DNA of 64,000 nt from Fibrobacteria bacterium (GCA_043745805.1 JAYTSD010000031.1:64001-128000), one strand, 5' to 3'. Counted from the first letter of the stretch, positions 1-64,000 are shown. A program made the numbers and translations. Notes: generated by a model from the letters alone, not told the origin.

Positions 1-1167
1 GCTAAAATTTATGCGGGTTTGATTGAACATTGTTTTCAAGTCGCTAATGGTCGCGATATAAAAATTCAATTTCGTCGTATGCAACAGGCTACACCGAATG
101 GCGCAGGTATAAGCTTTACCCAAATGCCCATTATCGAATTGAATCCCAGCTATACTTTTAACGAATTTGTAGTCGGAAGTAATTCTCAATTCGCCTATAG
201 TGCTGCCCTTGCAGTAGCAAAAGAACCTGGTGGCACTAAGTTCAATCCGCTGTTAATTTATGGCGGTGTAGGCTTAGGTAAAACGCATTTATTACAGGCA
301 ATTGGCAATCATGTCATTGCAGAAAATCCTCGCAAAAAAATTCGCTATATCACTTCCGAAGCTTTTTACCGTGAGTTTGTAGAATCTATTCAGCATAATC
401 GTATCAATGAGCTTTCTAATTATTATCGACAAGAAGTGGATTTGCTATTAATGGATGATGTGCAATTCTTAAGCGGTAAGGATAGAACGCAAGAAGAATT
501 TTTCCATATTTTTAATTCCTTACATCAAAGCCGCAAACAAATTGTGTTAACTTCCGACAGCCCTCCCGGTGATTTAAATGGCCTCGAGGACCGCTTGATT
601 AGTCGTTTCCAATGGGGTTTATGTGTGGACATTCAATCGCCTGATCGCGAAACGCGCGAAGCGATTTTAATTCGTAAAGCACAAGCCATGAATCTCGATA
701 TTGATGAAGATATTATATCCTATTTAGCGGAAGCCATTGATTCCAATATTCGTATTCTCGAAGGTGCCGTACGCCAATTATTGTTACAGGCCTCGATTAA
801 GCATAGCGATATTACCATGGAGCTAGCACAAGAAATTGTTAATCGTACTAGTTCTAATCGAATTCCGCGAAAAGTAACTCCCGAAGATATTACCACGGTA
901 GTGGCAAATTATTTTACGGTAGAAGTAGACAAAATTTTGGAACAAGGACGTGGCACTAAAGAAGTGGCGCAAGCTCGCCAACTCGCTATGTTTTTAATGA
1001 AGGAATTGACTTCGGCATCGCTCAAAACCATTGGGCAACGCTTTGGTGGTCGTGATCATAGCACGGTGGTGCATGCGATTAAAACCATTGAAAAGGCTAT
1101 GGAAAGCGATGGGTCTTTTAAGAAAAGCGTCGATGCGGTTTTGTCGAAGTTGAATAAGAAGAGTTAG
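1..1167 (+). CDS. dnaA: Chromosomal replication initiator DnaA, 5'-truncated by the window edge
   Basis: YTFNEFVVG, FNPLLIYGGVGLGKTHLL (Walker A), LLLMDDVQFL (Walker B), RLISRFQWGL, IGQRFGGRDHSTVVHA; frame is open from base 1. Confidence 0.97.
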   Translation, partial: AKIYAGLIEHCFQVANGRDIKIQFRRMQQATPNGAGISFTQMPIIELNPSYTFNEFVVGSNSQFAYSAALAVAKEPGGTKFNPLLIYGGVGLGKTHLLQAIGNHVIAENPRKKIRYITSEAFYREFVESIQHNRINELSNYYRQEVDLLLMDDVQFLSGKDRTQEEFFHIFNSLHQSRKQIVLTSDSPPGDLNGLEDRLISRFQWGLCVDIQSPDRETREAILIRKAQAMNLDIDEDIISYLAEAIDSNIRILEGAVRQLLLQASIKHSDITMELAQEIVNRTSSNRIPRKVTPEDITTVVANYFTVEVDKILEQGRGTKEVAQARQLAMFLMKELTSASLKTIGQRFGGRDHSTVVHAIKTIEKAMESDGSFKKSVDAVLSKLNKKS

Positions 1168-1195
1168 TTTAAAAAGTTTTCATAGAGCCTTCCGT

Positions 1196-2517
1196 GAGGG
1201 TGTACTGAAGTTTGTGTAAATGGTCCAAGGCTATAAAGCTAATTTTTTCCATGAAAGGGAAATAATGACCATTAAAAATGAAATTCTCGACGAAATCCTA
1301 AAAGACTATACCAAGCCTGAAGACATGTTCGGAGCAAACGGTATACTTAAGCAGTTAACCAAATCACTTTTAGAGCGCGCTTTACAGGGCGAAATGACCC
1401 ATCATCTTGGTTATTCCAAACATGCTCCAGAAGGCAAGCATACAGGTAATAGTAGAAACGGGAAGTCAAAGAAAACTCTCCAAAGTGATATGGGTGAATT
1501 TCCTGTAGATATTCCTCGTGACCGCAATAGCACTTTTGAACCGGTGATAGTTCAGAAGGGGCAAACCCGCTTTAACGGTTTTGACGATAAGATAATTTCT
1601 CTTTATTCCAGAGGTCTTACCACTCGAGAAATCCAAGGGCATTTACAAGAAATATATGGGGTAGAAATTTCTCCCTCACTCATTTCGACAGTAACAGATG
1701 AGGTACTGGAAGAAGTAAGGGAATGGCAGAATCGACCATTAGATAGAATGTACCCTATCCTCTATCTGGACGCTATCCGAGTGAAATGCAAAGAAGATGG
1801 GCGAGTAATAAACAAGGCTGTTTACTTAGCTATTGGAGTGACCATGCAGGGCCATAAGGAAGTTTTGGGGATTTGGGCCTCTGCGAATGAAGGAGCGAAA
1901 TTCTGGTTATCCGTAATAAACGAATTAAAGGTCCGAGGCGTAGAAGATATATTAATAGCTTGTGTGGATGGTCTCAAAGGCTTTCCTGAAGCCATTGAAA
2001 GCGTATTCCCACAAACTCAAGTGCAGCTTTGTATTGTACACATGATTCGGAATTCGCTGGCGTTTGTATCATACAAGGAACGTAAGGAATTGGTAAAAGA
2101 CCTCAAGAGAATATATCAGGCACTGACGGCGAAAGAGGCAGAGTCAGCCTTGGGAGACTTCGAGAAGAAATGGAATAATCGCTATCCCATGATTGCTAAA
2201 AGCTGGAGAGAACGGTGGGCAAACATAATCCCATTTTTTGCTTTTCCAGCGGATATCCGCAAGGCAATTTATACAACTAATGCTATTGAGTCTTTGAATA
2301 TGTCTTTACGCAAGATAATCAAGAACCGCAGTCTGTTTCCAAATGAAGATGCAATGATGAAGTTACTCTATTTAGCCTTGAGGAACATAAAGAAAAAGTG
2401 GACTATGCCGATTCGAGATTGGGGACGTGCTGTAAATCAGTTCGCGATTGTATTTGAAAACAGAGTAACACTAAACTAAGTTGTGATTTCCATTTACACA
2501 AAATGCATGATACCCTC
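1196..2517 (+). mobile_element. IS256-family insertion sequence
   Basis: 28-bp terminal inverted repeats: gagggtgtactgaagtttgtgtaaatgg (1196-1223) vs reverse complement of 2490-2517 (gagggtatcatgcattttgtgtaaatgg), 23/28 identical, enclosing one transposase; no target duplication in the flanks. Confidence 0.92.
1265..2479 (+). CDS. IS256-family (Mutator-type DDE) transposase
   Basis: SRNG..K, IPRDRNSTFEP, LYLDAI, DGLKGF, QLCIVHMIRN, IYTTNAIES; likely start ATG 1265 after RBS aaggga (ORF track starts at 1220). Confidence 0.95.
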   Translation: MTIKNEILDEILKDYTKPEDMFGANGILKQLTKSLLERALQGEMTHHLGYSKHAPEGKHTGNSRNGKSKKTLQSDMGEFPVDIPRDRNSTFEPVIVQKGQTRFNGFDDKIISLYSRGLTTREIQGHLQEIYGVEISPSLISTVTDEVLEEVREWQNRPLDRMYPILYLDAIRVKCKEDGRVINKAVYLAIGVTMQGHKEVLGIWASANEGAKFWLSVINELKVRGVEDILIACVDGLKGFPEAIESVFPQTQVQLCIVHMIRNSLAFVSYKERKELVKDLKRIYQALTAKEAESALGDFEKKWNNRYPMIAKSWRERWANIIPFFAFPADIRKAIYTTNAIESLNMSLRKIIKNRSLFPNEDAMMKLLYLALRNIKKKWTMPIRDWGRAVNQFAIVFENRVTLN

Positions 2518-2568
2518 GGCTTAACAAAGAATAAACCCAGAAGTTACCCTCTAGGCTTCACATTTAAA

Positions 2569-4377
2569 TTAATTCTTAGCGCGTTTGCGCAAGCCTGCAT
2601 CCAAAATCACTTTACGTAAGCGCAAGTTTTTAGGAGTAATTTCCAAGCATTCATCATCATTGATAAATTCCAAGCATTCTTCCAAAGACATTTGTTTATG
2701 CGGAGTTAAAATCACAGCTTCATCGGAAGACGTGGTACGCATATTGGTTAAGGCTTTTTCTTTATTCACATTGATGATCATTTCTTCGCTGCGATTACAT
2801 TCGCCCACAATCATACCCGGATAAACATCGGTTTGAGGACCAATAAACATGGTGCCGCGTTCTTCGAGCTTCCACAAGGCAAAAGCCACCGACACACCAC
2901 GCTCCAAGGAGATGAGTGCGCCTAAGAGTCTTTGTTCGATTTTGCCTTTCATCGGCTCATAGCCTTTGAACAATTGTTGGAAAACCGCATAACCTTTGCT
3001 CAAAGAAAGCAATTTGCTACGCAAACCAATTAGGCCACGTGCAGGCATATCATAGACCAAACGGATTTGACCATTTTCTAGGGCCATATCTTTCATATCG
3101 CCTTTGCGCTTGTTGATTTCTTCAATCACCAAACCTGAGCTACCTTCGGGAACGTCGACAGTAATGGTTTCTACCGGTTCCATAGTTACGCCATCTTCTT
3201 CATGGGTAATAACGCGAGGACGGCCTACAGTAAATTCGTAACCTTCACGGCGCATTTTTTCGATGAGCACGGAAAGATGTAATACACCGCGGCCGGAAAC
3301 TAAATAGGAACCCGATTCAGGAGCTTTTCCTACTCGTAAGGCCACATCGCCCACGGCTTCACGATCTAAGCGTTCCGCTAAATGATTGGATGTTAAAAAG
3401 CGTCCGCCATCTTGGCCACAAAAAGGGGAATCATTCACCCAAAAACGCATAGCGATAGTCGGTGGATCCACATGAATGCGGGTTAAAGCGACCGGGGTTT
3501 CTTCGCCCGTTAATGTGTCCCCAATGGTGAAATCAGGAATACCGCAAAGCGAAATAATTTGTCCCGCAATAGCTTCTGGAATTTCTTTCATCTTTACGCC
3601 GTCGGGATAAAGAATTTTGGTGATACGGACCTTTTTAAGTTGCCCCTCGGCGTTGATATGCGTAATAGTCTGATTGGTTTTTAATGAACCTTGACGCAAA
3701 CGACCTACTGCCATTCGTCCCAAAAATTCTTGATAGTCCAAACTGGTCACTTGCATAATTGGGTCAGGCGAGGTTCCTACAGTAGGTGCAGGAATACTAT
3801 TGACAATCATTTCAAACATCGGCGCAAAGTTTGAATCTTCATCGGTAATTTCGCGGCGGCAAGTTCCGGCACGAGCACAAGCAAAAATATGCGCGAAGTC
3901 TAATTGTTCCGGGGAAGCATTGAGATCCACAAATAAGTCAAAAACTTTATCCAATGCTTTATGCGGTTCGCAACCGGCACGGTCGATTTTATTAATCACC
4001 ACAATAAGCCGTAGGCCCAATTCCAGAGCTTTTTTGGTCACAAAGCGCGTTTGCGCCATAGGACCTTCAAAGGCATCGACAATTAATAAGGCGCCATCTA
4101 CTGTACCTAATACGCGTTCTACCTGGCCACCAAAATCAGCATGCCCAGGAGTATCTACGATATTAATCAAAAAATCTTTATATACTACGGAAGCGTTTTT
4201 AGAGAGAATGGTAATTCCTCTTTCACGTTCCTGATCATTGGAATCCATGACGCGTTCAGTAACGACTTGGCCAGTGCGAAAAGCACCGCTTTGTTTAAGG
4301 AGACCGTCCACCAAAGTGGTTTTGCCATGATCAACGTGAGCGATGATAGCGATGTTACGTATTTGAGAACTGTTCAT
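2569..4377 (-). CDS. typA: Translational GTPase TypA/BipA
   Basis: [57 protein letters not shown]-terminal [11 protein letters not shown]. Confidence 0.97.
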
Positions 4378-4566
4378 AGGATGCCATTTACATTGAGGAT
4401 TACTTCATATAAGCGAGGCAAATATGCTCTGAAATAGGGGGGTTTGTCAACCTAATCCTTGTTTCAATAGTATTTAGGTCTTTGTTGTAGCCGGAAATAA
4501 TTAATTTTACCCCTAATAAAATCCTTAACTAGTAAAATCACTAGAAAATCTGAACTGGGACTTGGC

Positions 4567-7500
4567 ATGTATTTATCGAAGTTACGCATTTTTGGGTTCA
4601 AGTCCTTTGCCAATAAAGTGGAAGTGAATTTTCCTGGGGAAGGTATTACTTCGGTAGTAGGACCTAATGGTTGCGGCAAAAGCAATATCATCGATGCCAT
4701 TCGCTGGGTACTCGGTGAGCAAAAGGCAAAGGCTTTGCGCTCTACCAAAATGGAAGATGTGATTTTTTCGGGCACAGCGGAAAAGCAAGCTTTGAATTTG
4801 GCGGAAGTATCGCTCATCATTAATAATGATAAAGGCTTATTGCCGAGTGAATATGCGCAAGTGATGATAACGCGACGCGCCTATCGCAATGGCGACTCCG
4901 AATACTTACTTAATAATCAGCCCTGTCGTCTCAAAGACATTCACAATTTGTTTTATGATACCGGCATGGGTGCGGCTTCGTATTCGCTGATTGAAGCGAA
5001 AATGATCGACAGTATTTTAAGTGATAAGGCGGAAGAACGTCGGGTGATGTTTGAAGAAGCGTCGGGTATTTCGAAGTATAAACAGCAGCGTAAGGAAACT
5101 CTGCGTCAATTAGAACGTACCGCTTTGGATATGACGCGCGTGGAAGATAATTTGCGCCACATTCAGCAAAATGTGAATATGTTTGAAAAGCAAGCCAAGC
5201 GTGCGGAGAAATGGCGTGATTTAAAAAAGGCGTCTACGGTTTTGGAATTGACTTTCCAATTTGATGCCTATCATGATTTTAAAGGCAAGCATTTGCAATT
5301 CAAAAGCGATTGGGAAAATAGTCAACAGCGCGTGCAAACTTTACAAAATCAAATGGTTACTTTCGAAACCCACTTGGAAGAACGTAAATTATTAATTCTT
5401 AGCGAAGAACAAGCTTTGCAAACTTTGAACATCGCAGTATCGGCGGCGCAAGCCGAACTTATGCAAAATGAAAATGAATTTAAACGCGTGCAAGATAAGC
5501 GCGAGCATGTAGCCGAAGGTTTGGCGCGTTTAGAAAATGAATTGCAACAAATTGCACAACGCTTAAAAGAAATTGATTTGCAAAAAATTCAAGCGCAAAT
5601 GGAAAAAGAAAAATTAGCGCAAGATAGAGATCGCTTAAATGAAATAGCCACCGATCAAGGGGAAGCTCGTCAACGTGTGCATACCGCTTATCAAGATAAA
5701 CGCCGCAATGCCGATGAATTGTCGGAACAGCGTGTGTCCATGCTCGAAGATTTATCCTCACTGCGCAATAAAGTGAGCAAGGGTAATTCGGAATTACAAC
5801 ATTTACAAGCGAGTGAAGAAGAGTTGGAAAATAGTTTTGCCATGGCTGAGCAAAAACAAAGTGCTTATGCGGCAGATCAATCGCTATTGCAAACCCAATG
5901 GGAAAAGGCGGAAAAGGCCTTACGCGAAATTGGTGAAGCCTTGCGTATTAGTAGCGATCGCTTAAAAGAACTTTCCCAAGAAAAAGAAGCATTGCGTTTA
6001 AAATCGCGGGAAAAAGAAAGAGAAAAAGTTGCGGCGCAAACTCAATTCAAGTTATTGAAAGGTTTGGAAGAAAGTCATGAAGGCGTGGATGGCGGCGCTC
6101 AATATTTATTAAAAAACCAAAACGATAAAATTAAAAGTTTATTGGCCGATGCTTTAAAAGTTCCCGAGGCTTCCATTGCGGCGGTGGAAAAATGTTTAGG
6201 GCGTTTTTTACAAGCGCTATGGGTGGAAAATCCCGAATCGGCTGCGGCCTTGTTAGATGAGCTCCGCCAAGGAGAAAAAGGCGAAGCGGCTATATTCACA
6301 GCTCGTGGTGACTTCAAACGCATTCGTCCGGATTGGAAAGGGAAAGCTGGCTTTCAAAGTTGGCTAATCGATTCCATTGATTGCGAAGCGAATTTAAAAC
6401 CGTTACTAGAATTATTGCTAGGACATGTGGCGCAAGTTACTTCGTTTACGGAGGGACAAAATTTAATTGCGGCGGCAAAAGACCAAGATTTATGGTGCAT
6501 TGCACCCGATGGCGAAATGTTACATGCATGTGGACTTAGTTTGGGTGGCAAGGGCAAACATAGCCAAGGCGGCTTATTACAACGCAAGGCACAATTGCAA
6601 CAATTAGGCGGACAAATTCAAGTTTTGGAAACCGATTTGTTACGTATTCAAAGTGATTTTGAAAAATGCGAAGAGGAAAGCAAAAGCTTACAACTCGAAA
6701 CCGAAAGTTTATTGATTGGCCAAAAGGCTAATGAAAAATTAGGGCAAGAGGCGAAGAGTAAATTATCTCTCTTGCAAAATATGTTGAACTCCGCTGGCAG
6801 TGAACGCGAACAAGCCGAAGTGAAATTAAAATGGGTGCGTGAACGCTTATCAGAATTGCAAAGTCAAAATGAAAGTTTAAGCGAGCAACTCGAAGAAAGC
6901 GAAGAAGTGCGTACCGTGCTGGAAAATCAGTTCCGTCAGGCCTTGGAAGCGGTGCATGCGGCGGAAGAAGAGAAGGCGCAATTCGAAGATCAAATTCGTC
7001 ACTTAGAAAAAAATCGATCCGAAAATGAAGCACAATCACGTAGCTTGGTAGGACGTGCCGAATATTTAGAGCGCTCCGAAAAAGAACAGCATGGTTTAAT
7101 TGAAAAACATAAAGCTCAAAACCAAGAATGGACCGATCAAATTGCCGGCCTCGAAGAAAAGAAAACCGAGTGGACGGATAAAATTGAAGTGGGCTTTGAA
7201 AAATTAGGCGCAGTAGAAAAACAGCGCGATATAGCCAAAGCGGATTACGATGAAAAGGCCTCCGTACTCGAAGAGTTACGTATGCAAATGCGCCATACGC
7301 AAGAAGAAATGCGCGAGCTCACGGCAGGTATTCACAATTCCGAATTGAAAATGCAACAGGCTAAAGCCGCTATGGCCGGCATTCGCGAGAGAATGTTTGA
7401 ATGGCATGAAGTAGATTTTGAAAATGAAGAATTAAACTTAGAGCGGGTGGAATATAATATTGAAACGGTAGATGAAGATATTCGCAGCCTTAAAGAAAAA

Positions 7501-8124
7501 TTAAAAAACTTGGGCAATATTAATACCGGTGCGTTGGAAGAGTATGAAACCGAGAAGTTACGTCTCGACGAAGTGCAAAAACAATTTCAAGATTTAGAAA
7601 ATGCGCGTTTAGGTTTAGAAAAAGCCATTAAACGTTTGGATAAAGTAGCGCGTGAACAATTCCTAAAAACCTTTGCCACCGTGCAGGCAAATTTTCAAGA
7701 AGTGTTTTCCAGTTTATTTGAAGGTGGGGAAGCCCAACTTAATTTGGAAGAAAGCGAAGATCCTTTAGATGCGAAAATCGAAATCAATGCACGTCCTACG
7801 GGTAAAAAAATGCGCGGTGTGGCTTTACTTTCGGGTGGCGAACGCGCACTAACGGCTATCTCATTATTGTTCGCTTTATATTTAGTGCGTCCTTCACCTT
7901 ATTGTATTATGGATGAAGTCGATGGTCCTTTGGATGATGCGAATATTGGTCGCTTTGTGAATTTGTTACGTCGCTTTAGCCATCAAACCCAATTCATTGT
8001 GGTGACGCATAATAAACGTACCATGGCGGCTTCCGATATGCTTTATGGTGTAACGCAAGAGATTAAGGGTATTTCCAAATTAGTTAGCGTGCAATTAGAT
8101 GAGGCGAGTCGTATTGCGGCATAG
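4567..8124 (+). CDS. smc: Chromosome segregation protein SMC
   Basis: GFKSF, Walker A GPNGCGKSN, long coiled coils around a central hinge, signature LSGGE, Walker B IMDEVD, QFIVVTH; 1185 aa. Confidence 0.97.
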   Translation: MYLSKLRIFGFKSFANKVEVNFPGEGITSVVGPNGCGKSNIIDAIRWVLGEQKAKALRSTKMEDVIFSGTAEKQALNLAEVSLIINNDKGLLPSEYAQVMITRRAYRNGDSEYLLNNQPCRLKDIHNLFYDTGMGAASYSLIEAKMIDSILSDKAEERRVMFEEASGISKYKQQRKETLRQLERTALDMTRVEDNLRHIQQNVNMFEKQAKRAEKWRDLKKASTVLELTFQFDAYHDFKGKHLQFKSDWENSQQRVQTLQNQMVTFETHLEERKLLILSEEQALQTLNIAVSAAQAELMQNENEFKRVQDKREHVAEGLARLENELQQIAQRLKEIDLQKIQAQMEKEKLAQDRDRLNEIATDQGEARQRVHTAYQDKRRNADELSEQRVSMLEDLSSLRNKVSKGNSELQHLQASEEELENSFAMAEQKQSAYAADQSLLQTQWEKAEKALREIGEALRISSDRLKELSQEKEALRLKSREKEREKVAAQTQFKLLKGLEESHEGVDGGAQYLLKNQNDKIKSLLADALKVPEASIAAVEKCLGRFLQALWVENPESAAALLDELRQGEKGEAAIFTARGDFKRIRPDWKGKAGFQSWLIDSIDCEANLKPLLELLLGHVAQVTSFTEGQNLIAAAKDQDLWCIAPDGEMLHACGLSLGGKGKHSQGGLLQRKAQLQQLGGQIQVLETDLLRIQSDFEKCEEESKSLQLETESLLIGQKANEKLGQEAKSKLSLLQNMLNSAGSEREQAEVKLKWVRERLSELQSQNESLSEQLEESEEVRTVLENQFRQALEAVHAAEEEKAQFEDQIRHLEKNRSENEAQSRSLVGRAEYLERSEKEQHGLIEKHKAQNQEWTDQIAGLEEKKTEWTDKIEVGFEKLGAVEKQRDIAKADYDEKASVLEELRMQMRHTQEEMRELTAGIHNSELKMQQAKAAMAGIRERMFEWHEVDFENEELNLERVEYNIETVDEDIRSLKEKLKNLGNINTGALEEYETEKLRLDEVQKQFQDLENARLGLEKAIKRLDKVAREQFLKTFATVQANFQEVFSSLFEGGEAQLNLEESEDPLDAKIEINARPTGKKMRGVALLSGGERALTAISLLFALYLVRPSPYCIMDEVDGPLDDANIGRFVNLLRRFSHQTQFIVVTHNKRTMAASDMLYGVTQEIKGISKLVSVQLDEASRIAA

Positions 8125-8162
8125 CTTTATATTCGCAGCATGTTAAAATCAGGGCTGAATAA

Positions 8163-9488
8163 ATGCAATGGCTGATCTTTTGGTTTAATCGACTTTCGCG
8201 GGCTCACGCGGAGGATAGGCTTCGTGGCATTTGGTTTAAGGAAGAAGCTCGAGCAGAGCGTTCGGCCAACTTAATCCGTATTACCTATATACTCGTTTGG
8301 ATACTCTCCACTTCACTACACATTCCGACTAATAATTTTGGTACTAATGTGGTTAATGTTGGGGGAGGGTTTGTATGGCTATTAATTGCCTGCCTATACC
8401 AAATTTATTTGTATTACAATCCTTATAAACCGGCGTTTAAATACTTGTCCACAACTTGTGATATGTGCGTTATTACGGCCATGTTGTTTTTTTATCAATT
8501 TAGTTTTGGCTATTCTTTTGCTTTGAAAACACCCACTTTTTACAGTTACTTCTGTTGTTTAGGTTTGGCTGCTTTGCGCTATAAACGTGGCTTAGCGGTC
8601 TATGGTGGTTTGCTTGCTTCCACGCTATATGCTTTGTTGGTCCTGTATTTGTATCGTTTTGCCGGCATGGAGTTCGGTACCAATATTGAACATGTTACTA
8701 CTCCCAAGGTTTGCTTTTTATACATCGCCTATAATGTGGTATACCTCTTTATTTTTTCTATGCTCACTTATATTTTAATATTCAATGTTAAGCGTTTAGT
8801 AATCATACGCGTCAAGGAATCCGAAACAGCTCTGAAAGCAAAAGAGCGAGCCTTGATTGCAGCGAACGTGGCGCATGAAATTAAAAATCCCTTAGAAGGC
8901 ATTTACGGTGCAGCGCAATTACTTAAAGAAGAACAATTAGGCAATCCAAAATTTATTGATATGATTTTAAAAGATGCTCGGCGCTTGAATGGGGTAGTAC
9001 ATCAATTTTTACAGTTCTCGCGACCCTTTAAAACCGAAATGCAAGATTTCGATATTATTCGTTTCACTTCTCAATTTTGCGAAGAACAAAATGAATTAGG
9101 GGAAGTAAAATTAGTCTCGAATTTACCAGAAGGAAAATTAATGGCCTGTGCCGATCCGACCGGTGTAGAACAAATACTATTAAATCTTTCACAAAATGCG
9201 AAACGCTACCAACAAATGGGAATGCCGATACAAATAAAAGCGGATCAAGAAGCGGGCTACATTCAAATTGCGGTGGAAGATGATGGAGAAGGCGTAGCGC
9301 CGGAAAATTATGAAAAAATTTTCGATCCCTTTTTTACTACCTCCAATAAAGGCACTGGACTTGGCTTAGCCATCTCTCGTAAAATCGCCCAAGAAATGGG
9401 CGGCGACTTAATTTACACCCCTAAGAATCCCGGTTCACGCTTTACCTTACTTTTAAAGACCGTAACTGGAGAGTCACATGTCAATTGA
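8163..9488 (+). CDS. Multi-pass membrane sensor histidine kinase
   Basis: Several hydrophobic segments, H-box AHEIKNPL, N-box QILLNLSQNA, DDGEG, FDPFFTT, GTGLGL. Confidence 0.93.
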   Translation: MQWLIFWFNRLSRAHAEDRLRGIWFKEEARAERSANLIRITYILVWILSTSLHIPTNNFGTNVVNVGGGFVWLLIACLYQIYLYYNPYKPAFKYLSTTCDMCVITAMLFFYQFSFGYSFALKTPTFYSYFCCLGLAALRYKRGLAVYGGLLASTLYALLVLYLYRFAGMEFGTNIEHVTTPKVCFLYIAYNVVYLFIFSMLTYILIFNVKRLVIIRVKESETALKAKERALIAANVAHEIKNPLEGIYGAAQLLKEEQLGNPKFIDMILKDARRLNGVVHQFLQFSRPFKTEMQDFDIIRFTSQFCEEQNELGEVKLVSNLPEGKLMACADPTGVEQILLNLSQNAKRYQQMGMPIQIKADQEAGYIQIAVEDDGEGVAPENYEKIFDPFFTTSNKGTGLGLAISRKIAQEMGGDLIYTPKNPGSRFTLLLKTVTGESHVN

Positions 9489-10833
9489 ATCCACTAAAAC
9501 TTCTGCCTCTTCCCTTCCCAAGGGTCGCTTTTTAATTGTAGATGACGAAGAAAACATTCGTGAAATTTTAGAAGCGACTTTAAAGCCTTTATCCTTAGCC
9601 ATATTCAAGGCTGAGTCGGCGGAACAAGGTTTAGAAATCATCCGCGAAGAAAATTTGGATTTAGTGATTTGCGATATTCAAATGTCGGGCATGAATGGTT
9701 TAGAGTTTTTAAAAAAAGTAAAACAAGAACAACCAGCGATTAAATTTTTAATGATCACCGCGCATGGGACCATGGACACTGCCGTACAGGCCATGCGTTA
9801 TGGTGCTTCGGATTTTTTAACCAAGCCCTTTGAAAATGAAGCCATACGCCAAATCGCGCGTAATCTTTTAAGCGGTGGCATTGCTCCTATTGATACGCAA
9901 GTCATAACCAAAACGGTGGCTGCATTTGGAAATATGGTAGGCGAAAGCCAAGGCTTTATGGCTTGCATAGAAAAGGCGCGTAAAGCGGGTCAAAGTGATT
10001 CTACCGTGCTAGTGAATGGCGAAAGTGGAACCGGTAAAGAAGTGATGGCGCAAGCCATTCATCAGCATAGCCCACGTTCGGCAAAACCATTTATAGCTGT
10101 TAATTGCGGAGCCATTCCCGAAAATTTAATTGAGAGTGAATTATTCGGTCATGAAAAAGGTGCTTTCACGGGAGCCATTTCTTCTAAGCCGGGCAAATTT
10201 GCTTTAGCGCATGGCGGCACTTTATTCTTGGATGAAATAGGGGAAATGCCTTTGCCCATGCAAGTTAAATTGTTGCGGGTATTGCAAGAAAAAACCATTG
10301 ATCCAGTTGGTGGCTTACATCCGCAAAAAGTGGATTTTCGTTTGATTGCCGCCACCAATAAAAATCTAAAAGAAGAGGTGGCCAAGGGCCGCTTTCGCGA
10401 AGACTTATTTTATCGTCTCAATATTATTCCTATTGAACTACCTCCTTTACGCGAGCGACGCAAAGATATTTTAGTATTAGCGCGCCATTTTTTACTGTAT
10501 TTCAATCAACGCTATAGTTGCCAATATGTATTATCGACGGAAAATGAAGCCGCTTTACAAGAGTATACTTGGCCAGGCAATATACGTGAACTCGCAAATG
10601 TGATGGAAAGAGCTGTAGTATTGGCTTCGGGCGAGGTATTACATTTTCAATGGGAAGAAAATCAAGCACCCGAAAAAAAATCCATGCTTAAAGAAAAAAG
10701 ACAAAGTGTGGAACGCGAGAGTATTCTTCAGGCCTTAGATAAATACCGTTGGAATAAAACGCAAACTGCCGAAGCTTTAGGCATTAGTCGCCGTTCGCTT
10801 TTGTATAAGATTAAAGAGTTTGGTATCGCGTAA
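9478..10833 (+). CDS. Sigma54-dependent response regulator (NtrC/AtoC family)
   Basis: Receiver domain (IVDDE, DIQM, KPF), GESGTGKE, ESELFGHEKGAFTGA, WPGNIREL, Fis-type HTH; overlaps the kinase stop. Confidence 0.96.
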   Translation: MSIESTKTSASSLPKGRFLIVDDEENIREILEATLKPLSLAIFKAESAEQGLEIIREENLDLVICDIQMSGMNGLEFLKKVKQEQPAIKFLMITAHGTMDTAVQAMRYGASDFLTKPFENEAIRQIARNLLSGGIAPIDTQVITKTVAAFGNMVGESQGFMACIEKARKAGQSDSTVLVNGESGTGKEVMAQAIHQHSPRSAKPFIAVNCGAIPENLIESELFGHEKGAFTGAISSKPGKFALAHGGTLFLDEIGEMPLPMQVKLLRVLQEKTIDPVGGLHPQKVDFRLIAATNKNLKEEVAKGRFREDLFYRLNIIPIELPPLRERRKDILVLARHFLLYFNQRYSCQYVLSTENEAALQEYTWPGNIRELANVMERAVVLASGEVLHFQWEENQAPEKKSMLKEKRQSVERESILQALDKYRWNKTQTAEALGISRRSLLYKIKEFGIA

Positions 10834-10875
10834 ATTATGCATTGCGGCTTCCGTAACTTTTAAGTAAGGTCTTTG

Positions 10876-10910
10876 CAAAGTTACTCCCTCAGGGGCAGAG
10901 GGTAACTTTG
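10876..10910. terminator. Inverted repeat between convergent genes, probable terminator
   Basis: caaagttac (10876-84) / gtaactttg (10902-10) with a GC-rich interior. Confidence 0.5.
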
Positions 10911-10945
10911 GGTTCCGTTGCGTTGGGTATTTTTAAGGGCTATTT

Positions 10946-11512
10946 TTAATCGTTAACACAAAGGGTTTCGCAATAGTTTTCCCAGCTTTGTAGATTCTGG
11001 AATTTGGCGCGCAAGGTTTGCATTTTAGTGGTGAACTTGGCTAAGCGTTTGGTGATGGCTACACGCGATACTCCGCATATTTGGGAGATTTCTAAATGCG
11101 TTAAACCAACGTCAAGACGTAGGAAAATAATTTGGCGAGTTTCCTCATCCATTTGTCCCATTAGCTTTTCCAATAATATTTCGGATGCACTAGGTTTTTG
11201 ATCATGACCGCGTGGGAAGTCTTGTAAATAACTTGCATATTGCGAGGACAATTCTCCTTGACGTTTTTTCCAACGTAAAAAATCCAAACTATAATTGGCA
11301 GCGATACGGTAAATCCAAGTGGTGAGTTGACTTTGCCCTTCGAAATGGGGAAGCGAACCATGAATTTTTAATAAAATATCTTGTGCAAGATCTTGAGCAT
11401 CGCTCACATTTTTAACATAACGCAAACAAATACGATAAATCATGGGGGAATACTGCATATGGAGAGTCTCCAAATTATGTTTCGTGGGAGTTAATAGAGT
11501 TGTGTTTTCCAT
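10946..11512 (-). CDS. ECF-type RNA polymerase sigma factor
   Basis: Region 2 DAQDLAQDILLK..F.GQSQLTTWIYRIAAN..LDFLR, region 4 GLTHLEISQICGVS; likely start ATG 11512 after RBS aaggt (track: 11539). Confidence 0.9.
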   Translation of the reverse strand: MENTTLLTPTKHNLETLHMQYSPMIYRICLRYVKNVSDAQDLAQDILLKIHGSLPHFEGQSQLTTWIYRIAANYSLDFLRWKKRQGELSSQYASYLQDFPRGHDQKPSASEILLEKLMGQMDEETRQIIFLRLDVGLTHLEISQICGVSRVAITKRLAKFTTKMQTLRAKFQNLQSWENYCETLCVND

Positions 11513-11552
11513 TTGAATTACCTTGTTGTGTTGTCTCATGGAGAACCTCTAA

Positions 11553-11568
11553 TGCAACTCGAGTGCCA
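11553..11568 (-). promoter_or_regulatory. Sigma54 -24/-12 promoter for the ECF sigma gene
   Basis: Minus strand TGGCAC-TCGAG-TTGCA matches the consensus TGGCAC-N5-TTGC. Confidence 0.8.
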
Positions 11569-11638
11569 AGTTTTTTTAAAGCAAAAAACCGCTTAATTAA
11601 GCTGTTTTCGCCACTTATATAAGCTTATAATTAAGTAT

Positions 11639-11719
11639 TGCGCAAGGGATTGCGCACTCTGCGCGGAGCAGAGTAAACCTATTTTTGCGCACTTGCGCAA
11701 GGATTCATGCAAGCTTGCA
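11639..11719. promoter_or_regulatory. Candidate enhancer (UAS) sites for a sigma54 activator
   Basis: Four TGCGCA palindromes (11639, 11651, 11686, 11694) and atgcaagcttgcat, about 100-170 bp upstream of the predicted start, with an AT-rich spacer between. Confidence 0.5.
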
Positions 11720-11778
11720 TCTATTCCTTAGTCCATTTGTTCATGTGTACGTTTGTGTGGAAGAACTAAATTTTAAAG

Positions 11779-12603
11779 ATGCAGAAAATATTTAAGTTAG
11801 GAATTACCGGCGCATTAATTTTTTTGTGCCTACACTGCGCGTCAAATTTTAAACCCATCGATTCTTCTCAACATCTAACGGCAAAACCCCAGCCCATACA
11901 AGAAGTTCTGCAAAGCCAAGATGCTTTATATCTTTTCAATTTTGCGGCACTTCATTATCAAAAATATTTGCTGCAACAATTACCCGACTCCTTGGAATGG
12001 GAAATGCAAAAATCCGAAAATTGGTTAACCCTCGCCACACCGACGTTACCCTTCTTGCCGCAGCAAGCTGCCATTGGCCCAAATGGGAATTTTTTTCTGT
12101 TCGATAAATTAGGGAAACGTATTTGTCAATACGATGCGAATGCGCAATTATTGGCTTGTTTGGATTTACCCTTGGAATTAAAACGTTTAAATCTTGAAGA
12201 GTTGCATTTTTATTGGAATGCCGGAGGGCTGGTTTTTTTGCATTATGCGCAAGGGCAAGTGTGGCAATATTCACTTTTTCAAATTCATGCACAGAATGAA
12301 GAATGGCAATTACGCAATACCTTAAAAATTCCTTTGGGTTTACGTCAATGTGTTTACTTACCTGAGAGCCAGCTCTATCGCTGTTTGCGCGGTGAAAGGG
12401 CTATAGATTTTGATCTTTATTTTAATGAGAAAACGGAGTTTAATCCGCAAGATAGCCTTATGACTATAAACGGTTTACTTTATAATGCAAATACCAAGAG
12501 TTGGATTTTTAATTTTATGGGTAAACTGGCGATGACGAAGAAAAATAAAATTTTCTGTTTTAATCCTGTCTCTCAATCCTTAAGCCTTTGTACAGCGCCT
12601 TAA
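11779..12603 (+). CDS. Putative lipoprotein with a short beta-propeller-like segment
   Basis: Basic N-terminus, hydrophobic stretch ending in Cys (LIFLCLHCAS); AIGPNGNFFLFD resembles an NHL blade. Confidence 0.55.
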   Translation: MQKIFKLGITGALIFLCLHCASNFKPIDSSQHLTAKPQPIQEVLQSQDALYLFNFAALHYQKYLLQQLPDSLEWEMQKSENWLTLATPTLPFLPQQAAIGPNGNFFLFDKLGKRICQYDANAQLLACLDLPLELKRLNLEELHFYWNAGGLVFLHYAQGQVWQYSLFQIHAQNEEWQLRNTLKIPLGLRQCVYLPESQLYRCLRGERAIDFDLYFNEKTEFNPQDSLMTINGLLYNANTKSWIFNFMGKLAMTKKNKIFCFNPVSQSLSLCTAP

Positions 12604-15600
12604 AATTTTTACGCCTATTATTTTATTTCTGCGGCATGTTCACTGCATTATCCGCGAGTGCCTTGGAAATTTTTTCACCAGAGAATGCTACGAATAAACC
12701 ACTAAGAAATATTGGCTGGATAAAAAAAACGCATTGCGAAACTTTTAAAAATTTATCCGAGGATTCATCCGAGGTTTCAGCCTTTAATTTTGCCCTAGGT
12801 TTAGGGTCAACTTCTCGCCTGCAATTGCGACGCAATGGTGAGGCTTTATTACAGGATAGAGATTTTCAAATCGCAGAAGGCGATAGTACTTTGATTTTTG
12901 CCTCGCCTTTGAAGAATAGCGATACGCTTTGCTTAGATATTTATACTACGCCATTATTTCCTGAAAATCCATATCGGCTAAATCGCTTGGAACGCGTTCC
13001 TATTTATCGTGAGGGGATTGACAGTGCTTGGCAAAATACTGTTGCTTTTACAGAAGATGAAACCTCCAAGGGACCGTATCACTTAGATTATGGCGGAAGC
13101 AAAAGTCTTTCCGTGGCCGTGGGTAATGGTGGCGGTGTGGCCTTAGATCAATCCTTACTTTTAGATGTACGTGGCCAAATTGCCGAAAATGTTTTTGTAG
13201 AAGGTCATCTTTCTGATCAAAATATTCCCATTCAACCCGAAGGCAATACCGCCTCTTTAAAAGAAGTGGACGCGATCTTTATCAAAGTGTATGGCCAACA
13301 GTATGGTTATACCTTAGGCAACTATTTACTGGATTTTGGAAGTGCTGGAACGGATCAATACATCGCAAAAGTGGAAGGTGTGCAAGGCGCTTGGACGCAT
13401 GGTGATTATCGTGTACATGGATCATTGTCGGTAAGCAAAGGCCAATATTTTAGCGATACCTTCCATGGCGTAAATGGCCAACAGCGCGGCTATTATTTGC
13501 ATGGCAATGGTGGCCGCACTTTTATTACGGTTTTAGCGGGTACGGAAAAGGTATGGCGCAATGGGATATTATTAAGACGTGGAAGTGACTATACCATTGA
13601 ATATGGTGAAGGCAAGCTCGATTTTTTAAATAACCTAACGGTTACCAGTGAAAATATTTTTGCCGTTGAATATCAATATACCGAACAAGAATATCCTCGT
13701 TCCCTATGGTCGGCTGAAGTGGCAGATACAGCAGGTGCATGGACTTGGTCCTTACGCAGTATTTACGAAAAAGAAGATAGAAAATCACCACTCAATACTA
13801 TTTACACCGAGGACCAAAAAATTCGCTTTAGCAATTTAGGCGACAGTACTTTACCTAAAGATTCATTATATAGTCGCGTACAATTGCCCCAAGACTTAGG
13901 GCATGCAGTAGCGGAAATGAATTATCAAAAAGATCGTCATCATTCGCATTTAATTTTTAAAGGATCGACTTGGGATAAAAATTTATATTCGTCTCGCGAT
14001 GATAAGGATAATTATGGCTATGGCCTGAATTATCTGGGGGGGCAGGCTTGGGGTCAACCTTTTAATCAAGGTGGCTTTGGCGCTACCTCCTTGGAAATGA
14101 ATCATGAAAATCGTTCAGTGAATTACACATCCTTTCGCCAACTCATTGAGCCACGACAATTTCTTGATACTTGGAATTTGCCTGCGAGTATTGGTGAAAG
14201 AGATTTTCAAGCGGATCGATTTACCGTAGAAGAAAAACTCTTTAGCCCTTTTGCGGTGGGTGCTGAATATGGTTATGCCGAAGGGCATTCCTTTGTATCC
14301 ATGAATTCGGAACGCGAAAAAATTTATACTCGTTTGGGAAATGAGGCACAGTATGTTTTACTGGAAAGTGAAGCAAAATATGCACGCACACCCTTGCGGC
14401 AAGATAATTATCGGCAAAATATTGTTTCCTCCTTGGCCTTCACGCGGATTACTCCAGCGTTACGCTATACTCGCAATGAATGGCAAAATGATATAGACAA
14501 TAACGGATTAGCAGGGAAAACTTTATCCAGTAAAGAAGAAGCGGAATTAACCTTTAAAAGCATTCCCTTTTGGAATCGTTTAAGTGTTACTGGAGGTATA
14601 AATGGATTATGGCAAAAATCCAATTTCAATAATGCCATAGCCACGCCTACCGATTCCGTAGGGGCTTATGGCTTTTCGCAAAAAATAGATTTGGCAGGGT
14701 GGGGGCCTTGGTTTTCAGATATTTTTTACGGGTATAGACGATTTCAAGAATGGGTTCCTAATGCAAATGGCCGGCCCTCTATAGATCCAACTTTACATGC
14801 TTTTAATCAATTAGAGTGGAATAATCGTTTATACGATGGGCATTGGGGCTATAATCTTGCGATGAATTATCGCATCAATCAAACCGCGGAGTTACCCCTT
14901 ATTCAAGCCTATGATTCCGTCGCACAGGGACGCGGGCATTATGTGCGGGACTCGATTGGAAATGCTTTTCATGAAGATGAAATCAATGGCAATTTTATTT
15001 TGGCAGGACTGAAACGCGATACCACTTTAGGGTTAAGACCTTATCAAGATTTAGGTTTTACTCTGAGCTTGGATCTCATTCCTGCACAATTTCCTTTTAC
15101 AGTAAAAGGTGTTCTAGCGGATATTCGCCTGCATGGAGAGTTGGCTGTAGAGCAGCAAGATAGTGGCGGTAACCCAAATTTTTATCCGGTATTTACCGAT
15201 CAAAATATTCGCCTGTTACGTAGCGGAAAGAGTCGCTATGCTCCTTCTTTGCAATGGAAAAGTGGGAGTGGACTTAAGAATGCCGAGTTATCGGTCGAAC
15301 GCAGCTTCGCCAAAGCCGCAGGTGAAAATGCCTCGGAAGAAAAAGTGTGGAATGAACGATTGCATTATCGGCAAGAATGGTTAACGACTTGGGAATACAG
15401 CTTAGAACAAGCTTATGAAAATCGTTTTCGCGAAGGTTTGCCTTCGGGTATTAATGGTGGATCACCTTCCACTGAAGAAAATGAAAATTATTTGTATGGA
15501 GGATCTTTATTAAAAAAACTACCCAAAGCTTTTTCGGTAGAGCAATTTTTACAATATGAAAATAGCCAAGGTAAACTTTCCAACTCAGCCTTTTCCACAA

Positions 15601-15881
15601 AACTACAAGGTCTTAAACCTCGTTTTCGTATAGAAAAAGCCTCCTTATACAATGGTAGAGCCTATATTGAATATGGGTTGTTTTATTATTGGGGTCAAGG
15701 CGATGGGGGTTACTATACCACGGGCGGCTATCAGCGCGGTACTACCCATCGCGTGGAAGCGAATGCGCATTTCCAAATAGGACAAAATGTTTATTTGAGT
15801 ATAAATTATTTGATTCGCAAAGAGCCCAGAAGCGATGCTTTGATTCAAAAATTGTCGGCAGAAATAAGAGCGGTATTTTGA
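12588..15881 (+). CDS. Large outer-membrane protein, probable beta-barrel
   Basis: Signal peptide, many amphipathic strands, terminal Phe (EIRAVF); 1097 aa. Confidence 0.7.
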   Translation: MYSALKFLRLLFYFCGMFTALSASALEIFSPENATNKPLRNIGWIKKTHCETFKNLSEDSSEVSAFNFALGLGSTSRLQLRRNGEALLQDRDFQIAEGDSTLIFASPLKNSDTLCLDIYTTPLFPENPYRLNRLERVPIYREGIDSAWQNTVAFTEDETSKGPYHLDYGGSKSLSVAVGNGGGVALDQSLLLDVRGQIAENVFVEGHLSDQNIPIQPEGNTASLKEVDAIFIKVYGQQYGYTLGNYLLDFGSAGTDQYIAKVEGVQGAWTHGDYRVHGSLSVSKGQYFSDTFHGVNGQQRGYYLHGNGGRTFITVLAGTEKVWRNGILLRRGSDYTIEYGEGKLDFLNNLTVTSENIFAVEYQYTEQEYPRSLWSAEVADTAGAWTWSLRSIYEKEDRKSPLNTIYTEDQKIRFSNLGDSTLPKDSLYSRVQLPQDLGHAVAEMNYQKDRHHSHLIFKGSTWDKNLYSSRDDKDNYGYGLNYLGGQAWGQPFNQGGFGATSLEMNHENRSVNYTSFRQLIEPRQFLDTWNLPASIGERDFQADRFTVEEKLFSPFAVGAEYGYAEGHSFVSMNSEREKIYTRLGNEAQYVLLESEAKYARTPLRQDNYRQNIVSSLAFTRITPALRYTRNEWQNDIDNNGLAGKTLSSKEEAELTFKSIPFWNRLSVTGGINGLWQKSNFNNAIATPTDSVGAYGFSQKIDLAGWGPWFSDIFYGYRRFQEWVPNANGRPSIDPTLHAFNQLEWNNRLYDGHWGYNLAMNYRINQTAELPLIQAYDSVAQGRGHYVRDSIGNAFHEDEINGNFILAGLKRDTTLGLRPYQDLGFTLSLDLIPAQFPFTVKGVLADIRLHGELAVEQQDSGGNPNFYPVFTDQNIRLLRSGKSRYAPSLQWKSGSGLKNAELSVERSFAKAAGENASEEKVWNERLHYRQEWLTTWEYSLEQAYENRFREGLPSGINGGSPSTEENENYLYGGSLLKKLPKAFSVEQFLQYENSQGKLSNSAFSTKLQGLKPRFRIEKASLYNGRAYIEYGLFYYWGQGDGGYYTTGGYQRGTTHRVEANAHFQIGQNVYLSINYLIRKEPRSDALIQKLSAEIRAVF

Positions 15882-17464
15882 AACGCTACTTTTTTTGTTT
15901 AATAGTAATATTTGTAATATTTAGTTTTAGTTATGCGCAGGTTACTCCCATTGATGAAAATTCTTGGTTAAAGCAAAATAAAATTAATGATAGCCTACTA
16001 CTAAATTTATATCAACAAGGTTATTTAGCCGCAGAGCGGGATACCCAAGGCATAATCCAGCAAGGAAATTTGTATCGTATTGGGAAAATTACCGTTACAA
16101 AAAACCCGCAAAAATTCACCTCCCAGTCTTTGCGACTCGAAAATTTTACGGGGCAATGGGTAACTAAACAAATACTTTCCGATTTACAAAGTACCATCGC
16201 CAATACATTAATGGATTCGGGTTTTACCTTTGCCGCTTTGCAATGGGATGTTGAGGAAAATATTTCCGGCCAAGCTTTAGATTTAACGCTTACTTTAAAT
16301 TGTGGTCCGGGTTATAAATTTGGAGGCTTTAAAGCGCATGGGAGCCGCATTCAGCCGGATGTTTTAGAACGACTGTCTTTGTTAAAATTTGGAGAGAATT
16401 TTAATATACATCGCATACAAGCCGCCGAAGAAAAAATATCTCGCTTGGGATATTTTGATCGCTTGGAAGCGAGGCAATTATTTCGAGACTCTACACGTTA
16501 CCTACTTTATCCTGAACTTTTACTTTCCGATTTTAAAGGCAATCGCTTAAGTGGATTATTGGGATACGATTCAGAAAATAAAGGGCAAGGCGGATTATTA
16601 GGCTATTTGGATATTCATTTGATCAATATGGCAGGTACTGCACGCGATTTAGATTTTCATTTAAATGCGCAATCGCTAAAAGGAACTCCTGCGGAAACGC
16701 AAGTCAAAGTGGATTATACCGAACCCTGGCTTTATCTATTGCCCATAGGCGCGAAGGCCTCTCTAGCCTTATCTTTACAGGACTCCGTATACAATGAGCG
16801 CAAGCTAGGTTTAGGGATTTTTCAAGACATTGATTTTCATTCTAAATATCAAGTCAATTTCGGTTTACAACATAATGAAAATTTTGTGGACTCCACGCAA
16901 AGCGATGCCAAAACCATTGGCTTTGAGTTAATCTATGATGCTCGAGATAAAGTACCCTATACGTTACGGGGTGAAAAAATCAGTGGAAGCGTGGAAGGCA
17001 TTCGCCGCGAATTAGCGGATACCACTTATTATGTTTTACAAAACAAAATGCAAACCGAAGGCTGGATCCCTTTTGGAAAGCGCTGGGTAGGGTATGGCCG
17101 TCTTTCGGCAGCTGGAAATTGGCCTTTGCGCGTTCATCCCAATCGCGGTGAACTTTTTCAAATAGGTGGCACTAATTCTATTCGTGGTTATCGCGAAAAT
17201 GAATTCCTTACTGATCTTTTTGTATATGCCAATTTGGAATTGCAATTTATTTTAAGCGCACGCAGCCGCGTTTCACTTTTTGGGGTTCCGGCTTGGATTA
17301 ATCAATTGGGAAGTGGTGATATTGATTGGCAAAGAGTGGCCGGTTATGGATTTGGACTCGATTTAGGCAATAAGGATTGGGTTTTTGGCATTAGCTATGC
17401 CCTCAATCCTGACCGAAGTTTGGGTAATGGTCTGGTGCATGTTCATGTGGTGAACCAGTTTTAA
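15878..17464 (+). CDS. Omp85 (BamA/TamA) family outer-membrane protein
   Basis: Likely TTG start overlapping the upstream stop, signal peptide, POTRA-like segment (RLGYF), YTEPWL, GGTNSIRGY, terminal Phe. Confidence 0.85.
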   Translation: MKRYFFCLIVIFVIFSFSYAQVTPIDENSWLKQNKINDSLLLNLYQQGYLAAERDTQGIIQQGNLYRIGKITVTKNPQKFTSQSLRLENFTGQWVTKQILSDLQSTIANTLMDSGFTFAALQWDVEENISGQALDLTLTLNCGPGYKFGGFKAHGSRIQPDVLERLSLLKFGENFNIHRIQAAEEKISRLGYFDRLEARQLFRDSTRYLLYPELLLSDFKGNRLSGLLGYDSENKGQGGLLGYLDIHLINMAGTARDLDFHLNAQSLKGTPAETQVKVDYTEPWLYLLPIGAKASLALSLQDSVYNERKLGLGIFQDIDFHSKYQVNFGLQHNENFVDSTQSDAKTIGFELIYDARDKVPYTLRGEKISGSVEGIRRELADTTYYVLQNKMQTEGWIPFGKRWVGYGRLSAAGNWPLRVHPNRGELFQIGGTNSIRGYRENEFLTDLFVYANLELQFILSARSRVSLFGVPAWINQLGSGDIDWQRVAGYGFGLDLGNKDWVFGISYALNPDRSLGNGLVHVHVVNQF

Positions 17465-17750
17465 TGGGAGGTGGAGATTTTTGCATTCCATCCTAAAGTT
17501 TAGTGCCTTGCTATCCGATATAGTGTTTAGAGAGATGGCCCATGGATAAGCCAAAATCCATATTACTAATAGCCCAATCGTCTGCCCTCCAGACGGGTGG
17601 GAGAGTCTCTCTGCTATGAGTCGTTACAACTTGGCTGCCAACCAAGAGGTGGCTTCACCGCTTCTCTTGGTTTGGTATTCGTGGTCGGTCATGGTTAGCA
17701 TAGGCCATTTCGCAATCCTTAAATTAATCCCATTTTTTCGCATAATAAAA

Positions 17751-17778
17751 TTGAAATTCTGAGCGCATCGGTTATATT
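17751..17778 (+). promoter_or_regulatory. Candidate sigma70 promoter of tRNA-Lys
   Basis: ttgaaa-N16-tatatt, ending 14 bp before the tRNA. Confidence 0.45.
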
Positions 17779-17792
17779 TATGCCCCGTTGTG

Positions 17793-17868
<76 letters not shown>

Positions 17869-17876
17869 TTTAACAC

Positions 17877-17917
17877 CGCAAAAACATCGAATTTTAATCA
17901 AATTAGGTGTTTTTGCG
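17877..17917 (+). terminator. Phage-supplied hairpin just downstream of the tRNA
   Basis: cgcaaaaacatc / ggtgtttttgcg, 12-bp stem with one U-G pair. Confidence 0.5.
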
Positions 17918-18232
17918 CGTCTACGTTTTATCTAGCCAATTCCAAAAAACCGCCGTTGTATGCCGATATCTGCCATAGTAGGTGGCAGTTTAGTGGCATC
18001 CCAAAATTAACTAGGGTGGCTTTGGCTGGTCCCCTAGAAATATTTTTTCCAAGCGTTTCCTACACCGCCCCAATTTCTTTTTGCCAAAAAATTGATCAAA
18101 TCCCAAAGTTTTCTGAATTAGGAAACCCCACAAAACCACTCTGTGAAAAATGCGGATGGACTGATCACGTTTGGTGGTGCCCAGAACTAAACCAAAATTC
18201 TGAAGCCAATCAATTAAAAGATGGCGGTAAAA

Positions 18233-18547
18233 ATGGATAAGCGGATCCTGCACCTTACCCTAATTAAACAATGGTTTGACTTGGTAGCTAGTGGCCGCAA
18301 GCTATCCGAATTCCGACGCATAAAGCCATACTGGGAAAAACGATTTTACAAATCCATTTGCACTAAAGAATTTAAAGACTTCGACGAAATCCATTTCAAA
18401 AACGGTTATTCCAAAACCGCGCCAAGCATGCGCATAGAATTACTTGGCTTTGGCTATAAAGAATTTATGGGTGAACAATGTTTCGAATTAAGACTAGGCC
18501 GCGTCCTTGAGTTAAAACACTATAAACTGGATGAATCAAAATGCTAA
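18233..18547 (+). CDS. ASCH-domain protein
   Basis: LHLTLIKQWFDLVASGRK.SEFR..KPYW.KR and F.NGY motifs typical of phage ASCH proteins. Confidence 0.8.
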   Translation: MDKRILHLTLIKQWFDLVASGRKLSEFRRIKPYWEKRFYKSICTKEFKDFDEIHFKNGYSKTAPSMRIELLGFGYKEFMGEQCFELRLGRVLELKHYKLDESKC

Positions 18548-18776
18548 GAGAATCCATTTGTTGGCTTGGTGCGGTATTAATAATCCTAATTGGCGCTTTG
18601 TTTTTAACAAGGGGAAGTATATGAAATCATTTTTCGGCATCGTAATTGTTCCTGTTCTGGTTTGTATTGTTGTAGGCTTGGCGGTTACCTATGCGCCCAT
18701 TTTTATGGAGTTCCTAAGCCGAAAATAACCGTATCAGGTCGGTTACCTGAGTATCACAATTAATGGAGATAAAATC

Positions 18777-19151
18777 ATGAGTTCAAAAATTACAAGATCC
18801 TTAGCATGCGATTTAAAGCAGGACGAATTACTCACAAAGGGTGATGAGTTATCGACTATTTGCCAAGAAATTAACGAGTTGGAGTATAAAAAATCCGCTC
18901 AAGCCAAAAGATTAAAAGAAGAGATTGATGTACTCGAGGAAAAGAGATACAAGCTTGCTGGTATTGTTAAATCTCGTCAGGAATATCGCGATGTAGAGTG
19001 CCAAGAAAAGTTTGATTATGTTCGCCGTGAAGTTGTAACCATACGATTAGACACCGGTGAAATTGTTGCAAGCCGCGCTATGGACTTACACGAATATCAA
19101 ATTGAAATGGATTTGCATGAAAATCCTGCTGAAAGCCTTGCAAACGGATAA
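18777..19151 (+). CDS. Phage hypothetical protein (coiled coil plus small beta domain)
   Basis: RBS ggag; 124-aa ORF ending RLDTGEIV.SRAM. Confidence 0.7.
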   Translation: MSSKITRSLACDLKQDELLTKGDELSTICQEINELEYKKSAQAKRLKEEIDVLEEKRYKLAGIVKSRQEYRDVECQEKFDYVRREVVTIRLDTGEIVASRAMDLHEYQIEMDLHENPAESLANG

Positions 19152-19231
19152 AAAAAATTTGCCTATTTGGTAACCTCAAAGTTACCAATCTTTTAAAAAC
19201 ATTCAAACATAGAGTAATAAAACAGGAAAAA

Positions 19232-20092
19232 ATGGCAAAGAGATTTACTGATTCTGAGAAATGGAAAAAGCCATGGTTCAGGAAACTAAAACCCTTATAT
19301 AAGGCGTTCTGGGAATACTTGCGTGATAACTGTGATCATGCTGGTATTTGGCAAGTTGATTTTGAGCTGGCCGCCTATTGCATAGGTGAGGATGTTGACC
19401 AAGCCGAAGCGATGCAATTGTTTGAAAAACAATTCATTCCATTTGCTGGCGGCAAGCGTTGGTTAATAATCGATTTCGTTGAATATCAGTACGGCGGATT
19501 AGTTGCAAATAATAATGCCCACATTTCGGTAATAAATATTTTGAAAAAGAATGGTGTTTGGGAATTATTTGTTGATAGAAATAAAAATCAACCAGAAAAT
19601 CCAGCCCCTTGTGAGGGGCTGGCCAGCCCCTCACAAGGGTACCAAGATAAGGATAAGGATAAGGTTAAAGATCAAGATAAGGATCAAGACAATAACGCGT
19701 TGATGAAAAAAGAATTTTGTTTGGCTCTTGAATCCTATTCCGGAGAACGTCGCGACCCCGAAACGGAATGGACCGCTTTCCAAAAAAAATTCGGAAATGA
19801 AATCGAATCGATTATTCCCGCGCTAATCGGTGGAATCGAAAAAATGAAGGCACAAAAAACAATCCATTCGAACCAAACTGGAAAGCCGCCGATTTGGATG
19901 AAGTTTGAAAACTGGCTTGATGGCCGATACTGGACAACTGTTTATCCCGTCGCTACGACCGCAAAAACAGACTCAAAACCGTCTAACTGGTTTAGGCCAG
20001 TACCAGAGTTACCCCTTGATCAAAAAATGGATTCAGGGGAGGTTATGGAGCTTCTTACAAGCAGCTTGAAAAATGGCGGGATCGAAATATGA
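19232..20092 (+). CDS. Putative phage replication initiator
   Basis: N-terminal MAKRFTDSEKW..PWFR.L...Y..DNCDHAG, DKDKDK linker, C-terminal FENWL..RYW; typical initiator layout with an internal palindrome. Confidence 0.75.
   Translation: MAKRFTDSEKWKKPWFRKLKPLYKAFWEYLRDNCDHAGIWQVDFELAAYCIGEDVDQAEAMQLFEKQFIPFAGGKRWLIIDFVEYQYGGLVANNNAHISVINILKKNGVWELFVDRNKNQPENPAPCEGLASPSQGYQDKDKDKVKDQDKDQDNNALMKKEFCLALESYSGERRDPETEWTAFQKKFGNEIESIIPALIGGIEKMKAQKTIHSNQTGKPPIWMKFENWLDGRYWTTVYPVATTAKTDSKPSNWFRPVPELPLDQKMDSGEVMELLTSSLKNGGIEI
19601..19690. repeat. 34-bp perfect palindrome plus 6-bp repeats inside the initiator gene (candidate origin)
   Basis: cccttgtgaggggctgg|ccagcccctcacaaggg (19606-19639), overlapping ccagcccct-tgtg-aggggctgg (19601-19622), followed by gataag-like hexamers. 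Confidence 0.75.
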
Positions 20093-20373
20093 ACGATAGG
20101 CCGTTGATAAAGTACAAGATGCGCGTGACGGTAGTGAACCCAATCTTTTGGAGATACAAGGGAACAGAAATTCATTTGCCGATCGGAATAGGTGCAACGA
20201 TAGTCATGCGGTTTTGTAAGCAACGCGGAATAGGTTTGGACGTTGACGGCATGCGCCACCCAGACGAAGGTAGCTTTCCGATGAGCGAAACATTTGTTGA
20301 CCGGCCATTGCCTGCGCGTCTCGAACTCGAATCTATGGAAAAATATTGGAGGCGTAGTGAAAAAAGCAACTAA
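20089..20373 (+). CDS. Phage hypothetical protein
   Basis: ATGA overlap with the initiator stop. Confidence 0.55.
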   Translation: MNDRPLIKYKMRVTVVNPIFWRYKGTEIHLPIGIGATIVMRFCKQRGIGLDVDGMRHPDEGSFPMSETFVDRPLPARLELESMEKYWRRSEKSN

Positions 20374-20493
20374 GGCACTGCCATTTATAAAATGGGTAGG
20401 TGGTAAAACACGGATGTTACCCGATCAGGTTCGGTTAATTCATCGACCGATAAGCGTGGGCGCGTCGGCGAAATCATAGTCACAAATTATTAG
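20357..20493 (+). pseudogene. Internally deleted Dam-family (D12 class) DNA adenine methyltransferase
   Basis: RBS ggagg, GTG start, N-terminal PFIKWVGGK; in another frame the Dam-like C-terminus SVNSSTDKRGRVGEIIVTNY-stop follows at once; the catalytic middle is absent. Confidence 0.8.
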
Positions 20494-20503
20494 GACTAAA
20501 AAA

Positions 20504-20926
20504 ATGCCTATAAGTAAAGAAATGAAAAAACTTTATCCACCTAATTGGAAAGAAATAGTTTCCGAGGTGCGTGAACGTGACGGTAACAAATGTGTGTTTT
20601 GTGGATTGGCAAATGGACTATGGGGATTAAGAGATTTAACGGGAAAATTTTGGGAGTACGAAGAATTTTGTAACGGAGATGTGCCGGATGATATTGAATT
20701 TGAAAAAGAAGGAGATGAGTTAAATACAGCTTTTAAAATCGTGCTTACAACAATGTATTTAGATCATGATCCGACAAATAACGGTGCCCCAAGTAACAGG
20801 CCGAACTTAAAAAGCGCATGCCAAAAATGCCATTTAGATTATGACAGGCCAATACATTTAGAACATGCGCGCATTACACGAGAAAAGAAAAAAGGCCAAA
20901 CAAATTTATTAGAAAGCGGTGTTTAG
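20504..20926 (+). CDS. HNH-like zinc-binding nuclease-family protein
   Basis: YPPNWKEI...RDGNKCVFCG...VLTTMYLDHDP.NN...NLKSACQKCH. Confidence 0.75.
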   Translation: MPISKEMKKLYPPNWKEIVSEVRERDGNKCVFCGLANGLWGLRDLTGKFWEYEEFCNGDVPDDIEFEKEGDELNTAFKIVLTTMYLDHDPTNNGAPSNRPNLKSACQKCHLDYDRPIHLEHARITREKKKGQTNLLESGV

Positions 20927-20997
20927 ATGGCGAGTCAATTGATATGGGAAACACTAAAGGAATGGTTTAAGGGACTGTTTCGGAGCAGGGTGGATAA

Positions 20998-21234
20998 TTG
21001 AATAAAATAAAGGTAGGGGATTGGGCTTACTGTGAAGAGGATGACGTCTTCTTCAAGGTTTGGGGTTTGGCAATAGGTTACTTCAAAGATAAAAATGGAA
21101 AGATTCACTTTAAAAATAAATGCGTCCCAGCTGTTCCGAAGTTTTCAAAAGGAATGAATTTTCAGGTAACATTTTCGTTATCGTCAAAATTAGATGGATT
21201 AAAATTTTTTAAAGAGATGGCACAAAATGGATAA
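20998..21234 (+). CDS. Phage hypothetical protein
   Basis: 78-aa ORF in a tightly packed run. Confidence 0.5.
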   Translation: MNKIKVGDWAYCEEDDVFFKVWGLAIGYFKDKNGKIHFKNKCVPAVPKFSKGMNFQVTFSLSSKLDGLKFFKEMAQNG

Positions 21235-21403
21235 AGAATTAACTCTCGAATCTCGCCTAACCTTCGGTAAATACCAAGGAACAAAACTAATCGCGATCAT
21301 AATGAATGATCCAAGTTACGTCACTTGGCTGTTAGAAAACACAAATACCCAACTAGATAATATTGCATTCGATAAGTACCAGAAAATTATAGGAGATAAG
21401 TAA
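21227..21403 (+). CDS. Small protein with FGKY.G...DP.Y..W motif (ExoX C-terminal/DUF3820-like); not in ORF track
   Basis: Own translation: MDKELTLESRLTFGKYQGTKLIAIIMNDPSYVTWLLENT..., 58 aa. Confidence 0.7.
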   Translation: MDKELTLESRLTFGKYQGTKLIAIIMNDPSYVTWLLENTNTQLDNIAFDKYQKIIGDK

Positions 21404-21404
21404 A

Positions 21405-21818
21405 ATGCAAATCACAGTAATACGCACGCGTTACACAGAAAAAAGCACAAGTGGGATTATGCTTGTGAATGATATTTATTTTGGCTTCACTCTTGAAGAC
21501 AGGTTAAGAAACGGCCCAAAGATTCCGAATGAAACTTGCATTGCGGCTGGTGAATACGATTTAATTGTCTCACATTCGACGCGATTCAACAGGGATTTGC
21601 CAGAAATTTTAAAAGTCGCAAACTTTACAGGTGTCCGCATTCATGGCGGTAATACCGACAAAGACACCGAAGGTTGCATTCTCGTGGCCGCAAATAGAAT
21701 CAACGATGATTTGATTCAGGGAAGTAAATCCGAGGCGCTTGTGACACTGCTTAAGGATAAAAACGAGCCTCACAAAATCTGTATTGTAAACGCGTGGCTG
21801 AGTAACATGAAAGGTTAA
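21405..21818 (+). CDS. DUF5675-like protein, candidate endolysin
   Basis: ST.G.......FGFTLED, TCIAAGEY, S.RF, V..F.GVRIHGGN...DTEGCILV. Confidence 0.75.
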   Translation: MQITVIRTRYTEKSTSGIMLVNDIYFGFTLEDRLRNGPKIPNETCIAAGEYDLIVSHSTRFNRDLPEILKVANFTGVRIHGGNTDKDTEGCILVAANRINDDLIQGSKSEALVTLLKDKNEPHKICIVNAWLSNMKG

Positions 21819-21821
21819 GAA

Positions 21822-22067
21822 ATGATAAACAAAAATTGGAAATTAAAAGATTTAAGAATCGATCTCCGAACTTATGGACCAGACGAGGGTAAATATTTAG
21901 GAAGAATCGTTTTTACTAATGGAGAAACCGAAGAATTTACCTTTGGTCTCAAACCTGAACAAACCCAAGCCTACATCGATTTAATCGCCAAGGAATTAGT
22001 TGTATCTCTTGGCTTACTTCCGAAGCAAAATATTTTAATAGAAACGAAAAGCGATGATCCTTTCTAA
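21822..22067 (+). CDS. Phage hypothetical protein
   Basis: 81-aa ORF with RBS, overlapping the next gene. Confidence 0.55.
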   Translation: MINKNWKLKDLRIDLRTYGPDEGKYLGRIVFTNGETEEFTFGLKPEQTQAYIDLIAKELVVSLGLLPKQNILIETKSDDPF

Positions 22068-22698
22068 ACCAATCAACGATCCCCTTGCAGTCCGATCCCT
22101 GCGCCTTGTCGAAAGAAAGCTTGAGGGAATTTATTCTGAAGAATCGCGATTCATTATTAAGAGCGTAAAGAAACTTGCCGACAAGGCCCAAGTATCAGCC
22201 CAAATAAACAACCGCAAGCGCATGGTTCGCAAAGCTTTGAAAGTTGAGGGTCTAATCCCTTTCGCAGATTGGTACAAGGAAGCGGATCGGGTATTTGCGC
22301 TATACATTCGCTGGCGTGATACCGGCAAGCCATTGCCATTTGATAGCGGTTACGGCCAGTGCATAACTTGCGATAAATACTTACCATATCACCAATTGGA
22401 AAACGGCCACTTCATCCGCCGCCGCCATTGGGGGACTCGTTACGACGAAAAGAATTGTCACGCCCAATGTGCCCATTGCAATAACCAGCTTGGCGGCAAT
22501 GAAATTATTTACAAGGAAAAGGTGATAGCCAAGTACGGCCAAAGCGCTTGCGACATTCTCTACTATGCGAAGAAATTCAAATCTAAGAAGCCAACGGATT
22601 ACTTTTTCCAAATCATAATTTTCAAGTACCAGCCTTATCTCCCAATTGATTTAAAGTCACACCAAAAATTTTTCGAAAGAATAGGTAATAAGTGCTAA
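22054..22698 (+). CDS. NinG/Rap-family recombination endonuclease
   Basis: FALYIRWRD, CITC, NGHFI.R....TRYDEKNCHAQC.HCN. Confidence 0.85.
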   Translation: MILSKPINDPLAVRSLRLVERKLEGIYSEESRFIIKSVKKLADKAQVSAQINNRKRMVRKALKVEGLIPFADWYKEADRVFALYIRWRDTGKPLPFDSGYGQCITCDKYLPYHQLENGHFIRRRHWGTRYDEKNCHAQCAHCNNQLGGNEIIYKEKVIAKYGQSACDILYYAKKFKSKKPTDYFFQIIIFKYQPYLPIDLKSHQKFFERIGNKC

Positions 22699-23510
22699 AC
22701 TTTTTTTCTACTCAAGAATTTATTAAAATGAATCTTGAATACAATTCAAATACCCCATTCCCTAACATTGTTATAGATAGGGTATTTGACCATTTTTTTC
22801 TTTCCGATTTGAAAAATTCATTTCCTAAAGAAAATCACCACTCTTGGAAAAATTATACCCAATCAGATCAAGTTAAATTTTTTATAAACAGTGACGAGCA
22901 TCTTCCAGAGGATTTTCGCAACCTATTATTCATGTTCAACTCTTCCACGATGATAAATTTTCTTGAGAAGGTGACCGGCATAAAAGGTCTTATTCCAGAT
23001 CCTCACTTTGATGCGGCTGGCCCACATCTTATAAAAAACGGAGGCCACTTAAACCTTCATACCGATTATAATTTCAATAAAAAACTTAACCTCGATAGAA
23101 GATTAAACGCCATCCTCTATTTAAATGACGATTACCAAGAGGATTTTAACGGTCACTTAGAGCTATGGGATTATAAAAACGAATACGGAATAATAAAACC
23201 AAAATCATTGGTGAAAAAAATATCCCCAATTTATGGACGATTGGTAATATTCAACACAACGGATTTTACATTTCACGGCCATCCCGATCCATTCCAAGGT
23301 AAATATCGAAAATCAATCGCTATGTATTATTTCACCAATGGAAGGCCAAAGGGTGAAACATGGGTACCAAGAGGCGGCCAACATACGTTATTCGAGCCAA
23401 GACCAAACTCAAAAGATGAAAGATCCAATAAGATTATAAAGTGGATTCTGAGGCATCCATTTATTTATAAACTAATAAGGAGTTTTAAAAAAAGAGATGA
23501 ACGAAATTGA
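22692..23510 (+). CDS. 2OG-Fe(II) oxygenase (prolyl-hydroxylase-like)
   Basis: PFP..VID, GG.LNLHTD (HxD), RRLN.ILYLN, G.LELW, FHGHP, RKSIA.YY. Confidence 0.88.
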   Translation: MLNFFSTQEFIKMNLEYNSNTPFPNIVIDRVFDHFFLSDLKNSFPKENHHSWKNYTQSDQVKFFINSDEHLPEDFRNLLFMFNSSTMINFLEKVTGIKGLIPDPHFDAAGPHLIKNGGHLNLHTDYNFNKKLNLDRRLNAILYLNDDYQEDFNGHLELWDYKNEYGIIKPKSLVKKISPIYGRLVIFNTTDFTFHGHPDPFQGKYRKSIAMYYFTNGRPKGETWVPRGGQHTLFEPRPNSKDERSNKIIKWILRHPFIYKLIRSFKKRDERN

Positions 23511-23667
23511 CGTTATAGAAATACCCGAACATCAATTGAACTGTGATCACGATTTTAAATGGAAGTCGGCTTTTGATCCGATGGTTTGCATTAAGTGTGA
23601 TTTGCGATTAGATCAGCATACGGCAAATATTTTAAAATATGGGGAAAGAGCTTTTAAACGTGAATAA
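23497..23667 (+). CDS. Small Cys/His protein (C.H...C..C); not in ORF track
   Basis: Own translation MNEIDVIEIPEHQLNCDHDFKW...CIKC..., 56 aa, ending at the terminator. Confidence 0.55.
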   Translation: MNEIDVIEIPEHQLNCDHDFKWKSAFDPMVCIKCDLRLDQHTANILKYGERAFKRE

Positions 23668-23695
23668 AATTTCCCGTCGATAAAACGGGAAATTT
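23667..23695. terminator. Bidirectional terminator between the convergent early and structural gene runs
   Basis: aaatttcccgt-cgataaa-acgggaaattt, perfect 11-bp stem. Confidence 0.8.
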
Positions 23696-23702
23696 AGATT
23701 GA

Positions 23703-23861
23703 TCACTCTCCTTTCTTTCTTTCGTCGGATTGTGCGTGCCCTAAAGCACCTGTTATAATTCCGGCACCAATTGGTATCAATGCACCAGAAGCGGGCGTAA
23801 AAGCCCCGCCAATGGCCACAGCGGAACCGATAAGCATTGCGGCTATATGTTTCCAAGTCAT
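23703..23861 (-). CDS. Small two-TM membrane protein, candidate holin; not in ORF track
   Basis: Own translation MTWKHIAAMLIGSAVAIGGAFTPASGALIPIGAGIITGALGHAQSDERKKGE, 52 aa; strong RBS; last gene of the structural run. Confidence 0.55.
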   Translation of the reverse strand: MTWKHIAAMLIGSAVAIGGAFTPASGALIPIGAGIITGALGHAQSDERKKGE

Positions 23862-23900
23862 AATTTCCCTTTCTCCCGTTTTTATAGTGTACAGGTCACT

Positions 23901-24287
23901 TTATTGAATAACTCTTTTTCGGGTAACATTTATGCTACTGGCTGTTGTTCCTGTGGATTTAATCCCTTTAAATAATGGAGCGTCGTGCCATCCTCCTGCT
24001 GCAACGGATGGCATTAACCATGTGGTACCATTATCCAAAAGTAAAACAACATCACCCGAAACACCGACCATTATTTTATCTGGCATAGAAAGATCCGCTA
24101 ATAAAGCATTGATGTCATTCGCATCGGATTTTGTTACCAGTTTCGGAACAAGTAATTTTACCATTTCATCTTCCTCAAAATAATTAAAGAAAAAACTAAA
24201 TATCGCGGTGATAACGGAGTCCAAGCCGTTTTTGGGAAAGAATCTCGGAGCATAATACCGCGTTGGGAAATATCGGTTACAAAACAT
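23901..24287 (-). CDS. Phage hypothetical protein, possibly virion-associated
   Basis: Aromatic N-terminal repeat (RYFPTRYYAPRFFP) then a small beta domain; possible internal start at MVKLLV. Confidence 0.55.
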   Translation of the reverse strand: MFCNRYFPTRYYAPRFFPKNGLDSVITAIFSFFFNYFEEDEMVKLLVPKLVTKSDANDINALLADLSMPDKIMVGVSGDVVLLLDNGTTWLMPSVAAGGWHDAPLFKGIKSTGTTASSINVTRKRVIQ

Positions 24288-24290
24288 TGG

Positions 24291-25487
24291 CTAAGTCTCA
24301 TCTAGGGTTATGGCCGATCTGTTACCATTTGAATCAACGGTGGCTGTAATACGTGTTTTTGTGTTATCAATATCTTTTATGACAACTGTTGTAGTTGCTG
24401 CGCCAGATAATACACTTGCTAATGCGGATGCAAATAATCGCATATAACCAACGGCTGTATGGGCACCCTCGATTACATAAGCCCAAATAGCGGTTATTCC
24501 AGAGGCAGAAAGAGCATATCCAGTTTTATCATTATTCGTCGTTAAATTTGTGGCCGTGGTTACAAGCGGGATTGTGATATTTGTTAAAGTAGTTGCGCCC
24601 GTAGCGTTTTTAACATTATTGAAGTCTAAACCACCTTCACCTGTAGCCGAGACATCGAAAGTGTTAGCTGGGGTAGTGGATCGGACTAATTTAGCATTAC
24701 CGAAACTAGCATCATTCACAATTGTATAAGAATCACCCGTTTGAGTCGTTCCTATGACCCAATCAGCCAATTTTTTACCAATGCTTCCAGCGGTTGTCAG
24801 GTTTGCCGTCAACGCATCCCAAATAGCTTGTATCGCGGCGGCACTCAAGCCGTGGCCGGTTTTATCCGCAACGGTTACAGCATTAACCCCTAATTGCGCG
24901 AGAGAGGTGTTAACAACGGCGTTCGCAATATTTTTTATATTAACATCCAATATGCCGGCTGTTGCAGGTGTCGAAATTGCCGTTCCCAGTATTTTGCTTA
25001 TATCCCTACGTCCACTCGCATCAATCGAATCCAAATTCCAATTTGTGGGTGGAGCAATACCATTAACTCCGGTCATAAATGTAGCCGCCGATTGCACGTC
25101 CACGCGCGTCAATTCGATCTCGTAATCTTGGGTGAGCAAATTTGTTACACCGGATACGGTTACCACCAAAACCTTTGAGCTTGCCACGGAAAAACGCGCG
25201 TCTGCAAACTGAAATTCGTAGAGGCCCGGGTGGTTTGTACTATCCACTTCTTTAAAGCGGCACTTGGTGGCCGTAGGAGCGGCAAATGTTCCGAGCGTAG
25301 TAATGGTTTCAATAGTTGAACCTGCGGCCGCGTACACCGTAGGCGTCACCTCATTATCAGCAATTGTTGAAATAATTAAGCCAGTACTGTTAAAAGCTCC
25401 ACCCGTAACCCCTTGGCCGGTCGTGGAGTTCTTCAGCGCAAATCTGATGACGTTGCTTGTATTCGCAAATTTTATCAACTTTGACAT
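24291..25487 (-). CDS. Thr/Ala-rich putative fibre or structural protein
   Basis: Beta-rich N-terminus, repeated DKTG(H/Y).LSA..I.AIW motif, position in the tail module. Confidence 0.6.
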   Translation of the reverse strand: MSKLIKFANTSNVIRFALKNSTTGQGVTGGAFNSTGLIISTIADNEVTPTVYAAAGSTIETITTLGTFAAPTATKCRFKEVDSTNHPGLYEFQFADARFSVASSKVLVVTVSGVTNLLTQDYEIELTRVDVQSAATFMTGVNGIAPPTNWNLDSIDASGRRDISKILGTAISTPATAGILDVNIKNIANAVVNTSLAQLGVNAVTVADKTGHGLSAAAIQAIWDALTANLTTAGSIGKKLADWVIGTTQTGDSYTIVNDASFGNAKLVRSTTPANTFDVSATGEGGLDFNNVKNATGATTLTNITIPLVTTATNLTTNNDKTGYALSASGITAIWAYVIEGAHTAVGYMRLFASALASVLSGAATTTVVIKDIDNTKTRITATVDSNGNRSAITLDET

Positions 25488-26593
25488 TAGTTACACATCC
25501 CCCCGCGCATGTTACCCAATGCAAAAGCACCAGATGGCGCTGTTATATCACCAAAAATTATTTCTAAAGGCACGCGTCTTGTTGCATCATCGGTCCACGC
25601 ACCAGCATCGGTGCGAGTGGACAGTGTGCAAAGTTCCATACCATCGAGAGCCAACTCTTCGCTCGACGAATTAAAATCCATTGTTAATACGGCCCAGTTG
25701 GACACCGTATTCTGTGCCTGAAACCCGATCCGGAAATCCCCGCCAGCACTTAAAATAGATAGCGTGGCTTCGGTGAAAAAAATCTCAAAACTTCTGTGCA
25801 GCGAGCTTACTTGTGTATTTAGGTCAGAGGGCAGGGTAATCGTTTGTAAAACAGTGGTTCCGGTATAAAGCTGAACTTTGATGGTTTTACCAGAGGCAGC
25901 AGTTCTGCCAAACCACCTAACCCCACGAATCGTATTCGAATTCCACCACGTAGCAGGGAAATTAAATTTCGCGGCATACTCATCAGGGGTTGAGTCCGAG
26001 CTATACTGAGTCTGAGTAGTAGATTTTAAAGGGAATCCGTAAACTTGACCGGCACTAGCATAACCGTAAACCGGAGAATTTTCAATTTTTGTTCTTACAC
26101 CTGCATTGTTTTGGATAACATACGGAATGGTAACGCGTTGATTTAGTTGAGATATATCCGTTGCAAAAGTTGAAGAGTTTCCGGCAGCAATCGTTCCCGA
26201 GCTATAATCAATTACAATTGATAATAGCTCTCCACGAGTACAGGTATACGCATTGGCAAGGGTTATCCATTGCCAAGTCCCATCCCACGATGTATCGGCG
26301 GGCGGCGTAAAGGTTTGTGATGCTGGTGTACCACCACCCTTTACAGTTCCATCCGAAAACCCATTTCCTACGCCGACATCTACCCCTTGAAAACTGATTC
26401 TGTATGTTGGAGGCGTTCCGGCTCGGACGCCATACGTAAAACCGAGTTTTGTAATTGTGGCGGCCTCTTTGGCTTGGATTATCCATTCAATTTTATCGGT
26501 CGTGGCATCTAAAATAAAAGTGCTAAGAGCGGCGTTATTTGTAACCGACGCAGGAAATCCGAGATTAAGTCTGAGCGACTTTGCATCAGACAT
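25487..26593 (-). CDS. Beta-rich putative receptor-binding or structural protein
   Basis: Thr/Ser/Gly-rich, two apparent beta-sandwich halves; coupled to neighbouring genes. Confidence 0.55.
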   Translation of the reverse strand: MSDAKSLRLNLGFPASVTNNAALSTFILDATTDKIEWIIQAKEAATITKLGFTYGVRAGTPPTYRISFQGVDVGVGNGFSDGTVKGGGTPASQTFTPPADTSWDGTWQWITLANAYTCTRGELLSIVIDYSSGTIAAGNSSTFATDISQLNQRVTIPYVIQNNAGVRTKIENSPVYGYASAGQVYGFPLKSTTQTQYSSDSTPDEYAAKFNFPATWWNSNTIRGVRWFGRTAASGKTIKVQLYTGTTVLQTITLPSDLNTQVSSLHRSFEIFFTEATLSILSAGGDFRIGFQAQNTVSNWAVLTMDFNSSSEELALDGMELCTLSTRTDAGAWTDDATRRVPLEIIFGDITAPSGAFALGNMRGGMCN

Positions 26594-26879
26594 TTTTCAA
26601 CCCATCCAACAGTGGCGCTTCAAGAGCCGCCGCTTTAATAGAATTTTGAAATACATCGATCTGCTTCACTTCGTCTTTGGCAAATGTTTTTAATGTCGCG
26701 TCTAAGTTGAACGCATTGGCTAAAAGGATTTTTTTGGCTAATTCTTGATCTTCGTCTAAGCTTTTTTTAATGTCGGAAATTTCCGACAGCGTCAGGATCA
26801 TACCCTGTTTATTGCTAAACAGAACATGGTATAAATCACCCTTCATCGGTTGAATATCACTAATAGCCAAGGAAAACAT
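26586..26879 (-). CDS. Phage hypothetical protein
   Basis: 97-aa ORF overlapping both neighbours. Confidence 0.6.
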   Translation of the reverse strand: MFSLAISDIQPMKGDLYHVLFSNKQGMILTLSEISDIKKSLDEDQELAKKILLANAFNLDATLKTFAKDEVKQIDVFQNSIKAAALEAPLLDGLKNV

Positions 26880-27190
26880 TATTTTTTTTCCTTGATTAAA
26901 TATTTTTTTACATCCTCAAATATTACCTTATGGTAACCATCTATCTCTAAATGATAGCGCCAATGGCTGTGTATTAAATGCCAATCAAAACGCATTCCAT
27001 CGAGTTCTTTTTTTGCCTTTGTTGGGCTAATGTCCGTAATGTATAAGCATCCGGATTTTAATTTTTCTATCTCGAAAGTAGGTTTGTATTTTGTCCCACC
27101 TTCTTCGATTTTCCCGAAACCATAATCGAGAAAAACCTCTACAAAAGCACCGCTAGGCCGGCCATTTATCAACCTTCTTAGGATATTCAA
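26879..27190 (-). CDS. Phage hypothetical protein
   Basis: 103-aa ORF overlapping both neighbours. Confidence 0.55.
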   Translation of the reverse strand: MNILRRLINGRPSGAFVEVFLDYGFGKIEEGGTKYKPTFEIEKLKSGCLYITDISPTKAKKELDGMRFDWHLIHSHWRYHLEIDGYHKVIFEDVKKYLIKEKK

Positions 27191-27696
27191 TTTATACCAC
27201 CAGGGTTATAAATCGTCCGCATTTGGAGGCTTCTAATAAAAGCTGTATCGCCTGCATTGGTTCCCGCTGCTGATTTAATAATCAGCCTCAAAGAGTCGCA
27301 ATTCATGGCCCGCCCTTGATAGATTCCTGGCAAGGTGTCCCTTAAGGTAGTAGCAGATTTAGTAATCAAAAAATCAGTAGTCCTTTGATACTGACCCGTA
27401 TCAGCCCATGCGTTTATTCGCTTGTCATAGCACAAAAACCTTACAGAGAATTGGCCGGAATCATCGCCATTACTACCATGGGTCCAAGACATAATAAACT
27501 CACTGTTACCCTGTCCAAAAGGGAAGGCTTTAGAGGTGTCAGCCGTACCGACGGATTTATAAGTGGGCACAGCGTAACCCGTAGTGTCAACATATATTGT
27601 AGCGCCTTTAAGCCCCCACTTAAGCTTGCCGTAACTATTCCTTATCTGTGCTTGGCCGCATACTGCCAGCGTTAAGATTAAAATTAAAAATTTCAT
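27187..27696 (-). CDS. Signal-peptide-bearing phage protein, beta-rich
   Basis: MKFLILILTLAVCGQA|Q signal peptide; seven D-S/T dipeptides. Confidence 0.7.
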   Translation of the reverse strand: MKFLILILTLAVCGQAQIRNSYGKLKWGLKGATIYVDTTGYAVPTYKSVGTADTSKAFPFGQGNSEFIMSWTHGSNGDDSGQFSVRFLCYDKRINAWADTGQYQRTTDFLITKSATTLRDTLPGIYQGRAMNCDSLRLIIKSAAGTNAGDTAFIRSLQMRTIYNPGGIN

Positions 27697-28034
27697 TGTT
27701 TGTCTTCTCCTAATTGATGTTTTATGTCAGCCATTCCGAACATTCGATCTCGAATAAGCTTTTTTTTGTGCAATCTCTTGGCGACTTCTTCGGCACCATA
27801 AAACTCCACGATTACTAATTTTATAGTGTCTAGCTCTGCTTGGGTTTTTGTATGATAACCCAATACAACACTATCCACATGATGGGTGATTATAGAATCG
27901 TGCGCAGCCATGCTTTTTTCCATGGATTTTTTAGCAAGCCAGCCTGTTATATCTTGGCTAAAGGTGAGTAGACTTGCGCCACTTATACCTAAGGCAGAGA
28001 GAATCATAATTATGGCTTTTAAATCGAGTTTCAT
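27693..28034 (-). CDS. N-terminally membrane-anchored helical protein (spanin-like or holin-associated?)
   Basis: Hydrophobic N-terminal segment then helical region; DSI/DSV/DTI motifs. Confidence 0.55.
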   Translation of the reverse strand: MKLDLKAIIMILSALGISGASLLTFSQDITGWLAKKSMEKSMAAHDSIITHHVDSVVLGYHTKTQAELDTIKLVIVEFYGAEEVAKRLHKKKLIRDRMFGMADIKHQLGEDKQ

Positions 28035-30097
28035 TGTTCTTGCTCCTGATTTGCGTAACCACGCAAAAGTTTTTTTCTAAAATCTGGGACGCTGAGTTTA
28101 TTAAGCAAAGTTGTGGATTGAGACGGGGAATTTAATCCCATCGTAGGTGGTTTAAATGGCCCTTCTGCGGCGTTGCGGAGTGGATTACTTATATCGAATC
28201 CGATGGCCCTTGCCTTTTCTTTTATTGGTCCTAACACCGTATTATCGAGAATATTGTTTCCAATTTCCTTAACACCTTCTCGAATAGCATTTGATGCGCC
28301 TGTGCCGGATGTTGACATAACAGCATTTCCAAATTTATCACCAAGGTTCACGAGGTTTTTTAAATTATCTAGCTCCGTAGGTTCAAACAAAACTGAGGCT
28401 ACTGTTTTTTTGTTTTCCATGGAATTTTTTAAGCGCTTGAAAGTAAAATCATCACCCTTTAACATTTCATTTAAAAATGTTCCCTTGAGTGTATTTAGTT
28501 GCTCCGGAGACAAATAATCTTTTAAAGCCGTAATTCTTTTTGTATCACCGTGATCAATAATGGATTTAAAAATCGCTTCATCACTTGTTCCCTCTTGGCC
28601 AATTTTTCCGAGCAAAGATTTATCGCCGAATATTTTGTGCATCGCCTTATTACTCTCAACAAGCGAAGCGGCTTTTTCAATTCCGAAACTATTTTCAACA
28701 GTTCCGATCATCGCTTGCGAAATGTCACCATATAATTTTCTAAAGCGAGAAATGTCCGGCGTAATATCTGCCAAAGTATTTTTAGACTTAAAGGCTACAT
28801 CTCCAATATCCTGCAAAGCCTCATAGGATCCGGCGTAAGTTTGGCCCTTGCGCTTAAATACGTCAATTGCATTTAGTATTTGATTACCCTGCTCTTTTGC
28901 TGTTTTGGTTAAACCGTTTTCGGATTTTGCTTTCGCCCACGCTTCCAAATCCTGTAACTTAGGCGTTATCTTTTGCAATTGTTGCGGGTCCATCATTAAG
29001 TCGGGAACCTGTGCGATTATATCTTTATGCGTAGTATTGATAGCATCAAAAGCACGGTCCACGCCTTCGTTAAACCCTTCACGCAAAACGCTACCGGCGT
29101 CTTGGACGGTAACAGGTGCGCTACCACCAATTTTTTCTATGTCCCTGTGAATCGCCTTGCGAACTTGATCCAATCCTTCAGCATGCTTGTCTAGTAGCTC
29201 CTGACCAGCTAACCCTTCGGCTTGTACTCTAGCAGTGCGCGTGGCCATATGGTTTTTGCCAAATTCAACGGCTTCAGGTAATAGTTTTGGATCGATTCCG
29301 TTTTCTAGTGCAGTTTTAACGGAATGCGTAAAGTCATCCGCTTGCTTTGGATTGAACGCGCTCGTGATTCCTTGTCTTGCACTTTCAAATGCGTCTCCAG
29401 TAGTTTTAATTAAAGATTTTGTGGCGTTTATTGAACCTGTTGCAGCCTTTGTACCAGTAAGCAAATCAGCGCCACGAGCTAAACCCTCAACACCTTCACC
29501 AGCCATTTTTGCAATCGGCTTTGCAGTATTACCGAGCATTTTTAATTCGGACATTCCAGGAATAGGCACAGCCAATTCACCTATAGCCCCAACTGTTCCG
29601 GATGCAGTAGGATCAAAAAATCCACCTTTTTTAAGCTGAATTCCTTTTCCAGTTTCATTATAAAGACTAGGTGCAACATCGCTTAATGCTGTTGATGGCA
29701 CACCATATCCCTCAGCAATCTTTCCCGCTGTTGGTGATTTATCTGGATCGGCGCCAAAATTTTTTATTGCCGTTCCTAAAAATGTTCCAACATCTTTGTA
29801 TTCATTTGGATCAGTAAATTTTGATAATCCCTCTGCTCGTCCACCTCTGTCTATTCTGTTTTGCTGTACTTGCCCAAGCCCTGCTCGAATAGGCGCAGTT
29901 GTTACCCTATCTAATTGGCGACCAACAAAAGCGAGTGGTGGGAGTACAATATTTGCTGCGGTAGAACCTATTTTATCTAAAAGGCTTAGATCATCTTGTG
30001 CAGCTGGATCGATAGCGGGCGAAGCGGAATATTTTTTCCATGGTCCATCATCGGTTACGGTACCGGTGGATGCATACTTTTCCCATGGCTTGGCCAT
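28031..30097 (-). CDS. Putative internal virion (ejection) protein
   Basis: 688 aa, helical, repeated PW.KY at the N-terminus, placed after the tail genes as in podoviruses. Confidence 0.65.
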   Translation of the reverse strand: MAKPWEKYASTGTVTDDGPWKKYSASPAIDPAAQDDLSLLDKIGSTAANIVLPPLAFVGRQLDRVTTAPIRAGLGQVQQNRIDRGGRAEGLSKFTDPNEYKDVGTFLGTAIKNFGADPDKSPTAGKIAEGYGVPSTALSDVAPSLYNETGKGIQLKKGGFFDPTASGTVGAIGELAVPIPGMSELKMLGNTAKPIAKMAGEGVEGLARGADLLTGTKAATGSINATKSLIKTTGDAFESARQGITSAFNPKQADDFTHSVKTALENGIDPKLLPEAVEFGKNHMATRTARVQAEGLAGQELLDKHAEGLDQVRKAIHRDIEKIGGSAPVTVQDAGSVLREGFNEGVDRAFDAINTTHKDIIAQVPDLMMDPQQLQKITPKLQDLEAWAKAKSENGLTKTAKEQGNQILNAIDVFKRKGQTYAGSYEALQDIGDVAFKSKNTLADITPDISRFRKLYGDISQAMIGTVENSFGIEKAASLVESNKAMHKIFGDKSLLGKIGQEGTSDEAIFKSIIDHGDTKRITALKDYLSPEQLNTLKGTFLNEMLKGDDFTFKRLKNSMENKKTVASVLFEPTELDNLKNLVNLGDKFGNAVMSTSGTGASNAIREGVKEIGNNILDNTVLGPIKEKARAIGFDISNPLRNAAEGPFKPPTMGLNSPSQSTTLLNKLSVPDFRKKLLRGYANQEQEQ

Positions 30098-31365
30098 TAT
30101 ACTTTTTCCCAGTTTTTAGGGTCTTTTGGATCGCCGCCTTTAAATTTGTAACCACCTTCTACGGTTCCAGCCGATGGCGCGGCGGGAGCTTTTTGACTTG
30201 ATGAATCTGTTTTCGGAGTACGGCCATATAAAGAATCAATATCGGCGTTACCTCTATCGATAGATCCTTGCATGCTATTTATTTTTGCATTCACCTTATC
30301 AACAAATTTATCTAGGTTTCTTCCTATAAACTCTCCGCTGCCACTCCAATTACCGACTTGATATTTTAATTCTGAGGCGAGTCTTTCAGCTTCATCATTA
30401 GACAAGGCATCGGGGCCTAGCGAGCTATTCATGGCCTTTAACATTCCGAGGCCATAGGATAAAGCAGCATCTTTAGTCTTTGCGTTTTTAAACTGCTCTA
30501 AGTCGCTTGAAATTGTGTTTTTCAAAGTTTTTTGAAATCCAATTGTGCCGGCAATTTTTTTTACTTGCTCCTGAGCCTCCATGGGCAAGGCGTTAAATTC
30601 GGCGTTCTTATCAACTTTTCCGGCAATGTCCGTAAGCTCGTAAGTGCCTTTCTTTGTATTTGTTTTGTAAACAGATCCGTCACCTCCATTAAAAAACGAA
30701 AACTGCCCATTGTCCATTGCTTTAGCTTGAGCGTTTGACGCTCCCACATTTGCTTTGGCCTGTAGCGGTTTAAACGCGCTTGCGGCCGTTTCATTTTGTG
30801 ACTGCGTGATTTTATCACCCTGCGTTTTCTCTGCTATGTTCGCTTCTACTCCCGATGTTCTCGCTTGTGCTTGTGTATGGGTAACATTAGCGTTACTGAT
30901 TGGAGTTTCATTTTGGGTTTTGGTTAATCTGCCAGCATAATCCGCTTTAGCCATTTCCGGAGTATATAGCGGATCATCGTTCAAAAGTGACATGGTATGA
31001 TAGTGTGCGTCGTTTAAACCTTGCGCTTGTGCGCCTGACGCCGAAATGCCGGTAGGCATTCCGCCTGCATCCATACCGAGGCTAGCTTTTCCCGTTTCGC
31101 CCATTGGCAATTGTGATGCGGGTTGAGAGTTCTTAAATGATTCTAAAAGCATTTGCTTTTTCAGATTCTTATCGAATGACAACTTAGATGTTTGATTCAC
31201 TAAATTCTTGGCCGCGTTATCTTTATTTACGCCCTCTGTGACCGCGGCAGATTGCAGTAAATCCGATTGGGTTTTACGATTATCTTGTATAGCCGTACCA
31301 ATGTCACCTAGGCCCAATAAGCTGCGCTGCAAGGCTTCCGCCATGCTTGGTCTATATTGTATCAT
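30097..31365 (-). CDS. Putative internal virion (ejection) protein
   Basis: Gln/Ala-rich; C-terminal GTVEGGYKFKGGDPKDPKNWEKV. Confidence 0.65.
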   Translation of the reverse strand: MIQYRPSMAEALQRSLLGLGDIGTAIQDNRKTQSDLLQSAAVTEGVNKDNAAKNLVNQTSKLSFDKNLKKQMLLESFKNSQPASQLPMGETGKASLGMDAGGMPTGISASGAQAQGLNDAHYHTMSLLNDDPLYTPEMAKADYAGRLTKTQNETPISNANVTHTQAQARTSGVEANIAEKTQGDKITQSQNETAASAFKPLQAKANVGASNAQAKAMDNGQFSFFNGGDGSVYKTNTKKGTYELTDIAGKVDKNAEFNALPMEAQEQVKKIAGTIGFQKTLKNTISSDLEQFKNAKTKDAALSYGLGMLKAMNSSLGPDALSNDEAERLASELKYQVGNWSGSGEFIGRNLDKFVDKVNAKINSMQGSIDRGNADIDSLYGRTPKTDSSSQKAPAAPSAGTVEGGYKFKGGDPKDPKNWEKV

Positions 31366-31739
31366 CGTATTCCTGTTTTCAATCCAGGGTATGGATTAGC
31401 AAGGTTTGCCCCAAAAGAATTTCCAGCGGGGTTATTCGAAGAAAATGCAGAACCAAGAAAATTTTTAAAAATGTTATAGCCATTCTCGGCGGTTTGATCC
31501 GTTCTGCCTTTTCTTTTTAGGCTGTCATTATTTAGTCTTTGCTCTTCAAGATTTAATTGATATGCTGGATCTTGTTCTTGAGCTTGCGCGTCAAGATAAC
31601 CTCCAACACCACCCAGTAACCCGCCTAATACCCCTCCGGCAGCCGTTCCATAAGGTCCAAATGCAGATCCGGCCTTTGCGCCACCGGTAGCGCCAGTGAT
31701 ACCCATAGATAATGATTCGGCCATTGTTCGCTTTTTCAT
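31362..31739 (-). CDS. Small glycine-zipper protein, putative ejection protein
   Basis: GATGGAKAGSAFGPYGTAAGGVLGGLLGG. Confidence 0.65.
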   Translation of the reverse strand: MKKRTMAESLSMGITGATGGAKAGSAFGPYGTAAGGVLGGLLGGVGGYLDAQAQEQDPAYQLNLEEQRLNNDSLKRKGRTDQTAENGYNIFKNFLGSAFSSNNPAGNSFGANLANPYPGLKTGIR

Positions 31740-34087
31740 CTTTTAGTCTCCAATGCTAACGCGGAATTAGCTCTATCATTTCCAACAAGATCGGTAAAGG
31801 CTTTTTTAGCTTCTTCTGGATCTAAACCATTAACTACCATGTTGTAATAATTGGCATAATCCATTCCGACTTGAGTGGCGCTATAAATATATCGTACACC
31901 TTCTTCTAACAATTGGCCACCAACCTTACTACGGTCATATAATCCCTTGTAAACTTTCTTTGGATCAAGACCATTATCCTCTGCGATCTTATTGAGGTGT
32001 TCCTCGGCATTTATCATCATGCCGCTCGCATGTCTATTGTCTTTCTGAGCTACGATTTTATTTGGATCAAGTTTATCTGCAATATTTTTTATCTCGATAC
32101 TATTGTCCTGAATAGTTTTCATTATATCAGGAGAGAGCGAGCTCTTCACCTGTCCAAGCGTGGTTTTGAAAGTTTTAACTTGAGTCGCATAGGTCTGTGT
32201 CCCGTCGTCTGTAATCTTGGCATTGATGTTATTCTTCGCTGCTGCTATTTGCTCAGGAGTATATTGCTTGCCACTTGGATCTTTTGCAGTGGCAGCCCAT
32301 GTTTCAAACGACGCGGGGTCTTTGAAGCTTGAGGCTTTCATGTTTAACGTGCCTTGTGCAACTTTATCAGCTGTCATCACCGGTGACCCGTCAGGATTCT
32401 TTAGGTTACCCAACCCTTTATAAAAATTCTCAGCTGCAAATTGAAGCATATCCGGATTATCGCCAGCCATTGCGGTAAGCGTTGCTGTGGTTTTTGCAAG
32501 GTTTTCGAATTCAGATGAGCCTTTTAACAAATCAAATTTTGCCTGATCTAATCCAAGAGTAGAGGCGAATTCACTTGCGTCCTGAGCCAGCTTTTGATAA
32601 GCCAGTTGTACATCTTGATCCTTAAAATCATATTTCTGCTGCAAGTCCGCGCTGAATTGCGTTGAATTTTGCGCGAGTTGCGCTTCGGCCAATGTTTTGG
32701 CTTGGGAAAGTTGTTTATCCTGTTGCTGTCCATCAAACCACTGCTGACTTGCTTGCATAGCGGTTTGTTGGTCATAACCCATACCAAGCAATTCTTTTTC
32801 GTAATCTTGCTTGGTAGTCGCCATAGCTTCCTCGTGAGAGTAACCCTTGTCAGTCATAAGCGAAGTAAAACTTTGCGCCATTTTTGTATTTAAGATTGTA
32901 TTGGCTTGTTCTTTTTCGAGCGTGTCGAGATTAAGTGTATGGTTTAAAGTCGCCATCGACGTATCGTGATCGTTTTTCATTTTCTCAAGCAATACATTTT
33001 GCTCATTTTGCGTGAGCTGTTGACCGGCTTCGAATTTTCTTTGAATGTCGTCTCGATTACCTTGCCAAATTCTTTGGGCCACGGCGTCATCGAGTCCAGC
33101 GGTTACGCGCCATTTTTCAAAATCTTGAGTCGAGTTGAACTGTTGAATTTGTGTCGCCATTTTTTTAGCGTCAATATCATACCCTTGATCCGCAATGTAT
33201 TTTTGCAATTCGCGTGATAAATTATTTTGTACTGAGGTCGCCGATATTTGTCTTTCGTTTTGCGTTGCTTGCCATGCTCTTTGGGCTTCGTCATTAGAAA
33301 AGCCTTTATCAGTGGCATATTTTTTAAACGACAATTCGTCCTGAAATTGACTGCCACTTTGGGCCAGCTCTTTTTCGCGCAAACTTAGATCTTTCAGCGC
33401 AAGCTCTTTTGTTTGAGCTAGTGCAGTGGAATTTTGCTCCCCTTGTTGACCGAGGCCCGCTAAGGTGGATAAGTTTTGGAAAGCATTTTGTTGTTTGGTT
33501 ATATTTTGTTGCTCTTCTTGGCCTTGTAATTGGCCTAAAAAGTTTTGTCTTGCGGGTATTAACTTCTGCGTTACATAGTCGCCTACATCGCCCCCAAGCT
33601 GTCCAGTGAAGGCATGTCCATTTAATGCCGATGATTCTTTTGCTTGGCGTAAAGCCTCGCCCTCGCCTTTGTTGTACTCGTTTAAAGCGAACATCGATGA
33701 CATAGATGGGTTTTGGTTACCCTGTAAATTTTGGCCTATTGCTTGGCTCGCTTGGCCTATCAATGGCTCTGCAAGCGGGTTTTCTTGCAATGCCTGACTA
33801 AATGTTTTAGGCTTTGCAGCCTGTGGATCTTGCGGGTTTTGTGGAGCGGGTCCATCGCCTGGATTAAATGCAGCTGAATTAAAACCGGCACTATCGCCAC
33901 CTGGAATCTTAAATGAACTTTGTGACGAAGCTGGTGCCACTTGGTTAGGCGTTTGGCTATTGGCTATATCACTAGGTGCGCCGCCTGAATTTTGAACCGC
34001 GCCGCTTAATTTGGCGCCAAATGATTGGTTGCCAAAGTAACTTGGGCTTTTAGGATCGCGCCATTGATATGTTCCGGTTGTAGCCAT
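31736..34087 (-). CDS. Gln-rich putative internal virion (ejection) protein
   Basis: 783 aa; low-complexity N-terminus, imperfect helical repeats (AQRAWQ / AQRIWQ). Confidence 0.6.
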   Translation of the reverse strand: MATTGTYQWRDPKSPSYFGNQSFGAKLSGAVQNSGGAPSDIANSQTPNQVAPASSQSSFKIPGGDSAGFNSAAFNPGDGPAPQNPQDPQAAKPKTFSQALQENPLAEPLIGQASQAIGQNLQGNQNPSMSSMFALNEYNKGEGEALRQAKESSALNGHAFTGQLGGDVGDYVTQKLIPARQNFLGQLQGQEEQQNITKQQNAFQNLSTLAGLGQQGEQNSTALAQTKELALKDLSLREKELAQSGSQFQDELSFKKYATDKGFSNDEAQRAWQATQNERQISATSVQNNLSRELQKYIADQGYDIDAKKMATQIQQFNSTQDFEKWRVTAGLDDAVAQRIWQGNRDDIQRKFEAGQQLTQNEQNVLLEKMKNDHDTSMATLNHTLNLDTLEKEQANTILNTKMAQSFTSLMTDKGYSHEEAMATTKQDYEKELLGMGYDQQTAMQASQQWFDGQQQDKQLSQAKTLAEAQLAQNSTQFSADLQQKYDFKDQDVQLAYQKLAQDASEFASTLGLDQAKFDLLKGSSEFENLAKTTATLTAMAGDNPDMLQFAAENFYKGLGNLKNPDGSPVMTADKVAQGTLNMKASSFKDPASFETWAATAKDPSGKQYTPEQIAAAKNNINAKITDDGTQTYATQVKTFKTTLGQVKSSLSPDIMKTIQDNSIEIKNIADKLDPNKIVAQKDNRHASGMMINAEEHLNKIAEDNGLDPKKVYKGLYDRSKVGGQLLEEGVRYIYSATQVGMDYANYYNMVVNGLDPEEAKKAFTDLVGNDRANSALALETKR

Positions 34088-34368
34088 TATTCCATCCTCA
34101 GGGTAACAATTGCATTCTTGTCGCTAAATTGTAGAGTTACCCGTCGCAAATCTTTCACAGCAATTCCATTCGCATTTATTTTTATCCAACATTGCATATT
34201 TTTCCCTTCGGATGCCACAATAAAAACTTGCTTTGGTATGCGTGCAAGCTCGTGAGAAATGATTACATCGGTTCCGGCAGTTTCTTTTACGAATCGACGC
34301 AAGAGAGCGAAGCGCTTATCATCATCGAGATAAACCTGATCAAGTTTTAATTCTCCGGTTGGGATCAC
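34087..34368 (-). CDS. Small tail-associated protein
   Basis: 93 aa, coupled on both sides within the tail module. Confidence 0.55.
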   Translation of the reverse strand: MIPTGELKLDQVYLDDDKRFALLRRFVKETAGTDVIISHELARIPKQVFIVASEGKNMQCWIKINANGIAVKDLRRVTLQFSDKNAIVTLRME

Positions 34369-35897
34369 TGCATAAACTCCAATTCGAACCTAACCGGTGT
34401 GCCTTTAGTTCCGCTTGTTGTGAATCCAGTAGAACTATTGCTTTTATAAAAAGTTATAGTACTCGTGTTATATGAGGCCTTTATATCCGATGAAGGACCA
34501 ATAGTTGCCGAATTGTCGGTTAGGCTTGGTATTGAAAAATGTACGGTTCCAGGAGATAGTGTGGATGGAACTCCGGTATATGTAAATGTGTTAGCGTTGC
34601 TTGTTGCCGAAAGAATTGGAATATCTATGGTAACATGATTTCCAATCCTAAAAAATACGCTAACTGCCGTAGGAGCCGATGTGCATCCGGTAATAGTTGC
34701 CGTCCACGTCCCTTTATCAATGTATGTTTCATACTGCCATGTGTTTCCAATACTCTTTACTGAGATATTGGAATTATTCGCATTTCCGATTAGTGTAGGT
34801 GTAGACCAATCAGTTCCAGATCCGGAAGTTATTGAAATAGTATTCAAAGTAAAATCTGTTTTATGTATATCATAAACTCGTCCCACGCAGCTTGAGGCTA
34901 GCGGTAAAGTAATCGTAAAACTTCCGCTTGTAGCATCAGCGTTTATTGTATGGTGGGTAGCGTCTAGCGTTGTGTTTCCTGTAAGGGTGGTGACTACGTT
35001 GGCAACGGAAGTATTAAGTGTTACGCCGCTGGTTGCGGAAACGGTTAATTGTGTTGAGCCGTTAGTTTGAATTTGTAAATCCCGATAGGTTCCCGTACCT
35101 TGCTTATCAACAGTTAATTGCCCAGCCGTTCCGGTATGTTGTATAAAGCATCTTTCAGTATTTGCCACACTTGGATCGCCCACACCAAAAGAAACCAATG
35201 CACCCCCCGAAGCTGCAACATTTAAATTCTTTACATTCAAACCCCACGATACCACGTCCGTAGCGCCATTGACATTTGATCTCGTTGCCGCCGCCACTCC
35301 AAGTATAGGGGTAACAAATATAGGACTCGTAGCGCGAACATGGCTACCGCTTCCCGTTTCCGTATTAACTGATAAGTTACCTGATCCATCTGTTATGACC
35401 GTCCTAGAAGCGGTTAAAGGTGTAGCAATCGTACCCGTGAGCGCTGGACTCGAAATAGTTGGCGTTGCGATTGTCGGGCTAGTTGATTTTACATAACTAC
35501 CAGATCCCGTTTGTGCAACAGTTGTTAAAGCTTTTCCAGCCGTAAGCTCCATAGTCTGCGAAGCTGTTCCGGAACTAAAAACAGGGGCAGTTGTGAAAGT
35601 ATCCACACCCGCAAACTTTGCGGTTCCGGTAACCAAAGTGTTACCTGATATAGTAGGGTTTGATATAGTTGGTGTTGTAATCGATGGGCTTACCGACCGC
35701 GAAAGCACACCTGTTCCGGTGGCCGCGTTTACCGTGTCGTTAATATTATTTACGCCCCATTTTAAAGCAGAGTCATTTTTGTCAACATACCGCACCTTTG
35801 GAATGGCCGCGGTATCGACGATATAGGGAAGGCTCACATTTGTGAGCGCAAAGGATTTTAAAGCAAAAAGTGATAGGAGTAAGAATATTTTTTTCAT
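34365..35897 (-). CDS. Putative tail fibre with an N-terminal signal peptide
   Basis: MKKIFLLLSLFALKSFA| followed by TG(T/S)G..V...SP...TP shaft repeats, a DATSGSFTITLP motif and a distal G.W.ATI...F.RIGN.V head; directly after the nozzle gene. Confidence 0.7.
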   Translation of the reverse strand: MKKIFLLLSLFALKSFALTNVSLPYIVDTAAIPKVRYVDKNDSALKWGVNNINDTVNAATGTGVLSRSVSPSITTPTISNPTISGNTLVTGTAKFAGVDTFTTAPVFSSGTASQTMELTAGKALTTVAQTGSGSYVKSTSPTIATPTISSPALTGTIATPLTASRTVITDGSGNLSVNTETGSGSHVRATSPIFVTPILGVAAATRSNVNGATDVVSWGLNVKNLNVAASGGALVSFGVGDPSVANTERCFIQHTGTAGQLTVDKQGTGTYRDLQIQTNGSTQLTVSATSGVTLNTSVANVVTTLTGNTTLDATHHTINADATSGSFTITLPLASSCVGRVYDIHKTDFTLNTISITSGSGTDWSTPTLIGNANNSNISVKSIGNTWQYETYIDKGTWTATITGCTSAPTAVSVFFRIGNHVTIDIPILSATSNANTFTYTGVPSTLSPGTVHFSIPSLTDNSATIGPSSDIKASYNTSTITFYKSNSSTGFTTSGTKGTPVRFELEFMQ

Positions 35898-37876
35898 CGT
35901 TTCCCAAAGATTCTGGAAACCGTTTGCCGAAAATGCATAACGAGTCCAATAAATGTGAATGTTGCGCTTGCGTTATTTACTTGTAATTTGAATTGGAAAA
36001 ATATTGCGTTTATTCCGCGCGGAATCGCTATCGATCCGCCGAGTGAAGTGTTAGCAAACCAAGTTTTATCCCAAAGTTTATCCCATGATCGAGGCACGAA
36101 TGTTGGTGAAATAGCGGCCAAACTTGTTCCGGTCGATACCGCTCCATAATCGCCATCGATGCGAGGATTTACTGATCCATCGGTGATAAATAAAAGTTCA
36201 ATTATGGAAATGGTTTTAACGTACTCAGGAGAGTTTTGTAATATTGGACCGCTCCAAATATTCGTATCTATTGTAGTTTGAACTCCTCCCACATGGTCGT
36301 AAGCTCCCGCTCCCGCTTGCAGGATGCGGTAATTTTGATTGTCGAATACGATAACTTTTCTGTCGCGGGTATAAAGCATATAACCAAAGCCAACGCCAGT
36401 AAAAATCGTAAACTTGGCCGTGGAAGAGACGTCGGGGTTATATGGCTGAAAGGTGGATAGGTCGAGAGTTAAAAGCGTATCACCACAAAGTTTTCCGGAA
36501 TCCTGTCGAGTCGCGATATATAAAACTTGATCGCAAACTGTTAGAACGATATTTGAATCGCCTTGATTTCCATTGTAACCTAGTTCGCCGCCGCCTAGAA
36601 AAATTGCATTCACATTCATGGAAATCATTATCGGTGCACCAGTTGGCCCTAGGAATTCGAGGCCGCGAAGAGATACGAAGAAAGCCCATCGGCCCCATGT
36701 TGCGAACGCTTCTTGATTTCTCACACCCACATCGGGAGAGATTGGCTGTAATTGATTCTTAGGATCTGATTGAGGCAATAAATAGCAGGAATCAAGCTGG
36801 CTTAAAAAAGCATCCGTTCCGCTTTCCTGTCCTGATTTGTTACCTATGCCTTTAACACATGTTAAGTCACCTTTTCCGGGTAGTTTAATGCGGTAACTCG
36901 TAGTATTTGGATAATATTCGCATTCATATTTATTAGTGGCAATAATCGAAAACCATGCTGTTTTTGAAGCATCTGGATCCGTTGCATCAATGATAAAACC
37001 GAAAATAACCCGCTTTCCGGAAGAGGTAACGAATTTTGCAGTAGGAGCGGCACCATTACGGCCGCTATCGTCAATTATTTGACCAGTTAAAGCCGCATCG
37101 CTAACATTTGACTGATATGTTACTGTTAACCTTCCGGCTACTGTTGCCTCGAGGTAATAAGGAAAGCCCAATCCACTGAATGAGCGATAAACCTCATAGG
37201 CATTCACTCTCAAATCGGAAGAAGCAGTCCATCCGAAATTAGTTTTTTGATTTGCTGGCGTTGCTGTAACAATTGTAGACCAATCACCACGAACAACGGT
37301 AACGCCTCCAACTTGAATACACGGGACGATAACCCATTGCCATGTTCCGCTTTGCCCAGTGGCCGTAAAAGACGAAAAAGCAAAATTTGTTACCGGTGCT
37401 GGCGCTCCAAAAACTCTCCAAGCCGAATCATCGGCTCTTTGTGGCAAATCAGCGCCATTGGTAGCGATGCATGCTCCCATAAAAGTCTCAAAACGAATAG
37501 TTTTATTGACTGTTAATCCCGTAACACGCGCCGTATCTATTCCAGTAGTCTTATCTAACTCTTGAATAGTGCCATTTGCATGGGCATGCAAGAGCCTAGC
37601 ACTACCACCTGAGTCCACATATTCATGAGCGAGAGAAAATGCGCCCATGGCCGTGTAATCGGTAGTAAGGTTATTATTCGAGCTAAGCAAAAACCCAACA
37701 AACGCATTGCGGCGGTTTAGCGTTCCGCTTTGATAATCCATGTTATCAAGCTTTTGAGCGAAACCGTTTTTTATTTCCAAAAACGTATTCATGATGTCAA
37801 TACCCAAGGGCATTTTATACCACGGCCCACTACGTGGATCTGGAAAGCGCCTAAGTGAAGAGAGTGGCACAGGCAT
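35894..37876 (-). CDS. Putative tail nozzle (tubular B / P22 gp10-like) protein
   Basis: 660 aa, beta-rich; N-terminal LDNMD..SGTL.RR, DVG......FF.S.RG; follows the adaptor gene. Confidence 0.65.
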   Translation of the reverse strand: MPVPLSSLRRFPDPRSGPWYKMPLGIDIMNTFLEIKNGFAQKLDNMDYQSGTLNRRNAFVGFLLSSNNNLTTDYTAMGAFSLAHEYVDSGGSARLLHAHANGTIQELDKTTGIDTARVTGLTVNKTIRFETFMGACIATNGADLPQRADDSAWRVFGAPAPVTNFAFSSFTATGQSGTWQWVIVPCIQVGGVTVVRGDWSTIVTATPANQKTNFGWTASSDLRVNAYEVYRSFSGLGFPYYLEATVAGRLTVTYQSNVSDAALTGQIIDDSGRNGAAPTAKFVTSSGKRVIFGFIIDATDPDASKTAWFSIIATNKYECEYYPNTTSYRIKLPGKGDLTCVKGIGNKSGQESGTDAFLSQLDSCYLLPQSDPKNQLQPISPDVGVRNQEAFATWGRWAFFVSLRGLEFLGPTGAPIMISMNVNAIFLGGGELGYNGNQGDSNIVLTVCDQVLYIATRQDSGKLCGDTLLTLDLSTFQPYNPDVSSTAKFTIFTGVGFGYMLYTRDRKVIVFDNQNYRILQAGAGAYDHVGGVQTTIDTNIWSGPILQNSPEYVKTISIIELLFITDGSVNPRIDGDYGAVSTGTSLAAISPTFVPRSWDKLWDKTWFANTSLGGSIAIPRGINAIFFQFKLQVNNASATFTFIGLVMHFRQTVSRIFGKR

Positions 37877-38544
37877 TATAAAGTTTCACCTGCAAACGAT
37901 TGATAAAGTGGTTGACCAAACACATCTTGTGGCGTTCTATTGTCCGGCCTTGTTGATCCGCGTCTAACAGCCAGCCATAAAGCGGCTTTCCATTCTTCCG
38001 CTTGCGACTTATAGTTTGCTGCCATAGCCTGCAACTCAGGCGTATTGAATACGGCCAAGAATGATGCATAAGCCATGATGCAGCGCTTTAAATCGTCATC
38101 AGATGGCCATGCAGCTAAGTCCGCGATTACAGTAACTTTTTTTCTATAAGTGAGGTAAAGCGTTGCCGTACCCGGATTAGTCGCGAACATTAGAACAGGG
38201 GTTCCGGTACTTCTGTTTATATAAACTTCATAGCGCCTATTGTATGGCCCATCTTTAACAAGAGCATCAACGTCGAAAGTGTCGCTTGCATAGTATTTCG
38301 TGAGCCTTCTCTCAACTGGCTTACCTTCGAAATCGCTTGGAAGAGAATAAGGTCCAAGACTCCCATCAATAGCGGAAATTGTTGTTTGTCCTAAAACAAA
38401 ATTCCAATCCTTATCCTTTACCAACCAACTAGCAGCGCCAACGACTTTACGCTCTAAATATCCGCCTGCTACGGTATCATAAGACTGAATCTCGCGAAGA
38501 TCATCCGCAAGATCCGTCTTAAGCTGAGTGGTGTCGAGTGCCAT
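37876..38544 (-). CDS. Putative head-tail adaptor (tubular A-like)
   Basis: DWNF, YSLPSDF and L.LTYRK motifs; position. Confidence 0.7.
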   Translation of the reverse strand: MALDTTQLKTDLADDLREIQSYDTVAGGYLERKVVGAASWLVKDKDWNFVLGQTTISAIDGSLGPYSLPSDFEGKPVERRLTKYYASDTFDVDALVKDGPYNRRYEVYINRSTGTPVLMFATNPGTATLYLTYRKKVTVIADLAAWPSDDDLKRCIMAYASFLAVFNTPELQAMAANYKSQAEEWKAALWLAVRRGSTRPDNRTPQDVFGQPLYQSFAGETL

Positions 38545-39053
38545 TATGGTTTAGGTGGCTTTGTATTTGTAGATAGTTGTGCAACTTGCATACGTAATTC
38601 TTCGATCTCGTCATGCTGTTTGCGATTTTCTTCAATAAGCTCTTGATTCTTAAGCTCACTGGTTTTTGCTTCGGCATCGAGTTCACGATTTTCGTATAAA
38701 CAAATACGGTTTTCCGGATGTTGCGACAAAAGCAAAAGGCGAATACATTCCTTTTCGTCTCTTGGGCAATAACCTTCCTTGGGAATCTCGTACATATCCG
38801 AAGGTGTTTCACGGTTAAATCCGGTCACACTAAATTCGGAATAACCAGGCCAAAGAATGCCACGAATACCACCGGAATAAAACTGCTTACGGTTTGGAAC
38901 GAATTTAATGAAGTCCGTCTTTGGATCGCGACCAAATTCCTTTTTCCAGCCAGCAAGCTTCCTTTTGTTCTCCGGAGAAAAATCAAGCGTGTTACCGTAA
39001 CTCAAAGTAGTACCGAGCGTAATTAATTCTGCATGTTTTTGTGGATTAAACAT
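38544..39053 (-). CDS. Phage hypothetical protein
   Basis: 169 aa with a C-terminal coiled coil. Confidence 0.6.
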   Translation of the reverse strand: MFNPQKHAELITLGTTLSYGNTLDFSPENKRKLAGWKKEFGRDPKTDFIKFVPNRKQFYSGGIRGILWPGYSEFSVTGFNRETPSDMYEIPKEGYCPRDEKECIRLLLLSQHPENRICLYENRELDAEAKTSELKNQELIEENRKQHDEIEELRMQVAQLSTNTKPPKP

Positions 39054-39302
39054 TTAAGCCTCGACTTTTTCTTGTGGAAGAATTGCTTTGAGTCGTTCTA
39101 TTTCCGCTTCGTGAAAAGCGATTTGTGAGGGGATTTCTGCGTGTTCATAATTCACGTCGGTGATGTGCATGAGAGGATTTTTTACATAACCTTCGAGTTC
39201 TTTCTCGTCGGATCTGTTGTCAGGCGTAAAGCCTTCCGGCTTAATGGTAAACTTGCCGATTATGGTAGTTTTGCCTTTGTGTGTTGGATAAAATGTTTTC
39301 AT
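39054..39302 (-). CDS. Phage hypothetical protein
   Basis: 82 aa, RBS aaggt. Confidence 0.6.
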   Translation of the reverse strand: MKTFYPTHKGKTTIIGKFTIKPEGFTPDNRSDEKELEGYVKNPLMHITDVNYEHAEIPSQIAFHEAEIERLKAILPQEKVEA

Positions 39303-39313
39303 GTTACCTTTCT

Positions 39314-39339
39314 AAAAAACCCCTAGGTTACCCTAGGGG
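39314..39339 (-). terminator. Intrinsic terminator after the capsid gene pair
   Basis: Minus strand cccctagg-gtaa-cctagggg followed by six T. Confidence 0.85.
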
Positions 39340-39362
39340 AGAGTGTTTTTGTTACTAATCGA

Positions 39363-39950
39363 TTACCGAGCAAATCCCTTGCGCGTATAGGTTATCCTAC
39401 ACCTTGGGATATTCTTCGCAATTGCCCCATTGTTAACAAGTCGCCATCGAATAAACCTATGGTCGATTGTTTTCAGTGGAGGACGTAGCACAGTGGTTAC
39501 CACTAGGTTAACATCCGAGGCTTTTGTGATTGTGACATTATTAACCGAATCCCATGCAGTACTACCAGCACGCAATGGATTTAACCCATCGGACGCAACT
39601 AGCGATTGCTGAGTGGTAAGGCTCACTATAACCGAATCGGTTACGGCTGCCGAATCGGTTACGTCATAGCATGACAAAACAACATTCCCGATTTTCGTGG
39701 TGTCAACAAGTGGTTTACCCACTGAATCGCCAACGAGCAAAGGAATCTTGAACATATCAAATGCCTGAGTGTAAATAGTGTCACCGATTGCCATTTGTGC
39801 ATCGAGCACAAAGTAAGCGAACCCGCCGGTACCATATTCGTAAGAAGACGTTACCGTAACAGGTGCGTTTTGTGGCGTGGTGCCATTAAAATAAGTGGCA
39901 CCCATAACCAACGAAGATAGAAGAAGGATAAATCCAAGTAATTTTTTCAT
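39363..39950 (-). CDS. Signal-peptide-bearing protein in the capsid-decoration position
   Basis: MKKLLGFILLLSSLVMG|A, beta-rich body, six D-(S/T)-(A/I/V/T) motifs; 10 bp after the capsid stop with RBS gaggt. Confidence 0.75.
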   Translation of the reverse strand: MKKLLGFILLLSSLVMGATYFNGTTPQNAPVTVTSSYEYGTGGFAYFVLDAQMAIGDTIYTQAFDMFKIPLLVGDSVGKPLVDTTKIGNVVLSCYDVTDSAAVTDSVIVSLTTQQSLVASDGLNPLRAGSTAWDSVNNVTITKASDVNLVVTTVLRPPLKTIDHRFIRWRLVNNGAIAKNIPRCRITYTRKGFAR

Positions 39951-39960
39951 TATCGACCTC

Positions 39961-41208
39961 TTACTTTCTGATATTGGTTAACAAGGTGACTGCTTTAGGA
40001 TCAGAGCATAAAAGCCCTTCTACCACGTACATGGCCGCTCTATCTACCCAATCGGTTCCCAATATTTTCATGTCGGTATCTTCTTGCAAATCCATGTTTT
40101 GTAAGTACATGCGAGTTAACAAGTCGGGTTGAAAACCAATAGCTTGGCCGCGACGAGCTTGCTTGTTCATAAATTCCGAAGGAATTAAATGAACCGTACC
40201 GCTCGGTACTTCCAAGTCAATGATTTTTTGACGATAGGCTTCTTTTTGCTCTGTGATGCGCGTTTGCTTTTGAGCATAAGAGGTAAACGTGGTCATAACG
40301 TCATTGCCGCAAAGCATATAAACGTCCATTCCCGCGCCGCCTTGGCGACACGCAGGAACAAGGCCACGGGAGAAATCATCCCACGCTAAAGTGCCGTCTT
40401 GTGAGTTGTTATTATAGACGGAACCCGCCCACCATTCCAAACCACCGGCAATAAGAGCACGAGTAGATCCACTGCCAATAGTTGCCTTTTGGCCTGCAAT
40501 CATCCCGCCTTCACGCATACGATTTAAATCCACGTTCTTACGAGCCATTTCTTTTTCGTAATCGGAATTTGGTTTTTCGCCGCCTGCAAACAATTGCACG
40601 TTCTTTTGTAATGGTCCTTGGGCCATCCATTGGATCATGAATTGCAAGTTATTGATGCGGTTAATTGGTTCGCGGTTTGTGCCATTCGCAGCCGAAGGAC
40701 CGTCACCGTTTGCATTACCAATTTTTTCGAAATACTTAATGGATGAATCAGAAGTCATCGCCACGGTTCCACCGGCACTTAAATAAGTACACAGGGCGGT
40801 TACCTGTGTTTGCGAGTCAATGGAAACAACTCTGAATTGAGTGGTTTGATCCACTTTGTTCAGCATGTCATTAGCTTGAATACCAGAGGTATCATCCAAT
40901 AACAAAACAGAATTCGATCCTTGTGTCGTGTTCACGTTCGCTGTTAAGCGAAATTCAGTTGGCGCAACTTCGAAATCGTATAGTTCCGGTGTAAGGGTCC
41001 AAGATTTTTCGGACTTAATGCGAGCTTTCGCATCCGTTATTTTCCCGTCGTTCATGACGGCTTTTCCACCTAAGAGAGTTAGAAATGGGAACATATCATA
41101 ACTGATTAAGTTCCCCTCCAAGACTTGGCGCACTTGACGTGCGTCCGATCTTCCGGCCAGCTTTCTGGCATTTTCCAACGTCCCTGCGGTCGCTGTAACA
41201 TCAGACAT
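39961..41208 (-). CDS. Major capsid protein (HK97 fold inferred, with an inserted beta domain)
   Basis: 415 aa after the scaffold; PFLTLLG, N..Q.M, RE..MI.G, AGGL.W, GTV.LIP, EGLL; RBS aaggag. Confidence 0.8.
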   Translation of the reverse strand: MSDVTATAGTLENARKLAGRSDARQVRQVLEGNLISYDMFPFLTLLGGKAVMNDGKITDAKARIKSEKSWTLTPELYDFEVAPTEFRLTANVNTTQGSNSVLLLDDTSGIQANDMLNKVDQTTQFRVVSIDSQTQVTALCTYLSAGGTVAMTSDSSIKYFEKIGNANGDGPSAANGTNREPINRINNLQFMIQWMAQGPLQKNVQLFAGGEKPNSDYEKEMARKNVDLNRMREGGMIAGQKATIGSGSTRALIAGGLEWWAGSVYNNNSQDGTLAWDDFSRGLVPACRQGGAGMDVYMLCGNDVMTTFTSYAQKQTRITEQKEAYRQKIIDLEVPSGTVHLIPSEFMNKQARRGQAIGFQPDLLTRMYLQNMDLQEDTDMKILGTDWVDRAAMYVVEGLLCSDPKAVTLLTNIRK

Positions 41209-41221
41209 AAATAATTACTCC

Positions 41222-42283
41222 TTATCCGTGACGAGCGGACCAACGGCTAGCCATTACAGACTCACCCGATCCAGCCTCAGCGGAATTGTTTTTTGATTGT
41301 GCGCCGATACCTTGAGCGTTACCGGACTTACGCTTTTGAGTCATTGCCTCATCCACACCTTTTTGTACTCCATCTTCCACGGCCTTGTCGTAGTTTTCAG
41401 CAAGCTTGAGCGCCTTACCAATCTTCGCCCAAGCTTTTACATGCTCAGGAGTTAATGCGATATGCGCTAAGCTTAGACCGTAACTTCCAAGTAACTGACC
41501 TGGCTCGGTAAGGCCTTGAATGTGATTGTCGAAAATCTCTTGATCCTCTGGATTCTGTGCTATGTGGGCGTGATAGGTTTTATCAGCAGTAGCATAAAAT
41601 TCCTTTGTAGCTTCAGCCGGCGTTTTCCCTTTTCCTAAAGCATCTTCGACAGCTGCCTTGGTACTAAGTTCTTGAATGCCGCCCATGCGCTTATTCAGCC
41701 AAGCGGTAGAGGTACCGTCTTTATCTTCGCCGTTAAAGGCGCGCTGAATATGGCTAAAGAGTTCCGCTTCATCCTTCGCTTGTTCGGAGTATGTTTTCGC
41801 AACGGGAATTTCAGGCAACCCGTTGCTTTTTCGCCACTCATTAATCGACTTTGGATCGGATGACAAGACTTTTTGAAAGGTCGTCTGCCGATTGTTCAAC
41901 AAAGATTTTTCTTGATTGACGCGCGTGTGTGATTGTTCGAGCTCGCTATATCCCTTCAATACTGTGGGAGTGAAATCTTTCGACTTATGATCCCATTTCT
42001 TATTTTTGATAAGCGACTCGTGCGGTTTGTACTCATCGGGGAATTCTGCCCTTTCATCCGCAACGGGGCTGGCCTGCCCATTTGCGGAAGCGGTTGTAGC
42101 TCCCTGTTTTTCCTTGCCGGTTGTGCCATCCAATTTTGCGCCGCTTGCGTCTCCCGATTTATCGATAGTTGATGTATCGGAGGCTTTCGCTTGTTCCGTT
42201 TTATCACTAGCCGATAACTGATCAACGTGGCTTTGTCGCATCGTAGCGATAGCAACTTCTGGTGATGCCATAAAATCTGACAT
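41222..42283 (-). CDS. Putative capsid scaffolding protein
   Basis: Low-complexity N-terminus, LKGYSELE motif, helical; between portal and capsid. Confidence 0.7.
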   Translation of the reverse strand: MSDFMASPEVAIATMRQSHVDQLSASDKTEQAKASDTSTIDKSGDASGAKLDGTTGKEKQGATTASANGQASPVADERAEFPDEYKPHESLIKNKKWDHKSKDFTPTVLKGYSELEQSHTRVNQEKSLLNNRQTTFQKVLSSDPKSINEWRKSNGLPEIPVAKTYSEQAKDEAELFSHIQRAFNGEDKDGTSTAWLNKRMGGIQELSTKAAVEDALGKGKTPAEATKEFYATADKTYHAHIAQNPEDQEIFDNHIQGLTEPGQLLGSYGLSLAHIALTPEHVKAWAKIGKALKLAENYDKAVEDGVQKGVDEAMTQKRKSGNAQGIGAQSKNNSAEAGSGESVMASRWSARHG

Positions 42284-42292
42284 GCAATTCTC

Positions 42293-42664
42293 CTAATCTG
42301 GAAAAGCTGGCACATCCCAAGGGTCTTGATCCAAGTCCTCTGGTCTATGTGTTTCGCTTTTCTCTTTTGGTTTAAGTTTGTTAATGGTTTTTAAAGCCTT
42401 AATAGGCATCTCAATGAGCAGGGTTAGCGCCTTTATTTCGCTGGATATACCAACACATGCCAGACCGTAACTTCCAAGTTCATCTTGAGAACGTGGACGC
42501 GGTATTTTTTCGAGTAAGCGTCTACGATCATCCCGAAGAGAAATGAGAAAACGGAAATACTCCGGCTTTTCACTGAGAGCTTTTGATAATACCTGTAAAT
42601 CCTCAGGAGTTATACTTTCGCTAAGCGGCTTGTAAGGCTGCTTGCGGAATAGGTTGTTGAACAC
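42293..42664 (-). CDS. Phage hypothetical protein between portal and scaffold
   Basis: 123-aa helical ORF in a slot common in podoviruses. Confidence 0.55.
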   Translation of the reverse strand: MFNNLFRKQPYKPLSESITPEDLQVLSKALSEKPEYFRFLISLRDDRRRLLEKIPRPRSQDELGSYGLACVGISSEIKALTLLIEMPIKALKTINKLKPKEKSETHRPEDLDQDPWDVPAFPD

Positions 42665-44522
42665 TATTCATTCCTCCCTGTGGTTGAGGTGGTAAAGTAT
42701 TCGGTGGAAGCTGTGGCGGCATAGCGCTGGGTGCTCCCATGGTTAATTCTGGTTTTGTTGGTTCGGGTATAAATTCATCTACCGTATCAATACCAAGGCG
42801 CTTACCATAATCGCGAACGGCTTTTACTAGCACTTCCGGAGATGATAACTGAGGCGCAAGCTTGAATACGCTTTGGTAAAAGTTGTAATACTTTAATGCC
42901 TCTGAGTCCCTGTCACGGGTAACATCATCGTTAATGCGGAAATCTGTGTTTTCTAAAAATGCACGTTGGTGATTGTTGTCGAGCCGAATCGCCTTGCCAT
43001 CTTTAGACGTGGCCATAAGCTGCTGAGGGGAGAAGAACAAAAGCCCCTGCATAGTGAGAAACCGAATTTCAGGCAGAAGCGCATCGTCGGAAATTCTTTT
43101 GCATGTTGCGCGAATCTTTTTAGCGCCTTGTGATTTTAAAATTGCCGCTTGCGTTGCGGTGTTATCGCCCCTACTGTTTTGTGCATCAAGACCAAGCTCT
43201 TGATCCGTTTGGCCTACAGCTTGACGGTCATGGTCTAGGAATTGTTGAATGAGTTGTAAATCTTGAAGCGAACCGCTACGGTTATCGCCCAACATTTCGG
43301 GAACGCGCTTACTCTTATCGCCCGCAATTAAAAATGTGTTTTGTCCACGAGGGTTATAAAAGTCGTTTGGATCAAGTAAAGCCTCCTCATCAACGTACCA
43401 ATAGCGATGCATTGCGTCGATTTGATTTTCTATCGAAAGATTTAAGAGTAAATCACCGATCCTTTGGTGGTCTCGCATCCCATCCAGAAAAGAACGGGAG
43501 AAAGGTGATGAGCGATAGCCGTGGCTCTTGGCGTGTGTCATCGAATCAAAAAGGCTACCTAGTTGATCCTCGGCGAGTCTTAAGGTTAAATTATTCGTGC
43601 CCTCATATATGTAAACAGCTGGATCGCCATAATATCCTTTGCAACCAGATAGCGAACCTTTGTAATAAATCACATCCACATAAGGCAGCTTTGTAGTTGT
43701 ATCGCGCTTTATATCTCCATCGTTGATGTCTTGGCCGGAGTTTTCGGGATAATCTTTATCTTTATCGATTTGTTGTTTTGCAAATGAAGCTTTAAGCTTC
43801 TTTATCGCATCTGGGTTATATACTGGCTGCTTGTCTTCCGTTACCTTTTGCTCAGCTGCATAAACATCTTGTAAATACCAGCGCTTCATATACCCTTGAT
43901 ATGGGAAATCCGAACCCATATCAAGCGGACCAAACCAAGCGTAAGGGTGTAGCCTGCGTGATACCGGCTTGTTGCCGATGGTTGACCAAGTGGATTCGAA
44001 GCTTATCCCGCTCGAAGTTTGCTTGTTGCCTGGACGTAACTTGTAACCCTCACTGTATGAGAAGTCACCATAAGCAGGAGACCAACCGTAATCAGGGATG
44101 TAGTCTAAACGGCCATACAGCATTTTTTTATAGCCGATTTGGCGAAGCATATTATTCATGAAGTCTTGTAATTCGCTGCAATACCGCTTTGCCTCTGCTC
44201 CGCCATGCTGTGGCGTGAGGTAAACCCATTCGTCGAGGTCGAAAATGTCATGAAGTGAATCGCGATAATTATCAAAGGCGGCACGAAACATGCCTTGGCG
44301 AAATCCGAACTTCGTAACCTTCTTGCCTTTTTCCCAAAGCTGATTAATCAAATACTTTGAGGTTTCGCAGCGACTCTTATAGTTCTTAAATCCTTGTGAG
44401 CCGTAGAATTCAGATTTGATACTGTTCACATATTCGCGTACGTTTTTATCATCGTCTTTCGCTTCGAAAGCTTTGTCGGATGGAAGCTTGAGGGAATAAT
44501 CTGCCGTCTTAGCGTTTGGCAT
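42621..44522 (-). CDS. Portal protein
   Basis: 633 aa immediately after terL; TATQAAI motif and Pro/Gln-rich tail of P22-like portals. Confidence 0.8.
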   Translation of the reverse strand: MPNAKTADYSLKLPSDKAFEAKDDDKNVREYVNSIKSEFYGSQGFKNYKSRCETSKYLINQLWEKGKKVTKFGFRQGMFRAAFDNYRDSLHDIFDLDEWVYLTPQHGGAEAKRYCSELQDFMNNMLRQIGYKKMLYGRLDYIPDYGWSPAYGDFSYSEGYKLRPGNKQTSSGISFESTWSTIGNKPVSRRLHPYAWFGPLDMGSDFPYQGYMKRWYLQDVYAAEQKVTEDKQPVYNPDAIKKLKASFAKQQIDKDKDYPENSGQDINDGDIKRDTTTKLPYVDVIYYKGSLSGCKGYYGDPAVYIYEGTNNLTLRLAEDQLGSLFDSMTHAKSHGYRSSPFSRSFLDGMRDHQRIGDLLLNLSIENQIDAMHRYWYVDEEALLDPNDFYNPRGQNTFLIAGDKSKRVPEMLGDNRSGSLQDLQLIQQFLDHDRQAVGQTDQELGLDAQNSRGDNTATQAAILKSQGAKKIRATCKRISDDALLPEIRFLTMQGLLFFSPQQLMATSKDGKAIRLDNNHQRAFLENTDFRINDDVTRDRDSEALKYYNFYQSVFKLAPQLSSPEVLVKAVRDYGKRLGIDTVDEFIPEPTKPELTMGAPSAMPPQLPPNTLPPQPQGGMNSVQQPIPQAALQAA

Positions 44523-46303
44523 TAGTTTTCCATTCCTTCATAAACCACGCCACCACGGACGCGGCCCATTATAGTCCTGTTGATTTTTTCACGTAACTTA
44601 TTAGCGTTCTGAAATTCTTTGATGGGTATTTCTTTTGTAGGAGCGGGCAAGGCTTCATTTATGCAGCATCCACCAGCAAGGTTCATCACTCGGTCATCGG
44701 TATAACCAATGGAAGCACATGGCTTGCCGTTCTCGTCATAAACAAACTGTTGACACTCGTCAAAAAAGTCTTCGTCCCAAATCGTCAACGTACGAGATTC
44801 GATACCGTAACGCACAAGAGAAAGAGAAGCGTCCCGATTTCTTCCCCAGATTAAACCAAAGCCATCCCTATCAGTGCGCCAATTATCATCACTCGCCTTT
44901 TCCGGATCGCTGTAGTTTCTGCGCCTGTGGTAAATCATTTCAAGCGGGTAACCGGATTCTAAAACATAAGGGCGAACTTCTGCGCCTATTCCCGTCGCAT
45001 CCCATCCAAGGTATGCGTTGAAGTAATATTCAGCAAGCAGCACCAAGTTTTCGGCATTGGACATAGCGCCTAAGAGGCCATAGGATTTTGCCACAACTTT
45101 GTTTGCAACTCTATCGATTACGTAAACCGAATCGGGATCGCTATTTGGATTTCCTGCACCTACGTCACTAATTGCCAAATAGCGCCCGATCCATCCGTCG
45201 CGCGGTAACTCGTAAATATGAAATGTGTTTTTCTCGGTGGCCCGAACTGGTTTTGGGCGTTGGCCGTTTTGGCGCATGAGGCCCATGATTACCGGCGGCT
45301 GGGCTTCGTTGCGTAACTTGGCCGCTTCTTTTTCTAGTCGAATAATTTTTGGATTAAAAAAGTTACTGCCACTCTCTTCGAATGCTTCTTCGAATGTTGC
45401 TGGCCACTCGCGTTTAAATTGTTTGACAGGCGAAAGCGCTTTGCTTCGCTTCGGGTCGTTAATCAAATCAGAAAGTTTTTTTCGGCGCCACATAATGGTT
45501 TCTGGCAATGCACCGAGAGACAAAAGGCGTTCCTCTTCTTCATCGATCGGGCCGCGATAATTTTTTGCGTCCGATCGGTATTCTTCATGATGCAGGAGGC
45601 CAGAGAACTTTAAAACCTTGTCGCCAAGAACCCACACGCGACCTTGTACAACCTCTTCGCCTTTGTTGTATATATTCATGCAACCAGCATGAAACGCACC
45701 GCTTGGCCCATTACTGGTTGATTCAAGGGTTAATACTGCATGCTCAGGCATCGACCCGATAATTCCCTGTAGTAACACATCGAGATAGAGAATGTATGCA
45801 GCCTCAGTAATATGAATCCAATCGGGAGTAGTGGATCGACCCTTCTTACTAGAAACCGCTTCACTTGCTCCAGCTGTTGCAATGCGTACAAGGCTTTTAT
45901 TGTCTTTGTACTTTATGGCAGTGGTAGTGTTACGCTCCTTCTCGCCTTTGACTGCATCCGGCAAGTTGTCGTCCATGTCCTTCAGCTTATCAAATAGAAC
46001 GGGCGCGGCAAACTCTTCATGGGCAAGGATTAACGCTTCAAAGTTGTTACGGAAACGTGCGCGGTACAATGCGCGGGCAATGTGTAATGTGGTTCGGCCC
46101 TCTTGCCTTACCTTTACTTCATAGTTGATGTGTCCGGTATAATTAATCGACAGCTTTTGACTATCGTGCAGCTTAATTAAATGGCGTTCCTTTTTCTTAT
46201 CCACAATATGGATACAGCTTTCAACACCTAAAACTTCATCGTCGCGATACGTTTCGAGCTCCTTAATAAGCTCTAATTCATCGGGGGCAAAATTATTCGA
46301 CAC
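44522..46303 (-). CDS. Terminase large subunit
   Basis: Walker A-like KVRQEGRTT, GRSTT, Walker B HITEAAY, LESTSNG, FKREWP....EAF, nuclease acids (SDVG, DSV, DDRVM). Confidence 0.92.
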   Translation of the reverse strand: MSNNFAPDELELIKELETYRDDEVLGVESCIHIVDKKKERHLIKLHDSQKLSINYTGHINYEVKVRQEGRTTLHIARALYRARFRNNFEALILAHEEFAAPVLFDKLKDMDDNLPDAVKGEKERNTTTAIKYKDNKSLVRIATAGASEAVSSKKGRSTTPDWIHITEAAYILYLDVLLQGIIGSMPEHAVLTLESTSNGPSGAFHAGCMNIYNKGEEVVQGRVWVLGDKVLKFSGLLHHEEYRSDAKNYRGPIDEEEERLLSLGALPETIMWRRKKLSDLINDPKRSKALSPVKQFKREWPATFEEAFEESGSNFFNPKIIRLEKEAAKLRNEAQPPVIMGLMRQNGQRPKPVRATEKNTFHIYELPRDGWIGRYLAISDVGAGNPNSDPDSVYVIDRVANKVVAKSYGLLGAMSNAENLVLLAEYYFNAYLGWDATGIGAEVRPYVLESGYPLEMIYHRRRNYSDPEKASDDNWRTDRDGFGLIWGRNRDASLSLVRYGIESRTLTIWDEDFFDECQQFVYDENGKPCASIGYTDDRVMNLAGGCCINEALPAPTKEIPIKEFQNANKLREKINRTIMGRVRGGVVYEGMEN

Positions 46304-46637
46304 GAGTCTTTTCCGCGTTGAATTCGACGTCTATATAAAGCCAGCCGATTTGCGGGCTAGTAAATCCAACTCCGCGATCTCCATTTGATGGCTGTGCTAG
46401 AAATGCTTTCGTGGGCTTTTTTCCGGTGGCCTTATGAAACTCGACGGCCAAATGATTAAGCTCCGCGTTTGAAATCGCTTGGCGGCCACCGACTCGAATT
46501 CCGTGCAAATTATAAACAGGCTTAGGATGTAACCTTTGACCGAGTTCATTAAATCCTGAATTGTTAGCTCCATAGGCTGTAGTGGTTGGCTCACCGTGTG
46601 ACTCCCATGGACTTGGTTCTACTTCCATACTGTTCAT
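46293..46637 (-). CDS. Phage hypothetical protein
   Basis: Overlaps neighbours in the packaging run. Confidence 0.55.
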   Translation of the reverse strand: MNSMEVEPSPWESHGEPTTTAYGANNSGFNELGQRLHPKPVYNLHGIRVGGRQAISNAELNHLAVEFHKATGKKPTKAFLAQPSNGDRGVGFTSPQIGWLYIDVEFNAEKTRVE

Positions 46638-46930
46638 AGGTCAGCATGGCTTTCTACCAATGACTCTGGCGTCGCTTCTGATATTGGGGCGATACGAGCC
46701 TCAGGATTGTTGTTAAGGAATTTCATAGCGGTGAAAAACTGCCTGTGCAAGTTGTCCACTACGTCATGAATTTGTTTTGTGTTGGTTATTTTACGAGTTG
46801 ATACAGCGGCTATCTTTAGCCCTCGAAAATGAAACTCATAAGTCTCGTCTTCCAAGTTCTTGATAACCGTGATGTTACGAATTACTTGCGGTTCTTCTGG
46901 TCTAAATACTTGGTCAATGCCTATTTGCAT
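46634..46930 (-). CDS. Phage hypothetical protein
   Basis: Overlaps neighbours in the packaging run. Confidence 0.55.
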   Translation of the reverse strand: MQIGIDQVFRPEEPQVIRNITVIKNLEDETYEFHFRGLKIAAVSTRKITNTKQIHDVVDNLHRQFFTAMKFLNNNPEARIAPISEATPESLVESHADL

Positions 46931-47388
46931 TTGACCTCAACGCGGCGATTTAGATTATCATCATTGGAAGCTGGCTTTTCTTCTCCATAACTGATTACAA
47001 ATAATTCCGCGTTGACATTGGCGTTAATGAGATAGTTTTGTACTGCCTGAGCTCTCGCAAGCCCAAGAGCGTAATTGTAAACCTCGTCACCTACTTGGTC
47101 GGCATGACCTTCGATAATGCAATGGTTTTTTGCGTTATCCGCGATTAGGCGAAGTGTACTTTGTTCGCTTGCCTTAATTATCGATTGGTTAAAATCAAAA
47201 TAAACAGTGGGTAACGTGAATTGTTTATCGGCACCCTCCGTGCTTTCGGTTTCGTTAAATGTGTGGCCGCCCTCGTCCTGCTTGTCGGTTTTAATTTGCG
47301 ATTGATGATCAGGAACCAAAGGGACGACCAAGTTTTTAAGTGCACAGCTGCACATGAGTAACGCTAGTGTTACATAGACTAATTTCAT
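46921..47388 (-). CDS. OmpA/Pal-family peptidoglycan-binding lipoprotein
   Basis: Lipoprotein signal (LALLMCSC), VYFDFNQS.I, IEGHAD..G...YN..LG..RA..V..YL, SYGEEKP, NRRVE. Confidence 0.92.
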   Translation of the reverse strand: MKLVYVTLALLMCSCALKNLVVPLVPDHQSQIKTDKQDEGGHTFNETESTEGADKQFTLPTVYFDFNQSIIKASEQSTLRLIADNAKNHCIIEGHADQVGDEVYNYALGLARAQAVQNYLINANVNAELFVISYGEEKPASNDDNLNRRVEVKCK

Positions 47389-47639
47389 TATTTCTTTGCC
47401 TTTGCTGGTTTTTCTCTTAAAGTTGCTAGCACGCGGTTTGCTATTGTTTCAGTAGACCCGAGTTTTCGAATTGCATCATTGGCGGCGAAAAGCTTATCGT
47501 CCAGTTCCTTAATGCGACCGGCTTGGGTCTCTATGGTGGTGTTTAGCTCAATAGTCTTGTCCAAAAGGATTTGAAAGTTCTCGTCGAGCCATTCAATAGA
47601 CAGTCCCTCTTTTTTTTCCGAAAATTTATGCCAGCTCAT
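47388..47639 (-). CDS. Phage hypothetical coiled-coil protein
   Basis: 83 aa, coupled on both sides. Confidence 0.55.
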   Translation of the reverse strand: MSWHKFSEKKEGLSIEWLDENFQILLDKTIELNTTIETQAGRIKELDDKLFAANDAIRKLGSTETIANRVLATLREKPAKAKK

Positions 47640-48169
47640 TTTTTACCTTTGCGAACCCAGTCCATAATCGCGACCATTTTGTTTTCTGTCTCAGTTGGCT
47701 TCTTCATTGCCAATACGTCGATAGCCATCTTAAGCCCGTCAGCATTGGCGCTACGGTCGGGTACTAATTCGAAATCTCTACCTAAAATTGTTGCGGTTTC
47801 TGTACCGTTTTCCTGTGTTTTTTCCTTGGCATAATCGGGTTTGGCGTATGTTAATAGCGCCCCTTTCTTACCTTCGCGTATAAAACTCTTAGCGTGTATC
47901 AGTTTTACTATGCCTTCTGCTACTAAGGCCTTGGTAAGTCCGGCGTTAGCGGCGTAGTCTTCTGTACTCTTTTGCTCAATTTGTACCAACTTCTCAGCGT
48001 ACTTGCCTTTTTTCCATTGGCCGTTTTCTGGATCGGGTAATCCACGCTTGCACCAGTTGGCAATGGTGTTTGGCGCACGTTTTAGCTTGGCTGCAATGTC
48101 GCGTAATGGTAAGCCACGGCTTTCATGCATGTTACGCGCTTTGGCTTGTACTTTTATATCGTCCTTCAC
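47636..48169 (-). CDS. Putative terminase small subunit
   Basis: N-terminal HTH (LRDIAAKLKRAPNTIANW); first gene of the structural run. Confidence 0.7.
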   Translation of the reverse strand: MKDDIKVQAKARNMHESRGLPLRDIAAKLKRAPNTIANWCKRGLPDPENGQWKKGKYAEKLVQIEQKSTEDYAANAGLTKALVAEGIVKLIHAKSFIREGKKGALLTYAKPDYAKEKTQENGTETATILGRDFELVPDRSANADGLKMAIDVLAMKKPTETENKMVAIMDWVRKGKK

Positions 48170-48247
48170 AAATCGAAGAATACGAGATTTAAATCATGCT
48201 TTTAATAAATTTCGCTTGGCATGATCTGTTATGATATGGTGGGAGTA

Positions 48248-48276
48248 TTGATGTATTGCGCGAGTTACGGTATATT
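48248..48276 (+). promoter_or_regulatory. Candidate sigma70 promoter
   Basis: ttgatg-N17-tatatt upstream of RBS ggagg and the HTH gene. Confidence 0.55.
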
Positions 48277-48296
48277 ATGGCAATGGAGGGAAACAA

Positions 48297-48530
48297 ATGA
48301 TTAACCCAAGGACTTTAAATAAAATTCGCGCGCCGGGTTTTGCACGAGATTTAAGGCGCGAACGAGCTTTGCATGTACCAAGAATTAAGCAGAGCTATTT
48401 AGCTGCGAGATTGGATATGGATGAAACAACTGTTAGCAAATGGGAAAACGGTCACCAGTTTCCGGAGAGAGACACTAGAATTTTGATTGCGGAGATTTTG
48501 CCGGGTATGAGACAGTGGGCAGAAATATGA
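48297..48530 (+). CDS. XRE-family HTH regulator
   Basis: IKQSYLAARLDMDETTVSKWENG...P. Confidence 0.88.
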   Translation: MINPRTLNKIRAPGFARDLRRERALHVPRIKQSYLAARLDMDETTVSKWENGHQFPERDTRILIAEILPGMRQWAEI

Positions 48531-48751
48531 GCAGCCTACCCATGAATAATTCAGAGACATTCGTCTTTGTTTTTAGACCTAAGAAAAAATAGGCTTTATT
48601 TAGAGATAGCTACTACAAGGTAAGAGATCGAAAAAAAACCATATTCCTCATCTTTATTTGACTTCGGTAAACATTTTTGAGTTTATTTAGGCAATTGTTG
48701 GAATTAATAAAATATTGGCACAATTTATTTTTGTTTACCTGATATTATGTA

Positions 48752-48780
48752 TTGACTAGGTAGGATGTTAGTAGTACATT
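48752..48780 (+). promoter_or_regulatory. Candidate sigma70 promoter of the small-gene/hammerhead operon
   Basis: ttgact-N17-tacatt, then a 5' hairpin (tgag..cgc-aataaa-gcg.ctca) and RBS aagga. Confidence 0.6.
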
Positions 48781-48827
48781 ATATACATGAGCAACGCAAT
48801 AAAGCGACTCACAAAAAGGATTACAAA

Positions 48828-49082
48828 ATGAGCGGATACATGGTAGCAAGAGAAGACGGAAAAGTAAAAGTGGGTCGCGAATGGGTAACCCCAACCGAAG
48901 ATATTTGCGAAAATAACGCCATGGTATCTCGCAAAGGCGCTGAAAACTATTTGGCAGATAATATCAAGGCCGAGCCAACAGCCCGTATAATCGAGGTATC
49001 GTCCGCTTATGTTGCCGCTCTTGAGGTAACTGCATCATCAAAAAAAATCGAAAGCATGATGGCTTTTGGCGAGGATTTTTAA
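48828..49082 (+). CDS. Small phage protein
   Basis: Likely start ATG 48828 (MSGYMVARE) after the RBS. Confidence 0.65.
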   Translation: MSGYMVAREDGKVKVGREWVTPTEDICENNAMVSRKGAENYLADNIKAEPTARIIEVSSAYVAALEVTASSKKIESMMAFGEDF

Positions 49083-49084
49083 AA

Positions 49085-49225
49085 ATGAAACAATCAATCG
49101 AAGCAAAAACAGCAAAAGAAGCCCGTAAAATCGCTCCATGGGCAGACAAAATCGTAAAAGTCGAAGGTGGATATTTGGCTTTTGAATCGGTTAGCGAATA
49201 CAAAATTTGGAAAAACCAAAAATAA
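49085..49225 (+). CDS. 46-aa phage protein; not in ORF track
   Basis: Own translation MKQSIEAKTAKEARKIAPWADKIVKVEGGYLAFESVSEYKIWKNQK; RBS gagga. Confidence 0.7.
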   Translation: MKQSIEAKTAKEARKIAPWADKIVKVEGGYLAFESVSEYKIWKNQK

Positions 49226-49284
49226 TTAACCCCCTGATGAGCCTGTGAGAGTCAGGCGAAACACTGAGATAGCGTCGGGATTAA
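49226..49284 (+). ncRNA. Type I hammerhead ribozyme
   Basis: Stem I ttaa-c-ccc / ggg-a-ttaa, core CTGATGA (49234-40), stem II gcctg/caggc, GAAA (49258-61), stem III with one A-C mismatch, GTC triplet ending at 49276; intergenic. Confidence 0.85.
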
Positions 49285-49304
49285 CAAAAAAAACGAGGGA
49301 AATT

Positions 49305-49520
49305 ATGATACACTGGTCAGCAAAAAATAATAGCAGCTTTTTAAATGGTCATCGCTCCTCAAAAACTATGAGAGGCGCGGTTAGAGCTGCCCGCGCGTAC
49401 CTCATGGGAGAGTTATATGGCGAGGGTACGATCTCGTTTTTTGCAGATGGTGATTTTAGCCAGCCTATCCGAGAGGATGAGAGATCAATTTTCACAAATT
49501 TTAAGATGATTACAAAATAA
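49305..49520 (+). CDS. Small phage protein downstream of the ribozyme
   Basis: RBS gaggga then ATG 49305; the track's longer start lies inside the ribozyme. Confidence 0.65.
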   Translation: MIHWSAKNNSSFLNGHRSSKTMRGAVRAARAYLMGELYGEGTISFFADGDFSQPIREDERSIFTNFKMITK

Positions 49521-49568
49521 ATTTACTCTTGTAACTTATACGTTACTGTAACAAAAACTTAGGAAGTC

Positions 49569-49808
49569 ATGAAAATAAAAATAAAACCTGGACAGTCACC
49601 GAGTCTATTGCAAATAGCAAAATTGGTAATTTATTATCCTAACCCAGGTAAATCGGTGCATAGAGGCATCGTGCAGCATACTGCTGAGGATGTGTCAAAA
49701 TGGACGGGGGCGTCTCCAGCCAGCATTTACAGGTATTGGGCTGCAGCCAGAAACCCAAAATCTGATTTAGCATTTGTGATTAGGGCCTTAAAATCGGGTG
49801 TAAAATAA
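49569..49808 (+). CDS. Small protein with an HTH-like segment
   Basis: TAEDVSKWTGASPASIYRYW. Confidence 0.6.
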   Translation: MKIKIKPGQSPSLLQIAKLVIYYPNPGKSVHRGIVQHTAEDVSKWTGASPASIYRYWAAARNPKSDLAFVIRALKSGVK

Positions 49809-50221
49809 TGGGCAGCAAAAAATCAATATACCTGTCCGACGCAGCGGAAAAAATACTCGACCTAGACGATAAAACAGGCGACTCACTATCCGGCAGAATC
49901 AACGCAACGATTTTGAGATTTGGCCGGATGATGAGCGAGTCACGGCCTGCGCTGAGTGACGCCGAATGGCTCGCGACGTGCGACGTGCTTAATCAGAAGC
50001 TAGATCGCGTGAGCGAGAGGTTTATTTGGGCTGAGGTGGCAGACTCTCAAGGGCTTGGCAAAAAATGGGAAATCAATCAACCAGCACTGATAAAAAAATT
50101 GAGAGAAATGACCATTACCGAGATAATATGCGTGGCCGAGGTGGCGAGGAGATTTTGGGTAAATCATACTCTAACTACGGATCAGGCGTTAAATATCGCG
50201 CTTGGTAGAGATAAAAAATAA
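49808..50221 (+). CDS. Protein with an N-terminal ribbon-helix-helix-like domain
   Basis: KKSIYLSD....L......SLSGRIN..I.R; TAATG coupling to the previous gene. Confidence 0.6.
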   Translation: MGSKKSIYLSDAAEKILDLDDKTGDSLSGRINATILRFGRMMSESRPALSDAEWLATCDVLNQKLDRVSERFIWAEVADSQGLGKKWEINQPALIKKLREMTITEIICVAEVARRFWVNHTLTTDQALNIALGRDKK

Positions 50222-50322
50222 TGATACACTTATCACAAAGACTTCGATATTTTTTTGAGGCATGAATAGTCACCTTTAGTTTTATTTAAAAAACGACGAT
50301 GGAAAAATATTTAAATAGGATT

Positions 50323-51132
50323 TTATTTATACACTACGCGAAACGCATAGCGCTTTTGCCCCTGCACAGCTAAGTGCAAGCCCTGTAATAATTTCACCTT
50401 CGGATAACCGCCGGTTGGTAAATAGCCTGTCCATACGATGGAACCCATTGAATTGTAAATTGTGGTATAAACATCTTGGGCGGCAAATTTTCCAAGACCC
50501 TTGATCTTTGTTGGCGTTTTTACCGTATCGTGTACCACCACCTTAGTCGTATCGTGAATCTTGATTGTATCGCGCAATGTGATTTTTATGGTGTCTCTTA
50601 TGTGGGTGATTAACGTATCGGTTATGGTTAACTTGGTCGTATCATGGGTAACGGTTTTTAATGTATCGTGTAAAGTAGTGGTTGTATTTACGGTGTCATA
50701 AAGAACAACCGTGATTGTGTCGTGTACTTGTTGAGGGTGGAAATTGTAGGCTTGGGATGTGACATTGTTTCCTTTAAATCCATCGAGATAGCCGAGTGGG
50801 TCCACATAAACATTTATCGAAAAAACTATTGGAATTACTTGTAGCGTGTCTTTAAAGCTCATAAAGCTACCTGAATTTATAACGTAATTGGCTGGGATGT
50901 TATGATATTTTAATGGTGTAAGCGAATCTTTGCCAATACTTATGACTGCTAAATCAATGGTTTGAGAATAAGAAGCTGTTGAACCATTATTAATCACAGC
51001 AGACTCGACCAGTATCGAATCGAATACGGAACTACTGTGTATTTGGGTTACCCTGAAGAATGGAACGAGGTCGGGTGCAGCTGACGAAATAGACAAAGCG
51101 AAGAAAATCGAAGTGGTCAAAAACTTTATCAT
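50323..51132 (-). CDS. Secreted protein: signal peptide, CARDB/Ig-like domain, (H/R/Y/T)DT repeat stalk, T9SS-CTD-like tail
   Basis: MIKFLTTSIFFALSISSA|APDL, V.NNG, VYVDP....NN; nine xDT repeats; tail IYNSMG.IV...L.QGLHL.......FRVVYK. Confidence 0.75.
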   Translation of the reverse strand: MIKFLTTSIFFALSISSAAPDLVPFFRVTQIHSSSVFDSILVESAVINNGSTASYSQTIDLAVISIGKDSLTPLKYHNIPANYVINSGSFMSFKDTLQVIPIVFSINVYVDPLGYLDGFKGNNVTSQAYNFHPQQVHDTITVVLYDTVNTTTTLHDTLKTVTHDTTKLTITDTLITHIRDTIKITLRDTIKIHDTTKVVVHDTVKTPTKIKGLGKFAAQDVYTTIYNSMGSIVWTGYLPTGGYPKVKLLQGLHLAVQGQKRYAFRVVYK

Positions 51133-51183
51133 ACACCCTCTTTACTGAACTTAATGAAACGACAAATGAAATTATAGTCAATT

Positions 51184-51576
51184 TTATTTGTCTTGTGACT
51201 TTTTGAGCCCTTCGATTTTCTGTAAAACTTCAAGTAATACGCTCCCAGCATGGTTTTTCATCGCGTCGAGTATTCTTTTTTCAAAGGCCTCGAGGTCGCT
51301 AACCGTAACTGGCCTGTTATTTTTTTCATGAAAATAAGTTGCTCGCGGCTCTGCTACCATTGATTCAAATTGACTTTGATCGATTAGCATATCGCCATGA
51401 CTTGTATCAAGCCAATTCAAATTTAGACCCATTTCGTGAAGTTTCTCGCGAACCGGAGTAGGGATCCTTGTTCCTTTTTCATATTTGGAATAAAGAGGCT
51501 GGCTAATATTCAGCTTTTCGCACATATCAGACTGTTTAAATCTGATTTTTTCCCTGAACAGCCTCAAATTACTCAA
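51184..51576 (-). CDS. Prophage repressor (XRE HTH, no S24 peptidase domain)
   Basis: LRLFREK....QSDMCEKLNISQPLYSKYEKG, LNLNWL...GDM; divergent from the early genes. Confidence 0.85.
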   Translation of the reverse strand: MSNLRLFREKIRFKQSDMCEKLNISQPLYSKYEKGTRIPTPVREKLHEMGLNLNWLDTSHGDMLIDQSQFESMVAEPRATYFHEKNNRPVTVSDLEAFEKRILDAMKNHAGSVLLEVLQKIEGLKKSQDK

Positions 51577-51602
51577 ATTTAACCCAAAATATTTTTATTT
51601 TA

Positions 51603-51639
51603 TATAACTAATCGTTGTATTTTATAACTAATCGTTATA
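51603..51639. promoter_or_regulatory. Two tandem operator-like sites of the lysis/lysogeny switch
   Basis: tataac-taatc-gttgta (51603-19) and tataac-taatc-gttata (51623-39): palindromic arms, 20-bp period. Confidence 0.75.
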
Positions 51640-51680
51640 TATTTATACCATATACAACCAAGTACAACAAAGGTAAGTAA

Positions 51681-51908
51681 ATGGGATTACAAACACAATT
51701 AGCCGAACCTGAAATTGAAGGTGGAACACCTTACGATTCGCTTAAGCTGCAAAAAACAGTCACGGATAGTCTTCGAGAATTTCGTGACGAGCTTATTAAG
51801 CATCATGGAAAAGCCCACACCCTGACCGATGCGCTGCGAACAGCCGTAGAAGCTGGACGTGAAAAGATTGGTGTTATTCCTAATCATATCAATAACTTAA
51901 CTCTATAA
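51681..51908 (+). CDS. Cro-position regulator, ribbon-helix-helix-like
   Basis: First early gene, RBS aaggt; SLKLQKTVTDSLREF...TLTDALRTAV. Confidence 0.6.
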   Translation: MGLQTQLAEPEIEGGTPYDSLKLQKTVTDSLREFRDELIKHHGKAHTLTDALRTAVEAGREKIGVIPNHINNLTL

Positions 51909-52107
51909 CGGAAAGCAAACAAGATGCGATTTAAATCCGAAAATCTGTCACACCCTGCCCCCGCCAGAAAATGCGGGCTTGATGGCGAAAAAAGGGGCGG
52001 GGTGTGCGTGAATGGCCAAAGTGGATTTATTGACCCGCTGACTATCGCACTGACCGTTTTCGCAGTGAATTACTTGGCTCTTTATTTCAACTACGGATAC
52101 CACAAAT

Positions 52108-52142
52108 AAAAAAGGGGTTACCCGCTTGTAACGAGTAACCCC
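52108..52142 (-). terminator. Intrinsic terminator oriented antisense to the early genes
   Basis: Minus strand ggggttac-t-cg...cg-g-gtaacccc followed by six T; the inner U-G pair forms only on the minus strand. Confidence 0.6.
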
Positions 52143-52178
52143 CTGTCATCCAAACACACTAACTGAAAGGATAACTTA

Positions 52179-52493
52179 ATGACCATAATACACACAATCA
52201 TCCGATTTATCAAAAGGATTCTTGCGCTGCCAATAAATTTGGTAATGGCAGCGAACCTTAAGCACCTAAAACACAAATATATAGAGGCGATTAAGGAACG
52301 AGATTTTTACGCCAATCGTTGCTGCGAGCTTACCGAAATCGAGTTCGATAAGGATGCCCAAATCAAGGCGTTTATTCACTCCTCGCAAAATTGGCAAAGG
52401 ATTTCAGAGCGGTACAAATCGCACCTTGAAACTATTCGACTCAACCGATCCTCAGCCGAAGACATAGACAAAATGTTGAGTGAGGTCCGCTAA
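52179..52493 (+). CDS. Phage hypothetical protein
   Basis: RBS aagga; 104 aa. Confidence 0.6.
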   Translation: MTIIHTIIRFIKRILALPINLVMAANLKHLKHKYIEAIKERDFYANRCCELTEIEFDKDAQIKAFIHSSQNWQRISERYKSHLETIRLNRSSAEDIDKMLSEVR

Positions 52494-52729
52494 TGAATGC
52501 TACTACTGATTGGTTAGCAACATTCCAAGAAGTCTCCCGTCCTCACAATGCCGCACTAATTGCTGCAAAACGTGACTTGCCGGTAATCGACCAAGTTGAG
52601 GCAGCTTGTCTTGCGGTAATATCCGCATGTAACAGTAGCAACTCTGTTACTGGATATAATCTAGGGTTTACCGCCGGTCAAGAGTCAGCCGCTAAAATGG
52701 TTTTGGGACTGATTGGGAGGGGTAACTAA
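52493..52729 (+). CDS. Phage hypothetical protein
   Basis: TAATG coupling on both sides. Confidence 0.6.
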   Translation: MNATTDWLATFQEVSRPHNAALIAAKRDLPVIDQVEAACLAVISACNSSNSVTGYNLGFTAGQESAAKMVLGLIGRGN

Positions 52730-52881
52730 TGACATACCCGATACAACCAATATGGGTGGTGGCTAAAAGATTCGAAGACCCGTACCAAGACCATGAAGAC
52801 GTACTCGACAGAATGCGCATGGAATCGGATCGAAGAGAAGAAGAAAACGACAACAAATTTAACGACGAAGACGAGGAATAA
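52729..52881 (+). CDS. 50-aa acidic protein; not in ORF track
   Basis: Own translation MTYPIQPIWVVAKRFEDPYQDHEDVLDRMRMESDRREEENDNKFNDEDEE; RBS ggagg; fills the gap exactly. Confidence 0.7.
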   Translation: MTYPIQPIWVVAKRFEDPYQDHEDVLDRMRMESDRREEENDNKFNDEDEE

Positions 52882-53904
52882 ATGGAAACTCAAGTATTAG
52901 AAAACCCAATGGTAGAAGTAAACACGAAGCGTGAAATCGTATTGATAACCAAAACGGATGCAGATATTTTGGCCGTAAAAAAAATTGCATTAGCGATTAA
53001 GGTCATGGGGCCAACCGATAAAGCGGGATATGAAGCCGCCAAAAAATTAAGACTCGAGGTGCGGGATATGCGCCTTATTGTGGACAAAACGCATAAAGAA
53101 GTTAAAGAGGAATCTTTAAAATATGGGAAAAAATGTGATGCGGAAAAAAATCGACTTTTAGCATTGCTGGAACCAATCGAATCCTACCTAGCATCTCAAG
53201 AAAAAATCGTAACCGATGAAGAAGAGCGTTTAAAAGCCGAGAAGCAAAGGCTCCTTGAGGAAAAAATTAAGGCCAGACAACAAGCGTTTGCCAATGTTCA
53301 CTCGCCTGTTACCTATACAGATGTTTTATTAATGACCGATGAAGTTTATGAAGCCAAGTTGGCTGAAGACACGGAAAAGGAAACAGTACGGCTTAAGGAT
53401 ATTGCCGACCAAGCGGCAAAACTTGAAGAGCAGCGCATAGCGCAAGAAGCCCAGCAAAAAGTATTAGACGATCAACGTGCAGAGCGGGAGCGAATAACCG
53501 CTGAAGCGCAAGCTATCATCGCAACGCGCCAAGCTGAGCTTGCCGCCGAACAAAAGTTAATCGACGAAGCAAACGCTGAAATCTCAAGAGTTAAGCGCGA
53601 AGAAGAACTTGCAAAGGAAGCCGCCGAAGATGCCTTGGCCAAAAAAGCCGAAGAGGATAAGGCCGCAACGGAGTTAGCGCAAAAAGAAGAAGCGAATCGC
53701 TTGGCAATCGAAGCAGCTGCACCGGATGCGGATAAGATTTTGAAATTCTCAAAAGAGGTTGAAAATTTATCTATACCTCAAATGAATAGCGAGGCAGGGA
53801 AATTAGCTGAAAAAGATTTGCGTTTTATTTTGGTGCGCGCAGCACAATCAATCGTTACGCTCTCAAATTTAGTTTCCACTAATAAAATTCACGAGGCGCA
53901 ATAA
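52882..53904 (+). CDS. Long coiled-coil protein preceding the recombinase
   Basis: K..LEPIE..L..QE motif followed by an E/A/K/Q-rich coil. Confidence 0.65.
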   Translation: METQVLENPMVEVNTKREIVLITKTDADILAVKKIALAIKVMGPTDKAGYEAAKKLRLEVRDMRLIVDKTHKEVKEESLKYGKKCDAEKNRLLALLEPIESYLASQEKIVTDEEERLKAEKQRLLEEKIKARQQAFANVHSPVTYTDVLLMTDEVYEAKLAEDTEKETVRLKDIADQAAKLEEQRIAQEAQQKVLDDQRAERERITAEAQAIIATRQAELAAEQKLIDEANAEISRVKREEELAKEAAEDALAKKAEEDKAATELAQKEEANRLAIEAAAPDADKILKFSKEVENLSIPQMNSEAGKLAEKDLRFILVRAAQSIVTLSNLVSTNKIHEAQ

Positions 53905-54959
53905 TGAGCGGCACAGAATTAGTTGTTGAAGAGCAAAGGCACGTTGCGGTTCAAAATGAACTCTCGTTCAATCAAGAAAAAATAGATCTGCTTAAGCGCA
54001 CTATCTGCAAGGGCGCAACAAATGACGAGCTTGAATTGTTCATGAACCAATGCAAGCGCCTAAATCTCGATCCATTTTTGCGCCAAATCCATGCCGTTAA
54101 ACGTTACGATTCCAAGCTGCAAACAGATGTCATGTCCACGCAAACCAGTATTGATGGATTCCGACTAATTGCCGAAAGAACATCTGCATATCAAGGACAA
54201 ACGCCTGCTATGTGGTGTGATATTGATGGGGTTTGGAAAGATGTATGGCTAAGCGATAACTTTCCATTTGCGGCAAGAATAGGTGTACATAAAAAAGGAT
54301 TTAAAGATCCGCTTTATTGCACTGCGCACTGGAAAGAATACGTTCAGACGTATCAAAAAGGGAACCAAACCTTTATTGGCTCAATGTGGAAAAAAATGCC
54401 TACGCTTATGTTGGCAAAGTGCGCCGAAGCTTTAGCGTTACGTAAAGCTTTCCCGCACGAGTTGAGTGGAATTTATACCAGCGATGAAATGTCACAGGCC
54501 GAAAATGCTGTTGATGTTCAAACTGATGTAAAGGTCGATCCAGTTGCCAAAGCCGAAGAGTCGCAAGAGCAATTGAAGCTAAAGCGCATTCGTGCAGAGT
54601 TTAATCAAAAGTTAGTTGAGTGCAAAGCTAAAGAAGAAGTTTTAAAAATAAATCAAGCCTTTGATGCTGAGCAGGGCAGAACAATATGGGCAAAGGTTAC
54701 CGGCGTCCGCGATAGAGAAACCTTTTTATCCATGGCGAATGATCGCTTAAAGTTTTTCGATGAGCGGAAAGACCAAATTGAAACCGCGAAAATCGAAACG
54801 CGAAAGCGCATTGAATCCTGCCAAACCGAAAAAGAATGGCTCGAAATAAACGGCTACATCTATAACATGGATGATACCTTGCTTATTGATTTGTTGCGGG
54901 AAAAAGGAAAAGAAATCGGAGTACCCGATCACTTTTTGGAAGAATTAACCAGCGCTTAA
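53904..54959 (+). CDS. bet: Bet/RecT-family single-strand annealing protein
   Basis: LNLDPF.RQIHAVK, QTSIDGFR.IAER, W.KMP.LMLAKCAEALALRKAFP..LSGIY..DEM. Confidence 0.92.
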   Translation: MSGTELVVEEQRHVAVQNELSFNQEKIDLLKRTICKGATNDELELFMNQCKRLNLDPFLRQIHAVKRYDSKLQTDVMSTQTSIDGFRLIAERTSAYQGQTPAMWCDIDGVWKDVWLSDNFPFAARIGVHKKGFKDPLYCTAHWKEYVQTYQKGNQTFIGSMWKKMPTLMLAKCAEALALRKAFPHELSGIYTSDEMSQAENAVDVQTDVKVDPVAKAEESQEQLKLKRIRAEFNQKLVECKAKEEVLKINQAFDAEQGRTIWAKVTGVRDRETFLSMANDRLKFFDERKDQIETAKIETRKRIESCQTEKEWLEINGYIYNMDDTLLIDLLREKGKEIGVPDHFLEELTSA

Positions 54960-55005
54960 AAAGTCTTTAAATCAAAAATTCACATAACAAATAAAGGAAT
55001 GTATC

Positions 55006-55653
55006 ATGGATGAACGGGAAATAAAAATTTTAATAGCAACTCGCGGCGAAGATCTGGCTTCCGCACTCAACAAACTTGACGATACGGAAATTGCGCTTGT
55101 GTTGGGTAACCTCAGTGATGGAAGGCTTGCGCGTGTGTTGGGTAACCTCAGTGATGGAAGGCTTGCGCTTGTGTTGGGTAACCTCAGTGATGGAGGGCTT
55201 GCGCTTGTGTTGGGTAACCTCAGTGATGGAGGGCTTGCGCGTGTGTTGGGTAACCTCAGTGATGGAAGGCTTGCGCTTGTGTTGGGATCCGACATTGCAT
55301 TAAAAGATAGATGGGGAAAAATGATGGCAGATGTCCCATTTGTTGAGAATCTGTATACAAATATTTTAGTACCGATTGAAGCTCAAAAATGCGCGCTAGA
55401 CCAAGCTAATTGGGAATGTGGCACCACAAGATGTGTTGCTGGACATACAGTTTATGCCGCTGGCAAAAAAGGATTGAAATTAAGAGATAAGTATGATTGG
55501 TCAATAGCCGCTCTTTTAATTCATCGCAAAAGCCGCCCAAATGCTCCTGCACCAAGTCATGCCGGACATATACCAAATGATTGCATGCTTGAATTTATTC
55601 GCGCACGCGCCGAAGAAGAAGCAAAATCAGAAGTTGTTGAGGAAGCAAAATGA
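55006..55653 (+). CDS. 12-aa tandem-repeat protein with a C-terminal W.C.TT.C.AG domain
   Basis: (A[L/R]VLGNLSDG[R/G]L) x5 plus a partial unit; RBS aagga. Confidence 0.8.
   Translation: MDEREIKILIATRGEDLASALNKLDDTEIALVLGNLSDGRLARVLGNLSDGRLALVLGNLSDGGLALVLGNLSDGGLARVLGNLSDGRLALVLGSDIALKDRWGKMMADVPFVENLYTNILVPIEAQKCALDQANWECGTTRCVAGHTVYAAGKKGLKLRDKYDWSIAALLIHRKSRPNAPAPSHAGHIPNDCMLEFIRARAEEEAKSEVVEEAK
55093..55286 (+). repeat. 36-bp tandem repeat, 5 full copies plus 14 bp
   Basis: gcgc(t/g)tgtgttgggtaacctcagtgatgga(a/g)ggctt starting at 55093, 55129, 55165, 55201, 55237, 55273. Confidence 0.97.
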
Positions 55654-55922
55654 GCGACAAACAAAAGACGTTCCCAATTCCAGAGGAAATAATGAACGAA
55701 ATCCTTGCGATGCATACGCAGATCGAGGATAACCAAAAGCAAAAAACATTTTTAGAGCAAAAATCCAGTTTAGTGCGAATGAAAATGAACTCGCTAATTA
55801 TGGAAAAAATCCCCGAATTGCGCGGCGAGAATATTTGTATTCACGTTGAAGAAAAAACAGCAGTTGTCCACGATAATAACATTGCTGAAGCTTTTCGTCG
55901 TGTCTTTGGAATGGGAGATTAA
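55650..55922 (+). CDS. Phage hypothetical protein
   Basis: ATGA overlap; 90 aa. Confidence 0.6.
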   Translation: MSDKQKTFPIPEEIMNEILAMHTQIEDNQKQKTFLEQKSSLVRMKMNSLIMEKIPELRGENICIHVEEKTAVVHDNNIAEAFRRVFGMGD

Positions 55923-55930
55923 ATTAAAAA

Positions 55931-56140
55931 ATGGATACCATGACTGAAGACATTGTATTGACCAAAGATCAGTTTATGCAGCGCTATAATGTGCTAGAAG
56001 ATTGGATACAAAAAAACACCCAAGCGAAGCGCATACCTGGTCAATTCAAGGTCGGCAAATCATGGCGCTATCCATTGGCCGAGATTCAAAAAAATATTCT
56101 TAAAACGGGACAATTGCTTTTGAAGAAAGAGATTCACTAG
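55931..56140 (+). CDS. Putative excisionase (HTH_17-like)
   Basis: LTKDQF...RIPGQFKVGKSWRY; directly before the integrase. Confidence 0.8.
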   Translation: MDTMTEDIVLTKDQFMQRYNVLEDWIQKNTQAKRIPGQFKVGKSWRYPLAEIQKNILKTGQLLLKKEIH

Positions 56141-56193
56141 TGTATCTTTTTCTCGGCCAGCCAAAGCCACCCATAACGAGAGGTAACTTTCTT

Positions 56194-57324
56194 ATGGGTA
56201 TTACAAAAACTGGTCCCAACAAATACATTATTAAAGCCCGTGTAATTATTACGAATAAAGATCCGCGAAAAAAACGCAGTGATAAGCGCAAGGTCGAAAC
56301 ATTTTTTGGCAACGAAAGACAGGCAAATGACCGCTACCTAGCTTTAAAAAGCGAATTGCGAGCGGAAAAAAGTAAACCACAGTTTCAGAGCCATTTCCGA
56401 TTCTATTTAGAGCAGTATCGCGATCTTCGAGGCGGTACAATACCACAAAAACAAAGGGCGGTTTATGACTCGCTAGACAGCGACGTGGGTAACGTAGATA
56501 TTACGGACCTTCGAGATTTTTTATTTAAGTATTCGAAAATAATCCAACGAATTCCATCAAAAATGACCGGCAAATTATTGTCAAACGGGTCGATAAATAG
56601 GCGTCGCGCCATGGCCCTAGCTGCGCTTAATTTGGCTAAGGACTTAAATCAAATTAGCGATGTTCCGCTTACAAAATCGGTTTGGCCAAAGCTGTCGGAA
56701 ATCCCGCGGGATAGGCGATTGCATGATCATGAAATCGTTAACCTTATAAACACGATAAATGAGCATGCTCCACATATTTATTACTTATTCTGGTTTGCAA
56801 TAAATGTTCCCTGCCGTAAATCAGAATTAGTAAACATGACCATTGACGATCTAAACCTATTTGCGAATGCAATTAGAATACCCAATGGCACAACTAAAAA
56901 TGAAGAGGGCACTTGGAAGCCAATACCAAGGGATATGCTGAATTATTTTCGAACCTTGCCGGAGGGAACTAAATATTTGTTTTACCGAATGGTAGGGGGT
57001 AGATGTCGTCGTATTGGAGACTTTAAAAAGTCATGGTCCAAATGCAAAAAAATTGCTGGCATTGCAAACTTTAGATTTCACGACACCCGCCATATCGCCG
57101 CAAGAAATATGATTATCGCGGGAATGGCTGAGCGTGATGTTATGAAAATTGCGGGATGGAAAACAAACATGCTTTCAACTTATTGGGGAAGCTCTTCGCT
57201 GGATTCGCTTTCGAGAGTTAAATTTATCTCTTGGGATGCCATTGTCGGTGGCAACTCGGTGTCAGGTGGCGAAGGTAATTCACAAGACAAGGTTGTTTCT
57301 GGTGTGAAAAAGGCGGTTTCTTAA
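56194..57324 (+). CDS. Tyrosine integrase
   Basis: CRKSEL (R), TKN (K), FHDTRH (HxxR), AGWKT, MLSTY (Y); start ATG 56194 after RBS gaggt; stop 13 bp before the att core. Confidence 0.95.
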   Translation: MGITKTGPNKYIIKARVIITNKDPRKKRSDKRKVETFFGNERQANDRYLALKSELRAEKSKPQFQSHFRFYLEQYRDLRGGTIPQKQRAVYDSLDSDVGNVDITDLRDFLFKYSKIIQRIPSKMTGKLLSNGSINRRRAMALAALNLAKDLNQISDVPLTKSVWPKLSEIPRDRRLHDHEIVNLINTINEHAPHIYYLFWFAINVPCRKSELVNMTIDDLNLFANAIRIPNGTTKNEEGTWKPIPRDMLNYFRTLPEGTKYLFYRMVGGRCRRIGDFKKSWSKCKKIAGIANFRFHDTRHIAARNMIIAGMAERDVMKIAGWKTNMLSTYWGSSSLDSLSRVKFISWDAIVGGNSVSGGEGNSQDKVVSGVKKAVS

Positions 57325-57337
57325 TATGAGACTCTGC

Positions 57338-57382
57338 CTCTTAATCAGCGGGTCGAAGGTTCAATCCCTTCAGTACCCACCA
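57338..57382 (+). repeat. Right att core (displaced 3' part of tRNA-Lys)
   Basis: Identical to 17824-17868; no tRNA 5' half upstream. Confidence 0.96.
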
Positions 57383-57600
57383 CCGATTTTTTTTCCGAAA
57401 CGTCTCAATCAAAGTCTGTCATTGCGAAATTAATTACGCATAATGTGCAACACGCTTAGTTAATCGTATTTTATATTGGCGCTACTAGCTGTCGATGTTG
57501 AATGCGCTGATCAAAAATGCGATTGAGTAAGTTTAGCCAATGCCGTTCCGCAACAAGTGAACTTCCGCCGGTTTAGTAAACCTTTACATGTGTAAATGCA

Positions 57601-58050
57601 CTATTTCAACCATGATCCAAAAATCATACGCTCCGAACCTTTACTTTTCCAGACTCCAGTATATTCAATCAACTGTGGTTCAAAGCGGTCTTTCCATTCC
57701 GTCAAACGATTTTGCAAGGTATCGGCTTCTAAACAAATAAATTTCAAACTTTTTATTTCAGGATAAATTTCAAGTAAGCTATCCTTCAAGATGATTTTTT
57801 TTTCTTCTCGTTCAATTTCAATTTGCCCACCTTGGCATTTAGAAATAGGGTTTTGTAAAGCTTTTTGAATGGTCCGAGTAAGTAAAAACAAATGCCGCAA
57901 ATCTTCAGCCTCTTGACTACGTGCCATAAATTGCGAGTGGCCGGATAAATAAATTCGACTTGTAAGCGTTACAATGAAAGTGGATATCGTTATTCCTACC
58001 AATAATTCTATTAGCGTGAATCCTCGTAATGAGGGAGTATATTTTTTCAT
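57601..58050 (-). CDS. Prepilin/pseudopilin-like protein
   Basis: RG|FTLIELLV class III signal. Confidence 0.85.
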   Translation of the reverse strand: MKKYTPSLRGFTLIELLVGITISTFIVTLTSRIYLSGHSQFMARSQEAEDLRHLFLLTRTIQKALQNPISKCQGGQIEIEREEKKIILKDSLLEIYPEIKSLKFICLEADTLQNRLTEWKDRFEPQLIEYTGVWKSKGSERMIFGSWLK

Positions 58051-58385
58051 GGAATAAAGTAATCCATTTGTAATTGACTTATAACTTTACCTTGTTTATT
58101 GCTTGCAATACCTCTTAAAATTGTTTCTTTACCGTCCTTGACTATGTCGATTTTAATTTGCAAAAAAGGAGCGGCAGACATTTGTTCCAGAAATACCGAA
58201 TGTGGCTTTAAAAGATAAGCGCGTTGTAACCGATTTTCCAAAATCTGCGTAGCCATAAATTTTTCAGTAGCGGCCTGATTTTCGGTACGTCGATAAAACC
58301 ATGCACTTAAAGGAAATAAAAATACCGAAGCGATAATCATTGCTATTAAGGTTTCGATTAAACTAAAGCCCTTCATGGTAACCAA
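58047..58385 (-). CDS. Prepilin/pseudopilin-like protein
   Basis: KG|FSLIETLIA class III signal. Confidence 0.85.
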   Translation of the reverse strand: MVTMKGFSLIETLIAMIIASVFLFPLSAWFYRRTENQAATEKFMATQILENRLQRAYLLKPHSVFLEQMSAAPFLQIKIDIVKDGKETILRGIASNKQGKVISQLQMDYFIP

Positions 58386-59749
58386 TTTTTTTGCAAAGGT
58401 AAAGGTTGCAAATTTTCGAAAATCAAGGGGACGGGTATAGTCTGTGATGTAGTAGCAGCATGTAATTGAGCATCTTTTAAGTGTCCAAACCAGATTGTCC
58501 CTTGCTCTTCAAATTTTAAATTTTGGCAAATCAAAGAACCCTGTAAATGCCCTTCCATTTTAACCAAACCGGGTGTGTAAATTAACCCTTGTATATCTGT
58601 TTTTGCTGCTACTTCGATTTGTATATCTTGATTGTATTTCGGTTTTTCAGAAATATTGACTAGAAAAACACCTTGTCCCTGATATTGTTTTATGCTCATT
58701 GTTCCCCAATATAATGAGTCTTTTTCAGATTTAGCCAATACACGGCCATGAACATAGAAAGTGGGATAATGTTCTTGCGTAGAAGAAATATTGATCTTTA
58801 AACTATCGCGAGCAATAAATTGTCCCTGTAATTGTGGCGCACCGATAATATTCATATTTCTTAACGCATACACAATGCTGTTTTTGAAAGACGCATTACC
58901 TTCAATACGAATAAAGTTTGCTAAAATTTTGCAATTGCGTATGCGTGCTCCAGTAGCTATCGTAACAGTATCTGCGGAAATCCAACGAATATTTTCCCAT
59001 GTCGAATCAATTAGTATTAAAGAAGAAGGGGTGCATCTATCCGTAATTTTAAAGCTATCAAAATCGGCATCATTATCAAAACGAAGCCTTTCCCAATAAA
59101 TTTCTTGGCGCTCAACCCATGTTTTTGCTTTAGCCATACTAACTTCTATTTTTTTCCAAACCGTACTATTACTGTCCCATACAGGCCCGCTATGGGCTAT
59201 CGTGCCATGCCAATATAATGGGGCTCCAATGGCCTTTTGTACGCCACCGCGCCAAAGTAGGATTGGGCCAATAACCGAAGCCTTTCCAGCCAATACCATT
59301 TGCCCCTCTTTATTCGTTAATGCCAATGCGGGTAAATCTTGCAAATTCAAATTTTGCCCTATCAACGCGCGTTCGCATTTATTGATAACTCGATCTCCCT
59401 TTCGTAACTCTCCTGTTACGGTAGCTTGGGTGAATAAGCCATAGGGTTGCACAGAAGTGGTGAAAGATAATTTTTGATCTTGCAGCCAATATTTCAATTT
59501 ATCAGTTTGAAATTCTAAATGTTCTGCCTCGGATCCACTTAATTTTTTTAGCACATAGTCTAGGCCGGACTCGGAAGCCAAGCGAGCTTGTATAATATCT
59601 TGTTCTTGCTGAGCAAGGTTATTATTGAATTTTACTGATTTCCAATAAATGGATAAAAGTAAACCTAATACAGCTATAATACCTAGCACATATCCTAAGG
59701 CGCTGCCTTGATTGCTAGATGGAAAATTAGGTTTGGAAATATATTGCAT
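58373..59749 (-). CDS. PilX/GspK-like minor pilin
   Basis: QG|SAL..VL hydrophobic helix, QA.LASESGL. Confidence 0.7.
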   Translation of the reverse strand: MQYISKPNFPSSNQGSALGYVLGIIAVLGLLLSIYWKSVKFNNNLAQQEQDIIQARLASESGLDYVLKKLSGSEAEHLEFQTDKLKYWLQDQKLSFTTSVQPYGLFTQATVTGELRKGDRVINKCERALIGQNLNLQDLPALALTNKEGQMVLAGKASVIGPILLWRGGVQKAIGAPLYWHGTIAHSGPVWDSNSTVWKKIEVSMAKAKTWVERQEIYWERLRFDNDADFDSFKITDRCTPSSLILIDSTWENIRWISADTVTIATGARIRNCKILANFIRIEGNASFKNSIVYALRNMNIIGAPQLQGQFIARDSLKINISSTQEHYPTFYVHGRVLAKSEKDSLYWGTMSIKQYQGQGVFLVNISEKPKYNQDIQIEVAAKTDIQGLIYTPGLVKMEGHLQGSLICQNLKFEEQGTIWFGHLKDAQLHAATTSQTIPVPLIFENLQPLPLQKNWLP

Positions 59750-60201
59750 TAGGGATATCCTAAAATAAATTTCCGACCTTCCTTAATAACCGTGACTTGA
59801 TGACGCTCTATGAGGAGAATTTTAAAATCCCAAACTTGAGCCCCTACTTTGACCAATTCAGTTTGCGAATCTTGTTTGAGTATGGCTACAGGGTCTGTGC
59901 CCCATAATATACCCGTTAATATGGCTTTAGGCGGCTCAATGATTTTAAGAGGCGTTTTGACCACCGGGCTTTTTGATTTTAAAGGAATCGGAGTTTGTGT
60001 ATATAAAAGCGATTGAAAAGGATCGCGCAGCGTGCTGTCTACTAAAAATTTGGAACGAAACAATAATAGATCATTCTTTACCATAACAATTTTTTCAGTT
60101 ACGACTTCAGTTTTCTTAAAATAAAGATAAACAAATTGCCATAATACATAAGTCCAAATACTGATTGCAGTGGCAAGTAGGAGTATAAATAGTTTCCTCA
60201 T
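59749..60201 (-). CDS. PilP/GspC-like protein
   Basis: N-terminal TM, RDPF motif, LTGILW....AI; likely start MRKLF. Confidence 0.65.
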   Translation of the reverse strand: MRKLFILLLATAISIWTYVLWQFVYLYFKKTEVVTEKIVMVKNDLLLFRSKFLVDSTLRDPFQSLLYTQTPIPLKSKSPVVKTPLKIIEPPKAILTGILWGTDPVAILKQDSQTELVKVGAQVWDFKILLIERHQVTVIKEGRKFILGYP

Positions 60202-60205
60202 ACTC

Positions 60206-60748
60206 CTAATCCTTCGGCACAAAAATACTGAGTTCTAACTGTACGTGAATGGAAGAATGATGCATGGCTTCGCTTTTGATGGATATTTTTCTTATCCGCA
60301 AAATCATGTCCTGATTTTCCAAAGCGGCGATAAAATGTAAAAGATCCGGAAATTTTCCAATTACATTAAGCGCAAAAGGATATTCGGAAGAGCCCGGTAA
60401 GGACAAAACATCCATGACCTGTAAATCTGATATTTGTAAGCCTTGAGTTTTGGCTTGCTCTGCCAGCATTTGTAATATCATTGATCCTTGTCCAGACGTT
60501 GGAAAAGTTTTTTTTAAACTCTCCATACGCATGGCTATATCTTGGTAAAAACGAGTCAAGCTATCGGTATGCCCTAGATTTCTTTGTAAGGCTTTAAACT
60601 CACCCAATCTATCCCGATTAATTTGATAACTTCGATAAGAATATAAGCCCCAAGTTCCGAGTAATAAAAACATGGCACAACTCAGTATAAGCAATCCCAC
60701 AAAAAGGAATTCACCTTTACGACGCGCAAAAATAGTGGGCAAGTTCAT
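60206..60748 (-). CDS. PilO/GspM-like protein
   Basis: TM, coiled coil, V.G.F..L..FI..LE. Confidence 0.75.
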   Translation of the reverse strand: MNLPTIFARRKGEFLFVGLLILSCAMFLLLGTWGLYSYRSYQINRDRLGEFKALQRNLGHTDSLTRFYQDIAMRMESLKKTFPTSGQGSMILQMLAEQAKTQGLQISDLQVMDVLSLPGSSEYPFALNVIGKFPDLLHFIAALENQDMILRIRKISIKSEAMHHSSIHVQLELSIFVPKD

Positions 60749-62160
60749 TCTTGGACCTGCATTTGGAAATACACCAAATCGCGATGATTCGCTTTTATAC
60801 CGGTTTTTTGCACGACTTTTTCCGCGGCCATGGCTTCGGTAGATTTAAGTTTTACTTCCGAAAAATGATTTTGTTTTTCTAAATGCGCTAAAAGTTCTGA
60901 CACTTTCGCCTCATCTAATGCATATCCAGATAGGTGATGGATAAACCCAGATTTTTCGCCACTTTCCAAATCCCAACTTTCCAACCAAACGCCAGCAGGT
61001 AATGCCGAAGTTACTTGTTGCAAACTTTTTGCCGAGCTATTGCGCAAGGAAAGGACTTCGCTTAATTTTTGCAACTCCTGTTCAACATTCTGTTTATGTT
61101 TTTGCAGGACATTCCATTCCTTTAGCTCATGATTCCACTTTTTATGACTTACTTTAACAGATATTTGCAGAGCTAAGGATAAAGCGAACATTAAGGCTAC
61201 GCTGCCGCCAAAAAAAAGCAATATCCAGTAATTTGCCCGACATAAAAACCCAGCGTGTTGCAACCATTTGCGGCGTTTAGCCACTAGCTCTTCGTTCCAA
61301 CTCCCTAAGCTGATTGCAGATATTTGTCCTTGGGCATGGTTTAAGGCTTGTAATCCCGCTAAACGAAATTCTTCCGGTAAAGTCGATAAAGTTTTAATGC
61401 AAGCAGCATTTTCAACTATCAAACCCAGTGGAGCGAGAATTTTTTCCCAATCGCAGGCTGCATGATTTTTCCATAGATACACTGAAGTTACCTGTAAATT
61501 CTCCCTTTGGTTTTTCCAATGCTCATTCCAATGCAATAGGGCTTTTTGAATTTCTTTGGCCATCAATATTGGCGATTCGTTAATGGTATTGAGTCCATAA
61601 GGGATGCGGCTATGTGCCAGCAACATTTTATCGCGATACATTAGCAAATGGGTATAATCAATTTCTGGCAATAAGATTAGAAATGAGTCATTGCATTTTT
61701 GAAAATCTAGGGCCTGATTTAGTAGTAAGGGGCTAGGCACCAATTCGGATAAAGTTGCTAAACTTTGGGGTAAAGACTTTGTGAATGCCTCTAGGCTATC
61801 TGCTCGGAACCAAAGTAAAGCATGGCATTCGATTTCGGCAAAAGTCAAACTTTCCAATTCATCTCGTCTTATGCCTTGTGGGCGCGATGCTTCTTCTGCA
61901 ATACGACGCCCTTCTTCGGAATTTTCTATTTCATTTTGAAAAACCCATTTGAAAGGTAAATGAGAAACTGCCCCGTAAAAGCCCTCATAAGTCAGGCCTT
62001 GGGCTTGTGCAAAGGCAGCGGCTTCATTAAAGTCACCTTTAAAATGCCGTACAAATTTTTTGGTTTTATAATCGACTCCAACCAAATGAATTTCTTGTGA
62101 TGTCCATTCCGCACCCCAAACAATGCGGGGCATAAAAAGCTCCGACCAAGAAAAAGTCAT
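60745..62160 (-). CDS. PilM/PilN (GspL)-like protein
   Basis: Cytoplasmic domain, TM, LP.GVWL, L.GYA, F..V.L.ST. Confidence 0.7.
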   Translation of the reverse strand: MTFSWSELFMPRIVWGAEWTSQEIHLVGVDYKTKKFVRHFKGDFNEAAAFAQAQGLTYEGFYGAVSHLPFKWVFQNEIENSEEGRRIAEEASRPQGIRRDELESLTFAEIECHALLWFRADSLEAFTKSLPQSLATLSELVPSPLLLNQALDFQKCNDSFLILLPEIDYTHLLMYRDKMLLAHSRIPYGLNTINESPILMAKEIQKALLHWNEHWKNQRENLQVTSVYLWKNHAACDWEKILAPLGLIVENAACIKTLSTLPEEFRLAGLQALNHAQGQISAISLGSWNEELVAKRRKWLQHAGFLCRANYWILLFFGGSVALMFALSLALQISVKVSHKKWNHELKEWNVLQKHKQNVEQELQKLSEVLSLRNSSAKSLQQVTSALPAGVWLESWDLESGEKSGFIHHLSGYALDEAKVSELLAHLEKQNHFSEVKLKSTEAMAAEKVVQKTGIKANHRDLVYFQMQVQE

Positions 62161-64000
62161 TTTTCTAAGTCCGAATTTTTCTTCAGATATTCTTCTGGAT
62201 TAACATTGGCATCATTTCCAAAATAAATATGAGGGGTAACAAAAATCAGTAATTGGCTGCGCGAGCGAGTTTGGGTATTGTTTTTAAATAGCCAACCAAT
62301 AAAGGGAATGGAGCCGAAAAAAGGAACTTGTCGATTGGTGCGATTAAGGGATTCTTTTACTAATCCACCAAGTACAATTGTTTCTCCATCGCGTAGGCGC
62401 ACCTTCGATTTTAAAATACGATGATTTAAAGTGGGAGGGACATTGGGATCGAAAGATCCTTCGGGTTCGGAAAAATCCGGGACTATATCGCAAGTGATTT
62501 CTTTTTGGCCCGTAACAAAAGGCGTCACAGTTAAAGTTACATTGGCTTCAATTTTTTCAAAATGCTGAGATGTTTTAGTGGTAACATTTGCCGTTTGATT
62601 GAAATCTGTTTCCGATTTTAACAGAAAATACTGAGTTTGGCCTACGGTAATGGTGGCTTCCGAACCATTCAAAGTGGCTATTTGCGGGCGAGAGCGTATT
62701 TTTAAAACTTTTTCAGTTTCCAAAGCTTCCACTTTAGCGATAAAATTTTTCGGTAAAGAAACAATATCGCGCAGGCCAGGAATACCCTTAAGTAAATCTT
62801 CACTCCGCTCTTTGTTAAATACTTGATCAATAGCAGGATAAATAGTTTCTGCACTTTTAACCCGCTTAATATCTCCCAAAAAAAGATCGGCACCATAACT
62901 GCGAATTCTATCCATGTCCACGTCGACTACCAAGGCTTCAATAAGAATTTGGGCAACGGGTAAATCGATTTGACTGATGTATTGGGTAATTCCATCAATC
63001 ACTTCATAGGGACCTAAAGCCATAATGGCGTTTTGGCTTTTCACTAATTTGAGTTGCGCCTTTTGTGTAAGTGTGGCTGGTAATAACTCCATTACATCTT
63101 CCGCTTTCAAATGCTTGAGCACCAGCAATTTGGAATTATCTAATACTTGCATGCTTTGAGGGCCAATAAAATAAACTTTATTATGCGTCCAAAAAGTAAA
63201 CTCGGTGCCACGGAAAAGAATTTGGAACGCTTGCTCCAAAGGAACATCAGAAATTTTCATCGTCACATTGCCTTTAAGCTCGCCATATATAACTGTACTG
63301 ATACCAGATTGTTGGCAAATTGCGGAAACAATATCATGCAGAGGAGCATTGGTGACTTCCATGCTCACTTGATTATCTTTTACAAAAACCGGCATGCGGC
63401 GAGTTGCCGCTTCACCTGGCTTTGCACCATCGCTATTCCAAGCCTGAGGAAAAAACGTAATGATGCCTTCTTTTTCTCGCATAAGTAACCCATTACTCTC
63501 AGCGATTAATTTTAACCCTTTATTCAAATCCATATTTTTAAAAAAAGCATTGATGTCACTACGTAATCCTGCATCTGCCACTATGGTCTTGTTGGTTTTT
63601 TCCACTAGTTTGCGTACAACTTGATCTAAGGGTATCTTTTGAATATCAGCGGACAATTGATTATTGGCGAAATCCACAATAAAATTGGGTGGCGGCGGTA
63701 AAGCAGGTGGAGGAGTGGTTTTTTTATCCACCTTAATGGCGCCATGTACTACGCTTAAGACATATCCATTTTCTTCGGCAATTAAGCGCACCGCTTCTTT
63801 TAATTTAATCTTATGCAAATTTACGGAAATAGGTCCCGCCACATTGGCGGCCATAAGAATATTAATACCATATTGTACACCTAAACCTTGCAGTACATCG
63901 CGTATCTCAGTATTACGAACATTCAAGGCTTCCACTTTAATGCTATCCGGAATAGGCAAGTCTACTTCCTCGGCTACCTTTAAAGGAATTACAGGACTCA
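62157..64000 (-). CDS. Secretin (PilQ/GspD family), 5' end beyond the window
   Basis: QILIEALVVDV, P.IATLNG..A.I.VG, V.LRDGETIVLGGL, VPFFGSIPFIGWLF, LLIFVTPHI; frame is open to base 64000. Confidence 0.92.
   Translation of the reverse strand, partial: SPVIPLKVAEEVDLPIPDSIKVEALNVRNTEIRDVLQGLGVQYGINILMAANVAGPISVNLHKIKLKEAVRLIAEENGYVLSVVHGAIKVDKKTTPPPALPPPPNFIVDFANNQLSADIQKIPLDQVVRKLVEKTNKTIVADAGLRSDINAFFKNMDLNKGLKLIAESNGLLMREKEGIITFFPQAWNSDGAKPGEAATRRMPVFVKDNQVSMEVTNAPLHDIVSAICQQSGISTVIYGELKGNVTMKISDVPLEQAFQILFRGTEFTFWTHNKVYFIGPQSMQVLDNSKLLVLKHLKAEDVMELLPATLTQKAQLKLVKSQNAIMALGPYEVIDGITQYISQIDLPVAQILIEALVVDVDMDRIRSYGADLFLGDIKRVKSAETIYPAIDQVFNKERSEDLLKGIPGLRDIVSLPKNFIAKVEALETEKVLKIRSRPQIATLNGSEATITVGQTQYFLLKSETDFNQTANVTTKTSQHFEKIEANVTLTVTPFVTGQKEITCDIVPDFSEPEGSFDPNVPPTLNHRILKSKVRLRDGETIVLGGLVKESLNRTNRQVPFFGSIPFIGWLFKNNTQTRSRSQLLIFVTPHIYFGNDANVNPEEYLKKNSDLEK

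Follow-up and report, generated by a model that had tools for sequence, protein, structure and literature searches.

Sec-type leaders and O-glycosylation motifs in late proteins of a short-tailed temperate phage of a Fibrobacterota-like host: candidate virion parts that may be added outside the cytoplasm

To our knowledge, tailed phages assemble in the cytoplasm in all cases studied, and no precedent for virion parts that join at lysis was found in the literature searched. The closest described counterparts of the fiber discussed below are gp085, gp086 and gp087 of Cellulophaga phage phi18:3 (Pachyviridae) and their homologues in phi46:3 and phi19:3, which likewise belong to short-tailed phages of an FCB-group host and begin with Sec-type leaders (e.g., those ending ...ISGVSA and ...IGLNA, each followed by QTV). 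These proteins have the leader and the first ~60 aa in common and differ in their distal parts, as the fiber does, and the GenBank record of phi18:3 states that gp085-087 are structural "based on experimental MS/MS proteomics analysis". Also of interest is the general O-glycosylation of the Bacteroidota, which acts at the motif D-S/T-A/I/L/V/M/T; engineered motifs become glycosylated, glycosylation is limited to non-cytoplasmic proteins, and Fibrobacterota show enrichment of the motif (PMC12871550). For the Fibrobacterota, that review offers motif enrichment alone, with no glycan, transferase or glycoproteome known, and the word "phage" occurs 0 times in its text, phage proteins thus going unmentioned as substrates.

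The window, by which we mean the whole 64,000-nucleotide stretch of DNA analyzed (Fibrobacteria bacterium, GCA_043745805.1 JAYTSD010000031.1:64001-128000), contains an intact 39.5-kb prophage with tRNA-Lys att repeats, an SU10-type capsid and portal, and a T7-like gene order. The 3' part of tRNA-Lys(ctt) (17793..17868, + strand, found with ARAGORN) is attL; one copy of the repeat starts at 17824 and the second at 57338, and this attR (57338-57382) and the integrase gene form the right end of the prophage (56140..57382, + strand; PF00589, 5.6e-18). The gene set further includes a repressor, recombination genes, a scaffold, the SU10-type portal with the large terminase (42621..46303, - strand; PF23899, 3.1e-9; phrog_332, 3.2e-10; phrog_2, 2.3e-10) and the SU10-type major capsid protein (39961..41208, - strand; PF17236, E=1.8e-13), and the late genes are all open and tightly overlapping. 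Two proteins of 660 and 222 aa (35894..38544, - strand), placed by gene order only where T7 has its nozzle and adaptor, gave no match in family searches; they are kept at 37% and 35% identity in the relative L006, and are possible docking partners for the N-terminal module of the fiber. Both L006 and a second distant relative, G017, keep the gene order, with capsid identities of 36% and 42%, respectively, and the genes hold their positions in the head and tail blocks of these relatives at 32-42% identity; a phage-like contig from a metagenome, with a different GC content (56%), has the same arrangement. When the capsid, jelly-roll and fiber proteins were compared by tblastn with 50,697 phage records, no match was obtained; the phi18:3 proteins thus show no sequence resemblance to those of the window. 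The leader-bearing genes are genuine late genes of a short-tailed temperate phage that represents a new lineage. Its host is Fibrobacterota-like and not one of the Bacteroidota, so that of the Bacteroidota sequon setting assumed in an earlier note on this DNA, the motif stands and the host group does not.

That note had described Sec-type leaders on three of the late genes and an N-terminal anchor on a fourth; all four are present, with exactly the coordinates and N-termini it gave. The leaders, all encoded on the - strand, are MKKLLGFILLLSSLVMG, followed by A, in a 195-aa protein (39363-39950), MKKIFLLLSLFALKSFA, followed by L, in the fiber (34365-35897), and MKFLILILTLAVCGQA, followed by Q, in a 169-aa protein (27187-27696), while a 113-aa protein (27693-28034, - strand) has a single hydrophobic stretch at residues ~7-25. 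Leaders were judged by eye and with a crude custom script, whose cut sites are unreliable, on the features expected for Sec and signal peptidase I: a charged n-region, a hydrophobic h-region of ~8-12 residues and small residues at -3/-1. This layout recurs in the homologues, where the note had proposed to look for it, in 28/28 members of the 195-aa family, 4/4 of the 169-aa family and 11/11 fiber N-terminal modules; all 43 rows have the full n/h/c arrangement: Lys/Arg occupies positions 2-3, and the residues preceding the cut are small. A conserved cysteine pair, found in 25 of the 28 rows of the 195-aa family (Cys94/Cys184) and in all four of the 169-aa family, fits a periplasmic fold and an oxidizing compartment. 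The family-wide leaders and the cysteine pairs bear out the reading that these proteins are exported, and transport of the leader-bearing late proteins across the inner membrane is, as a prediction, well supported; given a host secretion signal together with the sequon excess described next, they very probably mature outside the cytoplasm. Each product begins with a conserved, predicted Sec-type leader, and its gene always occupies the same position among the particle-building genes.

Our counts of the motif D-[ST]-[AILVMT] are identical to the earlier ones: 6 in the 195-aa protein, 3 in the fiber, 4 in the 169-aa protein, 3 in the 113-aa protein, 4 in the portal and 0 in the capsid, for which 1.59 are expected. 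Judged against 2000 shuffles of each protein, the motif is in excess in the 195-aa (1.05 expected, P=0.001), 169-aa (0.70, P=0.002) and 113-aa (0.45, P=0.009) proteins, but over its whole length the fiber is not enriched (2.71, P=0.53); its sequons lie at residues 28, 43 and 54, and the density claimed for it holds only in the N-terminal module. Taken together, the five proteins of the late module with a leader or anchor carry 16 sequons vs. 5.3 expected (3.0), and its 23 leaderless proteins 18 vs. 23.4 (0.77). The pooled observed/expected ratio is 3.43 in the 195-aa family (119 vs. 34.7) and 5.4 in the 169-aa family (18 vs. 3.4), values that overstate independence because the rows are related; taken member by member, 11 of the 28 in the 195-aa family lack enrichment at P<=0.05. 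Mirror and neighbor control motifs in that family are not enriched (0.77-1.27), which argues that the excess is specific to the motif. In L006 the contrast between leader-bearing and leaderless proteins is absent (jelly roll 3 vs. 1.27, P=0.11; scaffold 4 vs. 0.95; capsid 3 vs. 1.14). The excess in the phage leader proteins parallels that of the host's exported proteins, the ratio across the host genome being 2.05 for predicted SPI-like (n=709) and 3.25 for lipoprotein-like (n=101) exported proteins, against 1.18 for those predicted cytoplasmic (n=1573); the host envelope genes of the window are motif-rich, as had been remarked (12588-15881, 10 vs. 2.15; 15689-17464, with an Omp85/BamA-like product, 5 vs. 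1.20). The motif is that of the Bacteroidota system, and its confinement here to leader and anchor proteins is as in the host's exported set. Motif enrichment alone, in the review cited (PMC12871550) and in our host genome counts, points to a glycosylation system in the Fibrobacterota, and the phage proteins may well be among its substrates.

The 195-aa gene directly follows the capsid gene, starting 10 nt past the capsid stop and preceded by GAGG, which, with the leader conserved as the start of the reading frame, backs this as the true start. It adjoins the 3' side of the capsid gene in 3/3 related elements. The terminator that it was said to share with the capsid gene is real: an intrinsic-terminator-like hairpin (39314..39339, - strand; 8-bp stem with 6 GC pairs, loop of 4, then TTTTTT), its stem at 39339-39320, lies 24 nt past the 195-aa stop and ends the capsid and jelly-roll unit, and this is the sole strong terminator. 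The protein's AF2 model is a beta jelly roll (pLDDT 86.2, pTM 0.81), as the note had proposed. In the family (n=28) the sequon at D105 is kept in every member, and the only invariant residues are Met1 and the Asp of one sequon. A small gene adjoining the capsid gene under a common terminator is the arrangement of decoration or cement proteins, and we consider this leader-bearing jelly roll a candidate head decoration. Bbp16, the capsid cement of Bordetella phage BPP-1 (3j4u chain H; PF21190), is also a small jelly roll whose gene adjoins its capsid gene; it aligns with the model at Z 7.7 (rmsd 3.4, 112 aligned), a value within the tool background of Z 7-8. Of the Atlas clusters to which a Pfam family is assigned, the nearest has Bbp16 in 21% of its members, a lead only, with a score of 0.81 below the 0.9 line, and a Pfam scan of the 28 jelly-roll family members gave no PF21190 match at E<=10.

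The 510-aa fiber-like protein consists of the leader, a conserved N-terminal module of ~45 aa that holds the three sequons, fiber repeats and a conserved C-terminal domain. Among the 11 module rows the sequon columns are kept in 8 (reference D28) and 10 (D54). The N-terminal 60 aa are its best-conserved part relative to the L006 counterpart (48% identical, vs. 34% at the C-terminus and an unalignable middle), while the repeats and C-terminal domain are common to leaderless proteins with other N-termini (P0035, P0044, P0051, P0055 and P0057); this is the conserved N-terminal module with exchanged distal parts of modular fibers. With no Pfam or NCBIfam match, the protein is outside the curated fiber families, and its sole family match is a weak one to phrog_11091, 'Hoc-like head decoration' (E=0.0027). 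Leaderless fiber candidates are also encoded by this phage (23901-26593), which therefore does not need an exported fiber.

Four further phage proteins carry leaders or anchors. Sequons D120, D134 and D150 are present in 4/4 members of the 169-aa family, as is the predicted cut between Ala and a conserved Gln; the leader Cys of the window's protein is missing in 3/3 homologues, so that it is not a lipoprotein. The 113-aa protein has one N-terminal anchor, all three sequons lying past it, and a weak match to phrog_12141 (E=0.0018). This pair stands between internal-virion-type genes and fiber genes; a two-component spanin was considered for it and rejected, since the lipobox Cys is not conserved and the neighbors match no lysis family. 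In the packaging block lies a Pal/OmpA-like lipoprotein, predicted to be exported and with 0 sequons (46921..47388, - strand; PF00691, 2e-17; TIGR02802, 1.1e-19), which is kept with its lipobox in L006 (29% identity). Beside the repressor gene a leader-bearing protein of 269 aa (50323..51132, - strand) carries a run of xDT(I/L/T/V)K sequons, 12 in all vs. 1.66 expected (P<0.0005 by shuffling), and gave no match in family searches.

The explanation that we favor, at somewhat less than even confidence for the whole, is one of Sec export, periplasmic maturation and late joining of the particle. The host Sec machinery would carry the products across the inner membrane, where the leader would be removed (before Gln in the 169-aa family); the proteins would then fold on the periplasmic side, where members of the 195-aa and 169-aa families would form a disulfide, and host general O-glycosylation would add a glycan at the conserved D-S/T-hydrophobic sites. 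In the last and weakest step the jelly-roll protein and the fiber would be outer virion accessories, the former a head decoration made from the capsid operon in capsid-like amounts, the latter a side or head fiber docked through its conserved N-terminal module, and both would meet the particle built in the cytoplasm once holin lesions or lysis merge the compartments. Membership of the jelly-roll protein and the fiber in the virion is what gene position and modular structure suggest.

A substantial alternative, which we nevertheless rate as rather unlikely, is that these are exported, probably glycosylated proteins that never enter the virion and whose late function lies in the infected cell's envelope, whether by masking receptors against loss of progeny on debris, blocking superinfection, breaching the outer layer or timing that breach, or coating vesicles. 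All of the export and sequon evidence applies equally to such a role, the topological problem disappears, the leaderless fiber candidates would be available for the particle itself, and the Pal-like and 113-aa proteins are exported without an obvious virion role. Moreover, in structure comparison the joint best matches of the jelly roll were PirA and XepA, the latter an exported beta-sandwich protein that prophage PBSX of Bacillus subtilis encodes in its lytic cassette (6i56; Z 9.7 and rmsd 2.9, with 106 residues aligned to the N-terminal domain), although that Z barely exceeds the tool background. XepA is a cytotoxic pentameric dumbbell with a second domain (PMC6834076). It differs from the jelly roll in its Gram-positive host and in standing beside holin and endolysin genes, not a capsid gene, and sequence similarity between the two was looked for and not found. 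Against an envelope role, accessory cargo would not usually keep fixed positions in the head and tail blocks of relatives at 32-42% identity, the jelly-roll gene is in the capsid transcription unit, the fiber's conserved N-terminus and swapped distal parts are the pattern of particle-docked fibers, and leader-bearing fiber-like proteins were detected by MS/MS in the particle preparation of the cultured phage phi18:3, per its record.

It is improbable that the N-termini are not working export signals at all but serve on the cytoplasmic side as membrane tethers or handles for assembly, in which case the sequon excess would be a by-product of beta-strand-rich sequence. The leaders were indeed judged by eye and with a crude script, the fiber as a whole is not enriched, and the motifs at D105 and D134 open beta strands in the model of the 195-aa protein, so that its invariant D-S-V could be structural; however, the complete leader layout throughout the families, the flat control motifs and the cysteine pairs suited to an oxidizing compartment speak for export, and the beta-rich leaderless proteins of this phage are at or below expectation (398 aa, 2 vs. 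2.52; 368 aa, 1 vs. 1.74; 660 aa, 3 vs. 2.57). The note's own alternative, that structural genes of a decaying prophage now serve the bacterium as cell-surface fibers or adhesins, has very little probability: leaderless homologues do show an origin of the fiber in phage fibers, but the prophage looks intact with open late genes, the arrangement recurs on the metagenome contig, the jelly-roll family is present in only 2 of the 296 genomes searched in the phylum, and it fits poorly with late-operon genes whose synteny is strict in this intact prophage and in two distant relatives.

Returning to late joining of exported parts, a generalization that we rate as rather unlikely would have particle assembly in tailed phages of the Fibrobacterota-Bacteroidota group divided between two compartments, with a DNA-filled head and tail core made in the cytoplasm and a Sec-exported, disulfide-bonded, glycan-coated outer layer, consisting of fibers and a head decoration in capsid amounts, added once the inner membrane is breached at lysis. 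If the outermost layer were coated in the periplasm with host O-glycan, the released virion would wear the glycan of its host, which could camouflage it or give the glycan-binding surface proteins of the next host a ligand.

Phage proteins that use host export signals are familiar from T5 Llp, lambda-type Cor and T4 Sp; these are small lipoproteins that are expressed early or during lysogeny and act in the envelope by blocking receptors or superinfection. We know of no homology of these to structural proteins, nor of their being fixed in head or tail operons, whereas the window's proteins, which share with them a phage origin and host export signals, have constant positions among the head and tail genes. 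In this the phi18:3 proteins are the nearer comparison, although gp085-087 are sequon-poor, unlike those of the window (1 vs. 3.7, 1 vs. 3.2 and 1 vs. 2.8 expected), and phi18:3 is a virulent phage of a Bacteroidota host, while the phage described here is a prophage in a Fibrobacterota-like one.

The prophage occupies 17.87 to 57.38 kb of the window, which is chromosomal DNA of a 3.95-Mb genome with 40% GC and also carries DnaA, SMC, TypA and type IV pilus genes. The 3' part of tRNA-Lys(ctt) (17793-17868) is repeated directly, over at least 45 bp, at 57338-57382, adjoining the integrase gene. Outside the prophage, a Mutator-family transposase gene (1220-2479, plus strand; PF00872, 6.6e-124) lies directly 3' of dnaA. 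The late genes of the prophage are all on the minus strand and closely overlapping. They encode a large terminase, recognised by family match, an SU10-type portal (PF23899) and an SU10-type capsid protein (PF17236, E=1.8e-13); assigned by position only are a likely scaffold, a 222-aa protein in the place of the T7 adaptor, a 660-aa protein in that of the T7 nozzle, four large proteins and a glycine-zipper protein of internal-virion type, and, at the end of the block, leaderless fibre candidates. A DUF5675 protein (21405-21818, plus strand; PF18925, 1.2e-25) is the sole lysis-enzyme candidate seen in the prophage; across the whole prophage there was no recognisable match to a holin, endolysin or spanin family.

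Searches with tblastn of the capsid, jelly-roll and fibre proteins against 50,697 cultured-phage records gave no match. Among 60 related genomes the capsid protein has one relative, with 42% identity, in a genome of the same family (G017); the phylum-level search extended to 296 genomes. This relative, together with the T9SS C-terminal sorting domain, matched 58 times in the source genome (50 of them above the curated cut-off), places the host in Fibrobacterota, the sister phylum of Bacteroidota, and not in Bacteroidota itself.

Of particular concern here are four late proteins that the earlier note had described as having signal peptides or, in one case, an N-terminal anchor, and as dense in the Bacteroidota O-glycosylation sequon, D-(S/T)-(A/I/L/V/M/T). 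Its coordinates, N-termini and sequon counts all match our re-computation. Measured against 2000 shuffles of each protein's own sequence, the density stands for the 195-aa protein encoded next to the capsid gene (39363-39950, minus strand; 6 sequons vs. 1.05 expected, P=0.001), the 169-aa protein (27187-27696, minus; 4 vs. 0.70, P=0.002) and the 113-aa protein (27693-28034, minus; 3 vs. 0.45, P=0.009), but not for the 510-aa fibre (34365-35897, minus), whose three sequons, at residues 28, 43 and 54, compare with 2.71 expected. When pooled, the five late proteins with a leader or anchor carry 16 sequons vs. 5.3 expected, and the 23 without a leader 18 vs. 23.4; three beta-rich leaderless controls of 398, 368 and 660 aa have 2 vs. 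2.52, 1 vs. 1.74 and 3 vs. 2.57, respectively. Two further proteins extend the earlier list. A Pal/OmpA-like peptidoglycan-binding lipoprotein (46921-47388, minus), predicted to be exported, is encoded inside the packaging block and contains no sequon; its counterpart lies at the same place (1017-1496) in a distant relative, the metagenome contig L006. A leader-bearing 269-aa protein (50323-51132, minus), encoded beside the repressor gene, contains 12 sequons where 1.66 are expected. A series of xDT(I/L/T/V)K units at residues ~137-205 accounts for nine of these and has the look of a stalk that would be heavily glycosylated and produced in lysogeny; a family search with this protein returned no matches.

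The 195-aa gene begins 10 nt past the capsid stop, with GAGG upstream, and no hairpin in the scanned 19.5 kb is stronger than the terminator that had been proposed to follow it. A word-based search found no homologue of its product, and in G017 a leader-bearing homologue of 194 aa (32% identity, E=4e-17) is the product of the gene 3' of the capsid gene. A two-row profile of the jelly roll found 29 proteins among 1.84 billion, their origin being metagenome assemblies. In the resulting 28-row alignment the N-terminal leader is present in every row, and no residue other than Met1 and Asp105 is invariant; all 28 rows have a sequon at columns 105-107, and 25 keep Cys94 and Cys184. The pooled ratio of observed to expected sequons is 3.43 (control motifs, 0.77-1.27), with 17 of the 28 members individually enriched at P<=0.05 and 11 not. 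Pfam gave no meaningful match for any of the 28 members, and the profile found nothing below E=0.6 among PDB sequences. Scans of IMG/VR with the capsid, the capsid alignment, the jelly-roll or 169-aa alignments and the fibre N-terminal module were without matches. The first scan of genome contigs likewise had none and the second only the contig of G017, while the two metagenome scans gave nothing and one contig, L006, respectively.

A structural model of the 195-aa protein built from a 2-row alignment was unusable (pLDDT 41.8), and the 28-row alignment was used instead (pLDDT 86.2, pTM 0.81). In the predicted layout an N-terminal helix corresponds to the leader and is followed by an extended stretch, then by a beta jelly roll. 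Foldseek returned only generic sugar-binding or jelly-roll matches (TM 0.3-0.4). In a full structure search the scores were Z 9.8 for PirA, Z 9.7 for XepA and Z 7.7 for the BPP-1 cement protein, where the stated background is 7-8. The modelled fold would suit the decoration protein previously suggested without identifying one. Complex prediction pairing the capsid, aligned over 3 rows, and the mature jelly roll, aligned over 28, gave "no answer" (0.00 in two runs), which counts neither for nor against an interaction.

The 169-aa protein has three full-length homologues (54-57% identity), and here too the leader is conserved: all carry one, with a predicted cut before a conserved Gln. The family has three invariant sequons and a Cys pair, and its pooled observed-to-expected ratio is 5.4. 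Neither a lipoprotein nor, for the 113/169 pair, a spanin is indicated, the relevant Cys of the 169-aa protein not being conserved. With hhalign the 195-aa and 169-aa families align only over their leaders, leaving a common origin unsupported; the Atlas gives both families the same closest viral clusters (0.91 and 0.94), a lead only.

For the fibre, 22 of 33 non-self matches were retrieved, and a hydrophobic leader was seen by eye in 13 of these 22. Five full-length homologues have unrelated hydrophilic N-termini, with the fibre repeats and C-terminal domain in common. Among the 11 aligned proteins with both leader and N-terminal module, a sequon is present at reference position D54 in 10 and at D28 in 8. 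Contigs from a sister metagenome run (X3) hint, at contig level only, at a variant of this phage that differs over 34367-35492, the distal three-quarters of the fibre gene: they pass into unlike sequence at both ends of this stretch, with flanks ~95-99% alike. Such variation, weakly evidenced as it is, would suit a role in host recognition.

Gene order on L006 (15.8 kb, 56% GC) follows that of the window. A Pal-like lipoprotein gene and a small gene precede those of the terminase (37% identity), portal (32%), scaffold (26%) and capsid (36%); then come the leader-bearing jelly roll (32%), the genes in the adaptor (35%) and nozzle (37%) positions, the leader-bearing fibre, a further small gene and an internal protein. 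The two fibres can be aligned at just their N-terminal 60 residues (48%) and C-terminal 110 (34%). The predicted exported proteins therefore keep fixed places in relatives diverged to about one-third identity. L006 has no sequon contrast, which counts against the glycosylation reading.

Whether the host uses the motif was approached by sorting 3109 long ORFs of the source genome with a crude in-house leader script. The observed-to-expected ratio was 2.05 in the SPI-like class (n=709), 3.25 in the lipoprotein-like class (n=101), 1.55 in the membrane class (n=726) and 1.18 in the cytoplasmic class (n=1573), a contrast that over-calling of leaders by the script should dilute rather than create; for five control motifs, tested in all but the membrane class, the ratio was 0.76-1.15. 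A 2025 review (PMC12871550) describes glycosylation as confined to non-cytoplasmic proteins, engineered motifs as acquiring glycan, the transferase of the system as still unknown and Fibrobacterota as having "a similar enrichment" of the motif. The two- to threefold excess in predicted exported proteins is a sign, at the level of sequence, that Bacteroidota-type O-glycosylation reaches Fibrobacterota, as the review suggested; this host may plausibly use the motif.

Judged from their sequences, the leader-bearing proteins of the window are very probably exported, and glycosylation of the 195-aa and 169-aa families is a reasonable inference. They may also belong to the virion, on the grounds of where their genes lie, shared transcription with the capsid gene, the fibre's docking-module pattern and a Cellulophaga phage record. 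The main rival is that they act in the envelope of the dying cell and never join the particle. To our knowledge, every textbook account has tailed-phage particles assembled entirely in the cytoplasm, and full-text searches of the literature yielded no report of Sec-exported or periplasm-matured parts of tailed phages. If the proteins are virion parts, they would have to wait for a breach of the inner membrane before they could reach the particle; the time from holin action to rupture of the outer membrane makes this physically possible, though undocumented. Known virion glycosylation, that of mycobacteriophages, is carried out by phage enzymes in the cytoplasm.

Were virion membership correct, a conserved Sec-routed, sequon-bearing set in head and tail operons would amount to a second, extracytoplasmic assembly stage, and phage surfaces would bear host-made glycan in a group dominating guts, soils and sediments. 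That, in turn, would matter for predicting host range, for engineering phages against Bacteroidota and Fibrobacterota, and for understanding the purpose of an unexplained general O-glycosylation system. In practice, where such phages have leader-bearing genes in their structural modules, these are not to be discounted as cargo, and an excess of sequons can be used to mark export from sequence alone.

A precedent comes from Cellulophaga phage phi18:3, whose record (KC821620) notes gp085-087 as [quoted passage not shown]. These are adjacent genes (record positions 32891-38583) whose translations start with clear Sec-type leaders, also present in the homologues of phi46:3 and phi19:3; the leader and first 60 residues are common to pectate-lyase fibres of other Cellulophaga phages. 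In contrast to the proteins of the window, gp085-087 are sequon-poor (1 vs. 3.7, 1 vs. 3.2 and 1 vs. 2.8 expected); export and glycosylation need not coincide.
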